Assembly: GCA_030867685.1 (NCBI GenBank) | Contig: JAQOWU010000008.1 | Span: 124,001-188,000, forward strand | Direction of reading: 5' to 3' | Length of the DNA: 64,000 nt | Source of the DNA: Wickerhamiella versatilis | Lineage: Eukaryota | Shown here: in pieces, positions 1-64,000 of the stretch | Layout: every line of letters starts with the position of its first letter | Numbering within the stretch: the first letter of the stretch is position 1 | Made by a program: the position numbers and the translations under genes | Notes under the pieces: model-generated | The model's input: the letters and a program-made list of their open reading frames with translations, nothing else | What the model was told of the DNA's origin: nothing | Databases searched by the model: none

Positions 1-860
1 TGAGCGGATGTGAAAAACAGGGTTCTTCCATCCTTACTCCACGTGGGACAGGTAACTCCCTTAGTAGGGATGCTAATCTCTTTGGATATGTTGCCGGTAG
101 GATCCAGGCGGATCGCCTTGCCTGCGGCATAAAGTGCAATCCAAATATTACCCGCAGAGTCGACGACTGCGCCATCTACACAATCAGGCGGCTCGTGATC
201 CCTTAGCGTTCGTTTGTTACTTATAGTCCCAGCTTCAGCATCAAAGTCATAAGCGTAGGTTTTACCACATAAAGTATCATTCACGTACATGACTGTATTG
301 TCAGGGCTCCAGTTGAGTCCATTGGCACAAAGGAAACCTTTGTCCATAAGGTGAAGGGAACCATCTGGATCGTACCTCCACAGATTTCCTTGACCTGATT
401 CTGGTGCGGAAAACACATAAACTCCCCTCTTAGCCTCCTCTATTTTGGTAAACACAGGCACGATATCCAGCTCACCACCCCAAAGGCGACCCTTACAATC
501 CACAGCACCATCATTGAGACGTTTCAGCTCTTTTTCACTGTCAGGTAATATTTTTTTCAATAATTTTGCCTGAAAGGTTGTGCAATCGAGTAGAGCCACA
601 CCCTGATGGTACAGGCCCACAGCGGTTTGGGGCTTGCCTTTCACAAACGCATGCATCGTCAGACTGACTTCAGTATCAAAGCATTTCGTAGGCCTCGACT
701 CATCAACAGAGCCTGTTGCAGGATCAATTGGTAACACGAAAGACTTACTACGTACGAAGTCATGGAATTGTAAAGTATTATCCGACGGGGAATAGATAGG
801 GCCTTCACCGATCTCTGTCGGCGGGTTTGGTATGAAAAACAGTTCTGCACTGGCAACCAT
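1..860 (-). CDS. SMP-30/gluconolactonase/regucalcin-family protein; 3' end runs off the window
   Basis: Not in the ORF track because there is no stop inside the window. Manual translation from ATG 860 gives MVASAELFFIPNPPTEIGEGPIY...RLNDGAVDCKGRLW...ANGLNWSPDNTVMY...DGAVVDSAGNIWIA...VTCPTW, which contains the GEGP, NDG, NG and DG motifs of the family. Confidence 0.9.
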   Translation of the reverse strand, partial: MVASAELFFIPNPPTEIGEGPIYSPSDNTLQFHDFVRSKSFVLPIDPATGSVDESRPTKCFDTEVSLTMHAFVKGKPQTAVGLYHQGVALLDCTTFQAKLLKKILPDSEKELKRLNDGAVDCKGRLWGGELDIVPVFTKIEEAKRGVYVFSAPESGQGNLWRYDPDGSLHLMDKGFLCANGLNWSPDNTVMYVNDTLCGKTYAYDFDAEAGTISNKRTLRDHEPPDCVDGAVVDSAGNIWIALYAAGKAIRLDPTGNISKEISIPTKGVTCPTWSKDGRTLFFTSA

Positions 861-957
861 AGATGCGTCTTGTAATGACTGTTGTGGAGCAAAATCCCAG
901 TTTATGTTCCTTCATTCCCCGCACAGAGCCCCACCCTGCCCAGATGATTCAGCTAGC

Positions 958-2463
958 AACCAGTCTCAGGTAGTTTAAAATTTAGCAATAACTAGTGCCT
1001 TTGAGTCTCCTTGTTTTTAGTTATTCAAAATCTACAATATAGGAGCGTTAGAAATTGCTTTGTTATTTTGTATCAGAAATAACCCTTAGTATTTCGAGAG
1101 TTCAGTCGTGACAAGGATATCGAAGCACTCCTACCGTTTGATATAGTATTCGCTCTTATGATTTATCTATTTATCTCCACTATCAAAAGCAAATTAGACT
1201 TTATAAATGCCGCATGACTTAGAAGTACCGATATTAGGCCAATATTTATAAGGCTTCTGATCAGGGATAGTGTAGTTTGGTGCTCAGAAAGCGTTCTTAC
1301 AACACTTTTTCTTTTCTCCACTCACTTGAAGCTGGCCGATAGTCAGTATGGTGAATGCTGTGTTATGCTCCGGCATCTTGGGGCACATGCCCCCGGTCAC
1401 ATCCCTTACCCATGGAACGCTGGCTCAGAGAAACCCTAGCTATAGCGAAGCTACTACGAATTGTCTCATCAATCGAGATATCAGAATTGAACGGTAGTTT
1501 TTTTACTATGAGTTTATTATTGTAAGTTAAAGTTGACGCTTAATGAAGTTAGAAAGCTCATTAGCTCAATACAGTAAGATTTACTTCATTTCCCGAGATA
1601 CCCCCGGTTGAAATAGGCGACAACTCGCAATCGTAATGTGATAAAAACTCAATGTAGAACTCAGATTTACCATTAAATGTGATTGATCCGTCATCAGTTA
1701 CTGCCCAGGTTGACTTAGTTGAATTGAAATCAGTTAGCATAAAAGCTTCCTGATATCCACCTGAGGCTTCAACGTAATTTTTTGGTCCAGGTTGTGACAG
1801 ATCGACTAGCCTTCCTTTATAAATTGCAAATTCATCTCCATAATCAGAAAAGACGCTAAAACTTGCTTCGTCGTAACGGAGTTTTGCTGATGAGACCGAA
1901 TTCGCGGCGCAGGCTACATAACCCCTGTAACTGCTCACGGAAATGTTGAACGGACTAGTAGTCCAATTTCCCGTCGCACCAGCACAGGAATTCAAGGTGA
2001 AAGCAGAAGCTAAAAGATTTGAAAGCTGCATTTCAGAATATTTCTTCTTTGGTATTTCTCGCAGGGGTGGACGTAAAAATCCGATCGGATGACAAATATA
2101 TAATCTCGCATAATCCTGCTTGTGGTCGGCAGTTTATGAAAATCTTATCGCCTGTCTGATATTTAGATATATCTTAAATATTGCGAGTGATAAAATGCCT
2201 ATGTGTTTTGTTTTAAGCTAAGAAACGTTTAACAAATCGATCTATACCATACCTTTGATGACAGTTCAGCGACGATCACAGCGTAATCAGACTTCTGAGT
2301 CGAAAAAAATTGGCTAGTTTGTTATACTTAAACTAAACGCATTTGTGGTATTAGAGATAGCAATATCTTTGCTTTGTCGAAATATTTCCGTACTTTGTTT
2401 CTTTGAAAATCATCTGTTGCAGTAACCTTTTATTATTCTTATCACTTTGCCACTCGATTCAGC
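958..2463 (+). repeat. Copy 1 of a ~1.5 kb direct segmental duplication (copy 2 at ~17943-19455)
   Basis: Colinear high similarity across coding and non-coding sequence. Shared stretches include acaatataggagcgttaga and ttcgagagttcagtcgtgacaaggat, and both copies end ttattattcttatcactttgccactcgattcagc. Confidence 0.95.
1561..2031 (-). CDS. Small secreted protein (156 aa), probably related to PhiA/Pga31-like cell-wall proteins; paralog of 18545-19018
   Basis: Signal-like N-terminus, N-glycosylation sequons and two mature Cys. The WAVTDDGSITFNGxxxFY motif is present, and the ORF is intact in both duplicate copies. Confidence 0.8.
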   Translation of the reverse strand: MQLSNLLASAFTLNSCAGATGNWTTSPFNISVSSYRGYVACAANSVSSAKLRYDEASFSVFSDYGDEFAIYKGRLVDLSQPGPKNYVEASGGYQEAFMLTDFNSTKSTWAVTDDGSITFNGKSEFYIEFLSHYDCELSPISTGGISGNEVNLTVLS

Positions 2464-2805
2464 TAGCTATCAACGTGTAACATCAGGAATGAAGCAGTAA
2501 AAAACAGTTAGCAATCGAATGTAGACCATGGAAAAGCAGTTAGGGAACATGAGGTGTAAGGTCAACATCGTTATACTCAGAGGTCCTTTCTGTCTTTCTA
2601 TCGACTCTATCACTATCCTATTAGTATATATTGATAATAGATCTCCTCAACTCAGATCGATGATTAGACTGCTCTCCGCTCTGGGATACTGATGCAAAGG
2701 AAACAGGATGCATCATTTGCGTATATTTGAGACCATCTTTAGTTGTTTCCGATTATCCCCTTCGGAAAACAACCACTATATGTATCAACATATACTGTAT
2801 CTTCC

Positions 2806-2925
2806 AGCTACGGCCATATCCAGCAGGTAACTGGGCTTCCCGTCCGATCAGCCATACATAAGCTGCTGAGAGCCTGATTCAGTATTACGGTGGGAGACCA
2901 CGTGAGAACGGCAGGTGCTGTAGTT
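2806..2925 (+). rRNA. 5S rRNA gene (dispersed copy)
   Basis: About 120 nt. The 5' agctacggc pairs with the 3' gctgtagtt (helix I). Conserved ccatatc, cgtccgatc and agtattacggtgggagaccacgtgagaac are present, followed by an oligo-T Pol III terminator. Confidence 0.95.
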
Positions 2926-3747
2926 TTTATTTTTACTTTTTGTATCCTGTATGGCAGAGTTCTACCCAATTATCAATTCTATGGTCTGATTTTATTGAAA
3001 GGTTTTGGATAGAGAGAGTTAATACCAGTAGACAATTAGAAATTGATTATGCTTCGGGAATGCAAGATACCCTAATGCTATTTCATATTTCGTCCAATTA
3101 ATCACATTCAAGCAATACTGAAGCCAACCTGCTGCGATATCTATGCGAAGAATTTCAAATATTAACCAACTTAGAATTATCGGACGTACCAAGACAAGTC
3201 CTACTAACATTCATAATGTGGCGTATCATACTATAGAACTAGTAGTCTGAAAATGTAATCTGACATGGAAAATCACATCATTACTATAGTGAGGTACCAC
3301 AATTAAGTTGCACCCCGATAAACCAAATACATATTGAAGCCGTAGCTTATAGTGTCCAGGCTAGATTTCGGCAAAGACCACAACAAATATTGGATCTATT
3401 TGACTTAGTTTTCTTTCACAGCTTACCACAGGTCCTAAAGGTAATGGGTTTGAGCACCTCACTAATGCGAGTTATCTTGTGTTGTATTGTTCAAATAGCG
3501 AATAGCGCTCGTTGGCTACTAACACATTGCTCATTCTAGTCCCACGACTTACGATGAGACAAAGAAATGATGCACAGAACTAGGAATATACCGAAAATTA
3601 TTCAGTCAGAAGCCCTGAAACTGTAGGCTACTTCGTATTGTTCAATCACTTATGTGATTGTTACTAATATTCGCGTATCCATATTTACATCCTATGCTTT
3701 TATCCTTGAAAGAGAGGATGTGTCACTACATCAGGCTGGGTGGAGGG

Positions 3748-5274
3748 ATGCGGTCACCTAAGAACAGACTGAGAATCACAGTTGGTATACTCATCACCTT
3801 CGTCATTGTAACAGTTTTGCATTATGTCACAGAGGAGTATGATCTTCCCTATAGGATCACATCGCCCATTCTAAACTCCGGGGGAGATGGCGCAACTCGA
3901 TTGGATTTAATAAGAGCAGTAAAGAGAATGGCTGAGCTTCCCTGTGATGTTTCGAAACTTGCGAGGTACGAACGAGAAATTGGCCCAGATATAAACAGCT
4001 TTCAAGAAGACGGCAGCTTACGGGCAACGAGCGAGGAGCTCAAAAATTACCTTCAGGTTAATGAGAATGAAATTCGAAAGTTACGTAAATTGCATGAGAA
4101 AGTTATCAGAAGAATTCCATCAAAGCTCAAAAACAATGAATTCAATGGACGAGGTATCGTAATTAGTGCAGACGGTGTCTACTTTCCATCCGCGCTTGCT
4201 ACAATTAAATGGATTGGATCAAGGGGCTATCAAATACCTATTGAGCTCTTCATTGGTAGGAGAAATTCTTGGGAAAGAGCATGCGATGATCTCCTTCCCT
4301 CCATAAATGTGAAATGTAAGTGTCTTGAAGATCTCTATGGGAAATATTTTAAAACTTTGGGGAACGCTGGTGGATTTTTATATAAGCCTCTTTCAATCCT
4401 CATGTCTGACTTCGATGAAATATATTGGACCGATCCAGATTCCTTACCTCTTGTCGATGTTGAAGAATACCTTAAAGAACCGCTATTCCAACAAATTGGA
4501 TATATATTTACTTCTGACTACTGGCCCCGTACAACATCTCCGCATTTTTATAATATAACCAATTTGAAGCTTGGACCGGATGATTACGGGTCTGGCAAGA
4601 AGCTGAGACAAATTGATCGTGAGAACGCTATATCAGGGATGTCTTCGGAGAGTGGACAATTTTATGTCAAAAAGTCTACTCATTTCAGATCCCTCGTTCT
4701 ATCCCTTTATTATAGCGTGAAGGGAGAGATATGGTGGCCACTTTTAAGCCAGGGTGCACCGGGTGAAGGGGATAAAGAGGTGTGGCCAGCAGCAGCTCAG
4801 GTTCTCGGGGAATCTTGGTACCAAACCCATACAAAGCCTCTAGAAGCTTAATATAACGAAAAAGGAGAAGTACATGGATTTTGTATGGTACAACCAGATT
4901 TCGTGCGGGACCACGAAATACATTTTCATGCTCGTGATCATTTACCAATAATATATATGGCTGCCCATTTCAACATGCTAAAGCTCAATGTTCAGCGTAC
5001 CTTAGGGGAGAATGACGAAGCGATTCCTCAGGCCAGATTCCTTGGAAGTTTGTCAACTTTTCAACAGGCGACTAATCTGACAGGTGATATTGAATTAGAA
5101 ATATGGAAGGCATCTCGTGATTCTGCTTGCGATTGGGTGGTTGAAAAGGATCTAGTACCTATAAATTGGGGTGATATGTCGTCTGCATCACGTTACTGCG
5201 AAGCACTGCGTGAAAGGGTAGAGTTTTTAATTAGCAATCCAGAAATTTCTGCACCACCAGGTACTGAACCATAA
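3748..5274 (+). pseudogene. MNN2/MNN5-type alpha-1,2-mannosyltransferase (GT71) interrupted by one in-frame TAA at 4849-4851
   Basis: Type II TM after ATG 3748. Motifs GRGIVI, KPLSIL.SDF, DxD (DPD), DYW, SESGQ and QGAPGEGDKE are present. ORFs 3658-4851 and 4885-5274 are in the same frame and read ...PLEA*YNEKGEVHGFCMVQPD. Confidence 0.8.
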
Positions 5275-5570
5275 CAGTAATTTGTAAATTCATTATTCAT
5301 TGAAACGCTTTAAATCAGAGTGTATACGAACTTTTTTTATCATTAATGTGTAGATTACTTGCGTATTTGGGCTATCTTGCACTACCCAATCAGCAATGAC
5401 CAATTTTTATAAAATGAAGACTACTTTTCCAACACAGCCTAAGCATTCGCATTTTCATTAAATATGTTTAATCAGTAGACGTCTAACTGCGTACTTTTGT
5501 CAACGATCGAGGTTCCTTAAATGTACGGGAGGTATAATTAGGTTGTTTTTCTCAAATTAATAGCAATATT

Positions 5571-7112
5571 TTACTGCTTCACGAACTGGTCTCCGTGTTC
5601 CTTGTAAAGGGTTTGTGTGCGAAGTACAACATTGTCCGACGAACGAACAAAATTCAACTTCAGGTTTTGGTCATCATGAATCTCGACCCGGGTATACATA
5701 TATGCGTCACTGTTTGCCCAGTCAAGACCAGGGAACCAGGACCCATCAGTAATCGTTGTTTGTCCCTCAATATTTCCTGCACCACCAGTAATCACATACA
5801 CCGGTGCCTTAGGGTTCTTATATTTGGCGTCATCCAATTCGCCCTTATACTGTGGTGCAATCAACTGGGTATTATGAACGTGTCCAAAAACTGCAAGATC
5901 AACACCGTACTCGTAGAACAAGCTTTCAAATGCGTTCTGAGCCTCGACACTTTGTCCTCCGTACCACGGACGATGACCACCGACAATAACCCAGGGAGTA
6001 AGAGCACGATCCACAGATTCCAAGTCATACTTCAACCAGTTTACCTGCTGGTCAGCCTCACCAAACGGGCCGTCATTCATTCCGTAACCGTCAGAGGCGG
6101 TTGAGTTTACACTATCCGGGGCATTCTTGAAATCAGTCTCAGTATTGATAGAAACGTAATGAACAAGTCCATAGTCAAACGAGTACCACATAGGTGCTTT
6201 TGACATGCTATTGGCCTTTTGACGATACGCCTTAGCACGCGTGCTGTTCGAGGTGGAGTTGAAACCGGAGGTAACAGCGCCAAACCTAGTTCGGAAGTCA
6301 GTGAAGTTGTTCTGGCCCAAGGGACAGACAAAATTGGCCCATTCAGCCTCCTGGCAATTACCTTCATGGTTTCCTGGGCCGCCCATGTAGGGCTTATTGC
6401 CAGAGATAGGGGAGAGTTGAGAAAAGAACTGCTCCAGGATAGCTTCATAGGACATTTCACCCGCCATAGCATCATAAAAATTATAATACCAATCGTCCGC
6501 ATAGGCATAGTCACCGATATGCGCCACCCAGTCATACATATCTGCGGTATCTTGAAGGGACTCAATAGTCAAGTGATAGGGCGGCGTTCCGTAGATGGGG
6601 TCAGCTCCAGTTGCGGCAGAGCCATCACCGTAGGGATCCATACCATCCTCACCAACAAGACCCATATCACCATAAATTGTGAAATTGAAAGGCGAGTTAT
6701 CTCCTGCTGCAAGTGCGGTCTTGAAGGAATTGACTTTACTCGCAGTGGAGTTTCCTGTTTGAACCTCATAGTAATAAGTGGCGCCCGATTTAAGTGGGCT
6801 AAGTTTGACATGGTTAAAATGTACACGGGAAGTTGGGTATGTAACCGAGACATTGCTGCAGGCCTTCTCTGTTAAGTTGCCTTTCGAAGTTCCGTAGAGA
6901 ACACATGACTGGTTCTGCTTCGCATAGGTGCTCCAACTAACTACTACCGAGTCAGGGGAGTCAAATGTGACAAGACGGGCATAAGGACTGGACTTATCCT
7001 CAGGAATTGTGGGCCACACATTGTGCTCCTCGTTTGCAGGACGGTTCTTGACAGGGGGAGCCTGGCTGTACGCCGCAGCGAGTCCGAGTAGTAGAAAGTT
7101 GCTAAACACCAT
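5571..7112 (-). CDS. Secreted purple acid phosphatase (metallophosphoesterase with N-terminal FN3-like domain)
   Basis: All five PAP metal-ligand blocks are present: GDMG, GDYAY, GNHE, GGHRP and GHVH. A signal peptide follows ATG 7112. Confidence 0.93.
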   Translation of the reverse strand: MVFSNFLLLGLAAAYSQAPPVKNRPANEEHNVWPTIPEDKSSPYARLVTFDSPDSVVVSWSTYAKQNQSCVLYGTSKGNLTEKACSNVSVTYPTSRVHFNHVKLSPLKSGATYYYEVQTGNSTASKVNSFKTALAAGDNSPFNFTIYGDMGLVGEDGMDPYGDGSAATGADPIYGTPPYHLTIESLQDTADMYDWVAHIGDYAYADDWYYNFYDAMAGEMSYEAILEQFFSQLSPISGNKPYMGGPGNHEGNCQEAEWANFVCPLGQNNFTDFRTRFGAVTSGFNSTSNSTRAKAYRQKANSMSKAPMWYSFDYGLVHYVSINTETDFKNAPDSVNSTASDGYGMNDGPFGEADQQVNWLKYDLESVDRALTPWVIVGGHRPWYGGQSVEAQNAFESLFYEYGVDLAVFGHVHNTQLIAPQYKGELDDAKYKNPKAPVYVITGGAGNIEGQTTITDGSWFPGLDWANSDAYMYTRVEIHDDQNLKLNFVRSSDNVVLRTQTLYKEHGDQFVKQ

Positions 7113-7200
7113 AACTGACTCTTTTACTGATAAATTCACACAATCTAGCTCTTTATATAGTGGGTTTTGTATCGCAACCCTCTTAGATGAATTTGGTAAC

Positions 7201-7206
7201 CACGTG
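7201..7206. promoter_or_regulatory. CACGTG E-box (Pho4/Cbf1-type) about 90 bp upstream of the phosphatase ATG
   Basis: Exact CACGTG. The context fits PHO regulation, but a hexamer alone is weak evidence. Confidence 0.35.
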
Positions 7207-8305
7207 GTTGATCTCTGCCATAATCAAATTGAGAATAACACATTGATGAAGCGCAAAAAAAAACTACAATGGAAAAAAGGAAAATCAAAACATGACAATG
7301 CTGGTAATTTCGGCATCTAATTCATTTAAAGGTAATCTTGGAAGCTACTATTAGTGTCTTCCGTCAGGTAAGACCTATAGCTGCACAAGGTTTATTGGAA
7401 ACCCTACGCCTAGAATCTAGCCAATCAATTTTAAGTAATTCTTGGTTGAGGTGCATCCTACTCAGGTATAATCGAATAAAACTGATATTCCATGGTTTAA
7501 TCTCCCTTTTATTATGATCTATAATTATATTGTTTTTATTTGAAAGCTCCCTAGCGTTTCTAATAGCAAAATAATAGCTTCTGTGTTGCTATACTAGCCC
7601 CAGCCCATTAGTTAGATAATAAACTCGTAGTCAGCACAGCGGCCTCAGATTACCTTAATCCGGCTGTTGCGTTTTGCTATTTCTATTTTTCTAAATAATG
7701 GCGTTAGTGCCCTCTAGAAAAATGCGATATTATCTTCGAGCATAGAGTGGCGATATAAGAGTTGGTCTCGTCTATATAGTAGAGCCCCGTTGGCATAATA
7801 AATAAAACTATCGATCTCTTCTCGTCACCTATACTCGTGAGATCCCCATCTCAATCTAATGAACTACCGAGCTATATTTCACTTACAGCTGCAAACCCAT
7901 ATCGGCACTAAAGGCACTCATATAAGGAACTTAAACAAACATAGCGTGGTTTTTCTATTATCGGAATTTTTGAGTGACTTAATAATATTATTTTTCATTT
8001 TAATATTTCACCCGTAGATAGTCGCTGGGCCACGTATTTTTTCCTGATAAAGTGAAGCACAATCAAGAGATATCTTATTCCTGTTGAGAGTACAATTCAA
8101 ATTGGCTACTGAGGTGACAGCAAATCCCGGATATCAATCCATTTTACAGAAGGTTGCCAGGATATAGTGACAAATGCAGATTAACCAATAGACTTTAAGT
8201 AGGTTAATAATGATACCCAGAAGCTCTGGCCTGTATAAAGGTTAAAAACATAAATCTTGGTTTCTTTCAGGATGGTATTCTAATAACCAGCGTGAAATAT
8301 AAATA

Positions 8306-8853
8306 ATGCACTAGCCAGGTCCAATTCTTAGCCTTTTCTCGTCTTTATGCAATTGACCACACTCCTGCCTTGCGTCTCTCGTTCTGCCTCATCAACTTTC
8401 GAAAACACCGTCGAGGGCTGTCCCGAAAAACGACTAAGATCATGGTTCCAACTCCATCACAAGCTCGAAGCAAGTCATTGACACAATTGTTGATTAGATC
8501 AAATCTGGCGACGATCATGCGGTTGCTTACTCCGTCAATGCCTTGAGAACCAGCACTGACTCCCCGATTAACAATGTCTTGGACATTTTAACTGGCTCCA
8601 AGGTGGTGGTTTATGCCTCGCTCGGTGTCAAAAAGGACATTGGAAGGCTTATTCTTGGCGACTTCTTTCGGTCAGTGACCGACCATGTCAAAATTCTAAT
8701 CGGTGAACTTAGAAGTAATGCCATTGACATGATCACCAACGCTGGAGTAATGGACCTTTCAGAAACCATTGGCAGACTGAACGATATGACATCAATATAG
8801 TTCCATGTTAATGATGACAAGTATATGGGAAGGGCAAACCTCGAAGGAAATTA
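8306..8853 (+). pseudogene. Possible decayed gene relic of unknown family
   Basis: The frame of ORF 8543-8800 stays protein-like through isolated stops on both sides (SKQVIDTIVD*IKSGDDHAVAYSVNALRTS...MTSI*FHVNDDKY). A TATA-like element and an ATG lie near 8297-8308. Confidence 0.3.
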
Positions 8854-9399
8854 ACTCGATGTTGCCCTCGGCTTATCCTACTATCCATATGTCGTGTCAA
8901 ATAGTGGTGTAAATTACATGTTCAAGCTCCTGAAGCCTCACGTGTGCATCTTATTTTTTGATGGACTTACGATTGGCCGGGGCTTGTCAGTTCTTAGCGG
9001 TTTCTTTATACCACCCGTGTCCTTTTAGGAAAATGACTCCGTCGAGAAGAGGCGCTTAAATTTTTCCTTATTTCATGGGTCGACATCATTAACTGGGGCT
9101 TGTGTCAGATTATTTGCATATGGTATGAACACACTGGAGGGCAAATAGCGGATCGCAGGCTGGCGATGGATCTCTATCGTTCATGGTGCCATCACCTATG
9201 CTTGTAGCTTAATCTTATAATTGGCTTTCCCGAGTAAGATCTCTGTGTGAGAATGAGCGGGAATATTAGGTTCGAAAGCTTAAGCGAAATCAAGGCAAAT
9301 CATTGGCCATAAAAACGTTGATCATTGCAGATATTCTACTAGTTTGTAAACACTGGAAAGTATTACTTGGCAGAACAATGTACTTTTGAGTGATTGCTG

Positions 9400-9429
9400 G
9401 CGCGTGCGGTTACGCGTGCGGTTACGCGT
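9400..9429. repeat. 12-bp tandem repeat (acgcgtgcggtt x~2.5) containing two ACGCGT (MCB-type) boxes
   Basis: Sequence gcgcgtgcggttacgcgtgcggttacgcgt, with ACGCGT at 9412-9417 and 9424-9429. Confidence 0.85.
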
Positions 9430-9903
9430 CTTTTACAAAAAGCATTACGCAGACGTTGCCGAAAGACCTCCTGAGTCCACAAGCGGTTTCTATATATCCA
9501 TGGCTGGTAAGTTTATGGGGCGCCGTCACTGTCGGCATCTCTACCTCTTTGCTATCCCCCCTGGAATATTGCCATTTGAACGGGAATCTGAATAGAAGTA
9601 TGAATAGCCGATCCCGATCTACACCGCATCACACCAAATGCGAAAAGCGCTTTGCCGAGACTAGGAAAGTTGAGGGACAGTAGGAGCTATGAGACCCTTA
9701 TTTTCAATATAGAAAACCTAACACTATTTCTAATTCATTTATATTATGGTTCTGGTCTCGATGATATCTCATAGAAAATCAGTGGTGTCTGCTTCCTCGT
9801 ACCCCCCTGCAACAAGTACCCCAGCCCACTATTGCAGATCTGTTCGCACAGCAACAAGTACAAAACCGGCAGATCGTAAGGGCCTTTCAGCAGAGATCTG
9901 GTC

Positions 9904-10344
9904 ATGATATCCCGGTTTATTTCCTCGTTGACGGTCTTTGCTCTTTCCCTTGCAGACGAGACAGTTTCTCTCATCACAGAATCAAGCGAACCTGGCCTAA
10001 GTGCACTGGGACTGAGTGGGTCTCATGTCGGACCTACAACAAATATAGTTTTTCTCACGAACGAGCATAATACTTACTTCCTCTCTGACGCAGATTCCTC
10101 AATCTACGACCTCTCCACTGCTGGTCAGAGGTACAACATGACGGCCTACAAAGGCGAAAATGGTGGCGATGTTCTTTTGAACCAAGGCGTAGCGGGTATT
10201 CCCGTCAAAGCAGAGAACGGTTATCTCACGGTGGACGGGGACGAAACTTTCTATGGTTTGGACTTTGGTAACAGCACGTGGATGCTCCTGCCTGTTGATG
10301 TCACAGGTTCCTCACCTCTTAAGATTAAAGTATCTCCAGCCTAG
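9904..10344 (+). CDS. Small secreted Pga30/Pga31-like protein without a GPI tail; paralog of 60286-60924
   Basis: Signal peptide. Segments align by eye with the 60 kb protein: LADETVSLITESS vs LADYNVTLVTESS, GYLTVDGDETFYG vs KYLTVNGSTTFYA, and PLKIKV vs PVKVKI. Confidence 0.8.
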   Translation: MISRFISSLTVFALSLADETVSLITESSEPGLSALGLSGSHVGPTTNIVFLTNEHNTYFLSDADSSIYDLSTAGQRYNMTAYKGENGGDVLLNQGVAGIPVKAENGYLTVDGDETFYGLDFGNSTWMLLPVDVTGSSPLKIKVSPA

Positions 10345-11580
10345 TGGAGCATAAATTTTATAGATTTCAAGAATTAATGATCTGAAAATTTCTGCACATC
10401 GCCCAGGATGCATATGTAATGAATAGTAGTAGGAATTTTTGTGCAAATCCAAACCAAGTCCGCAAATCACCATTACATAGCAAAGTTAATGGGGGCAACT
10501 TTGCATTCTCTACAAGAGTTCTAGTCTGGTGGTTGGACAGCTGCCTCAGAAGCAAGTTATCATTTACCTTCCGTATTTGTGAGACAGTAAGCGTTATAAT
10601 TATACTCTATGTGTTTACAAAGAATAAGATGTCTCTGCCTTATATATTAAAAACAAGCCGATCCAGAATTTATAAAATTATTTATACGGATAGTCAGTAT
10701 ATTATATGCTACCTGATTTGGTAACATAATCGTCTGAGTCTCGTAAGATCTGTCCTGATCCATCACTGAACCGAAGTAATCGCCAATTCATTTGAAAGCA
10801 CTGTAAAAAACAATATGGCCCGTAGAGTTTGCGGAAGCTAAAAAGTTCTCCAGAGATATGGAGACTGTGAGACGTTAACGGCGTGCTATGTCAGAGCTCG
10901 TGGTAGTAGTGGAGAAGGGTTGCTGGCCAATCTAGCTCCGAGCATACCTACGGAACATTATACCCGGTTTTCACGCGCGACCACCCTCCGGCACGACTAA
11001 AATCCAATCAATTGATTTTTGAAATGTATGCAACCAAGGAAATAACAAAAAAGGTCAAGCGTAATGAATGCCGTGAGATTTGCGAGAATTTACTTTGCCT
11101 GGGGGATAAGATTACCCAAGCTACCCCGAGCCGCTCAGTGAACGATTATCCTCTGAGGGCCCAACCACTGTGAAGACCTCTACTGCCTTAGACTGATCGG
11201 TCAATACAGGATAGCTCACGTCTTCAACCAGCCAACAGTGATGTAATCTTTTGGTTACTTAGTTAGCTAGCTAGATTCCTCGCTAAAAAAGCCATCACTT
11301 GGAACTGAGAGTTTGTAGTTGAGTTTCTTATTAGAGTTGCACCTTTAGTGTTATAATATGTGCAGGTGGAGACTACAGCTATAGTATCTAATCAATTTCT
11401 AGCCGCCCCTTATTCAGCCAAGCCAGAAAATATACCATCACTATCAGCACTTAATCTGGTCTAGGATGCTGCTTACATCGAATATGCACTCTTGGTAATG
11501 ATTATAAATTTGATTGCTAATAAATAATTTGGTCGAATACTACTTAAGGAGGGCTGTTCTGTCGATACACAACTAAAACA

Positions 11581-12426
11581 ATGGGTAAAATTTGGTTTAT
11601 TACTGGTGCATCTTCCGGATTCGGACGGAGTTTGGCCGAGCATGTTCTGGAAACTGGCGATAAGGCGGTTATAGCTGCCCGCCGGTTACCCGCGCTCGAG
11701 GAAATCGCAAGTAAGTTTGGAGATAATGTTTTGCCAGTAAAGCTTGATGTCACAGACTCGTCATCAAGACAATCAGCAGTTGCTGATGCACTGAAGAAGT
11801 TTGGGCGCATCGACGTTCTAGTGAACAATGCGGGACGTGGATGCGTCGGTGCATTGGAGGAATACAGTACCGAGCAAGTTCGTGGTATCATTGAGCTCAA
11901 TTTAATCGCGCCGTATGAGCTCACCAATTTGCTGTTGCCGACGTTTAGGAAACAGAGGTCTGGCTATATTGTGAACTTCAGCAGCGTGGGCGGAGTTGTC
12001 ACGTTTCCGGCATGTGGGCCCTACTGTATTGCTAAATACGGGCTGGAGTGCTATAGTGAGACATTGGCCAAGGAGGTAGAGCCATTAGGGATCAAGGTGC
12101 TGATTGTTGAGCCAGGTGCATTCCGTACATCCTTCTCTAATCCATCTGATGGGTTCGAACTGGCGACTGGCCGCATAGAGGACTATGATCCCGTGCTAAA
12201 CCCTATAAAGAAATACTTTGACACCATATTTTCCGACGATTCCCGAATAGGTGATCCTGGCAAGGCTGCAGACCTAATTATTGAGGCGGTGAATGATGAA
12301 ACCGCTCCCCTGCGCTTGATGCTCGGCACTGATGCTTTCGAGGGGTACGAAAAGGCCAGCAAGGCCCGTGACGAAGATATTATGAGTTGGCGCAAACGTG
12401 GTGAAAATACTGCTGAGGATAAGTAG
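11581..12426 (+). CDS. Classical short-chain dehydrogenase/reductase (17-beta-HSD-like subgroup)
   Basis: TGASSGFG, NNAG, catalytic S...YCIAK and EPGAFRT motifs. Confidence 0.93.
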   Translation: MGKIWFITGASSGFGRSLAEHVLETGDKAVIAARRLPALEEIASKFGDNVLPVKLDVTDSSSRQSAVADALKKFGRIDVLVNNAGRGCVGALEEYSTEQVRGIIELNLIAPYELTNLLLPTFRKQRSGYIVNFSSVGGVVTFPACGPYCIAKYGLECYSETLAKEVEPLGIKVLIVEPGAFRTSFSNPSDGFELATGRIEDYDPVLNPIKKYFDTIFSDDSRIGDPGKAADLIIEAVNDETAPLRLMLGTDAFEGYEKASKARDEDIMSWRKRGENTAEDK

Positions 12427-13449
12427 GCCCTACATGATGATTTGAGGTTAGAAAGTGATATATTAGGACTCGACTACTATTTTATAGAGATAAAGCTAAG
12501 TAAAGAATCCTTAAAATATGATATGTGGGGAAATGCGTAGAATACTTCATTGCTTCAGGTCGCGGCTAAAGCATTGTTAGCCATCATACTGTCCTAGATA
12601 CATGAATTTAGCTTCGATTCGCGGTTCATCATACAAGTTATATGCTTGAGCATAGCCATCTCATATCAGCCTCGAGTAGTGGAGTGTGTGGGGTTGGTAT
12701 CGAGAAAGGGCGGAGAGTCTGGGGTTGGCTAAGGGTTTACCCAGTCAAGGTCTCATCCGATCAGCTTATAAGTGAACAACGTCGAGGTGAATAGAGACTT
12801 TATTTGCACGCAAATACGAATCCTGCATTAGTAAAATAATCTTAGCTTATCACGATAGGTTCATTCCCTCTCAACTGATCTGATTTGGCATGGGTCCCAG
12901 TAACAAGGACGTCGTAATTTAGGTGAGAAGAACCCTCAAGACTTCCATTGTGTTTTTTATCTGCACATTTCCTCTTTGGGCTTAGTGATGGTCCATTCAG
13001 TCTTCTGTTGACCTGCTGTAACCCGTACCCACAATTATAGAACAACTACATCGAAGGGTAAGGGCCATATTGTGGGATATGATGTCGTAGCTGCGTCCCA
13101 AGAGCTTGTAGTTGACCAGTAATTTCCAATTACACACTTTAAGGATTTTATTATTTTTATACAGTAGAAAATTATTCCGGTCTGGTCGGAAAATATGAGA
13201 TAGCCGCTGTCGGCTAGCAGTTCATCAATTCAACCGCTCACATAGCGAAGTAGGCTATATTGCTCTCTCCAACGAGTATCACTATAAAAGTTATCGACAT
13301 AAATCCATATTATGGCTTATTTTGTGAATATAAATGAAGGATATCAGAAAGAACATGCCATCTCGGCTCGGAGTATAGAGCGGTCCGACCCCACTTCGGG
13401 AAATTACGACGGTTAAGACTTGTCACAGTTGATGAGCTAACCAGAAAAT

Positions 13450-16400
13450 ATGACCTCAGAGAAAGCGGTCTCACCAGATGATACCGCAGAGAAGTCGGGG
13501 TCTGATGAAGCTTATGCATATAATAGTGGCCCCGATACAGAGAGTATTCGGCATGTTGCACGTAGCTTATCAGGACTGTCAACTGGCACGGAACCAAAGA
13601 GCTCCCAGTACGGCGACTACGAGAATCCTATTGACTCGCAAAACCCTCGACTTGATCCTAATTCACCTGAGTTTGATGTAAAATATTATTTTAAAAACAT
13701 GGTGCGGCTTTACCGCTCAGATCCTGAGCGTTATCCTGAGTCCAAACTTGGGGTGGCGTTTCGGGATCTCGAGGCGCATGGGGTTAGCCAAAGTACGAAC
13801 TACCAGTTGAATTGTGGAAATCTCCCGATTTGGCTCTTCGAACAAGCTCTTGAGTACCTGGGCAAAGGTGAAGGTTCTCCTGTGGAAATTTTGAAACCAA
13901 TGGATGGATGTATCAATCCTGGAGAGCTCTGTGTAGTCCTAGGTCGTCCAGGAGCAGGGTGTTCGACATTTCTACGAACATTGGCAACCCAAACGTATGG
14001 GTTTAAGGTGGGCAAACAGAGCAAGTTGAGTTACATGGGGCTTTCCCCGCAAGAGATTCATACAAAGTATCGCGGGGAGGTAACTTACTGCGCAGAATCG
14101 GAGTTGCATTTTCCCACTTTAACAGTCGGTGATACCCTGGAATTTGCTGCGCGGATGAAGACACCGAGTAACCGGCTTCCTGGGCTTAGCCGTAATATGT
14201 ATGCAAGGACCATGCGCGATGTGGTCATGGCCATGTATGGACTGTCTCATACAGCAAATACAAAGGTAGGAAGTGATCTTGTACGTGGCGTGTCGGGTGG
14301 TGAACGTAAACGTGTCTCAATTGCCGAGCTCACACTCACTGGAGCGTCGTTGCAATGCTGGGATAACTCTACAAGAGGCCTCGATTCTGCAACTGCCCTC
14401 GAATTTATCCGTACTCTACGTTTGCAGGCAGAAACAGTACAGACTGCGTGCTTGGTTGCCGTGTATCAAGCGTCCGATGAGATGTATTCGCTGTTTGACA
14501 AAGTGATAGTGCTCTACGAGGGTTATGAAATATTTTTTGGTCCCGTAACTGAGGCTAAAAAGTTTTTCTACGAGATGGGATGGCAGCCCAAACCTCGCCA
14601 ATCCACACCCGACTTCTTGACTTCCCTCTCTCAGCCTTCAGAACGCCAGCCTCGCGAAGGCTACGAGGATAAAGTTCCCCACACAGCGGAAGAGTTTTAT
14701 CAATTATGGAAGGAGTCAAGTGCACACAAAGATTGTGTGAGGGAAGCAGATGCATTTATGGAGAAATACAGCAGCGATACAACTGAAAAAAGAGATTTTG
14801 AGGCATCCTTTGACAAGCGTAAATCGAAGAGATTACCACGAAGTGTACCGTACACGGTTAATTGGCCCACTCAAGTCAAGGAACTATGCTTAAGAGGCTG
14901 GAAGAGAATGGAAAGCGCTCCAGAAATGGCACTAACCACCCTAATTGGCCATGTTGTCATGGCGTTTGTAATTTCTTCGATGTTCTACAATACCACCCAG
15001 AAGGTTGATGGTAAATACACCACAAACAGCTTTTATGGCCGCACTGCTCTACTCTTTTTTGCTCTTTTGTTTAATTCGTTTTCATCTCAACTTGAGATTT
15101 TTGCAGTGTTTGAGGCACGACCAGTGGTTCAGAAACATCATATGTATGCATTTTATCATCCCACTGTTGATGCTTTGGCCTCGGTTTTAACTGAGTTTCC
15201 TAATAATACCCTGGCAAACTTACTATTCAATCTCATTATATACTTCCTTGGCGATCTACGCCGGGAACCAGGAAATTTCTTTTTTTTCCTGTTTATGAAT
15301 TTCATTACATCCCTGTTTATGCAGAGTTTTTTCCGGACAATCGCTGCAGTTACTAACAGCGTGACGCAAGCAATGGTGCCGGCCGGGGTTTTGTTGCTAG
15401 CATTGACTATATTCACAGGATTTGTGATTCCTGTGAACCGGATGCATGGCTGGTGTCGGTGGATTAATTACTTGGACCCATTGGCATACTCATACGAGGC
15501 ACTAATGACCAACGAATTTCATAACTACGACTATTTATGCTACCCAGAGTCATCATTCGCACCTCTCCCCCCTAGTCAAGGAGCCCAGGGTCTTGGGTTT
15601 GTGTGTACGACAACAGGATCTAAGCCAGGTTCAGAAACAGTCCTTGGGGACGACTATCTCAGTGCACAATATGAGTACTACTTTGCCCATCAATGGCGAA
15701 ACATAGGTATCATCATTGGGTTCTTCTTTTTCACACTGGGTCTCTACTTGCTTCTGGTATACGTAAACCCAGGTGCACGGACCAAAGGTGAAGTGTTGGT
15801 ATTCCCACATAAGGTTTTGCGCCGTATTTTGAAAGAGAAGAAAGAAGGTGGTAAAAGCAAAGATGGCGGAGTGGCTGAGAAAGGAAGAGTAAGTGCAAAG
15901 GATATTGAAAATGAACAGCAGCAAGTTGCGGATAACTTGCTAGAGTCATCTGATGAAATATTTTACTGGAAAGACCTTTGCTATGATATAAAGATAAAAA
16001 AAGAGCCACGAAGAATCCTTTCGTATGTCGATGGCTGGGTAAAGCCGGGCACCATTACGGCTCTGATGGGTGCTACAGGTGCTGGTAAAACAACATTGCT
16101 CGATACCCTTGCTAATAGGGTTAAAATGGGCGTAGTTCATGGTCAGCTCTATGTGAATGGGACCCCACGCGACAATGGTTTCCAGCGAACAACTGGATAC
16201 TGTATGCAGCAAGATTTGCACCTCGAAACTGCAACTGTTCGCGAAGCCCTCGAATTTTCTGCTGTACTGCGACAACCGTACTCCACTCCAAAGAAGAAAA
16301 GCTGAAATATGTCGAAAATGTCTTGAAAATACTGGAAATGGAGTCCTATGCAGATGCCGTTGTAGGCGTTCCTGGTAGTGGTCTCAATGTTGAGCAGCGA

Positions 16401-17954
16401 AAGCGATTGACGATTGGCGTTGAGCTTGCTGCCAAACCCAAGCTGCTGCTCTTTTTAGACGAGCCAACATCAGGCTTAGACTCACAAACGGCATGGTCTA
16501 TTTGCCAGCTCATCAAGAAGCTGTCTAATGCTGGGCAGGCGATTCTGTGTACCATCCACCAACCCTCAGCTTTGTTGTTGGAGCAATTTGATCGTTTGCT
16601 TTTCCTGGCAAAGGGAGGACGGACAGTTTATTTTGGTGATATTGGTCCAAACTGCTCTACCCTAGTCAATTACTTTGAGTCTAAGGGTAGCCAGCCTTGT
16701 GCGCAAGATGCGAACCCGGCAGAGTGGATTCTAGATGTCGTTGGCGCTGCGCCGGGCTCTCATGCCCTGAAAGATTGGCCTGACGTATGGTTGCATAGCT
16801 CAGAGCGTCAAGCGGTTCGCCAGGAAATTGACAACCTCATGAAACAGTTTGGGGCATCCGAATCTAACGTCAATAATGACAAAGAGAGTCAACGGGAATT
16901 TGCTGCTCCTTTCTGGTTGCAGTACTGGCTCGTACTTCATCGAATATTCCAACAATACTGGCGGACACCGTCGTATATCTGGGCTAAGTTAGGGTTGAAC
17001 ATTTTTTCAGCGCTTTTCAACGGATTTGTTTTCTTCAAGGCAGACACTTCTATACAAGGGATGCAGAATTTACTGTTCTCCATTTTTATGTTTACAGTAG
17101 CTCTGCCATCAGTTGTCCAGCAGTATCTTCCAGTGTATGGAGCCACCCGTGATCTTTACGAAGCTCGAGAACGTCCGTCAAAGATTTTCTCCTGGCAGTC
17201 TTTTATGCTAGCTATCCTCTCCGCTGAAATTCCTTGGCAAATATTTATAGGTACAATCTCCTTTTTGTGCTGGTACTATCCTGCAGGATTATATTCGAAT
17301 GCTGAATTTGCCGGCCAGAAGACTGAACGAGGTGGCTTGACATATTTCTACATATTCCTGTTCTTCATATTTGCGGTTACACTGGGCCAACTTGCAGGGG
17401 CAGCCATAGATAATGTGGATACTGCTTCGAATATTGCAATGATTATGTTCACCCTGGCTATGTTATTCTGCGGTATTCTATCCACAGAGCAATCTACGCC
17501 GAGATTCTGGATCTTTATGCTAAGATTAAGTCCTGTTCGCTGGTGGATAGATGGCTTGATGGCTCTTGCTGTGGCAGATGTTGAAGTGCACTGTTCCGAC
17601 AATGAGCTGGTCACCATTTTCGCGCCTAACGGAACCTCATGCCAAAGCTACCTAGATCAATATTTCAAAAATTCCACTGGTTATCTTTCAAATGCTGGCC
17701 AGGATGGTTCGTGTCAATTCTGTTCCATCGGACAGACCAATGTATACCTCTCGGAGTTTGACATTTCTTATAGCCAAAGGTGGCGTAATCTTGGTTTCTT
17801 TTGGTGCTACATTGGATTTAATATTGTTGGGACAATATTCCTCTACTGGCTAGCCCGGGTGCCTAAGAAAGGCACCCGGAAAGCGAAGGTCACAGAGGAA
17901 GAGTTGAACACAAAGGATCTAGCTTTAAATCAAGCGAATGCATCTCAGCAGTAG
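13450..17954 (+). CDS. PDR/CDR-family full-length ABC multidrug transporter with a single-base frameshift at ~16290
   Basis: NBD1 has GRPGAGCST, VSGGERKRVSIAE and CWDNSTRGLD. NBD2 has GATGAGKTT, LNVEQRKRLTIGVEL and LDEPTSGLD. Two TMDs are present. Adding one A at 16290-16292 joins the two ORFs as ...STPKEEKLKYVENVLKILEM. Confidence 0.93.
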
Positions 17955-19455
17955 GCCATTATAAAATATTAGCAATCAATAGTGCCTTTAAGTCTCATGG
18001 TTTTTAGTTATATATAAACCACAATATAGGAGCGTTAGAGATTGCCTTGTTATTTTGTATCAGACGTAACCCTTAGAATTTCGAGAGTTCAGTCGTGACA
18101 AGGATCTCGAGGCACTCCTGCCATTTGATATAGTATTCGCTCTTATAATTTATCTATTTATCTCCACTATCTAAAGGAAATTAGACTTTATTATGTCGTA
18201 TGACTTAGTGGCCAATATTTATAAGGCTTCTATGGAGTCAGATCAGGGATAGTGTAGTTTGGTGCTTAGAAAAGCGTTCTTACAACACTTTTTCTTTTCT
18301 CCACCCACTTGAAGCTGGCCGATAGTCAGTATGATGAATGCTGTGTTACGATGCGCCATCTTGTGGGACATGCCCCCCCGGTCACCTCCCTTACCCACGC
18401 TGGCACAGAACAACCCGAGCCCTAGCTATAGTGAGGCTACTACATATTGTCTCATCAATCGAGATATCAGAGTTGAGCGGTAGTTTTTTTTCCTATGAAT
18501 TTATTATTGTAAGTTATAGTTGACTCTTGATGAAGTTATAAAGCTCAGTTGCTTAATACAGTAAGATTTACTTCATTTCCCGAGAAATCGCGGGTTGCAA
18601 CAGCCCCCAACTGGCAATCGTAATGTGGTACAAAATCAATATAGAAAACAGAGCTACCATTAAATGTGATTGATCCGTCATCAGTCACTGCCCAGGTTGA
18701 CTTAGTTGAATTGAAATCAGTTAGCTTAAAAAGTTGCTGATATCCATCTGAGGCTTCAACATAATTTCTTGGTCCAGGTTGTGACAGATCGACTAGCCTT
18801 CCTTTCGAAATTGCAAATTCATCTCCATAATCAGAAAAGAGATCAAAATATGTTGCGTAATAACGGAGTTTTGCCGATGGAACCGATCTCTCAGCGCAGT
18901 CTATAAAGCCCGAGTAACTGCTCACGGAAATGTTGAACGGACTAGTAGTCCAATTTCCCGTCGCACCAGCACAGGAATTCAAGGTGAAAGCAAAAGCTAA
19001 AAGATTCGAAAGCTGCATTTCAGAATATTTCTCCTTTGGTATTTCTCGCAGAAGTGAACGAACAAAGCCGATCGGGTGACAAATATATAATATCGTATAA
19101 TCCTACTTGTAGTCAGCAGTTTATGACAGTCTTATCGCCTGGCTGATATTTAGATCTATCTTAAATATTGCGAGTGATAAATGCCTATGCTTATTGTTCT
19201 AAGCTCAGAAACATTAAACAAATCGATCTATACCATACCTTTTGATGACAGTCCAGCGACGATTGCCGCGTAATCAATCAGACATCTAAGTCTAAAAAAA
19301 ATTGGCTAGTTCGTCATACGTAAACAAAACGCATTTGTGGTATTAGAAATAGCAATAACTTCGCTTTGACGAAATATTTCCGTAGGTTGTTTCTTTGAAA
19401 ATCATCTGTTACAGTAATCTTTTATTATTCTTATCACTTTGCCACTCGATTCAGC
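17943..19455 (+). repeat. Copy 2 of the ~1.5 kb direct duplication
   Basis: Colinear with 958-2463 and begins at the last codons of the ABC transporter gene. Confidence 0.95.
18545..19018 (-). CDS. Small secreted protein (157 aa), paralog of 1561-2031
   Basis: About 33 amino-acid differences from copy 1 by manual count; the frame is intact. Confidence 0.8.
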   Translation of the reverse strand: MQLSNLLAFAFTLNSCAGATGNWTTSPFNISVSSYSGFIDCAERSVPSAKLRYYATYFDLFSDYGDEFAISKGRLVDLSQPGPRNYVEASDGYQQLFKLTDFNSTKSTWAVTDDGSITFNGSSVFYIDFVPHYDCQLGAVATRDFSGNEVNLTVLSN

Positions 19456-19752
19456 ATTGAATAGTGTGTTATCTTACGTTGTGTCACCAAATATTAGAAA
19501 CGAAAGCATCAAGAACGACTAGTTAAATGTACTGTATGCTTCTTTTGTAAGTTGAATCTAATTTCATTGCGTAACAGAATACAAAGTTCCTGCCATTGCT
19601 ATACACGGCGAAGGAGGTTTCCCGTATTTTAGGATTGAGATACAATTCGTGACATAAGTTTTTTAAAAAAAATTTCCATTTACATATATTTGTTTTCCTC
19701 AAGCTATAAGCGCTTGCTTGGGGATAGTAGACGCTCTATCAAATCCATTTAC

Positions 19753-20355
19753 CTAGCTACATGCCGTGAAATTCTGGATTGCGGTGGAACTTACGTCAAG
19801 AGCTGATTCTATTGAGTCAATGTCGGATTTCAATTGGGAAATTAACAAGTTTGTATACTTGATTTGCTCGCAACCAATGGACTGTCGATCATCGCTCAAC
19901 TGCTCGTCTAATGTCCCAATAAAATCTGAAATGACAGATGTGGCCTTTTTGAAATCATTGGAACATGTGCCGCATTGCTCTATCGCAGAATCGACATGAC
20001 TGTCTGAGCAGAATATATGGTAGGAGGAAAGGAGTAATCCTATATCGGTGAGAAGAGCACGGCTGGCATTGACGCTAAAAGTAGTAACTGAATCAAGCGA
20101 AGAATTGGCATCTGAGACGTCGTCTGAAATGGTAGAGAATAAATCAGGCAAATGACTCAAGTCCGAACCGGCTGAGTATACAAAATTCTCAGTCTGATTG
20201 GTCGCATGTGACAAGTTATTGAGTGCATATGTGACACCAGATTGAAATTCGTCCTCTCTTCCCACTAGGGCATCGCTTCCAATCAATCTAGATCCGCATA
20301 GACATGGTGAAAAGGTAAGAAAAAGGGTAATTGACGAGACATACATCAGATGCAT
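19753..20355 (-). CDS. Hypothetical secreted acidic, probably helical protein (loosely HsbA-like)
   Basis: Hydrophobic N-terminus after ATG 20355, rich in Ser/Asp, several Cys and N-glycosylation sequons, and an upstream TATA-like run. Confidence 0.6.
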   Translation of the reverse strand: MHLMYVSSITLFLTFSPCLCGSRLIGSDALVGREDEFQSGVTYALNNLSHATNQTENFVYSAGSDLSHLPDLFSTISDDVSDANSSLDSVTTFSVNASRALLTDIGLLLSSYHIFCSDSHVDSAIEQCGTCSNDFKKATSVISDFIGTLDEQLSDDRQSIGCEQIKYTNLLISQLKSDIDSIESALDVSSTAIQNFTACS

Positions 20356-23300
20356 CTTGAGATCCTTCAAAAGGCTTTTGAGTTAGCTACAGCAATAAGG
20401 AACTTCTCCAACCATATATATATCTTTCTATAGAATGCTATCAGAGTATAATCATGTTATTGGTAAGCATACAAATATAATATAATAACGCTTCGACCCT
20501 TCTGTACAGCTGATTGCATGACCCTTGTACAAATAAAAAAGCTTACACCAAAACAGGTCTAGGAGCTAAAAACCGGAAGATCATCAGCTATAAGGCATGT
20601 CAATACTTGATTCTGCTATAATGATATTTAATTGATTAATTAAGAATAATTGATTTTGCATAATCACTACGAGAATACTCCGTACTAAATAATACTATTG
20701 TCAGGTCGTTACCAACCACAGCAAACTTGCTATTGTTGAGACATTTTAGGAACGAATAAAGTTCATATTAAAACTTACGTAGGAGTCTGAGAAGTTTCTG
20801 ATATAAAAACGTGGTTCTGGTTATCTGGGATATCGCATAGAAAGCTTGTATAATATACGTGAACACGTGCCTCCACAACATTGCGGGTTTACCAATCAAG
20901 ATTTCACGTGTCAGCGGTTGAATCTGGTTTTATTTATATTTTGCCAATACGGGGATCTGGAATGCTCTAGCACCACAAGTTTGGAAACATTGTCTGTTGA
21001 TTCTGGCTTGAAATGGATAGAAACGTTAAAACAGTTAAAGATGATGAAAAAAATGTTATAACTCGCTACTACCAGCAGTGGTACTTGATCACACTCATGG
21101 TATCATTAATCCCACTATCTATCGGCAGACCCACTTTACTTACTGAATTGATATCACAGGTTTAGTGAGTAGTCTTGGGATCTTGCTTTCCTTGTCATAT
21201 ATCCGCTAGCTAGGCACCTCAAAATCATTCCAATGTGTTCAGCATAAATGAAATATGAGCAACTCACCAGGTTGGGGCAAAACTGTTAACAGTCGAGTTT
21301 TTCACTAGTGCCGTGTTTCGATATTACCTGAAATATTGTGGAAGGATGTTTCGAGAGTTACTTAGGGAATAGTAAATACTTGACTGTCCTCTGTGATTGA
21401 CTCACTGGTAGTGAGAGTTGTAGAGATCTTACCTAGTGATTCAAACGGTAGTCGAATAGTATCAATAGTGGAAGGGAGAGAAAATAGAAATTGGTGTATT
21501 CCCGGGATGTACTGGCTACTTTCTGCTATCTCGATTTACTCTCGTACCAGTTCTTAAGATTGCAGGTGTCTTGATTAAAATATGAATGGAAAGATATAAA
21601 AACAATTAGTATCACTATCCATCTCATTTGTGCTAAGGTTGGTACTCCTTCAGACGGCCAAAGATGTCTAATAGCAGATAAGCAAAATCATCGTTTTCAC
21701 ACTTTGACTGCCACCTTTTTCGGCCTTCACATTTTAAGCACAGATAGCCAAAGACGTAAGGACGATGACTTGACCATATCAAAAAAAATGAAACTGTGTT
21801 CAATTTTCATCACGTGTAGGATTCATTGAGCAGCATACTCTACTACAAATCCGCACTAACGACAAAAATAATGTGAATTCAAGGGACTCGCCAAAAATAC
21901 ATTGGCTATCATTTGATTACCATCTGCTTTCTTCCAGAGACTAGTAGAAAAGTAAGTTTCTGGTCTGTTGCCTACATCGACTTGAATAGGGCAGCATATG
22001 CAATGTCAACTGCATATGCACCTAGTGGTCTAGAAGTTCTGAATTTACCCTTTCCCTTTTGGCTGGATTGTTACAGGTCGGCTTACATGACAGCATTTGG
22101 TAGCGAGCGAAATAGCTCATGTGCGTCTCGTCTGTATCTTATAATTCTCAGGAAAAAAAACATCCAGTTTTATGACAATGATATAATATGATACGCTCTG
22201 TTAACTACATAGTAGCTGAAAAAATTTTAAGAGTGGTGCTTTTTTTATGGGTAAGGAAATACCCCTGGACATTCGGGCGATTCCAGCGTGCCACAACTCT
22301 TTGGCTCCGGTATAAAAAAAATACGCCTTAAATTATCAATATCAAATGTGAGTAGTTGTATTCTAAGTATGATACTCTATCATGTGAAATATTTTTGCCT
22401 TATGTACTTCGACGAGAAGAGCTTTCCTTTCGAAAATTTCAATATCTGAGACTCACACTTAAAATATCGTACGACGCGGCAATGATTACCCCATATACAA
22501 GGCTCCCTGGATCACTATCGACTTTCGCAGGAATCAAGGGGAGGCATATTTACTCAAAGGTTGCTAATTCCGACCCTTACCCTATTAAAGCACCGTTTTG
22601 CGTCTGTCTTGCCAGTCTCCGTGCGTTCTGCAATCACGTAAACAAAAAAAAAGGAACCAAGAACATAGAAGATTTTAGTGTTAAGATTTGTGCCAAACCT
22701 TCTTATTCCTGTTGATCTGGTAAGCTCATTCAGTGGCTTTTCTGTTATTAGCCTACAGCATTGCACCGAAGCGCAGCGTACTCTCGAGCATTGCGAGATA
22801 GCCCATGAGCTCACGTAAGTGAGCAACCATGGCGCCATATAATATTCTATCTCGTAGATTTTCATGTTTTACGGACTATGACACTGATGGAAGGTTAACT
22901 GGCTTCAAGTGCATACTTACTCACTCTCCACTCAGCTTTAACTGTAGTTCCGGTCGTGAACTACCCTCTTGATCTGTCCTTTAAGCTTCAGGATGACCCG
23001 TCTTTAATACGCAGCCCTAACCTCTACAGCTCCTTCAGCACCGTGCGGTGGAATTCTGAACCCCTCAGGGAAAAAGAAGTGATCAGGAAAATAGCCATTA
23101 GCTTTTTGAGCAAAAGCAAGTAAATTTAAGTGGGCTACCATAGTCAATACCACTATGCCTTGCAACCCTAGCAGCCAAAAATAGTAACTTGTGGAAACCA
23201 ACCCTCCTCCAAAACGAGAAAAAACGCCTAGAGGCCCTTCTTCCAGCTTGCACACTAGTAGAAGAATTGTAAGTAATAGTTTAATTAGGTCATTATAGAA

Positions 23301-23409
23301 GTGATGTCTTGTAAGTTACGACTGGAGTTTTCGATATTAGTTTAACCCAATGCCTTCAACCAAAAAATGCCGCTCATCAAATAAATAAGTCTTAGAGTCG
23401 ATGAGACTA

Positions 23410-24015
23410 CTAGGAGCAATTGCTCTGCATCCGTCGCATGTGTGTTTTCACATGTACGTTCAGGGATCCCTTCTGTACAAACCCTCTTGAACAGCTGGGG
23501 CAGACATGTGGTCGGATATCAAGATGAATGCAAAGATGCCTTGATAGATCAGTCTTTTTTCTAAATTTCCGCTCGCATAGCTCACAGCGATAGTGTCCAT
23601 CAACAGCTATCCGTGATATCAGGAGTTGTTCTTTTAGGTGTAGTTTCTCGTTAAACGCCAGGGACGAGAGCGCCCATTTATCATTTTTGAGATCAAAAAA
23701 TTCACACTTTATGCTCTGTTGTAGATGGGCATTGTTAAAGCCTTGGACTAAAAACACGGTTTCCGGTGTATCTGGGGGAACACCCTGCGGACTCGTCGTA
23801 TTATGATGGGGAAGAAAACATCCACCAGCGGAGAACTGCTCTTCCACATGCATTTTGCTGTTCGTGTTCTCACTGCCCGTCATTAAATTGTGTGTCGCGC
23901 TCATATCAAGTGGTTTCTTGACAGTGTGCTCGTGTGCCTGATCCGTCACGCCCACTGAAGTCTGCGTTGAGGGTTCTCGACGGCTAAATCCATCCACAAT
24001 CAATGAAAGATCCAT
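23410..24015 (-). CDS. C2H2 zinc-finger transcription factor (two C-terminal fingers)
   Basis: CELCERKF...LSRHLCIH, an RPH linker, then CPSCSRGF...LNVHVKTH. Confidence 0.88.
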   Translation of the reverse strand: MDLSLIVDGFSRREPSTQTSVGVTDQAHEHTVKKPLDMSATHNLMTGSENTNSKMHVEEQFSAGGCFLPHHNTTSPQGVPPDTPETVFLVQGFNNAHLQQSIKCEFFDLKNDKWALSSLAFNEKLHLKEQLLISRIAVDGHYRCELCERKFRKKTDLSRHLCIHLDIRPHVCPSCSRGFVQKGSLNVHVKTHMRRMQSNCS

Positions 24016-27000
24016 GTCCCTTGCGGATGTGTCGTGAAGTCTAGAAACCTAGATAATATATATACTGTCTGGAAGGTGGGCATAAAGTGCATACTTAATG
24101 ATGCATGAGTAAGCTTGCATTGGACTTCTCGAGAGGGATACCGACTATTTCTTAGGATTTTAAATTGCTAGTGATCATTAAAACTTTTTTTTTGATGAAA
24201 AATAGATCTAGCTGGCCTTTTTGCTCCTTCATTTTCCTGCTAAAAACAGTACCATTCATGTCGCTTCGATCCGCGTGTCAGGGGTCTGTGCTACATACCT
24301 GCATACTGCATTGCAATGCGTTACGTATACGGCCGCGCATAGCCCTTATTTCTCGCAGAGTTGACTCAGACGGGTATCTGTGAAAACAGGTGGGCGTGTT
24401 GGTGAGCGGTCCGGGAAAAATTCTGAAAGAGAAAACAAGCATAAACTTGGCTTTAACACACGTTGGTTTTGATGGAAACCACATTCTCCCCCTCCACGCT
24501 GGGCTATGTGTTGCAGCACTAAGGAAATTCGGAAATCTACATACCGCGGTATTCGCAACGCCACGGACTCTCGTCAGGTCTATTGGCTAAATAACTCAGT
24601 TAGATTAGAAGTTTACACCAATGAGCATTCTGGTGCAACTCGTGATAGAGGCCCTCTAGCGAATATGGGATATGGCCATTACCCCTCTAAAGCACCATCA
24701 CCGCCGTTTCTAGCATTGGACCTTGGAGCTCCTTTCTCGAGCAGATAGTAGACATTCATGCCACGTTCAGTAATCTATAATACCACTGGCGGCTTCCTGG
24801 TTGCCATAAGTATCATGCTAAGGACCGTAGAAAGTGAGGTGAATCACAAGATCCATAAGTCGTTGATAGATCATATTATAAAAAAGTTGCTATTTCCACC
24901 AGTCAAGGTTGAAGCTACTTCCTCTCGGAGTAGAGACAGTTAGACAACCATTAGGTTTAAACTAATTCAGAACCGAAGCTCACTGAGTCCGAGATATCTT
25001 GGCTGCTTACGAGGTGGTTGGATCCGCCTATTCGGAAGTCCGTTGCATATGCAATTACGGCGCTATGTGATTACAGCTTGAAATTACCCTAACCTTTTGG
25101 AACATTGAGTGAGAATGTTCCCAATTCCCGCTTCAGACCTTGATTTTCGTTCCGGAGTTTTTCTCGAAGCACAGTATATGAAGTTCCACTTGGGCCGTAG
25201 ATAAAGAAATTTGAGCGTCAACAATATCACCAGTCAAAAGGTAGCCGTCGTCATCAATATTTCGACCCCTTAAGCCTTTCCAAGTACCCGTTCTCCTAAA
25301 AACCTATTGCTTGCCTTAAATTCTCTATACATTTCTCCGGACCATGGATAGATGCCCGTCTTAATCGCATCAACGCTATGTATGTCATCATCCTACCGAG
25401 TCATACAGCATGGCGCGTCAGCTCAAATGTAGAGTTTCAAATTACTAATCGGTTCAAAGCGTCTCCGGCAGGATACGTACTTTTAACCTACGGCATATGC
25501 TCTCGTCTTGCTATCCTATCCCATCAAATAGTTGGCTCCCCTGCTTTTGAAACAATTAATATGGACCGGTACCGGTAGCTTTATAGTGCCAACACTTACT
25601 AAACGTTCCCGAGTCAGGTTATGAACCTTGATTCAAGATAACTCACAAGATGAGAAACTAGAAGCACTGAATAATTTCCCGACCGGTCCCAGGCAGGTTA
25701 GGAGACTAGAAAATACGGGTGTAGGATGATTTCAAAACTAGTGGGTGTCACTTCGGAGATTTCCGAACCTTACATCGGAATCCAAAGAATTTTCTTCTTA
25801 AGCATGAGTGTGCGCACATATGGGCTAGGTCATATATCAGTCATGGCATGCAGATTTAAATGCCTATTTTCTGACATATTGGGAGATATTAAGCTTCGTA
25901 GCTATAGTAGTACGGCTAGAAAAGCCCTAATAGGTCTCATTTCCGTATCATTGTGTAGTTGACCTTAGGCCGTTTTTTAGGTAGTGGACTGGACTGGACC
26001 ATATTCAGTTTTGTTTAGATCCAGTCAACCTTGCTGTGTGACCTCTATCGCGCATGTGCATAAAAAGCTGTCTGAGACTGGGTTTAAAACACAAAACTAA
26101 CCTGTGCATGGCATGATAGTCCAACTAGTTTCCCTGCCTGTTTGTGTGGAAGGAAATTACTGATCCTTATATTTATAATTTGAGTGAATTACTTAACTTG
26201 CGAAGCTAAGACTTATTTTTCGTAGGTAGAAAACAAACCAAAACATAACGGTATTCATATGTGTCATGATCTACTGTAAAAACAGCATCTTACAGTTAAA
26301 CAGACGACTTAGGACTACTTTTACAGTCGTTGACTCAGTTCCTTGGCCCCAGTACAAGCTGATACTTGTCCCGTATTCCGGTTTTGAATATCGAGGGAAA
26401 GGGAGATCAGTTTAAGGTCAGCAGTTACTCTACCAGTGATCTGAGGGAAGAGAGGGAAAGAGAAAGTTTAATTCAAATACGGAGATCTCTTCTCAACACA
26501 AAATCTATGGTATAGCAAATGACATAGCATCTTTCCACTGCTTATATCAGATGCCGTGGATAATGTAGAGACTGGTCGGATGGAGTGGCTGTTTTCGCTT
26601 CTTACCGAAACAAACAGAGTAAGTTCAGCCCAGTTCTCTATAATGATACCTTGGAAAAGCTACTTGTCTTCTGTATCGTAAGTAATAAGCTGGCTTGCTG
26701 GCGATCCCCGCAAAATCCAAGCAGTTCTCAGCGGCATGACCCTTACCCTAAACGTAAGTTTTTCAGTATATTTTGCGGGGATAGAGCAATTATTTACTTG
26801 CCAAAGTACTGTTTCATATGTGGAACCCGGGTTTTTGATGCACTTTGGGTTCGTCCTGACACAGTGTACTATGAATCCAGCCCCTCTGCTGTAATCCCGC
26901 TGGATGTGAGGCTGCTTCCGGCCCAACAAATTGGGTAGCTCAATATGACCTGCGCTCGCAATTATAACTATCTTCAGAGGAGCGATCTTTCATATATTGA

Positions 27001-27640
27001 TAGAGTCCCATGCCAGTTTATTTCGTATTGTAGAGGTTAGGGGAACCCTTGGTTGGGGTGCACCACAAGTCCTTTTCAGCTTTCATGTCGCTATCTCTGG
27101 TGTAAGTACACGTTTTATGGTCGCAAACTCTGCTTTGTGTCTACCAACTTATTATCTTCGCTAAATGTTCTTGTTCGGCTTTCTATATCCTATGTAGGCT
27201 TCGCTTAGTAGTGACTAATGGCATGATGACAACTAGAATTAATGCTGAATATAGCAGAAACCTTGTATATTGGATACTCCTGTATCAACAGTGTAACAGC
27301 TACTTTAACTCACATTTTTCATTCTATATTACTCCACCCAAATAGCTACGGTGAGTACCATTTATACCGCTAGGGTGGTAAGGGTATTGACGATTTTGGG
27401 TATTATGGCTCAGAAATGACATAATTCGGTTAAGGACAGAAGGAATAGGTCAAAATGTTTGTTGTCTAAATGAGGATCCTCGGCCCAGCGGATAAAACTT
27501 TACTCAAGAATTATGATAATGTCTCAGATTAGCGTCCCTACGGATGTGTATATGATTCAGTCCGGCAGGCTACATTCGGACTGAGATCCGATGTCTCACA
27601 GCTTGCATTATGTAACGAGGATCTACCCGGAATTCCATTA

Positions 27641-27650
27641 ATCACGTGAC
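27641..27650. promoter_or_regulatory. ATCACGTGAC (Cbf1/Tye7-type bHLH site) upstream of the 27905 gene
   Basis: Extended near-palindromic E-box about 255 bp upstream of the ATG, with a TATA-like ctatatatag near 27845. Confidence 0.35.
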
Positions 27651-27904
27651 AGGGATACCCGACCGATGAACGGCGTGGATTAACGGGGTTTTTCTCTCGG
27701 GAAGCCAATATCTATATAATTTTTATGTCCTTCGCTTGTAGGCGATCCACATTTAGCCGCGGTATGAAATGATATAGCACATATGCAGTAGAAAACGGTA
27801 GATCATCGATTGTCACTAATGTAAGTTTATTTAATCGATGTTAACTATATATAGGGGTTGATAGGTGAGGGGTGCGGTCAAGGTGACTTCTGTGTTCGAT
27901 CCAA

Positions 27905-28540
27905 ATGACCTCTTTCCGATCAGTAGCGCTCGTGGCACTCGTTTCTTTGGCAGCAGCACTTCCTGTGGAGGAAGTCGGGCTGGAGAAGCGGGTAAACTGT
28001 GCCAGCATACCAAGCATCGTTTTCAGTTACATTAACGATATTTCTACAATTGCGGTATCTGCTGTCAACCTTGGACTAAGCATCGCTAGTCTTGTTGTAA
28101 ACATTATTGCGGCCTTCGTACCAGGGAACATTATTAGTGGTGGTGCCGCAGCTGTTGACATTGTAGGAATTGTGGATTCATCTCTTGGCTTAGCTTACGG
28201 CATAACCAGTACTGCAGCCGCAATTCCGTTCGGCTGCTTCAACGGTCATCGGCTGACGAGACGTGATGATACTGATGATGACGCCAAGAAAGTCGCAGCT
28301 GCTGTTGAGAAGGGTATTCATGGTGGCACTGTACTCGCTCAGAACCTGATCAAGCTTCAAGATTCTGTGGGTGGGAACAGCACTGACAACAATATCGAAC
28401 AGATCACTTCGAAGGGCAAGACTTTGGTCAGCGGCTTGCTCAATGGCACCAAGACTGCCACAGACCAGTGGTCTGACCTCTCGGACCACTATGGTGGAAA
28501 CGTTACAGAACTTGAGACTCTGTATAGCCAACTCTGGTAA
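27905..28540 (+). CDS. Secreted prepro-protein with dibasic (Kex2-type) sites; preprotoxin-like architecture
   Basis: Signal peptide, then a pro-piece ending LEKR(29). A ~90-aa hydrophobic segment bracketed by Cys32 and Cys111 ends LTRR(120), followed by a hydrophilic N-glycosylatable domain. Confidence 0.8.
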   Translation: MTSFRSVALVALVSLAAALPVEEVGLEKRVNCASIPSIVFSYINDISTIAVSAVNLGLSIASLVVNIIAAFVPGNIISGGAAAVDIVGIVDSSLGLAYGITSTAAAIPFGCFNGHRLTRRDDTDDDAKKVAAAVEKGIHGGTVLAQNLIKLQDSVGGNSTDNNIEQITSKGKTLVSGLLNGTKTATDQWSDLSDHYGGNVTELETLYSQLW

Positions 28541-28885
28541 TTATGAATTGAATGTAGAATTAACTTGCTTTGTTAAGCACCAAGAATAGCTTTGACACTA
28601 TCGCACTAACTGATTTAGTGTACTGATAATTGTCGAGTGGTACTAGTGATGATGTTGTCAATCAGTACCTCAAGAATGGGAGAAGTAAAGTCATACTATA
28701 TACGTAGATACTCGCAACTATGAGAGCTTAAATGCCCACTTCAAATTATTTGCCAGCAAGCTCTATTATTGTTGTCTATAAGGCGGCCGCCCTATGCTCT
28801 ATTGTTCAACTTTAGTAGGCCATCGCCACTTACTTTTATTAATCAGTAAGTGGTTGTTTCTTACTGATCCCGATCAGAGAACGTG

Positions 28886-29821
28886 ATGTCCTTATCGAGC
28901 CTTACTGGCTACATAGGACCGGTATCAAACAGTTTAGTTATATTGATATCTCTTTGTGCTGCAATAAATAGTGTAGGGTCTCTTAAAGGTCAAGGAACTA
29001 CCTCGAAGTGGCTTTTTGCACTTCCCCTACTTACAGCAGTGTACTGTACTGCTGATCTGACTATAAGCCTTCTTTTGAGGTGTGGAAAATTCGATTTCAG
29101 GCTCTTGTCTCAGCGTGAACAGCCGATATCTTTTTTGTTCTCTTTTCTCAAATTATTTATTGCTTTTAGCTGCCTGTCATTGGCCATAGCCAATATAAGT
29201 ATCTTATACGCCATTCTCTTTGTACTTCTTCTTACTGAAGCTACCATGAGTCTTTGCGAGATGATTTTAGCAAAGGTGGAAAATGTGAGGATGAGAAGAG
29301 AAGCAGAGGAGGATGGAACTGAACCCGAAAACGTGAGAGTTGCCTCTAATTTTACGTTTAAAATTACTCTTATGAACTACTCATTGGTGTGCTCGAACAT
29401 TTTGGTTGTAATTTGCTCCTTGTATGTCCTTTCGATAACTTTCCACCCCCTTGTTTATAGACAGGAAGCTAATGAATGGATGTTTGGCTTTGCCCTTTTC
29501 ATGTTATTATTTTCCTTGGCAGATTTGGCGCAGGATAATCTTTTGAAGGATGAAGTATTCAGAGATAATCGTTTGGACCCTGTGAAGTACCCGTTGATTA
29601 TCTGTTTTACCACGATTCGTTCGCTGTGCACTATTTACTGTTTTATGACCGCCTTAGCAAACTGGAGCACTACTTACTGGTTTTTATTCGGGATATTTCT
29701 TGTATCAGGCTCATCGCTTTTCGTTCGCCACATATTGGTGAAACTGGAGGATCTTAAGGCCAAGAGAACCGTAGTACATGGTGCTGTGCAGGAAAGTTAC
29801 AATATGGCTGCTTCTCCTTAG
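28886..29821 (+). CDS. Orphan polytopic membrane protein (~8 TM) with an internal two-fold repeat
   Basis: Long hydrophobic ORF. The halves align as SNSLVILISL/SNILVVICSL, KWLF..ADL/EWMF..ADL, AIANISILY/ALANWSTTY and ILAKVENV/ILVKLEDL. Confidence 0.75.
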   Translation: MSLSSLTGYIGPVSNSLVILISLCAAINSVGSLKGQGTTSKWLFALPLLTAVYCTADLTISLLLRCGKFDFRLLSQREQPISFLFSFLKLFIAFSCLSLAIANISILYAILFVLLLTEATMSLCEMILAKVENVRMRREAEEDGTEPENVRVASNFTFKITLMNYSLVCSNILVVICSLYVLSITFHPLVYRQEANEWMFGFALFMLLFSLADLAQDNLLKDEVFRDNRLDPVKYPLIICFTTIRSLCTIYCFMTALANWSTTYWFLFGIFLVSGSSLFVRHILVKLEDLKAKRTVVHGAVQESYNMAASP

Positions 29822-30340
29822 ATACGATTCCATTTCAAGCTAATTCTCGCATTTAGACTCAAATTCAGGGTTGACATGACACCTTCAAGAGTTTTAGGTC
29901 GAGATTGTCAACAGTATGTATTTTTGATTTTTCTTTGTGACATATATTAAGAACTTTGTGCCTGAGAGTGCTAGGCTAGTTCATCTAGGAACTTCTGTTT
30001 GTTACGTGCTTTTCGTTAGTCGGTGCAACGAGAAGGCAGGCAGTAGTTGGTTCGCAATGCGCTAGATGTTGCATTTACTATTACACTTAGCATTACTGAA
30101 TCAGTAGGCTGGGGAATATAGCTGGTTGTCTACTACGATACGAAATAGAAATATGTGTGAGTCTTCAAGGATATCAAGAAGAAGAGGAAAGTTATAGCTT
30201 TTATTAGGATGCGGGTATATCATAATGATGGTCTCAAACCATTGAACCATGTGAGATTACAGGGTATCCAGTACCGTTCTGTCCATGGGATATGTCAAGA
30301 CACACTGGCATGATGATGTAATAATTAGACCGGGGGGACC

Positions 30341-32971
30341 ATGCGATGGTCGCGACCATATTTTCGCGTGCAGTATCAGCTTACACTGTCTGTATTCATT
30401 TTTACTGCAATGTGTCTTGCTACGTTTGCCGTAGCATTATATGTATTGAGTGACAGAACTCTAATCAAGATGCAGAAGGATAACCTGGATCTCAACTGCG
30501 AAATTCGCAGCAACTTAGTGGCTGCTAATATTGAAGACAGATTTACGATATCAAATATGCTTTCCTTGAGCCATTCTATTCGTACAATCCTTGCTAATAG
30601 TCAAAACCTTGATTTTGTTACGCATGAGGGGTACGCTCTATCTAGAACCTTCAAATTAAATGAAGTCATCTTTCTGGATCTTTTTGACAAAAATATTTCG
30701 ACCGACTTAAGTCTCCAATCTAAAAGCCTAAGTAAATCGGCAAATTTAGACAAATTACGGCCTTTATATGGGTTGAATCAGGAGGAGATAAGCAGGGTAC
30801 AAGAGCTTCACCAAAATTTCACAAGAATCGATGGACCATATCTAATTAAGGATGCGCTGGCTCCTGGAAATCAAAATATTAATGAGCTAATGAGTTTTAC
30901 TCTGGCTATTACCCAGGAGAAGGGTTTTCAGTCGTTGAATCAACAGAAAACTCAAGATGCTATCTTTGGATATATGACAGTGGTTTTTTCCGTCGCTGAT
31001 ATCGTAAATGTGCTTCAAGATAGATTTTCCAACGCGTATGATTCACACGTCGACTCTGCTATCCTTTGTAAGAAACAGAATGATAGCACTAAGCTCAAAG
31101 GAGTTCTTCCGGCGATCGATGTAACTATTGGGCCTGAACAGACTGAAAAGATCTCTGATCCAAATCCACATTTCAATGCAGAAGTAGTCGATGTCCCAGG
31201 TGAAGGTAAACTTCTGGTGAGCGTAACCCGTGTAAGCTCGGCGACGGACTACTTTGTATTGCTTAACCAGCATCCAGAGGGTTACAATGCCATGACAATT
31301 TCGTTGCGTAATGTTATTCTCATCAGTGTATTTTCAATAGTCGCTGGTATGCTAATATTTACGCTGATCGGGGCCAGTTTTGGTTCGAGGCAAATTCTCC
31401 GATTGAAAATGGCGACAACGTATGAAACCCCCAATTCTCGACGTTGGCTAATTATTCCTTGGTGGCTTCAACCTAAAGCCTCCCATCGCGTATCCGACAT
31501 AAATTCTGAGTATCGGATACCTGACGATGTACCCCTTCGTCCTCACCTAAGAGATGAACTTGACGCTATATCTCAACGATTCAATATGATGAGTAACAGT
31601 CTTGCGTCTCAGTACTCTACTCTTGTAGAGTGTGTAGACAAACGTAAGGCAGATATTAAGCAGGCTCTTGAGGCTGCCAATGAAGCAAATGAGGCTAAGA
31701 CCCACTTTCTTGCTCGCATCACTCATGAATTGCGTTCACCGCTCAATGGGATAGTGGGAACCGCAACACTATGCCTTGATGATGACAATGTTGATCAAAT
31801 CCATCAATCTCTCAAAACAATCTTTAAATGTGGCGAGCTTTTATTGTATTTAATCACAGATTTACTTTCGTTCAATGAGAATGAGGAGGAGAATTTCAAA
31901 CTCGACATGCGGGATTTTACGATCTCTGACATCAAGAACCAACTTACCGCCATATTTACCGAACAATGCGACATGAAAAATATTCAGCTGATATTTGAGA
32001 TACAGCCGGGAACAGGAAGTATTGTGATTCATGGTGACACAAACCGTATATTGCAAATTATCTTCAATCTCATTTCAAATGCTTTGAAGTTCACTCCCCG
32101 GGGTGGAAAGGTGTATTTCAGGCTAAAAATACAGCCAAGCAATTCGAATATACATCTTTTTACTTTCGAAGTGGAGGATACCGGTCCAGGGATCGCTCCT
32201 CATCTTCAGCATAATATTTTTGACGAATTTTTTCAAGCTGATGTCGATGAAAGGGCACATAAAGCGGGGGTCGGTCTTGGCCTTTATATTTCTCGCAATC
32301 TTGCCGTAAGAATGGGTGGAAATATCGGTTTAAAAAGCCAGCTAGGCAAAGGTTCGCTTTTTTCTCTGCATATCCCTTTAGCGGTTTCCCCATTTCGCAA
32401 AAGCTTTATCGAAAACCAAGAGGTCGATAATTACCCAGACAGCCCACTCTATAGTCCTAGTCACCTCTTGGAATCTAATAAGATTGACTTCAGTATTAAC
32501 AAGCATGATACCTCCCTATCATCAGAGAGACCTACCTTCTCCAGATCACAGTCATCTTTTGAACACTTGCCATCTGATCTCAACGTCCTTGTTACTGATG
32601 ATAACAAAGTTAATCAAGAGGTAATGAGACGGATGCTCGAATTAGAAGGCATTCAAAATATTGAGGTCGCTAGTGATGGGATTGATGCTCTTAATAAGGT
32701 TCAGGATTCTTTTTGCGGTTCTCCATTTGATATCGTGTTCATGGACGTTCAGATGCCGAATATGGATGGCTATGAGGCTAGCAAGAGGATCCGTTCTCAA
32801 TTGCATTATAAGGGTAAAATTATCGCTGTATCAGCATTTGCAAATGATGAGAATGCCAATAGATGCATTTTAGCTGGCATGGATATGTTTCTCTCGAAAC
32901 CTTTGAGAAGACCACACCTTCGGCAAATCCTACGGGACGCTGAAAACTCTAATGAAAAACTAACACCCTAA
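30341..32971 (+). CDS. SLN1: Transmembrane hybrid sensor histidine kinase (Sln1-type)
   Basis: Two TMs flank an extracellular domain. H-box THELRSPLNGI, N-box NLISNALKFT, G boxes DTGPGI and GVGLGL, and receiver motif FMDVQMPNMDG are present. Confidence 0.88.
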   Translation: MRWSRPYFRVQYQLTLSVFIFTAMCLATFAVALYVLSDRTLIKMQKDNLDLNCEIRSNLVAANIEDRFTISNMLSLSHSIRTILANSQNLDFVTHEGYALSRTFKLNEVIFLDLFDKNISTDLSLQSKSLSKSANLDKLRPLYGLNQEEISRVQELHQNFTRIDGPYLIKDALAPGNQNINELMSFTLAITQEKGFQSLNQQKTQDAIFGYMTVVFSVADIVNVLQDRFSNAYDSHVDSAILCKKQNDSTKLKGVLPAIDVTIGPEQTEKISDPNPHFNAEVVDVPGEGKLLVSVTRVSSATDYFVLLNQHPEGYNAMTISLRNVILISVFSIVAGMLIFTLIGASFGSRQILRLKMATTYETPNSRRWLIIPWWLQPKASHRVSDINSEYRIPDDVPLRPHLRDELDAISQRFNMMSNSLASQYSTLVECVDKRKADIKQALEAANEANEAKTHFLARITHELRSPLNGIVGTATLCLDDDNVDQIHQSLKTIFKCGELLLYLITDLLSFNENEEENFKLDMRDFTISDIKNQLTAIFTEQCDMKNIQLIFEIQPGTGSIVIHGDTNRILQIIFNLISNALKFTPRGGKVYFRLKIQPSNSNIHLFTFEVEDTGPGIAPHLQHNIFDEFFQADVDERAHKAGVGLGLYISRNLAVRMGGNIGLKSQLGKGSLFSLHIPLAVSPFRKSFIENQEVDNYPDSPLYSPSHLLESNKIDFSINKHDTSLSSERPTFSRSQSSFEHLPSDLNVLVTDDNKVNQEVMRRMLELEGIQNIEVASDGIDALNKVQDSFCGSPFDIVFMDVQMPNMDGYEASKRIRSQLHYKGKIIAVSAFANDENANRCILAGMDMFLSKPLRRPHLRQILRDAENSNEKLTP

Positions 32972-33304
32972 TCTTAATCCAATAATTTATTTATTTATAA
33001 TAACCTTATTTTAACTCCTTTCAACGATATTGTATTTCTTCAGTTGAGATTTAGGGCTAGTCAAAAGACATTACACGACGATTAGATCCATCTACTCGAG
33101 CTGATGGCGACACGGGAATGCTTGCTTGATCTGTTTTCTGGTTCCATTATAGGTAGATTTGGCGCCGTAAAATTTTTGCATATAAACCATTGAATAAAAT
33201 AACTCTTTTAAATGTCATATAACCATATGATACTAGCTTAATCAGCTTTTTAAAATGTATTGTCATTTATCTATATAATGCCGTGATTCACATTTAGAAA
33301 ATCC

Positions 33305-35611
33305 TCAGTACCCCGAGGGTTTCGAAACAGGCCCCGTAAGGTTAGGACATCCTTTAGCATCGCAACCCTTCTTATGGATCTCAGTTCCCCACCATTTATA
33401 GTGTTCTGATCCTCCAGTATAGACAACTGCGAAGTATATAACAATTGCCGCAACAGCAACTCCACAATCTAATGCAAAAGAGGTTACCAAATTGTACTTA
33501 CGCCACCAAGGGTTGAAATATTTGTGTATCATGAAATTGAAGATGAAAGCTACGACAAACCAAGTCGTATAGTTATATCCAGTAACCGACGGAATGTTTT
33601 CTGCACCAGCGAAAAAAAGAACCGGGTCAAATTTAGACACGAAAGACCTCGGCTTGAGCTTAGCAAGAGTAAACTGGGCAATTGCTACCAGTGGACCGGC
33701 GAGGAAAAACCACAAAATCCATTTATAGCGCCCACCAGGTGCAAAGAAATGGCTGCCAAACAAACCCCAAATACCATGAGTATTGAAAGCTGTCACTACC
33801 TTCCTGCAGGTCATATTGTTTTTGGCTTTGCTAGTGCAAATATCTGAATCAAAATGGTTTAGGATATAGCCTGTGACTGATGGCGAGACGCAAGAAGACC
33901 AGAGCCCGGCAACTAGCAAAATTACCATATACTCACGAGGCTTAATTCTCAGGTAATGACCAACCTTCGCACCTTGAGTCATGTGCATCGCATGCTGAAT
34001 GATACCCAAACCAAAGCTATAGAAATATAAAAGCTTTAGCGGCTGGCCTGGATACCAGTTGGCACTGATAATATAAAAAAATGATGTCATCGGAATCATA
34101 GTATTTGCACGGGCTTCAACGAGCGATAGAGGAGCATATAGAATACAAGCAATCACAACTGCAACAGTGAATCCTCCAGCATCAAGAGGTGCATCATTCC
34201 AGCCTTCAGTAAATGAAAAGCCGAATGCGAGCCCTATCACAAGAGGGATAATATATATCCACCATCCATATACCTTAAAGTTTGTATTATTGAAGTAGTC
34301 ATTCTGTGACCCGCGAGCTCGCCAAGGGTCAATTACGTCCCCTTTGAAGCGCAGGATGAAATGAATCACCATCGAAGAAAAAGCGCCCAGATTCAGACTT
34401 AGCTGCATCAAGAAAGCAATTGGCAACATCGCAGGGGAGTATTTCTGGAATTTTTCGTTATCAAGTTTCCAATTTTTATCAGCCACTTTTTCAAACTGAT
34501 ATTTCTTTCCGTCCACAGTGAATATTTTGTTGGTCATGATAGGAAAGTGACCTGTTTGCCAGTGATTGGTGTAATAAAGACCAACCATGACAATATAAAT
34601 CCAGAATATGAAAGATATAAAAATATTCAATACAACCCAGAATGGCGTGGTGAGTGGATTATTTATAGACGTAATGTTTGTCCAGTCTAATGTCAGTGGA
34701 AAAATTCCCAGGCCGGTGGTAACACCAAATGCCTGGGACAGTGAAGCACTCTCCGGGCGAATCCAGCTTATCCATGCACCAAGCGGACCTAGAAAAGGTA
34801 GAATGAAATCAGGAAACCAATACCATACGAAAGAAGCAAGCAATACAATGACCAAGTAAACCCATCGATGCATTTTCCACCCATTCGCTACATGGTTCTC
34901 CCTAGAGTAGATGACTTTGAATAAAGAAATAGTACTAAGTACACCAGGCCAGATTCGATCAACTGGTGTCACAAGTACTGGTCTGAAAAAACCAACAAGA
35001 GCAATTGAAATTAGATAACAGGACATGTTGAACAATATCTGTCGAGGTATTCCTGTATTTACCTTGAAAAACTTGAAATCCTCGATGACAAGGTTGTTCA
35101 CTAAACCAGCACTATTGATGACATTTGTGAAAATGAAGATCGAAGCATGCTCCTTGTAGTTAAACGGTCCTGGGTTGAGGCTGATACGATGACCACGGGG
35201 TAGAGGAATATGCCAATTTGGAACAATCGAGGCAAGTAGCACGCCACAGGGGTAAGTTACTATCAGTACCACGGATGTGGATATAGCTATAGTGGGGAAC
35301 CTCATGTTGAAAAAGGAATCTACCCCTGCAACTACTGTTCCAAACGTAAATGCCAGAAGTGTCGAGCGTATAGTTATGGCAGGCATATCATCGTCCCCTT
35401 CATCACCAGGCAAGATCTCGTTGATGTCAAGCTGGCTAAACTCCCCATCTTTAGATGTGCTTTCGTTTGAAAATCTTGAATAGACGGAGGTAGAGTCGCA
35501 TCCGTCGGTGCTTTTTGCATTTGACTTCTCATCATCGTTCCATGGATCATCCATGGGACCAAGTCCATCTGCTTTGTTTCGGTCAAACATGACGCGGCGT
35601 GATGCTACCAT
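33305..35611 (-). CDS. OPT-family oligopeptide/glutathione transporter
   Basis: LNPGPFNYKEH motif, KVGHYLRI and WWRKYN, with many TMs. The start codon is uncertain (35611 or 35590). Confidence 0.92.
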   Translation of the reverse strand: MVASRRVMFDRNKADGLGPMDDPWNDDEKSNAKSTDGCDSTSVYSRFSNESTSKDGEFSQLDINEILPGDEGDDDMPAITIRSTLLAFTFGTVVAGVDSFFNMRFPTIAISTSVVLIVTYPCGVLLASIVPNWHIPLPRGHRISLNPGPFNYKEHASIFIFTNVINSAGLVNNLVIEDFKFFKVNTGIPRQILFNMSCYLISIALVGFFRPVLVTPVDRIWPGVLSTISLFKVIYSRENHVANGWKMHRWVYLVIVLLASFVWYWFPDFILPFLGPLGAWISWIRPESASLSQAFGVTTGLGIFPLTLDWTNITSINNPLTTPFWVVLNIFISFIFWIYIVMVGLYYTNHWQTGHFPIMTNKIFTVDGKKYQFEKVADKNWKLDNEKFQKYSPAMLPIAFLMQLSLNLGAFSSMVIHFILRFKGDVIDPWRARGSQNDYFNNTNFKVYGWWIYIIPLVIGLAFGFSFTEGWNDAPLDAGGFTVAVVIACILYAPLSLVEARANTMIPMTSFFYIISANWYPGQPLKLLYFYSFGLGIIQHAMHMTQGAKVGHYLRIKPREYMVILLVAGLWSSCVSPSVTGYILNHFDSDICTSKAKNNMTCRKVVTAFNTHGIWGLFGSHFFAPGGRYKWILWFFLAGPLVAIAQFTLAKLKPRSFVSKFDPVLFFAGAENIPSVTGYNYTTWFVVAFIFNFMIHKYFNPWWRKYNLVTSFALDCGVAVAAIVIYFAVVYTGGSEHYKWWGTEIHKKGCDAKGCPNLTGPVSKPSGY

Positions 35612-36585
35612 GACTCGGCTAATGGACAAAGGCAACGAAAGTTGATGAATCAGATAATAAGCTTAAGCCGATGTTAGGTTTTTGGTGTTTCAGAGCTCCG
35701 TCCTACTCGGTTAGCCGATCTTAAACCAAGGAGAAGGCCAAAATTTCGTTGGAGATACCCAACACCTACTTCAACTATTTTTTTAGACGATCCTTGTACT
35801 TTTTTTTTAAAGTGAAGGCATTCGCTGGCCTTCGATCTTGATTTAATAGATACCGATGGCGTGACGACGGTCTTAGGAAAATTAGTCAGTTTATAAGAAC
35901 CGTTCGGGTTAATTTGCCAGACACGAGCTATCTCACATGTGATCGGATGGATCGGATGGCGCTATAAAAAAGCACCCACATTTGCTAGATAACATCACAA
36001 CTATCGTTTAAGAGAAATTCTGACTGGAAGTTGTTACTACAGGTCTTACACCTGTTTACTTGCTTAAATAAGAGAGATCATGGGCACACATTACTCCCTG
36101 GATTTAATTTGACTAGTTGTATTCACTCACAAAGTAGATGGATTATCTACGAATATTTTGTTTTATGTGCCATGGAGGTATCCTGTACTTGGTGGTCGCA
36201 CCTATCGGAAAAATTTATTATACGCCCTACCCTAACCTGTAAATGCTGGACACCTCCATGAAGCTAGTGAAATGTGATACATCGTCTAAATTATTTGGGT
36301 ATAAACAAATATAAACACTGATTTCTTATCGCATGAGAAATATGATATCGGATAGATCTATCGAAGAAAGTACCTAATAAACTAGAATACTTCATCAATT
36401 GAAAATTCTCTATCCCTGCAATGAATATCTGTGACACCGAGGCAAATGAACCCTGTATAAACGAGATGGAAATAAGTTATTATGTTGTGAGAAGGCAATC
36501 ACTGTACTAGTAGTTCGACCCGTTGAAACTCACTAAATAATTCCAATGGTGAATGCCAGTGAGCGATATCACTTTCAGATAGCCT

Positions 36586-37284
36586 CTAGTTCCGCGTTTC
36601 GCAAAAACCATCACCACAATCTACAGTATTAGATTTCACCTGGTTCTGTCTTGGTTCATTTTCATCAGAATGGTCTTGTAAAACATGAACAAACTCATCG
36701 ACTTCCCGTGCTCCTGATATAGCTGACCGGCCATTAATCACAAAGTATGGCACACCGCGAATCCCCAATCTCGTTGCCTGTTGCTCATCTTCCCGTACCT
36801 GTGTGCTGAACAAGTCACTATTCAACACATGATCCACTTCGTCGGAAGCTAATCCCACTTCGATTGCTAGTGAACGTAAGACTTCACAATTTCCAATTTC
36901 TAGTCCCTCAGTAAAATATGCTCTCAAAAATCGTTCCTGAACCAAATCTCCGAGTAATTTCTGTTTTCCTAGATGAATTAGACGATGTGCATCAAATGTA
37001 TTTCCAGGCTTGGCGATTCGCCATTGAAAGTCCAATCCCATACGAACAGCTTCCTCTTCTTCATGGCGAAGTACACCATGAGCCTGGACTGATGACATGC
37101 CATACATAGTTCCAAGCAATTCGGGAAGGGAGATCCCATAGGTTCGGGGAGATGAGGGGTTCAACTCGAAGCTGTGCCACTCAATTTGTGCCTTCAGCCC
37201 AGTTTTGCTCAACGCCACCTCAAGCTTGCGCTTACCAATGTAGCAGAAAGGACAGATAACGTCTGACCATATGTCTATCTTCAT
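36586..37284 (-). CDS. DsbA-family (FrnE-like) thiol-disulfide oxidoreductase, bacterial-type
   Basis: MKIDIWSDVICPFCYIGKR, SFELNP, NTFDAHRL, cis-Pro GVPYF and a C-terminal CGDGFC dithiol. Confidence 0.92.
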   Translation of the reverse strand: MKIDIWSDVICPFCYIGKRKLEVALSKTGLKAQIEWHSFELNPSSPRTYGISLPELLGTMYGMSSVQAHGVLRHEEEEAVRMGLDFQWRIAKPGNTFDAHRLIHLGKQKLLGDLVQERFLRAYFTEGLEIGNCEVLRSLAIEVGLASDEVDHVLNSDLFSTQVREDEQQATRLGIRGVPYFVINGRSAISGAREVDEFVHVLQDHSDENEPRQNQVKSNTVDCGDGFCETRN

Positions 37285-37345
37285 TTTAACAATAGGTGCC
37301 TAAATTGCGCTCTTCATGGTACACATATATATGTAGTACTTTTCG

Positions 37346-37460
37346 ATGAATAATATTATGTCATAATGAATAATATTTCTCACAATGAATAATATTACTT
37401 TCCACTCTAATGCACGTGACTCGATATTTTTAGCGGCTCAATTCCGAGATGAGTAATATT
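37346..37460. repeat. Promoter repeat ATGAATAATATT x3 plus one variant, upstream of the DsbA-like gene
   Basis: Exact copies start at 37346, 37366 and 37385; the variant atgagtaatatt starts at 37449. Confidence 0.85.
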
Positions 37461-38124
37461 ATATCAACTAATAATCTCGTTGGCGAATCGGATAATTTTT
37501 CCTTTATCGCCTGATAACATCAAAGTTAGAAAATAGCGGCTTTCTTTATCAAAGAGGTTTATAAAGGCATTAACTCTAGGCCGATGAATATTGCAGTGTC
37601 AACTAGATCGCTGGTACACATTTATTCCTGGTCCAGGTCGTCTCGCGGACTGCTTGTATAAGTTTAGATGAGGTATAAGTACAAGGGAATTTATTGTTTG
37701 AACTAAGTGATCTGTTTATGACAAGAAGCAGCACCTGTTCAATTTTTCTTTTTACAAAAAAAGAACTAAAGTACCACTCGGATTACGTGTAACCAACAAA
37801 GCTAATACTATGAATATCTTTGCAAAAAGCTAGATGATTCAGTTTTTCACAGACTTTGGTTTGCAGAAGCTGCATATTTCAATGATATATTTGCTAATCT
37901 GGTCATCGACTGACTTTCCAGATTAAGTCTAGATAGAAGAACCTAGAGTTCACATACAACGCTGGGACATGGGCCTAAGAAATTGTTGAAGACTAAACAT
38001 TGCACTAAAGCTGAATTAGGCCAACGATGTTGTGAAAGAAGAGCTTTTTCATGCAAACGAACCGATTTGGACACGCAAGGTTAAGTCATGACACCTCAAA
38101 TAAACTTATATGAAAGCAATAAGA

Positions 38125-39849
38125 TTATAATGCACCTGCTGTTCTTGAGAGGGTTCTCATTGGCGTAGCGCCATTCTCGCCAGAGAAATTGGTGGCAATA
38201 CGAGTGGCGGGGTCAGCAGTCATCTCGACCATAAGATCGTCACGGTCAATGCCCGGTCCTTCAGCAAATTTCGACATCGATCGGATCTTGTCACCCCAAA
38301 TGTAAAATGCGAAAGGTACCGGTGATAATAGGACTGCCAAGCATCCGAGTAAAGTACCCGCCCATTGAATGCCAAGATTATGAAACATCGCCGCGGTAAA
38401 CAAAGGAAATGCTGCGGCCATTCCTGATCGCAAAAATGTATTTGCAGAAACCGCAGATGCGGCCAAAAGCAAATAAGTGTCAATGACGTAGATAAGACCA
38501 GCTTGGAAGATACCTATAATAGCCGAGCCCACGAATGCTAGGCCGACAAAGGGCACCATGAAGTGGACACGGTATTCGGCCGACCAGCAGGTTAAAAAGA
38601 GACCTATAGGCAGGAAAAACCCGTTTATCATCATCGGTAGAAGCCGTGTCTCCGGACAGACCTCCAATCCAGTGCGTGCCAAGAGCTTAGCTTGGATACC
38701 TTCAAGAATGAACAATTGAGCGCATACCATGATAAGGCACCCAGAAAACATGGCCAGGAATGGCAAATATGTGTTTCCGCGAGCGTTCCCTTTCAGCTCA
38801 AGCCAACCATAATGCTCCCCAAATATGATAGGAATGGAGACATTAAGCATATACAAAATCGAGTACACAAACCCCATATATATGCTGATGAGCAGAAGGA
38901 TAGGCTCCACTGCCAAAAGTCTCATGGGCTTCAATATAGTTCGCTCGACAATATTCATAGTATCCAGTTCCATATTCTCAAGTGGAGCGCTAATAGCCCA
39001 GTTACCTGTTTCGTGACGTAGTTTGACGGCACGGAACTTTAGATGAGCCTGAGGGTATGTTTCTATTCCAATGAAAATTTGCATTACGAGTCCTAAGCAG
39101 CCCATGAATGCAGAGATATACATGGTCCACCGCCAGCCCAAATCAAAGGCAACATAACCGTTCACTGCTGGGGCGATCATGGGACCGCACATGAGAACAA
39201 GGATTACAAAACTAATTGCTTTACCTCTCTCTGAAGTGGTAAAGATGTCAGCACTGATAGCGGGACCAACGACGAGCACAGTTGTTCCGAAGGCTCCCAT
39301 GAAGAAGCGACATATCATTAGGGTTTGGATATCCTTCGCAGTGGCACATGCAAAGGCGAAGACACAAAATCCGAATATCCCTACTATCAACGGCGGCTGG
39401 CGACCGAACATCTCAGAGGCTGGACCCCAGACAATAGGGCCTAATGCGAACCCGAGGACATAAAGGGAGAGAGCTAGTGTTGCTGGTACACCTCCTACAT
39501 GGAAACGGTTTTCTATACCATTATCCGATTCCATTCCGGGGGAGATCGCGGAAGAACCCCAGCAGATAATGGCAATGTTAATGGTAGCGATACCTTTAGC
39601 GACAACACGTTTCCACATGGGCCAATTGATAGGCCTCTCGGGGTCATCCTCAGCAAACGTCACTAGATAATCTTCCTGATCACCAGGAATTAGTGGCATA
39701 GGCTTTCCGGGCACCACCGAATACTTGCTTAATGGCTGAGTTTCTTCTTCATTATTCTCGGAAGATTCACTGCTTGCTTGAGCATCAGAGTTTAACGGTC
39801 TAATAGGCTCTTCACGGTCCATTGATGCATGTTCATCTATAGCCTGCAT
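38125..39849 (-). CDS. MFS drug:H+ antiporter, DHA1 family (Tpo1/Flu1/Mdr1-like)
   Basis: DPERPINWP, GPIVWGPASEMFGR, CRFFMG, GWRW and PETRL motifs with about 12 TMs. First ATG at 39849. Confidence 0.92.
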   Translation of the reverse strand: MQAIDEHASMDREEPIRPLNSDAQASSESSENNEEETQPLSKYSVVPGKPMPLIPGDQEDYLVTFAEDDPERPINWPMWKRVVAKGIATINIAIICWGSSAISPGMESDNGIENRFHVGGVPATLALSLYVLGFALGPIVWGPASEMFGRQPPLIVGIFGFCVFAFACATAKDIQTLMICRFFMGAFGTTVLVVGPAISADIFTTSERGKAISFVILVLMCGPMIAPAVNGYVAFDLGWRWTMYISAFMGCLGLVMQIFIGIETYPQAHLKFRAVKLRHETGNWAISAPLENMELDTMNIVERTILKPMRLLAVEPILLLISIYMGFVYSILYMLNVSIPIIFGEHYGWLELKGNARGNTYLPFLAMFSGCLIMVCAQLFILEGIQAKLLARTGLEVCPETRLLPMMINGFFLPIGLFLTCWSAEYRVHFMVPFVGLAFVGSAIIGIFQAGLIYVIDTYLLLAASAVSANTFLRSGMAAAFPLFTAAMFHNLGIQWAGTLLGCLAVLLSPVPFAFYIWGDKIRSMSKFAEGPGIDRDDLMVEMTADPATRIATNFSGENGATPMRTLSRTAGAL

Positions 39850-40939
39850 AGAGGATAGTAATGAATGAAAAACAAAAGTGACTAATATTTGTTTTCCGAT
39901 TTTGTCTTGCTTGGATTTGTAATGTTTTATAGAAGGAAACTCCGATATCAGCACTTGCAACGTGTAATTTAAAAAAGTACTCGATTTCCAGGAGAGGTAT
40001 AATGAAAAGACACATTGTGCTGACAGCTAAAAAAGTACCTCTTTCTCGGATACATTATACGGCCAATCGTATTTTCCAGGACATTTCAAGTTCAGATTAA
40101 GAATGTATGTTTTTTCCATATCGTATATTAATTAGTAGAAAAAAACAATATGTGAAATTCTCATTCCCAGGGGTCTATGGAGCCAATATCACCGATCCGG
40201 GGAACTTATTCGATCATTGATTACAGATAGATGACAAACTGTTTGGACGGCCATTTACATTTTTTCGGGCATGTCCGACGATCTCGACTGCTGTATACTG
40301 CTTGGTTATCCTTTGCGGGTATTAGCTCAGATACACTAGTTTAAAGCCTTGCGCCTTGTGATTAGCGTCCATAAGCCCAGTAGGGATGAAATCACTACTC
40401 TCCACAAATAGCGCAAAACTATAGATAGAGATGCATCACAGTTAAATTACAATCCTGGATGTAAGTTGTCGCTTCTGCACAAGTCACTTCATATGTCGTT
40501 TCCGCGCTCCAAACTGGGTGTAATCTCTATCCCGACCTCCTTCGAACTTAGTGCTGGGAGATGTCCTACTATATCGATGTGCCCACCTTCCCACTGGCAC
40601 TGTGGCGTCGTATTTATTTCGTGGTCTCTTCGGCCTACCGAAATGTCCTAACCCGCAAGGCGGAGAATGCACGAGGGATTATCAATCACGCTGTCACCAA
40701 TCAAGGTGCTTAAGCTACCGTATGCATATTCCACCTTGTGCACCTCACGATTAGCAGAGGTAATTTACTCGTATAAATCGTATTTCAAATTCATGAAGAC
40801 TATATTTCAAGTCTCTACAAATGGCAGGGGCCGAGCTGATCGACACGTTAGTTGTTAGTGACGATGACGATGACAAACATAATGTAATAGAGATATACCA
40901 TTTAAGCGGAACTACCCGAATATAGCGTAAGGTTTCCTT

Positions 40940-41668
40940 ATGACAGATCTGAAAGGAAAGGTGGCACTTATTACAGGTGCGTCTAGTGGTATCGGCGTGG
41001 CAGCCGCGCAGGCATTGATTAAAGAGGGTGTATCAGTCGTGCTTGTGGCTCGCCGAAGAGACCGTCTCCAATCGTTGAGCCAGCAGCTTGGAAATCATGC
41101 CATACCAATCGCTTGTGATGTTGCTGATATTGAAGGTGCCAAGAAAGTATTCGACGTCATTCAATCTCGTTTTGGCGGACTCGACATTTTGTTTAACAAT
41201 GCAGGAGTAGGCATCGCGAGCCCGTTTGCAGAAAGCACTCCCGAGCAATGGCGGAGTCAAATTGATGCGAACATTTTTGGCATATTAAACTACACACATG
41301 GAGCAATTCCTCTTTTGAAGGGGCGCGAGGGTGCGTCAATTATCAACGTTTCCAGTGTCGCTGGATCAAGATCTTTTGAAAATTGGGCAGTATATACCGC
41401 CACAAAGTTCGCGGTAAAAGGGTTCACTGACACCCTAAGAAAAGAGCTGGCGCCAGAACGAATCAGGGTATCTTCGATCAACCCTGGTCATGTTTACACA
41501 GAGTGGGGGTTCAACGTTCCTACTGAAACGTTACGCGAATTCAGAGATTCGCTTGAAGCTTTGCATGCAGATGATATTGCCAGGGCATTGATCTATGTTG
41601 CTAAGCAGCCACCATCTGTGGTTGTGAATGATCTAGAAATTCGACCAACTCTTCAGGCCCAGCCTTGA
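40940..41668 (+). CDS. Short-chain dehydrogenase/reductase (YdfG-like subgroup), bacterial-type
   Basis: TGASSGIG, ARRRDRL, NNAG, YTATK and a C-terminal QP..VVNDLEIRPT. Confidence 0.92.
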   Translation: MTDLKGKVALITGASSGIGVAAAQALIKEGVSVVLVARRRDRLQSLSQQLGNHAIPIACDVADIEGAKKVFDVIQSRFGGLDILFNNAGVGIASPFAESTPEQWRSQIDANIFGILNYTHGAIPLLKGREGASIINVSSVAGSRSFENWAVYTATKFAVKGFTDTLRKELAPERIRVSSINPGHVYTEWGFNVPTETLREFRDSLEALHADDIARALIYVAKQPPSVVVNDLEIRPTLQAQP

Positions 41669-41760
41669 GCGGACCACTGGTTTGGTATTTGGAAATTGGT
41701 TCATAGGTTTGTGTATATAAAGAATTATTGCTAAATGGACATATGTACATGTGCGTTTCG

Positions 41761-41823
41761 CCCAGGACCCAGGTGTACCCAGGTGTATCATCAGTATTAC
41801 CAATATTACCAATATTACCAATG
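41761..41823. repeat. Short tandem duplications in the SDR-MDR spacer
   Basis: cccaggacccaggtgtacccaggtgta and tattaccaa x3. Confidence 0.8.
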
Positions 41824-41968
41824 TCGCGCGATGGAAGAGGTTTACAGTGCATCGTTATTCATCAGCGTTAACCATTGCAGAGTCGTCGGACATATCAGGG
41901 GATTTTAAGGCCATTTTACATAATATATTCACGGTAGTTACTTCTCTCTCGGGTAGCAAGCAGTAGCC

Positions 41969-42925
41969 ATGAAAGCGGCCATTTATACGCAACCAGGTGA
42001 CCCTTCTGTTTTCGAGGTTCGTGATATTCCTAATCCAGAGGTTGGTGCCAATGACGTACTGATCATTGTGGAGGCAATTAGTATTGAAGGAGGTGATTTG
42101 CTTTCTCGATCTAGAAAACCGCCCTCATCTACGAATTTCGTAGTTGGCTACGCTGCAGCTGGGAAGGTCAAACAAGTGGGAGACGCTGTTTCAAGATTTA
42201 GGCCTGGACAGCGGGTCACCACTTTCAGCTTCTCGGGATCGCATGCAGAGCTTCGTTCGGTCCCAGAAGCCTTTTGCTGGCATGTACCTGACAATCTCGA
42301 TTTGAGCCGAGCTGCATCGATACCTTGCGGCCCGGGGACATCTGAGTATGCACTAGAATTGGGTGGAGTAACCAAAGGTACCCGCGTTCTCATTCTTGGC
42401 GCATCAGGATCTGTAGGAAATGCAGCTGTTCAACTCGCGGCTCAGGAAGGTGCCTATGTTATTGGTACAGGGAGGCATGCCAATAAACTCGAAGACTTGA
42501 AAAAGTACGGATTGTCTGAATGGATAGATACTTCATCTAGAACTGCCAGCAGTCAAATAAAGGAGCTCCTGCATGGCAGCGGTGCTGATGTTGTTATTGA
42601 CAATATTGGCGGTAATGCAACCACTGATGGGCTGAACTCGTTAAGAGATGGTGGGACGGAAGTTCTTGTAGGAGCTTTTGGTGGTGCTAGCTCAATAGAG
42701 ACTGGACACCTTCTTTTTCACCGGTTGAATGTGGTAGGATGCCTTCTGGGAGCTGTTATGGATCACCCAGATAGGTATAATGCCATTTCAAAATTGCTGG
42801 AGAAAGCCAGTAATGGACAATTGGATGTTCCTATTGATTCCACGTTCTCGCTTAGCCATGTCGCCGACGCCCATAGACGCGCAGAATCATCAGGCCGGTT
42901 CGGTAAGGTAATTATCACCCCGTAA
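41969..42925 (+). CDS. NADPH:quinone oxidoreductase-like medium-chain reductase, bacterial-type
   Basis: MKAAIY..PG.P.V, nucleotide-binding ILGASGSVGNAAVQLA and C-terminal FGKVIITP. No catalytic Zn ligands are apparent. Confidence 0.92.
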   Translation: MKAAIYTQPGDPSVFEVRDIPNPEVGANDVLIIVEAISIEGGDLLSRSRKPPSSTNFVVGYAAAGKVKQVGDAVSRFRPGQRVTTFSFSGSHAELRSVPEAFCWHVPDNLDLSRAASIPCGPGTSEYALELGGVTKGTRVLILGASGSVGNAAVQLAAQEGAYVIGTGRHANKLEDLKKYGLSEWIDTSSRTASSQIKELLHGSGADVVIDNIGGNATTDGLNSLRDGGTEVLVGAFGGASSIETGHLLFHRLNVVGCLLGAVMDHPDRYNAISKLLEKASNGQLDVPIDSTFSLSHVADAHRRAESSGRFGKVIITP

Positions 42926-43164
42926 GTTTACTGTTTCAGTCTCCGCAGATGATGTAATGTAATTCGCCCCTGGGTCTAGCAATACCACAAAATCTGAGGA
43001 AAATAGGATTAATTTCTGGGCAATCCTAATATTAAAGCATGTAAAAATTCTAGTAAATTACGATGTGAGCTCGAAAATTGAGCCATGTTGTTGACATAAT
43101 CTATTAACAATCTCTTCAACAGCTTAGTGGGCCTATTACGCATAAGTTGCTCGTTTTCAGCGAC

Positions 43165-44085
43165 ATGACTCCAGTGGCAGAATATGAGATGGTTCATGAT
43201 GGAGTCGAAGACGTCGAAGAGAACAAGAATAGCGAGCACAATACACCTGCATCTCATGAGTCTATCTTGAGAGGAAACTTGTTGTTATTAGGCTCCGAAT
43301 ACTTTTGTGGCTCGATAGTTGCTGTCATTTTAAGAGATATCTCCAAGCATGTACCAGCCGTAAGGAATACAAATGCACTTGTAATTGTGTCTGGCATACT
43401 GCTTTTAGTAGCCGTGCTCGTCATGGCATTTGACACGCTTTACCCACAGAAGCGAGCTATCATAGTTATCTCGTGTATTTTGTTCCCTGCATCCATTGCT
43501 ATAGTGCCGCTGCTTCTAAATGATAGCGATTTCATCGTACTTATGTATGCACTTATCAATGTCTCAAATGTGTGCTATGTCTCTCGTGCGTTACCTCGAT
43601 TCAGCGTGGATCTACTTTTGTGGGGCTGCATGTTAGTTTCGTTCGTTTCGATCGTGCAAACGGGCTTACTTTACGCTGCTCATATTTTAGGAAGATCAAA
43701 GGGACAAATGTTTTTGTCAGTTCTAATATTGCTCTTTCAGGTGCCATTGCTTGTTGTTGTGCTTGTGAAAGCGATATCACCACAAAAGATGCCCTTTTTG
43801 CCTTCTTACCCAAAACTTGTACCTTATTTATCTATGTTCAATGGTTTATTTGCCTCCATGACTTTTTCAAGATTTCTCTCTGATTACACGGATTTCAGCT
43901 TTAAGGTTCCGTTCTTGATATCCCTTGGTTCTGCTATGTTTATCTTTCTCGGGGTATACAAATTTAGCTCTTATCGTGATCAAGGTAGGCCTGATCTAGG
44001 AAGCGCTGAAGCGCTGTTTCTTCTTTTATCTCTTTGTGTGCTTGTGGTTGTTGGTAGTCACTTCGCTACTCCTGCTCTACTTTGA
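43165..44085 (+). CDS. Hypothetical polytopic membrane protein
   Basis: About 9 hydrophobic segments after an acidic N-terminus; no family recognised. Confidence 0.65.
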   Translation: MTPVAEYEMVHDGVEDVEENKNSEHNTPASHESILRGNLLLLGSEYFCGSIVAVILRDISKHVPAVRNTNALVIVSGILLLVAVLVMAFDTLYPQKRAIIVISCILFPASIAIVPLLLNDSDFIVLMYALINVSNVCYVSRALPRFSVDLLLWGCMLVSFVSIVQTGLLYAAHILGRSKGQMFLSVLILLFQVPLLVVVLVKAISPQKMPFLPSYPKLVPYLSMFNGLFASMTFSRFLSDYTDFSFKVPFLISLGSAMFIFLGVYKFSSYRDQGRPDLGSAEALFLLLSLCVLVVVGSHFATPALL

Positions 44086-44402
44086 TCGAATTATTTATAA
44101 ATGAAAGCCTCCCATAGTAAATACAACTCTTCTTACTTTATTTACCAGCTGATGCGCGATTAAATAGCAGCGGGTGATGGACATGCGCTACCCACCCATC
44201 AAAACGCTGGGCTTGTTCAAGGCTTGTTGTGTTACCTTTCCAGCATGAATCACGACGCCCACTCCCAAATCATAAAACTGATTTCTTGCGTTCTTATAAC
44301 GCTTTATGAAGTGGCAGCCTCAATCAAAAAATCAGTAATAAAGCCGCTAAAACAGAAGTTTAGTGTTGAACATATAATAGTATAATGGACGGGTATATCG
44401 AA

Positions 44403-45449
44403 TTAAGCTGTATATCGCGGAAGGGGATCAGGGACATCATCAGATACCGGCGCAGCTATTTTAATAGGAGTACTCAGATTGAGCACATGTTCAGATCTTA
44501 ATCCAAAGTTACTGACGAGGAACAGCCTGCAACTCAAGTAGTGCCTGACCTTCGCAGCATTGGACGTTATATCACATTCCCAGATTGCTCGCTCTCTGAT
44601 ATGTGCCTGCAAATCAGCACTTAGATCAGTAGTTTCCATCAGTGGAGTATTTGTGCGCCACTTTGCAAGGAGTGTGGACCTATCGTCAAATGTAATTAGA
44701 GAGTCATTGTTCATCCTGATATGACTGTGGAGGGATACTATCACCTTGCGAATAAGGAATAAATTTTCCACATCAGCGGAAGCAGTCAATTGGAAATAAG
44801 GAAGCTTACCGGCATATACAACCGAAGGTATCTCTAAAACAAGCTTCACTTGACAATTATCCTGCTTGATCCCTGGTAGATTCAATGGCATGCCATTGGG
44901 AGCTTCTTGAGACGGAATTCTTAAATTAACGCATCTTTGACTGGATTGGGCCCTTGGAGCTTTAATATCATCACTGGTTTTTTTAGGAAACACTCGGATG
45001 GGAATTCTCACCGGTCGCAGTTGCTTACTCGTTTCCTTAACTTCGATAAACCATTTTACTCCATACCACTGAGTCAATCCCCCTAATGTATACCAGTAGC
45101 CGTACGAGCAAGGCACCGATTCCGCATCTGAAGGCAGTGTAAAGCTTATCGGATATCGGTGAGATTTCGCCGCTACCGTCCTACCTTCGACATCAGCGAG
45201 CATGACTATAGGGCTACCATAATGGTCGACAGTATAATCATAGAATCTCAAACCGTTGTGTCTATTCTTGTAAGGCACTCGAATTTTCTCTGTACATCTC
45301 AATTGCGCTGTAAGTTTGCTAACCTTTTGCGGTCTTCCAGCATTGAGCACAACGCAGCCATTAACAGTACTACCCAAAGTGTACCAGCTATGGCTGTCCG
45401 ACTGGTATATCTCGGTCTCAAATGTAGTCCGTTTTCCGACGCTTAGCAT
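44403..45449 (-). CDS. Alpha-arrestin-like protein
   Basis: YTLGSTVNGCVVL N-domain start, YPISFTLP and a C-terminal LPRY (PY-type motif). Confidence 0.7.
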   Translation of the reverse strand: MLSVGKRTTFETEIYQSDSHSWYTLGSTVNGCVVLNAGRPQKVSKLTAQLRCTEKIRVPYKNRHNGLRFYDYTVDHYGSPIVMLADVEGRTVAAKSHRYPISFTLPSDAESVPCSYGYWYTLGGLTQWYGVKWFIEVKETSKQLRPVRIPIRVFPKKTSDDIKAPRAQSSQRCVNLRIPSQEAPNGMPLNLPGIKQDNCQVKLVLEIPSVVYAGKLPYFQLTASADVENLFLIRKVIVSLHSHIRMNNDSLITFDDRSTLLAKWRTNTPLMETTDLSADLQAHIRERAIWECDITSNAAKVRHYLSCRLFLVSNFGLRSEHVLNLSTPIKIAAPVSDDVPDPLPRYTA

Positions 45450-46178
45450 CAATTATGCACTACAGTGGTGGTTACTAAGAAAAGCAAGCGAAGCAAGCCC
45501 TGCGAAGTAAATAGTTGCTACAATTGGCTCGAAGTTTGGGCCAACTACTCTCAAGTTTGGTATAATGTAATAATATTGTTAGCAGTTTATCTCTGAGTTT
45601 CGTACTGAATTAGTTCCTCCGGCGAATTTCTGGGCTTATCTTCCTTTACCCTATACCTACTGAGTAACGCTGACAATAACTCCGATAATGGATATGTCGA
45701 TGTCTTGAATCATGATTCGAAGGCTTTTCCGGAAGTATTACGATTTATGTACTAAACGCTCCTTGTTGTAATTATAGACTAATTCAGAGATCAATCCTCC
45801 GCAGTTGATAAGGAATATATGCCTAAGAGCTTAACCCCGTTTCCCATGGTATTTGAAACTAAGTACCCTACTTAAAGTGCTCTAATTCATCCAAAATTAG
45901 GGCATTATGTTAATCTGTATAAACGCTACTTCCTCAATCCATCTTATTTCTCGAGGTCCGAGAAATATACTTTTATATGTATGACCAATTAGGCATGGTG
46001 AACACATTTTGCCGTACGCAGTTGATGAATACCAGAAGACTTACTGACACCCATAACTAGTCATATACTTCTAAACTGCAACAACAAAACGAAACCATTA
46101 TATCCTTCGCGAGGTCGCATATCATACAGCCCGGCAATTACTGACTAATCAAAACTAAACAACTTCGGACTGCTAGCA

Positions 46179-47054
46179 ATGAGCAAGCTGTCTGTTGCCG
46201 TTTTAGGATTGGGTACTATGGGCCATCCTTTTGCCAAAAACTTGTTGAAGAAGGGTTTCAATGTATGTGTTTGGAATCGGTCGCCAGGGAAGGATTTAGA
46301 TCTAGTATCTGCAGGCGCCAAACGGGCCAGCTCTCCTGCTGAGGCAGTGCGTAATGCCAATGTGGCAATAAGCATGCTCTCTACTGCGAAAGTAACTGAA
46401 AATGTACTTCTTGGCCCGGGTGGGGCACTTTCTGCGATGAGGGAAAACAGCATTTTAGCTCAAATGGCTACAATCGGGGTCGAGAGCACAATGACGCTAG
46501 CTCGTGAAATTAGCACAAATTACCCCAAGGTGAAATTTGTTGATGCACCAGTGTCAGGTAGTAAGGTTCCTGCCGAAAATGCATCCATATTAATCCTCGC
46601 TAGTGGTGATAAAGAGCAAGTTAAAACTACTGAGCCAGTATTCGATGCTATCAGCAAAGGTACCAAGTGGCTGGGACCAGTCGGCGCGGGTAGTCGAATG
46701 AAGCTAGTGGTAAACGCTTGGCTAATTATGATGATGGAAGGAACTATAGAATCGGCGTTGCTGGCTAAGAAGCTTGGCTTCTCCCCCAGTGAATTCTGGT
46801 CTGTGCTAGAAGGTGGACCGCTGGCCGCTCCATTTATGAAGCCTAAACTTGCTAAGATTGAGAAAGAAGATTTCTCAACTGAAATGGCACTTGAATGGGG
46901 CCTTAAAGATGCTCTTTTAGCTTTAGACTCATCTGATACTGAGAAACTTCCAAGCCTGAATCGCATCTCGGAGATCTGGAAGGAAGCCGTGGAGGCTGGT
47001 CTTGGTTATGAAGACATAAGCGCTTTTGCTAAATTTCTCGAAAGTAGGAAGTGA
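46179..47054 (+). CDS. NAD(P)-dependent beta-hydroxyacid dehydrogenase family (3-hydroxyisobutyrate dehydrogenase-like), bacterial-type
   Basis: GLGTMG, WNRS, DAPVSGS, catalytic KLVVN and LKD. Confidence 0.92.
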   Translation: MSKLSVAVLGLGTMGHPFAKNLLKKGFNVCVWNRSPGKDLDLVSAGAKRASSPAEAVRNANVAISMLSTAKVTENVLLGPGGALSAMRENSILAQMATIGVESTMTLAREISTNYPKVKFVDAPVSGSKVPAENASILILASGDKEQVKTTEPVFDAISKGTKWLGPVGAGSRMKLVVNAWLIMMMEGTIESALLAKKLGFSPSEFWSVLEGGPLAAPFMKPKLAKIEKEDFSTEMALEWGLKDALLALDSSDTEKLPSLNRISEIWKEAVEAGLGYEDISAFAKFLESRK

Positions 47055-47358
47055 TAATTCTGTTTAATCACGTCAACTTTTTGACAGCCTCAGATAGTAA
47101 ATGGGTAACAGCGATGCCTAGATTTTGTATCATTCATATTAGTAACGAAGTGGGGTATCTTTAAAATCGGTGGAGATAGAAAATGCAAGATGCAAATTAT
47201 TCTCCAGACTTTGCTACACCAAAACCAGCAGATGCATCGATTATATTGTGACCTCATTAAATTCATCATTGCAGCTATTCTAACATTAATCTCTACAAAT
47301 CGCGAAGTTATTGGGGTGATTCATTGTATAAAATTTAGCATAATCATATCAAGGTAAA

Positions 47359-48789
47359 TCAAATAAGTTGCACAAGGATTGCTCCCAAAATAGTGCTAGC
47401 TCCAAGAGACAAGATATTCGCAGCATTCGCAACAGCAGGAGCCGACGTAGACTCAGCGGCAGTCACAGGAGCGCTGCTAGAGGCACCAAGAGTAGCATTT
47501 ACTGGAGAGGAGCTTGCCGCAGTCTTAGTACAGTCACATTCCTCAATACTCAGGGTTGTGGCTTCGGTAACAGTGTATGTCGAAGATCCATGCGTGAAAG
47601 TGGTGGGCGAAGGGCAGTAAGTCGTGAAGTAAGTAACATTTGCAGTTGCCACGGCTTCAGATGCAGCAGACCCGGAAGAGGTGGCATTCTTAGCAGCAGG
47701 GCTGGTAACAACACCAGAGTTTACAGCCGAGCTAACCTTGGTAGCAGGTGCACTAGCTGCGCTCGAAGCCGAAGACGCATTCTTCACGAGCTTTGGGGTA
47801 TAAGCATGCAGCTTCGAGGGAGGTTGACGGTCATGATTAACCACGAAAACCGTACCATCGGGGCCAACATCCACCTGGTTCGAGTTGGAGCCGCTCTCCA
47901 ATTTATCGACAACCTCCAAAGACTCGGCATCGATCACAACAGTGACACCCTGAGTTCGACTGGCGTAGTAGACCAGATCATTAACTGGTTCATAGATAGC
48001 ATTAAGTCCAGTGGCACCAGTCTCAATCTTCTTGATAACATTGCCCGATTTTGTATCAAGTACAACGGAAGCATTGGTACCCTGACCGACAACGAAAAGA
48101 TGGTTGCGCTTAGCATCTAATGCGACACCTGAAGAAATCTTAATATCGTCACTAAGATCGTAAAGAGTGACGCTGTTATCGTTCTTTAGGTCGATGGCAG
48201 CTGCCTTAGCCGGCGAATAACTGACGGTGTAAAGGACGCCAGCATCTTGATCAACCACAGACTGCATTACGATGCCGAATTGCCCGTGGCTAGTCACATT
48301 GATAGTGTCAACCTTTTCATAAGACTCCGTACTGAATACATCGATCATGCCAGCCTCAGCCCCTGCGTAAACGTTTGACCCATAGAAGGACAGATCTCTC
48401 GCCGGACCAGAGAGCGCCTTGGCCGGGAGTTGCTTGACAAGGGATAGATCAGAAGTCTTGTAAGCAGCAATCGAAGACTGCTTCCCATTTGTGACCCAGA
48501 CATTTCCAGTATTTTGATCAACCTTGAGACCATAAGTTGAGAACATTGTACCATTTATCGAGTCAGGGTTAACGTACTCGACAGGCTTGAATGAATCGAT
48601 ATCAAATTTGATTATGTTTGAATCGGTTTTAGTGGCCGAGGTCAAAATCACGGATCCCGTGGTACCGTCATATCCAGCCTGGTAAACACTTTCGTTGTCA
48701 AAGGTGAAAGCCTTCTCACTGAACGTGAAACTACGAGATGCCGCCGCAGCGGAAACAAACCCTGCCGTCAACAAAGGAAAGTTCACCAT
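47359..48789 (-). CDS. GPI-anchored cell-wall protein with an N-terminal YncE/YVTN-like beta-propeller
   Basis: Signal peptide, then propeller blades (YGLKVDQNTGNVWVTN, SGVALDAKRNHLFVV, LNAIYEPVNDLVYYA). These are followed by a Ser/Ala stalk, an FTTYCP...TTLSIEECDCT cell-wall repeat and an ANAA plus hydrophobic GPI signal. Confidence 0.88.
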   Translation of the reverse strand: MVNFPLLTAGFVSAAAASRSFTFSEKAFTFDNESVYQAGYDGTTGSVILTSATKTDSNIIKFDIDSFKPVEYVNPDSINGTMFSTYGLKVDQNTGNVWVTNGKQSSIAAYKTSDLSLVKQLPAKALSGPARDLSFYGSNVYAGAEAGMIDVFSTESYEKVDTINVTSHGQFGIVMQSVVDQDAGVLYTVSYSPAKAAAIDLKNDNSVTLYDLSDDIKISSGVALDAKRNHLFVVGQGTNASVVLDTKSGNVIKKIETGATGLNAIYEPVNDLVYYASRTQGVTVVIDAESLEVVDKLESGSNSNQVDVGPDGTVFVVNHDRQPPSKLHAYTPKLVKNASSASSAASAPATKVSSAVNSGVVTSPAAKNATSSGSAASEAVATANVTYFTTYCPSPTTFTHGSSTYTVTEATTLSIEECDCTKTAASSSPVNATLGASSSAPVTAAESTSAPAVANAANILSLGASTILGAILVQLI

Positions 48790-50096
48790 GTCCTGCTAGA
48801 TGTGAATGTTTCCTCGTACTCTGTGACTTTTATAGCAAAGTTTAGTAAAAACCCTGCAGCAAACAAGCCCGATCGAGTAGTTAGTCTCCGGGGAGATGCA
48901 TGTCAATCTTGCCAGCTTGCTTTATAGCAAAATCAAAAATCGTTCGAACCTCTCACATCATTTTTAAAAGGTTATGATATACTGTATCCGCTCACCCCAC
49001 CGGCATACACTACTCGTTCAAAAATTCTAAGGCTGGGGTTGATTACTTCGAGCAGTGTGTGTAAGTGACTAGTCATACACATTCCAAAGCTCCGCAATTC
49101 ATTCCTAACAGAGAACAGTGACTACAGGTATCTGAACACTTTAAAAACAGGTATCGATGTAATTCAAACGTTCTTTTGTGTTAATATCACATCGTTTAGT
49201 ACACTCATCTATGCCCAGTACAGCCTAAAAAAGTTTTTGATGTGTTAGATAGAAACCCTAATATCTCCAAATTATGCGTGTATTACGAATTGCAGCAGTA
49301 ACCATCAAGGCATACCGGTGTACCGAGGTGGTCTCAAAATCTCAAACAGGCTCTATAGCACTACGATGATGCTTAATAACAAGATCTTTTCGATATAGGG
49401 TCTAGGTAACAGCATCACGGCTTGTAAAGCAGTTTACCGAAGATACAGCAGCATGCCTGATCCACTGCCTAACTTTAAGACAAAACAGGCAATTAGCGCA
49501 TGAAGTTTTAGATGGTAAGTAGAAGGTACTCGACCCAGGATAGAAACCAGGTTTGGGTTATGAAACGTGTGGTTAGATGCTGCTAATTGATATAGAATTC
49601 GTTGGAATGGTAATTTCAGAAGATAATAGACCTCGAAGAACACGCATATTTAAATATTTGACAACATCAAGCTAGCTATTAATGTTACTAGCGTTAAGTA
49701 GCGGCAATACTTATAATTATCCTGATTAATTTGTGTAAAGCTTGTGTAAAGCTTGTGTCTGTCTATTAGTGGAGATGAGATCGTGTGTAGTGGGCTCAGA
49801 AAGTGCACCATAGAGACATCCCCCAGCATAATTGTTATGTTATTCCTTGAACTTCAGGAGTAATAGAATGAATCGATGACCATGGCATGGCACACTTCGA
49901 GACTTGGTAAGTTTGCAGGCTTGGAAAGCAACACAAGTCAAATTGCCTAGATCAATAACCTTTTGTGATGAAAAAATTTATATAAATTGTGGAGCTATAT
50001 ATGGTTACCTGTGCCATCTTAACTCAAATAGTCTACAAAGTCAGTGTGCTTTTGATGTAGATTGACGAATTAGTGTGCTTAGCTAAAGAAGAGCGA

Positions 50097-50486
50097 ATGG
50101 CTCATGACCCACAGAAAGGTTGGTGTTACTGCAGAGGAGTATCACTAGAATATAAGGGCTTAATTAAGGATGGATATATCTGTTTCTGCTTAGACTGCCG
50201 TCAAGCACAAGGCAGTATTTGCGCGTGGAATAGCCCTGTCGACCGCTCCCGTGTAATAATTCATGGTGAGGGTCTCCTTAGTGAATTCAGCCGCGATAAT
50301 AATAAGTATCGAGTTTTCTGCAAGGCATGTGGTAGTCCTGTGTTCTCGTACCGCAAGGACCTACCCGGTGTTATACGGCTCCGCCTCGGCCTATTTCCTG
50401 AGGCCAACCATGAGACTCTTTCTCTGAAGACGGGATTTATGGAGCAAAAGCCGTCTTACATTAATTTATCAGATAGCTGCCACTAA
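50097..50486 (+). CDS. GFA/CENP-V family Zn-binding protein, bacterial-type
   Basis: CxC...CxCxxCR...FCxxCGSP pattern; ATG at 50097. Confidence 0.88.
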   Translation: MAHDPQKGWCYCRGVSLEYKGLIKDGYICFCLDCRQAQGSICAWNSPVDRSRVIIHGEGLLSEFSRDNNKYRVFCKACGSPVFSYRKDLPGVIRLRLGLFPEANHETLSLKTGFMEQKPSYINLSDSCH

Positions 50487-51290
50487 ATTTGTGCCAGCTC
50501 AGCATATCCTATGGAATTGTGGACGTGAAGTTAAAAATGAAGAATCCCCAAGAGATATACTCCTGTCGATCCTGCTGTTATTTCATCTGAAGGTGGTGAT
50601 TCTGGGTTTCTTGGTGATGTGCTTTCAGCTGAGTCTGCGACCACTGCTACTGGAGCATCAGCTGAATCTGGGAAAGGTGCTGGACTATCTACTGCTGGAG
50701 AAACTGGTGTTGGTCTCGGAAGCGCAGATCCCGATGAGACTGGTGGTGCCGCCGGAAGCAGTATTAAAACCGTAACTGCCGCCAGCAGAAGTGAAGCTGC
50801 CTCTATACCAACTGATACTGCTGAGATTGAGAGTAATTTCATGAATCTGCCACCGGCACTAAGAGTCGTGACTCTAATAGCTCTACTAAGAATAATTAAT
50901 GTAGCAATAGTGCCGGTGAAACAAGCGTTGTTGATGACTCCTTAATTCAAAAGATAGCGATGCAGCATTGGGTGTAGGCCTAGGAACATTTGGGTCATTC
51001 ATTGGGCGGCTTCTACTTCTGTAGCTACTTTTCAACTCAATTACCGGATGATGGATACTAGCTACAACTTCAGACTCACAACATGAGTCAAGCTCTACTT
51101 AAATATTACGTGAAACCGCGGTGATCTCGAAGTACATATCTCTAATTGATATCATCTTTGTGTAATGCACCTTATTTTTTTAATTAGGGATTTATAACGA
51201 GACGGTACCCATATTACTACTGTATATGTCTTATAATTCTTTTGTTTTGGTCTATATTTGCTACAAGCACACTACCAGCAGATGTGAACA

Positions 51291-52484
51291 TTACTCGATG
51301 TCTAATGGGGTGTATCGTGCTCGTATATCGTAGCTAAGCTTCAATACTAAAATTAGGCCAAGAAATGAACATAAACTTGCTAGGCCAAAAATACTCGAAA
51401 ACCCTGATGATGCTGCAATCAGCCCAGCTACCGGTCCTGTCATCCCCACTGAAAGATCTTGGCAGAGTGAATAAGCTCCTAATGCTGATGCGCGGTTTGG
51501 GTCGGCTACTTCTCTCAATGCCTCTACACCAAGAGCAGTAAAAATCAAAGATATCCCAGCCCCAGCTATGGCAGCTCCTCCGAGTGTGACCCAGGGACTA
51601 TTAGAGACAAATATCGTAATCAAACCAATAGACTCTACTGTTAATGAAACCAGCGCCACTATAAAACCACCGTAGCTTCTCACTGCCCCACTAAATACCA
51701 ATCGAATGCATACAAAAGAGACACTAAAAACACTCAAGCCCCATTCAGCGTGGCTCCACCCATGGCTTCTGTAATAAAGAGTGATAAAAGATACGAGGAC
51801 GCCATAGCCAACATTGCTGAGACTCAGTGCTAAACCAAAAGGCAAAATATGTGCGAATACTTTGAAGAATGAAGTTCGCTCACCTAAATGTATAGGTGCT
51901 GCCTGAAGACAGGTACATATTGTGGTGCTAACACTACTTGTAAACACCGTGAATATCTCTACAGATATATATCCAAATCGATTGATCATAATTGACCCAG
52001 CTATTGCTCCTAGAGCCATTGCAGAGTAGCTCGCCATTCCATTCCAACTAATAACTTCACTCATCCGATCTTTGCCAGCAATGCCAATTGACCATGCCAG
52101 TGTACCCGTACCTATCATAGCTTGACCAAATCCTAACATTATACGGCCCAAAGAAATCAGTGACATCGCTATGATGTTTCTGTCAATGAAAAATCCACCA
52201 GACGTCGCAGCCCCGCTTAAACAACAAAACAAAGCGCCAGTGATAACGCATTGCTTTGCTCCCATAATATCAGATATCCTACCAGCAGCAGGGCGGCATA
52301 TAAGAGTAGAAAAATACTGTAAACTAATCACCAATCCTACGGTAGTAGTAGATAGTCCCTGCTCAATACCGAGGTACAGCGGCAATGCAACAAGTGACAC
52401 GCCAATGTTGACAAAACAGAGCAGGGTTCCACTGCCAATTATTGAAAGTGTTGTCACTTTATAGTGTGAATTCGTAGTATCCAT
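51291..52484 (-). CDS. MFS transporter, YhhS/YfcJ-like, bacterial-type
   Basis: 397 aa with about 12 TMs and no fungal N-terminal extension. Motifs GLVISLQYFSTLICRPAAGRISD..GAK, VISWNGMASY and ALGVEAL..V...NRASALGAYS. Confidence 0.88.
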   Translation of the reverse strand: MDTTNSHYKVTTLSIIGSGTLLCFVNIGVSLVALPLYLGIEQGLSTTTVGLVISLQYFSTLICRPAAGRISDIMGAKQCVITGALFCCLSGAATSGGFFIDRNIIAMSLISLGRIMLGFGQAMIGTGTLAWSIGIAGKDRMSEVISWNGMASYSAMALGAIAGSIMINRFGYISVEIFTVFTSSVSTTICTCLQAAPIHLGERTSFFKVFAHILPFGLALSLSNVGYGVLVSFITLYYRSHGWSHAEWGLSVFSVSFVCIRLVFSGAVRSYGGFIVALVSLTVESIGLITIFVSNSPWVTLGGAAIAGAGISLIFTALGVEALREVADPNRASALGAYSLCQDLSVGMTGPVAGLIAASSGFSSIFGLASLCSFLGLILVLKLSYDIRARYTPLDIE

Positions 52485-53885
52485 AGATGGCTTGAAGTTT
52501 ATGCTGTTATTAATTTCGCAACTCTATGACCTCCATGTTAATTTCATAATAAGCTGGAAGGCCAGCTGTATCACCCAAATTTAATTGAATTTCGGCCTCA
52601 TCTCTACTTGGAATTCCCTCTCACTGACATCTAATTAATATAAGTGTTTTCCACCTGAAAAGTGAAGGTAGGCATTGCCAACTTAAAATTTCATCAAAAC
52701 CTAAATAAATACCGCACAATAGCATTCCTAGCTATTGAAGCTTAACTGGGTGAGGTCGATATGACTCGAGAAGTTCAACTATACTAGGCGCTTAATGTGC
52801 GTGCATACTCGCCAGCAGCCAATGCTATAATCGAGCGCTTTTTAATAACACATTCCTGCAAAACTTTGTCGAGCATTCATATCACGCTGAGCATCGCACC
52901 ATTAAGCTTCCTGTAAAAAATGATAGCATTGCATAATGAATTTTTTTGTGGCTCTGTAAGTTCAATACCTAGTATGTTTCAGCATACCTGGGCTTCCATT
53001 GATACAAACATCGTCATTCCACTCGACCAAATAATCTCGAACCACTCAACGTAGATGCTCTTCAATAGCTCACATAGATTAAATTGTGAAAGAGATGATC
53101 GGCAGCTGGGTCGCGATCGTGATCATTGTCACGGTTGCTGCTCCTGTCATTATTCTACATAATCTTTAGCAGCGCAACAGCTTTGTCTGACAAAATCAGA
53201 TATATTTAAAATATTTAAAACTATATAAAAGCAAATTTGTATGGCAGATATCTAAAAATGGGAGGTGAATGGTATTGGAATAAAACAGACGATCATTATA
53301 CATCGTCTTAGACATCAATTAAGCAATACTAGTCCCACATATTGTCGTGTCAGCGTATATCACGAAATAGTAAAACTAAATGGTGTTTATACTATACGCA
53401 ACCTCTTTTACGTTGAAGAATGTATAGATCGGTAAGTGCTGCATACTGCACCTGAGATAGTTTAGGCAATAAGAGCTTCCTCAACAACTAGAGACTAGTG
53501 GGACAATGCAAGATAGCCCATTTTGGTTAGAATAAATTATTTGAAGTAGAAATAATTGGGTACCCTGTTGGCCAATTACTATGGTGATTCTGGCCCTACC
53601 CAAAAGGATCGGGCTACCGAACCAGCCTGTTGCGATGAAGTATGAGATATTACTTATATTTTAGGAGAGATTTCCAGTGTCTTGCTATTCCCAGAAACCA
53701 CTCGTCCACTGTTTTCCTCAATGATTTAGGCTTGTCATCTCACTACAGTAGATCTCAAAGTGCTCGGTGGGTCTTGTTGTATTTCTTCGGCTCACCGATG
53801 CATAATTATGCATCACGTTGAATGATGAAACCTCTCCACCTGTTAGCTATATAAAGAGGGATAGAAATCGGGTTGAATTATCAAG

Positions 53886-54305
53886 ATGAAGTTCCTCAAT
53901 CTCGCTATAGTTAGCTCTCTATTTGCTGCAATTCAGGCTGCACCCCAAGTCAAGGCACCTGGAACGCCATATGATGGCAAGACTTTCAGCACTAATTCTG
54001 AACTCAAGAATGGTAACGTTCAAAAGGGTAGCATCATTGGAGTGGGTCTTGCAAACGAAATTTACTATGCCGGTGACAGTGGTCCTTACTACATACAATT
54101 TACTGGTGGAGCTACTCTTAACTTTGTCGGTGATGATAGACACGCGGCCGCAGGGGATAGGCCCGTATCCTACTCACAGGGCCCATTCGAGTATGACGGC
54201 AAAAATATCGGCTGGGGTAAAAACTACAATTTTAGCATTGACAGCGAAGGGATATTATACTCTGGTAGCGGCAAAGGAACGGATGTCAAGCTCGTTTTTG
54301 GTTAG
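53886..54305 (+). CDS. Small secreted Gly/Tyr-rich protein
   Basis: Clear signal peptide MKFLNLAIVSSLFAAIQAAP, with TATATAAA about 35 bp upstream. Confidence 0.75.
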   Translation: MKFLNLAIVSSLFAAIQAAPQVKAPGTPYDGKTFSTNSELKNGNVQKGSIIGVGLANEIYYAGDSGPYYIQFTGGATLNFVGDDRHAAAGDRPVSYSQGPFEYDGKNIGWGKNYNFSIDSEGILYSGSGKGTDVKLVFG

Positions 54306-54691
54306 GATTTTTCCTGCATTTGTTAGTGAATGTACAACCCTAGAATTAGCCTTACTCTCATTTTATAAAGAACCAATTATCTTAGCCTGAGAGTCGTATT
54401 CTCAACTTTTTTCTTCCGGTTCTGTTTATTCTGGTGTATGTTTTTTACTCGTAATATCGGACGAAATGCTAAGTGAATACTTAAATCAAAAAAAATAACA
54501 ATAACAAAAAGAGAGAATGGATTCAAGATGTCCCATTGCGCATTGCATTGGGATAGTCGATGAGTGTATTCTTTGCGCTTCAATAACTAAACAATGCTCT
54601 TATATATATCATTATAAGCTAGAATCGGAGATTAGCTCTTTCCCCGGTTTCCCCACCTTGTTACATAATCTTGCCCTCACCGAAATTCCAA

Positions 54692-55531
54692 ATGTCCAAG
54701 TCAGAACAGCAAATTGAATGTCGTGTTGAGGGAATTAGTACCATTATCACAATAAATAGGCCTGAAGGTTTGAATGCAATGGACTATTACCATTATGCGG
54801 CTTTGGAGGAACATGTCAAGCGTGCTGCTGACAATCCGGACACCATCGCTACCATCATCGAGGCAAAAGGGCGATATTTTAGTGCAGGTGCAGATGTGAA
54901 TAGTGCAAAAGAGATGGGTATTGATAGAGACGATAGTGATGGTAGTGTGGACTGGGAGATGCGCCGAGCCCTTCAAGGCTCTTTTGCGGGTAGAAATGTT
55001 ACACTCACAGATACCTTTTGGAACCACCCCAAGGTTCTTGTTATTGCGCTAAATGGACCAGTTGTGGGTCTATCTGCAGCACTTGTGGCCCTTGCTGACT
55101 TCATATACGCTAAAGACTCAGCATTTATTCTCGCACCATTTGCAAATCTCAGCCTTGTTACTGAAGGAGCTGCGGGCTATACTTTGCCTTTACGACTTGG
55201 TCTATCTTTGGCTAACGAAGCACTTCTGGCATCCCGGCCTATCAAAGCAAAAGAGTTATATAATGTCGGTTTCGTGAACAAGCTATGGCCGGCTTCCACG
55301 GATACTGACAAATTCAATGCGGAAATTCGTGACTTGGTAGCAAAAAACTTCGCACATCTTGATCATTCCAGTGTAAAGCTTATAAAACAACTCATTCATG
55401 TTCCTTTGGATGGAAAGCTTAGCGAGATCAATTCTCGCGAAGTAGTTGGCGGTCTGGAAAGATTCGCCAGTGGATTGCCACAGAAAAGATTTGCTAAACT
55501 TGCAAGACGTGAGCATTCCCATAAACTTTAA
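54692..55531 (+). CDS. ECI1: Peroxisomal delta3,delta2-enoyl-CoA isomerase (crotonase family)
   Basis: FSAGADV, ALNGPVVGLSAALVALAD, PFANLSLVTEG and a C-terminal PTS1-like HKL. Confidence 0.88.
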   Translation: MSKSEQQIECRVEGISTIITINRPEGLNAMDYYHYAALEEHVKRAADNPDTIATIIEAKGRYFSAGADVNSAKEMGIDRDDSDGSVDWEMRRALQGSFAGRNVTLTDTFWNHPKVLVIALNGPVVGLSAALVALADFIYAKDSAFILAPFANLSLVTEGAAGYTLPLRLGLSLANEALLASRPIKAKELYNVGFVNKLWPASTDTDKFNAEIRDLVAKNFAHLDHSSVKLIKQLIHVPLDGKLSEINSREVVGGLERFASGLPQKRFAKLARREHSHKL

Positions 55532-56218
55532 ACAATGTGTCTGAAATGAATCATCCGTATGAGTAACAAGCAGCAGAGATTATGACAATCTTTTTGTGAG
55601 AAACTTTCAATATAGAAGTATCTCCATTTCAAAAGAGTACATGAAGATGAGTTGTAAAGTTATTCGGCATTCCAATAAAATTTTAGGTTCTTAAAGTTAA
55701 CCCGTTATGTTCTACAATCTATGGTAGGGAGTTATGTCCAATCCTCCTGTATTTCCTATTACCTATCTTGTATAGCTGCTCTCCGTTGTGGCAAGCAGAA
55801 ATATAGACTTACAATTTCTGCCGGCTGTCCTGGACTCCTCCCTATAGTAAAAATATTTCCGTATTCCTCTGCTTGCCACATAAGGCGCACCAAAGCCTTG
55901 AAGTGGAGTTTAGACCGGTACTGTATTTAAACAAATACATTTAGATATAGGCTTCATAGCCACGATGCTCTCACTGAAATAGACAATAGCCGATGTCGTC
56001 ATACTGTAGTCGACAACAATATGGCTGGGTTCTTAGGAGTGATGATTATCGAGCTTTTGAGCGCAATATATGGTGACAATTGCTTTCATCAGCCAAAAGA
56101 TATTGATGCACATTGCGACCGAAACCTTATGCATCCTTGTTAACATGTTTATAACCTGAGGAATTATGCTAAAAAAACACCAAAACCAAAAATTATTTAG
56201 GTCATATATGACTCAATT

Positions 56219-57436
56219 TTATGAATTCGTAGAGGGTTCCGTGTAATTGCACTGATTGGGGAACCAGCGGTCAGTGAGTGGCTGAGGGAACATCTCATAT
56301 TCAATCATAAGCCCCATATCGATAGATATCCGCTCTTCTGTCTTGTATGTCCAAAACAACCAACCGGCTCCACTATGTTCGAAGGCATCAAGTTGAGCTT
56401 CGATGAACCTACGCGTATCGTTTCGATATTCTGGTGACCAATAGTTAGAGTTGATGTCAAGAACCCCTTCACAGCCATGAACATTCTCTGAAAACTGGCT
56501 AAGAATCCTTTCACACTCTGACCGTGTTCCTGAGAATTCTCCTACGAAGTGACGCCTAGGGTCATGAGAGTACCAAATTGGGGCGTGCACACAAACCTCT
56601 GGGACATTTTCAGAAACCGGTTGGGCACCCGTAAGATTGGTAACCGAAATATCGTACCAATGGTAATCTACCGCAACCCTACTGTCATTGAGGAACCAAT
56701 CATTCGGATCAGGAGCGCCCTCACCGAAAACATTCATTACGATACTTGTATTTTTAGGAATCTCAGCCATAGCTCGCTCGTAGTATGAATACAGGACATC
56801 GTAGAATTTATCCCCAAAATTCGTGTAATTATAAACAAGTCCGAGGGGGACATCTATCGGGGATATTGGCTCGTTCAGAAGCTCTATACCAGTCAAAACA
56901 TCCTGCCACTTTGTCGTCGCATTTCCAACGATTCTGCGAACAACCTCGACTGTGTCGTTGACATAAGTAGCGTTCTCTGCCCAAATTCCACTGGTATCAC
57001 CAAGATTCTCGTAATTTTCCCAGCCTGGAGCCACGTGGATATCAAGTACTACCTGCATACCATATTCACGGGCCCACTCCATGGCAAGATCAATATAGGG
57101 CAGCTGACCGTCAATGTAAGGGTCATCATCACGTAGAAGGAACGCGTAGTAGCCAATAGGCAGGCGAATGAAATTAATTCCCCACGACGCCATCTTCTCA
57201 AAGTCTGACTTCTGGATGAAGTTCTTCCAGTGCGGCTCAAGAACCTCTCGAGAACGTTCTTTACCGAGATCTAAAGTTAACGAGTATTCTGACAAGGCTG
57301 AAGTGCCATTAAATAGCGAAGGTGTCAAGAAAAACTCCACGGTGAGCCATGACCCGAGAGAAACTCCTCTTATCGGCGAGCTATAATCAATCAGAGCGCT
57401 GGAAGCAGACAATAGAGCACATAATACCCCCCACAT
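56219..57436 (-). CDS. Secreted GH5 exo-1,3-beta-glucanase (Exg1-like)
   Basis: IRGVSLGSWL, IRLPIGY, acid/base NEP, nucleophile GEFS and GWLFWTYKTE. Confidence 0.92.
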   Translation of the reverse strand: MWGVLCALLSASSALIDYSSPIRGVSLGSWLTVEFFLTPSLFNGTSALSEYSLTLDLGKERSREVLEPHWKNFIQKSDFEKMASWGINFIRLPIGYYAFLLRDDDPYIDGQLPYIDLAMEWAREYGMQVVLDIHVAPGWENYENLGDTSGIWAENATYVNDTVEVVRRIVGNATTKWQDVLTGIELLNEPISPIDVPLGLVYNYTNFGDKFYDVLYSYYERAMAEIPKNTSIVMNVFGEGAPDPNDWFLNDSRVAVDYHWYDISVTNLTGAQPVSENVPEVCVHAPIWYSHDPRRHFVGEFSGTRSECERILSQFSENVHGCEGVLDINSNYWSPEYRNDTRRFIEAQLDAFEHSGAGWLFWTYKTEERISIDMGLMIEYEMFPQPLTDRWFPNQCNYTEPSTNS

Positions 57437-58568
57437 GTAACAGAAATATGTCCAAGTGCAGGATGGTTGGTGATTGGAGCGAGCTGGAATGGCTTAAACT
57501 ATAAGCATGATATGCCGCCGGTGTGATCGACAAGGTAAGGTTAACCCTTCTCGGAAAGGAGCCGGAACCCCCCCCCCACCACCTTTCCCACGCGGTCAGG
57601 ATTAAAACGACAATACTCTACACTAATCACCTCAAGGAACAAGCATATTTATGACATTCACTAGACAACACAGAACTGGGACGTACTGCTCTGTGTATGT
57701 TTTCAACCGGTAGAGGTTGAGATATGAGGTATGTGATAACCCAAATGTTAATAAGGCTCGATGCAGATCACCTTCGGGTATCCAATTTAGTTGAAAGAGC
57801 GTGGTAAGATGGGCATTGACTAATAGCGAGTTCAGCGGTCATCGAGTATGATGTGATAAAATGACCCGCAAACTACAAATTTGTCCCGTATAAACGCATA
57901 TCTAATTAGTCGCGTGAACATAGCGTAACATTCTAATTCCAAACTTAAGAAAAGGATATTGCAGGTCCCACTGAGACTGTTATAAAGACGTAGAATCCTC
58001 TATTCATTTCTGTGAGGATAATTACAATGCGGAACATTATTTGTTGGCTCCAACCTGTGAATGTGTTCGAGTAGGAGCAGCCTCAGCATTTGCTCTAAAT
58101 GTTTAAGGCAGCAGTTCTGTGGTATAAGATTATGAATCTATATGCTAATGTGTCTGCAATCCCATCTCTTATAATTCTGGTACTCATTTAAACTACACAC
58201 AGAGCTGCTCGCAAGTGAGGGATTAGAGCCTGCTGGCTACTATCGATAGAATCGGTGAAGAACACCACTCTACCAAGCTTTAATACACACGAAAGCTCTG
58301 GTATACAGAGCCATAGCTTCAAAAATAGCAAGTCATACATCGCCTAACCCATTCCGTCATCTTTGCATGACAAGGCGCCTAAGCTCCTTTCAGTCTCTCC
58401 GCTTTGTCACCACATTTAAGGGGTTTTTTATAAATTATCTTGTATTCTAATATGCAGGACTAAATATGGTCACCGATGGAGGCATATATAGCTGTTTATT
58501 CAAGTTGTAATAACCCTCCGCACAGATAACGATTTGACTAAGCGAGAAGCATATAAGACAAAGCGCTA

Positions 58569-58970
58569 GTGGACATCAGCGAGCATTTCTCGACAAATTC
58601 AATGCCGATTATCAAAGAAGAAAACGGATTAAAATACATTGGACAGCAAGACGATACTGGTAATATCTTAGGTTTCGCTTGGCGACCCCGTATGGACAGT
58701 AGCCCTAAATTCGAATGCCCTATTGGAGCGACGGTATCTGTTAACAACAATGAATATTTTTTGGGGTCTATCAAGACAAATGTAACAAGCACGAAGTCTA
58801 TGGAAATCTCTAAGGCCACCAAAGCAAAACCATCCACTGCAGAGCCTCAGTCAAAGTCAACATACGCAGGTACCACAGAAGGTCGTAGTCATGAGTCAAC
58901 GGACAAAAGCACAGAAAAAGACCATCATCACTTTTATTTGAGGATAAATGATCGTGTTTGGAAATATTGA
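58569..58970 (+). CDS. Hypothetical protein or gene fragment
   Basis: 133-aa ORF with a non-ATG start in the track; no recognisable motif. Confidence 0.25.
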   Translation: MDISEHFSTNSMPIIKEENGLKYIGQQDDTGNILGFAWRPRMDSSPKFECPIGATVSVNNNEYFLGSIKTNVTSTKSMEISKATKAKPSTAEPQSKSTYAGTTEGRSHESTDKSTEKDHHHFYLRINDRVWKY

Positions 58971-59249
58971 ATGGGCACCACCCAGCCCTTTTTCATTGAC
59001 GCAGAAAAGTATGTTCTACATGTTCTTCCGTCACTTATTTATCATGGATCAAATGAGCCATTTATATGACTTTCCGTTTTCCCTGACCTGTATTAGCTGG
59101 GTGAAATAAAACGATTCGCTCAGTAAGTGGAAACACAAAGTCTGCGGAGATATACGAGACGTAACATAACTAAACCAATTTGCTGAGCTTCTATGACCTA
59201 CAAATGTACACCAAGGGATCTGAAATGCATATCCATTAACTATTGCAAA

Positions 59250-59759
59250 TTAATTATTTTTGCTAAAGGGCAGGGGGGAACGTGTTGCCAGAGCTTCAAG
59301 ACGTTCCTCATCCACACGATAAGTTGTCCATTCTGACTGTGGATACGCCCCAGCTCCTTCGTACACCCTAATCGCTTGTTCGTTCCAGTTCAGAACGTTC
59401 CACTCAAACCGTGCACAATTTTGCTCTAATGCAATTTGGGCAAGTGTCGACAGCATTGAAGAACCCAAGCCCTTTCCGCGTTTTTCAGGGGTGATGTAAA
59501 GATCTTCGAGAAAAAGTCCCCGTTGAGCTCGCCATGTTGAATAAGTGTAGAAATAAACAGCAAACCCCGCAGTCTGACCATCTTCGTCCTCAATAATTAA
59601 AGCATGGGCATCAGGGGCATCACCGAACAGTGTAGACTTGATATGATCTTCCGTCGCAAGCACGCTTTCAGAAGCCTTTTCATACTCAGCCAACTCTTTA
59701 ATGAATCGGAGGATAGTGGGTGAGTCACTTATCTTAGCAGACCGTACTGAACAAGACAT
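59250..59759 (-). CDS. GNAT N-acetyltransferase (polyamine N1-acetyltransferase-like)
   Basis: IKELAEYEK, YSTW, LFLEDLYI, acetyl-CoA loop RGKGLG and WNVLNWNEQAI. Confidence 0.92.
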   Translation of the reverse strand: MSCSVRSAKISDSPTILRFIKELAEYEKASESVLATEDHIKSTLFGDAPDAHALIIEDEDGQTAGFAVYFYTYSTWRAQRGLFLEDLYITPEKRGKGLGSSMLSTLAQIALEQNCARFEWNVLNWNEQAIRVYEGAGAYPQSEWTTYRVDEERLEALATRSPLPFSKNN

Positions 59760-60285
59760 AGAAACGTATGCGAATTGAGATATTTGTAATCAAGTTCGCT
59801 AATCAGCTGAGACGGGTTTTCGTCAATGTAGTCTCGGAGGATACTAATATCCAGCGAGTTTAAAGACCAATTAGTGGTTTCGTGGCTTAGAAAACATGCT
59901 TTTTTTACTTAAGTTTTAAGATGAGCTCACATCTGAATATAGTGCAAACAATCCTAAGTGTGAACACTTCTGTAAGAGTTAGCTAGCAGTCGTGAAGTGC
60001 ATTTGCCAACCAGTCCTTCAATATGGTACGTAAAGCTATATAGAAAGTATTGACTCGTAACGCAGATGAACCAACTGGAGGGCCTGATTTTGCCTTACCT
60101 GTCCTAGCCTAAGATTTTTTATTCTATTGGAAAAATTTGGCAGATGTAAATTCTGAAATTCGGAACCTATTATCATTTTTCTACTGAGATAATTACATGT
60201 AAGCCACGAATAAATCAATTCCGTTCAGATGATTAGATTAACTAACAAGGGATATCTTATTATTACAATTATATTAGCTACCATC

Positions 60286-60924
60286 TCACAAAAGCAAAAT
60301 AGCCCCGGCAATAGCCGCAGCTGCAGAGCCCAGTCCGGTAGACGCGGCGCCATTAGCAATAGGAACAGAGGATGTTGCGGAAGCTACAGGGACGGTCGAT
60401 GAAGCCGACACCGACGAATTTGTTCCATTGGTACTATTACTGCTGGGTACAATCTTGACCTTCACGGGGTACGCATTAGATGCCTCACTCGCCAAAAGTT
60501 CGTAACCCGTATTACTGTAGCTGTAAGCATCTCCAGTGAACTTGCCAGCGTAGAAAGTAGTGCTGCCATTGACTGTGAGGTACTTATTATCAACAAGGAT
60601 TGGGGTACCCGAAATAACACCCACACTAATCGCATTGTACTCCGGGAACACCGTGAGGTTCCACTTCTGTACATCAGTGCCGTCGACCGTTCCGACAGGA
60701 ATTGGTAGATAAACTGAATTGGTTTCTGGGGAGTATTCAAGAGACCCTTCATTGGTTGGGGCCGAATCAGCAAGGAATAGGAAATTTATGCCAGCACCCT
60801 CGTGGAGTGGTATAAGGCTCTTTGCATTAACCTCATCATGGCTTGACTCCGTAACAAGCGTCACATTATAATCAGCCAAGGCCAGTGAAGCAGCTGCCAA
60901 AATTGTTGGGATCTGAAATTTCAT
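60286..60924 (-). CDS. GPI-anchored cell-wall protein, Pga29/30/31-like
   Basis: Signal peptide, HEGAGINFLFL motif and DAYSYS, followed by a Ser-rich stalk, ANGA and a hydrophobic tail. Confidence 0.85.
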   Translation of the reverse strand: MKFQIPTILAAASLALADYNVTLVTESSHDEVNAKSLIPLHEGAGINFLFLADSAPTNEGSLEYSPETNSVYLPIPVGTVDGTDVQKWNLTVFPEYNAISVGVISGTPILVDNKYLTVNGSTTFYAGKFTGDAYSYSNTGYELLASEASNAYPVKVKIVPSSNSTNGTNSSVSASSTVPVASATSSVPIANGAASTGLGSAAAAIAGAILLL

Positions 60925-62207
60925 TTTTCTTCCTTGATCGATTTACTTACCCACTTCTTTTAAGCTGTTCTCATGGGGTTAGGGTGTCAATTTATGTTTT
61001 TGCGATAAAACGGCTCCAGACATTATTTTTTTGAAACCTGAAAACATATATAAACATATGGATCAAAGTTTTAGTTATAGTCAGTGTATATCAGCGATTT
61101 TGCGCCATTATATCTGGAATAATCTTATTTGTTATTATGGCGACATTGCACATTTTGCATAGAGATGTTAGGGTGTATCCCTGTTCGGATATTCTGACAG
61201 TTCGGTTACGATGAACTGAGGAAAAGTTCGGCGAGGAGCTGTCAATCAGAGACTTTTTTACCACGAGAGTTTATAGATAAAGATTTTTGAGAGAGAGAGA
61301 AAAAAAATTGTGTATGAAGGCAATAGTTGCTGTTGTAATGGCATGTACCTATCCGGCCGGGGGGATGCCAAAAATAGAAGCGACAACGCAATCCCAGCTG
61401 CACATACGAATGGCCCTGTCTGGATTACTACGAGAGGTAGATAGTTCTATAGAGACTTTTTAGGAAAGTTATCATTAGTAAATTAATTGCGTTAGTTTCC
61501 ATCTATATACCTAAATTATGATAGTAATTTGATATCATGCAGTGCAATATTTGATGGGGTGTAGCACCAGAACATCCAACATTTGAGATCTTGGTTATAC
61601 AAATAATAAGGTGGATCAGAATGCTATTCCAATACAGGCTATTCTACAATCCACTGGCAATGAATGTTTTTTAGAGGAGGTCTTAAATACTGAGCTGCTT
61701 CGGATGCCCACTTAAGAATAATTTGTTTACTGAACAAAAAACAATCAAAATCAATTATAAATGAAGCAGGAATGCTAGAGAGATAAGGTATGGCACACAT
61801 CCTTTTTGGTCAATGTTTTTCTAATCAGACTAAAGTCTAGCCAGAATCCTAGTCAAATCTGATTGTTAGTCACCGATTTAACTAATGTTCTGGGTCTTCG
61901 TACCTAATTAGTGTCGTTAAATGCATTAATGTGCGTGTCGTTTGAGCTTTTGGCCCTGTTCTCATTATTGAAGCTTGTTTGGCCTTTGTTGGATATAACC
62001 ACACACCGATTGCTATGTGAGCCGATAGCTCGTTCTGAAAACGTTGTCACTAGCTGAAAATATTAGTTTGAAATATTGAGAGACAATCATATCAACAGTT
62101 TGACATCTCTACTAGACTGCTGGTGAACGACACATGCAGTTATTCTCACTTATATCATTTGGCTCTATCTTACGGCTAAGTGGAGTGTATATCAAAGGTC
62201 TATTTAA

Positions 62208-63398
62208 TTAAGCAAAAAGCATCATTAAAAACATCAATATGGATGGAAGCTGCGCCGATGACATTGCGGCATTAGCCACAGGTACCCCTTGCGACGACGT
62301 TCCTTGGTTTGGTGTACTTGGAATGGGGGTATTTTGCCCACTGATAGTGTTGTTAGTGGAACCATTTACAAATGATTGATTTCCTGTAGTATTAGATGGT
62401 GCATCAAGCCATTTTGCCGTGGAACCGTCTACTTTCACTGCCAGGCGGAGAACACGCATAGTCGCCGTAATGTAAACCCATTTTCGCCCTTCACTATCCT
62501 TTCCGAATGCCAGATTGGAGGTGGCTGAGGAGCTCTCGATAAGAATTTTCCCCAGCAACTCACCCTTGGGGTTGTAAATGTGAATACCTTCCGCACTGCT
62601 ACTCCACAGATTGCCGAATTCATCAACCTTGATGCCATCTGGAATGCCTGGTGTGACAGCCTTAAAAAGTTTTCCATTTTTCAAATTACCGTCGCTGATC
62701 TCATACGCATAGATCTGTGGGACATGGCCTCCGTCGGTGTTTTGCGGAGTATCTGTCACGTAGAGTATACTTTCATCTGGGGACAATGCCAGACCATTGG
62801 GCTGAAGAATCTCGGGGGTGTTGAGGCGAACAAGTTCTTTTGTAGTGGGATTGAAGCGGAAAAACCACTTTCCTTCGAGTTCTTGCTTGCCTCCATATCC
62901 CTGCCTCAGATCAGTTAACCCGAATGCCGAATCCGCAAACCAAATATCGCCATTACTTGACACCACCACATCATCTGGACCATTCAGGCGCTTACCCTCA
63001 AAACTATCAACAAGTGTGACCCATGTGCCATTTAGCTCCCGCCGCAAAATCGACCTTTCTCCCTGTCCAGCTGCTACTAGTCTTCCCTCGCGATCTACAG
63101 AATTTCCATTTTCAAAGTTTGATGGTGACGATATAACATTTATCCCATCTTTCTCGGTCCAATTTACTGCCCGGTTACGCATAACCTCACTGAAGACAAG
63201 TGTACCATCTTTCAGGACTACTGGTCCCTCAGCCCACACAGACTCATTAGCTATGACCTTAGCTGGAATCGAGGTATCGACGAGATCCGAAAATATGCTG
63301 CTGTTTGAGACATACGTTACACCCTCATTTTTCCCGTGAACACAGAAGGCCGAGACTGTAAATAGGTACGAGCAGAAAGCAAGCGGACTTACCCACAT
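62208..63398 (-). CDS. Gluconolactonase (SMP-30/Gnl family, bacterial-type) with signal peptide and putative GPI tail
   Basis: WAEGPV, ENGN, GKRLNGPDD, PNGLALSPDE and PDGIKVDEFGNLWSS motifs. An Asn/Thr/Ser linker, ANAA and a hydrophobic C-terminus follow. Confidence 0.9.
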   Translation of the reverse strand: MWVSPLAFCSYLFTVSAFCVHGKNEGVTYVSNSSIFSDLVDTSIPAKVIANESVWAEGPVVLKDGTLVFSEVMRNRAVNWTEKDGINVISSPSNFENGNSVDREGRLVAAGQGERSILRRELNGTWVTLVDSFEGKRLNGPDDVVVSSNGDIWFADSAFGLTDLRQGYGGKQELEGKWFFRFNPTTKELVRLNTPEILQPNGLALSPDESILYVTDTPQNTDGGHVPQIYAYEISDGNLKNGKLFKAVTPGIPDGIKVDEFGNLWSSSAEGIHIYNPKGELLGKILIESSSATSNLAFGKDSEGRKWVYITATMRVLRLAVKVDGSTAKWLDAPSNTTGNQSFVNGSTNNTISGQNTPIPSTPNQGTSSQGVPVANAAMSSAQLPSILMFLMMLFA

Positions 63399-63737
63399 TT
63401 ACCAGTAATATTCAAAACGGCCGAAAATCTTATATTTATATATATTTTTGTATAATACATAACTAACATATTACAAGGTTGCTATGAGAATGAAAGTGGC
63501 TTAGCAAGCGTTAACGTTCTGGGCGTATATGTAATCGGCAATATGCAACGATCTACATTGCTAATTACCATCGGTTTTACCTCGAGTTTTCCCATTTAAT
63601 TTCTCAGAACTATGAGATCGGAGCTATAATGGCATCGAAAAATATTTCTGCAGACATTTTTTTGCTATTATTATTCAGATAATCTTTCACGGGATCTCAT
63701 CATCTCATCATCTCATCATTATTACCGACACTATCCG

Positions 63738-64000
63738 ATGAAGCGCGTGGCCGGCTTACAGTTGGGTACTGAGAATTCAGGTACATTTGCAACTTTAGAT
63801 AAGATATTGAGTTACGAAAATGAGATCGCTTCCGAGAAGCTGGATCTGGTTGTTCTTCCTGAAGCACTACTTGGTGGCTATCCAAAAGGTGAATCCTTTG
63901 GTGCCCGGCTAGGCTATCGTCTGCCAGAGGGACGCGAATCGTTTGCTAACTACTATGCTAATGCTGTATCTGTTCCCGGCCCGGAAATCGAAGCACTATG
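63738..64000 (+). CDS. Nitrilase (carbon-nitrogen hydrolase, Nit1-like); 3' end runs off the window
   Basis: Manual translation gives MKRVAGLQLG...DLVVLPEALLGGYPKGESFGARLGYRLPEGRESFANYYANAVSVPGPEIEAL, with the catalytic Glu in the PE motif. Confidence 0.9.
   Translation, partial: MKRVAGLQLGTENSGTFATLDKILSYENEIASEKLDLVVLPEALLGGYPKGESFGARLGYRLPEGRESFANYYANAVSVPGPEIEAL

Follow-up and report, generated by a model that had tools for sequence, protein, structure and literature searches.

A single gene near the end of a Wickerhamiella versatilis chromosome raises the question of how an enzyme of bacterial type came to carry the marks of a yeast cell wall protein. The gene, P0001 (62208..63398, minus strand), lies in a window of 64,000 nucleotides (G000:C8:124001-188000, on a 4.6 Mb contig) that represents a yeast chromosome end region; all positions given are those of the window. 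The original prediction read it as the second graft of its kind within 15 kb, namely a bacterial-type gluconolactonase with a fungal signal peptide and a GPI tail, and proposed a recurrent route by which acquired genes are domesticated at the cell surface. Core, leader, tail and active site are taken in turn below.

The Lactonase Gene and Its Product

P0001 encodes 396 amino acids with no intron seen, and no splice joint was found inside the ORF in three raw RNA runs, which derive from a strain mostly 95-99% alike to the assembly. RNA depth across the ORF was 45-71 in all three runs and 0-0.3 at 61001-61600. The gene is surrounded by yeast genes, its GC3 of 0.47 is similar to that of its neighbours, and in a further run gene and flank were joined on one contig. 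P0001 is both integrated in the host chromosome and expressed.

The six-bladed SGL lactonase core (residues 18-325, 62424..63347, minus strand), of bacterial origin, was delimited by Pfam, tree, model and Foldseek. The Pfam SGL family (PF08450) matches residues 55-311 with an E-value of 9.5e-34 and a score of 117.5 bits against a cut-off of 26.3. The AlphaFold model, based on an 18-row alignment, has a mean pLDDT of 78.6, with the core predicted well, residues 336-385 disordered and a helix at the C-terminus (384-395); its top Foldseek match is 3DR2 (E 3.4e-26, rmsd 2.3). Pfam score and six-bladed propeller together place the protein among the SGL calcium propeller lactonases. In the model, the folded core stops near G325 (62424-62426), in agreement with the end predicted near 62425, and 71 residues follow, where about 70 had been estimated, when the hydrophobic end is counted. 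The many NxS/T sequons that had been claimed amount to eight, four in the core (N32, N51, N79 and N123) and four in the tail.

Bacterial Origin of the Core

The homolog search was evaluated on the best 120 of 2961 hits. Five proteins at 58-96% identity come first, followed by proteins at 44-48%, including those of Pantoea, Rosenbergiella and Pseudomonas, and no fungal name appears among these best 120 of 2961. Identity of the core to bacterial proteins is 44-48% over 74-83% of the query. It is 27% over 122 aa to the regucalcin-type paralog at 1-860, so the core is indeed closer to bacterial gluconolactonases than to that paralog. The genome contains four other SGL genes, none close to P0001 and none tailed. 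One native lactonase of the host, of fungal type (L002), is 34% identical to the core over 234 columns, and its best named relative comes from Wickerhamiella sorbophila.

A tree of 60 rows was built from the homolog, GTDB and native-lactonase searches, with three host regucalcin-type paralogs as outgroup. The six-member clade of P0001 has a support of 99/99 and is united at 99/98 with 13 bacterial-type rows, exported enzymes that include those of Pantoea, Rosenbergiella, Pseudomonas and Xylella; the source is named for five of these 13 and through its cluster for one, the other seven being without a name. Fifteen native eukaryotic SGL lactonases form a separate clade (100/98). In an AU test with 31 rows, forcing the P0001 clade together with the eukaryotic group cost 20.7 log units (p=0.002). 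The core phylogeny had been named as the check that could overturn the bacterial origin, and it rejects the grouping with fungal secreted lactonases. The P0001 clade and the nearest 13 bacterial rows are sister groups (87/83), with no nesting of the former in the latter, so the donor genus cannot be named. Further searches gave outer relatives as the best 80 of 582 in a GTDB scan, with none from the nearest clade, and five JGI loci at 42-53%, none of which was seen to be a yeast copy. An order-level search around G002, run without a positive control, returned 0 of 401 at 1e-80.

That the gene is a secreted lactonase of fungi passed on vertically, or that bacterial DNA contaminated the assembly, could be argued from the 34% identity with the native host enzyme and from the restriction of the fungal-free list to the best 120 of 2961 hits. 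Both readings are extremely improbable, since the tree and the AU test oppose vertical descent under the sampling used, while contamination is contradicted by the yeast neighbours, a GC3 like theirs, polyA RNA reads and the flank found on the same contig elsewhere. The lactonase was almost certainly transferred once from bacteria to an ancestor within the Wickerhamiella/Starmerella yeasts.

N-Terminal Leader

The predicted signal peptide covers residues 1-17 (63348..63398, minus strand), and by the -3,-1 rule cleavage would fall at V-S-A / F. This is a hydrophobic leader of 17 residues with a plausible cut site and a best 9-residue hydropathy of 2.29. The 14 nearest bacterial-type relatives all carry a hydrophobic leader of similar length (best 9-residue hydropathy 1.67-2.74). 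The distance from the Met to the EGP motif with the first ligand is 57 in P0001 and the tailed proteins, and 49-66 in 13 of these 14 relatives (the motif was found in 13). In nine leaderless outer relatives this distance is 33-35, with a hydropathy of 0.28-1.64.

The proposed graft of a fungal signal peptide is thus not upheld. Since the nearest bacterial relatives have a leader, the donor enzyme would already have been exported and a grafted signal is not needed, which leaves the tail as the only part clearly new in P0001. That a bacterial export leader was remodelled into an ER signal is the simplest reading of these sequences and a probable one; a swapped-in fungal signal is possible, with nothing pointing to one.

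GPI-Type Tail

The residues that follow the core divide into about 50 of linker and a GPI-type signal of 21. The linker (residues 326-375, 62274..62423, minus strand) is S/T/N-rich and disordered, contains the four tail sequons and evolves fast, with no donor found; residues 331-375 are 31% S+T and 16% N. The predicted GPI signal (62211..62273, minus strand), assigned by consensus and sorting rules, comprises the omega residue N376, two alanines, a spacer and 10 hydrophobic residues. The C-terminus therefore fits the GPI pattern of an omega site, small residues at omega+1 and omega+2, a spacer and a hydrophobic end.

The GPI consensus pattern applied here was found in 8/10 proteins of the yeast cluster, versus 2/115 homologs from bacteria and 1/120 from fungi. 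The letter classes of the pattern follow PMC12387857. Its two misses in the yeast cluster are P0006, which has no tail, and P0122, one of the three members of the closest cluster, whose shifted tail lacks the signal. Elsewhere, 24 of 27 native tails and none of the four tailed YncE chimeras were matched; with 4 of 4 chimeras and 3 of 27 native tails missed, it is a rough test.

According to the available part of PMC4454578, sorting to the wall rather than the membrane goes with V, I or L at omega-4 or -5, an S/T-rich region and no basic pair at omega-1/-2. P0001 has V372 at omega-4 and A375/V374 at omega-1/-2, so there is no basic pair before omega, and its linker is S/T-rich; by these rules the sequence points to the wall rather than the membrane. 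The GPI-type tail with wall-type features that had been predicted is therefore present on P0001. With good confidence, the protein is predicted to enter the ER, to be glycosylated, to be cut after N376 and GPI-anchored, and to be either linked to the wall or held at the outer face of the membrane.

The origin of this tail is less straightforward. The motifs VPVANAA (P0001), VPIANGA (the 60286 gene) and PAVANAA (the 47 kb gene), from which a shared tail pattern had been deduced, were all found. However, AN stands at the omega site in 23 of the 27 GPI-type tails examined in the genome. This set was collected by searching with the 47 kb tail, which in itself favours tails similar to it. Given this frequency, the three motifs share the host omega consensus only, and the motif is not specific enough to be a sign of shared descent. 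In a genome search for a donor, the P0001 tail found itself alone (1/1 match). Its alignment z score is 0.9 with the 47 kb tail and 3.1 with that of the 60286 gene, its best DNA match is 33 bases long (E 0.01), and its linker has no real alignment with the linkers of three distant tailed relatives (z 1.3-2.0). The marks of a tail taken from a native wall gene, namely a TYCP repeat or homology at the DNA level, are present in the 47 kb chimera P0146 and its paralog L094 and absent from the P0001 tail. As the tail has no traceable donor, a graft is not demonstrated for P0001.

The tail could have arisen in place, through loss of the stop codon and drift of the A/T-rich downstream DNA to the host omega consensus. 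The lone self-match, the z of 0.9 and the 33-base best match speak for such an origin, as does the short unrelated C-terminal extension of the tail-less sister. Nevertheless, linkers cannot be aligned even among tailed relatives, so an old graft would be equally untraceable; recombinational exchange of tails is visible in the genome (the GH5 pair and YncE, described below), and the end of P0001 agrees closely with the host consensus. Origin in place is therefore possible but doubtful.

The order of events is suggested by P0006, a tail-less protein that is sister to all five tailed rows at 99/99 in the 60-row tree; its 2.6 kb contig may be of yeast or of other origin. P0006 keeps both donor cysteines and is without N32, N51 and N123. 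N32 and N51 are present in 5/5 tailed proteins and 0/14 near bacterial proteins, and the N123 sequon in 4/5 and 3/14, respectively. These states fit the gain of tail and glycosylation sites as one later step after the transfer; loss of the tail in P0006, instead of gain elsewhere, is possible. D142, the clade-typical residue of the active site, is present in P0006, so the Asn-to-Asp change predates the tail.

The 47 kb Chimera and Tail Shuffling

A second chimera does lie near P0001, at a distance of 13.4 kb. Searches and DNA identity show that P0146 (47359..48789, minus strand) joins a YncE-like bacterial head (about 47785-48738) to a native wall tail. The non-yeast hits of the head are from Paracoccus, Stenotrophomonas and Corynebacterium (32-36%), and its Atlas neighbours are all bacterial. 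The tail contains a TYCP repeat (47520..47649, minus strand) of the Ccw12/Sed1 type, which was placed by its DNA identity to native wall genes: 75-80% over 95-140 bases to L095, L096, L098, L100, L133, L134 and L136. The first of these, with two TYCP repeats like the 47 kb tail, is a paralog of the native wall protein P0147 (60286..60924, minus strand). The paralog L094 of the chimera itself lies at G000:C7:2.433 Mb. In two polyA runs the head of P0146 was covered at an RNA depth of 2500-2700, some 40-fold that of P0001.

In the YncE tree, the tail-less P0153 falls inside the yeast clade at 88/85, a placement compatible with either gain or loss of the tail in that family. The 47 kb chimera is a better documented graft than P0001. 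The claim that the two are of the same kind holds for the outcome, which is alike, but not for the evidence, since the tail of P0001 has no traceable DNA homology to native wall genes. In the available part of PMC13376923, the gene syntenic with the 47 kb chimera is listed as 'Native, cell wall protein SED1' with 1718-3643 TPM, and 1 of 14 SED1-labelled W. versatilis rows is scored bacterial. This single row is possibly L094.

The genome was searched with the TYCP tail, giving 71 matches at 34 loci by our own grouping. For 24 of these loci a contig end is no more than 400 kb away, versus 34% expected (p 1.5e-5), and 26 non-YncE GPI-type ORFs were read out from the matches. TYCP/GPI tails occur on at least eight hydrolase genes of six kinds. 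The tailed heads are GH5, GH16-like, S10 (two), an S28 peptidase, an aspartyl protease, a phosphatase, a phytase-like protein (L135), and Flo11 and PA14 adhesins; they were classed by Pfam family and by eye, with the GH16 and YncE heads checked further. The nearest clusters of the GH16 head are mostly ascomycete. A direct trace of exchange is given by the GH5 pair: the exo-glucanase at 56219..57436 (minus strand) has no tail. Its paralog L150 matches it at 82% identity along the full 405 aa and then continues for another 417 residues, with a GPI-type signal at the end.

Two omega-motif patterns were also scanned. Pattern 1 gave 6 matches versus 2 in the control and pattern 2 gave 25 versus 3, with 20 of the 25 lying 18-34 codons before a stop, three of these without a hydrophobic end. 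Beyond P0001 and the two YncE copies, no bacterial-looking head was found in the TYCP and omega-pattern scans, which cover part of the genome; of the roughly 30 GPI-type genes examined, three have bacterial heads, which represent two independent cases. A tail search in 1.84 billion proteins gave at least 150 matches, and the 15 examined have LysM/chitin-binding, GLEYA, HsbA, Asp and phytase-like heads, with no further bacterial head among them.

The idea of a recurrent route for acquired genes is not supported in this form, since the same tails are found on GH5, GH16, S10, S28, aspartyl protease and phosphatase genes. GPI tails shuffle among secreted-protein genes near chromosome ends and are not special to acquired genes. 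Acquired genes gather near chromosome ends, according to the available part of PMC13376923, and exported bacterial genes that land there get caught by the shuffling too. The 13 kb spacing of the two chimeras was rejected as meaningful because both gene types cluster near contig ends.

Active Site and Putative Substrate

The calcium ligands of Rpa3624 are E15, N123, N172 and D229 (available part of PMC9843451). By alignment, they correspond in P0001 to the invariant E57 (63228..63230), D142 (62973..62975), N201 (62796..62798) and D254 (62637..62639), all on the minus strand, the last being also the proposed base. P0001 therefore keeps the acidic end ligands E57 and D254 plus N201, and departs from the E/N/N/D set (SPND motif) of XC5397-type gluconolactonases in having GPDD. 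Asp occupies position 142 in 6/6 clade members and 0/235 other homologs; Asn is found there in 14/14 near and 101/101 outer bacterial proteins and in 119/120 fungal ones, the remaining one having T. The changes S140 to G/A and D71 to E accompany D142 in the clade, and a His at position 112, present in 13/14 near relatives, is lost in 5/5 tailed proteins.

The same change, N123D, leaves Rpa3624 with 0.1% efficiency (PMC9843451, available part). As D142 replaces the Asn of 234/235 homologs and the equivalent change crippled Rpa3624, activity on sugar lactones cannot be assumed. Mean column identity of the core is 73% over the six clade members, and a D142 fixed across proteins that are 56-66% identical makes decay an unlikely explanation. 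The residue may adapt calcium binding to an acid surface or alter the substrate. SGL annotation itself often gives the wrong substrate name (PMC9843451).

Genomic context offers few hints. Among five neighbourhoods of close relatives in 301 Pseudomonas genomes, three have a secreted protein of 190-207 aa of unknown type upstream and one has a LamB porin near the lactonase relative; no substrate clue was found within 1.5 kb, and glucose dehydrogenase is absent there. Aldonolactones open slowly by themselves at low pH. The host has a gluconokinase above the curated cut-off, and no secreted glucose oxidase was found among its three GMC oxidoreductases (no signal peptide, judged by eye), so the lactone would come from neighbouring organisms. 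XC5397 hydrolyses glucono-1,5-lactone in a calcium-dependent manner and also cleaves 2-coumaranone (available part of PMC12362111). By analogy, the substrates may be aldonolactones, for example glucono-1,5-lactone from other organisms, with the acid then used via gluconokinase; we give this assignment slightly less than an even chance.

With the same origin and anchor, the Asn-to-Asp change could instead have moved P0001 to hydrophobic or aromatic lactones or esters, as in Drp35, so that it would detoxify or use plant or microbial lactones at the surface. D138 of Drp35 would occupy the position of Rpa3624 N123. Drp35 is grouped with hydrophobic lactonases, and its proposed base D138 stands where Rpa3624 carries Asn (PMC9843451, available part). 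The confinement of D142 to the clade, the equally clade-typical G/A140 and E71, and the action of XC5397 itself on 2-coumaranone argue in the same direction. P0001 is nevertheless nearest in fold and sequence to XC5397 and 3E5Z (33-34% identity), with Drp35 at only 19%, and a single residue cannot fix the substrate, which makes this shift unlikely, if worth keeping in mind.

A weak or dead enzyme, retained as a wall protein that binds a lactone or sugar in a calcium-dependent way, would explain a residue that cuts Rpa3624 to 0.1% and the loss of His 112 in all tailed proteins, and some SGL-like propellers have no lactonase activity (PMC13578688, available part). This is improbable given the invariance of E57, N201 and D254 and the conservation of the core, and an Asp fixed in this way is better explained by selection for the chemistry than by decay. 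Even less credible is the suggested action on bacterial signal lactones, by which P0001 would quench quorum sensing by destroying acyl-homoserine lactones (AHLs) at the yeast surface. A surface position in a habitat presumably shared with proteobacteria would suit that role, and paraoxonases, of the same fold, cleave AHLs. However, two six-bladed propeller lactonases, Rpa3624 and DrSOD, gave no AHL hydrolysis in the available part of the published data, and the best-known AHL lactonases belong to another fold; the suggestion is very improbable.

Proposed History and Meaning

The donor would have been a gammaproteobacterium living with plants or insects. Its SGL lactonase, exported and dependent on calcium, would have been transferred once to a Wickerhamiella/Starmerella ancestor, where the export leader of the enzyme came to serve as ER signal. 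Later, the S/T linker and the GPI signal would have been added and the core N-glycosylation sites fixed; the sequence states are those described above, and their order follows the tail-less sister. The protein would then pass through the ER and glycosylation, cleavage after N376 and transfer to a GPI anchor before reaching the wall or the outer membrane face. A stalk this short, about 50 residues, would place the protein in the inner part of the wall, which in yeast corresponds to a periplasm. Judging from solved relatives, calcium held by E57, D142, N201 and D254 would activate a water molecule and the lactone ring would open. Aldonolactones released by other organisms in a sugary, acid habitat could be opened in this way, and the acid taken up, phosphorylated by gluconokinase and metabolized. 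Taken as a whole, this account of transfer, reuse of the leader, later tail and anchored opening of sugar lactones is rather probable, with anchoring and activity as its predicted parts.

A bolder version sees the GPI tail as a movable cassette for surface display, located near chromosome ends, by which exported bacterial propellers were captured on two or more occasions. The YncE capture would have produced a wall gene among the most highly expressed, scored native in an HGT catalogue because of its tail, and the lactonase with D142 would perform new surface chemistry, for example on plant or bacterial lactones. We put it forward as speculation, less likely to be right than wrong by a clear distance. 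If true, bacterial contributions to yeast walls are undercounted.

Bacterial genes in W/S yeasts are known mostly as metabolic enzymes, and P0001 is one refitted for a predicted place at the surface. The refitting can be traced: the leader was kept or remodelled, sequons were gained, the donor disulfide was lost and a GPI tail was added, the tail-less P0006 displaying the likely earlier state. The fixed ligand change D142 provides a one-residue test of an activity shift after transfer, and in the 47 kb chimera one sees how a foreign head may escape HGT screens behind a native tail.

Comparison with Known Systems

The transfer itself is already catalogued as a bacterial gluconolactonase. In Supplementary Data 6 of PMC13376923, as far as available, W. 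versatilis gene 05527 is entered as 'HGT Bacteria', K01053 and 'Reinforcement'; its expression is 167-196 TPM in YNB medium and 54-64 TPM in YPD. Gene order is shared between the window and that table over 12 genes, from a nitrilase to the SED1-labelled gene, and gene 05527 is very probably the ortholog of P0001, gene order and annotation being the only grounds used. The main text of PMC13376923 mentions neither GPI nor lactonase, cell wall, chimera or signal peptide, and in the part available the tail, anchor and ligand change of gene 05527 are not described; the main text of PMC11140947 is likewise silent on GPI, lactones and lactonases, signal peptides and chimeras. Among open-licence papers, none was found on a GPI-tailed bacterial lactonase or YncE protein in yeast. 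Trypanosome trans-sialidase was considered as a precedent. It was set aside because the available part of PMC4413820 does not state a bacterial origin, and TCLP1 because it is not GPI-anchored (PMC4472858, available part).

The closest solved proteins are XC5397 (PDB 3DR2), an 'exported gluconolactonase' of Xanthomonas campestris, and 3E5Z of Deinococcus, which share the fold (rmsd 2.3, 33-34% identity), the ligands E57, N201 and D254, and an export leader. P0001 differs from them in the Asp at the second ligand, the eukaryotic sequons, the linker and the GPI-type signal. Native fungal lactonohydrolase-type SGL proteins (the host L002 and those named AkeP) belong to the same superfamily at 34% identity, but form a separate clade, have Asn at 142 and match the GPI pattern in 1 of 120 cases.

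Within the W/S clade, the secreted bacterial invertase Suc2 is likewise an acquired bacterial enzyme acting outside the cell; unlike P0001, it is released, and the available part of PMC9044934 reports no GPI tail. The Awp1/Hyr1/Iff GPI wall proteins have a head family that is mostly bacterial (93% of the network), but they are old and widespread and have no active site, and transfer is not argued in the available part of PMC8746771. P0001, in contrast, represents a narrow, traceable transfer with its metal site kept. Finally, in engineered Sed1-anchor surface display a foreign enzyme head is placed on a yeast GPI wall tail. P0001 differs from such constructs in being natural and in having a tail that is not of the TYCP type, while the 47 kb chimera is their natural version.

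Cysteines and Tail Frame in the Lactonase Cluster

Residues C19 and V61 of the tailed lactonase P0001 map to window 63347-63342 and the region of 63218. All six members of the lactonase clade carry C19, which has no counterpart in bacteria. Only the tail-less sister P0006 still has the complete cysteine pair of the donor (positions 61 and 299); P0001 and its cluster member P0002 have lost both, which would leave C19 unpaired or intermolecular there. In P0122, one of the three members of that cluster, the reading frame of the tail is shifted and the GPI signal is absent, reflecting either a natural released form or an assembly error.

On the bacterial side, a secreted protein of 190-207 aa, for which no Pfam family was found, is encoded directly upstream of the close lactonase relative at three of five loci (L157, L160 and L161, from Pseudomonas genomes G268, G125 and G228).

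Tailed Enzymes and Other Genes of the Window

S/T-rich GPI-type C-terminal tails, most of them with TYCP repeats, were found on all heads of loci L135, L141:1265-3235, L142, L143, L145, L146 and L147, namely phytase-like, GH16-like, S10 (two), S28, purple acid phosphatase and aspartyl protease. Two GH5 exo-glucanases, at window 56219-57436 (-) and L150:2545-5010, share 82% identity; the window copy has no tail and the L150 copy carries a GPI-type tail of 417 residues, a recent tail gain or loss.

A short paralog of the native 60286 wall-protein family lies at window 9904-10344 (+) and lacks a GPI tail; the genome search showed a TAG stop within this match. Two near-identical small secreted proteins (window 1561-2031 and 18545-19018, both on the minus strand), 17 kb apart, had no Pfam family. 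The PDR-type ABC transporter at 13450-17954 (+) is split over two ORFs (951 and 538 aa) by an intron, a frameshift or an assembly error. Intergenic stretches 50798-51111, 55809-56027 and 61875-62120, skipped by reads or contigs of other strains, are strain-level indels.

Intronless genes of bacterial look form a run at window 36586-52484, comprising DsbA/FrnE-like, SDR, quinone oxidoreductase, beta-hydroxyacid dehydrogenase, GFA and YhhS-like MFS proteins. The last exceeds the NCBIfam cut-off, and the row syntenic to it is scored as native in a published table.

A YncE-like bacterial propeller is joined to a Ccw12/Sed1-type repeat and a GPI-type tail at window 47359-48789 (-), and a second such chimera lies at L094:409-1818 (host genome G000, contig C7, near 2.433 Mb). 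Expression of the window copy is very high, and the published HGT table scores the gene syntenic to it as native.
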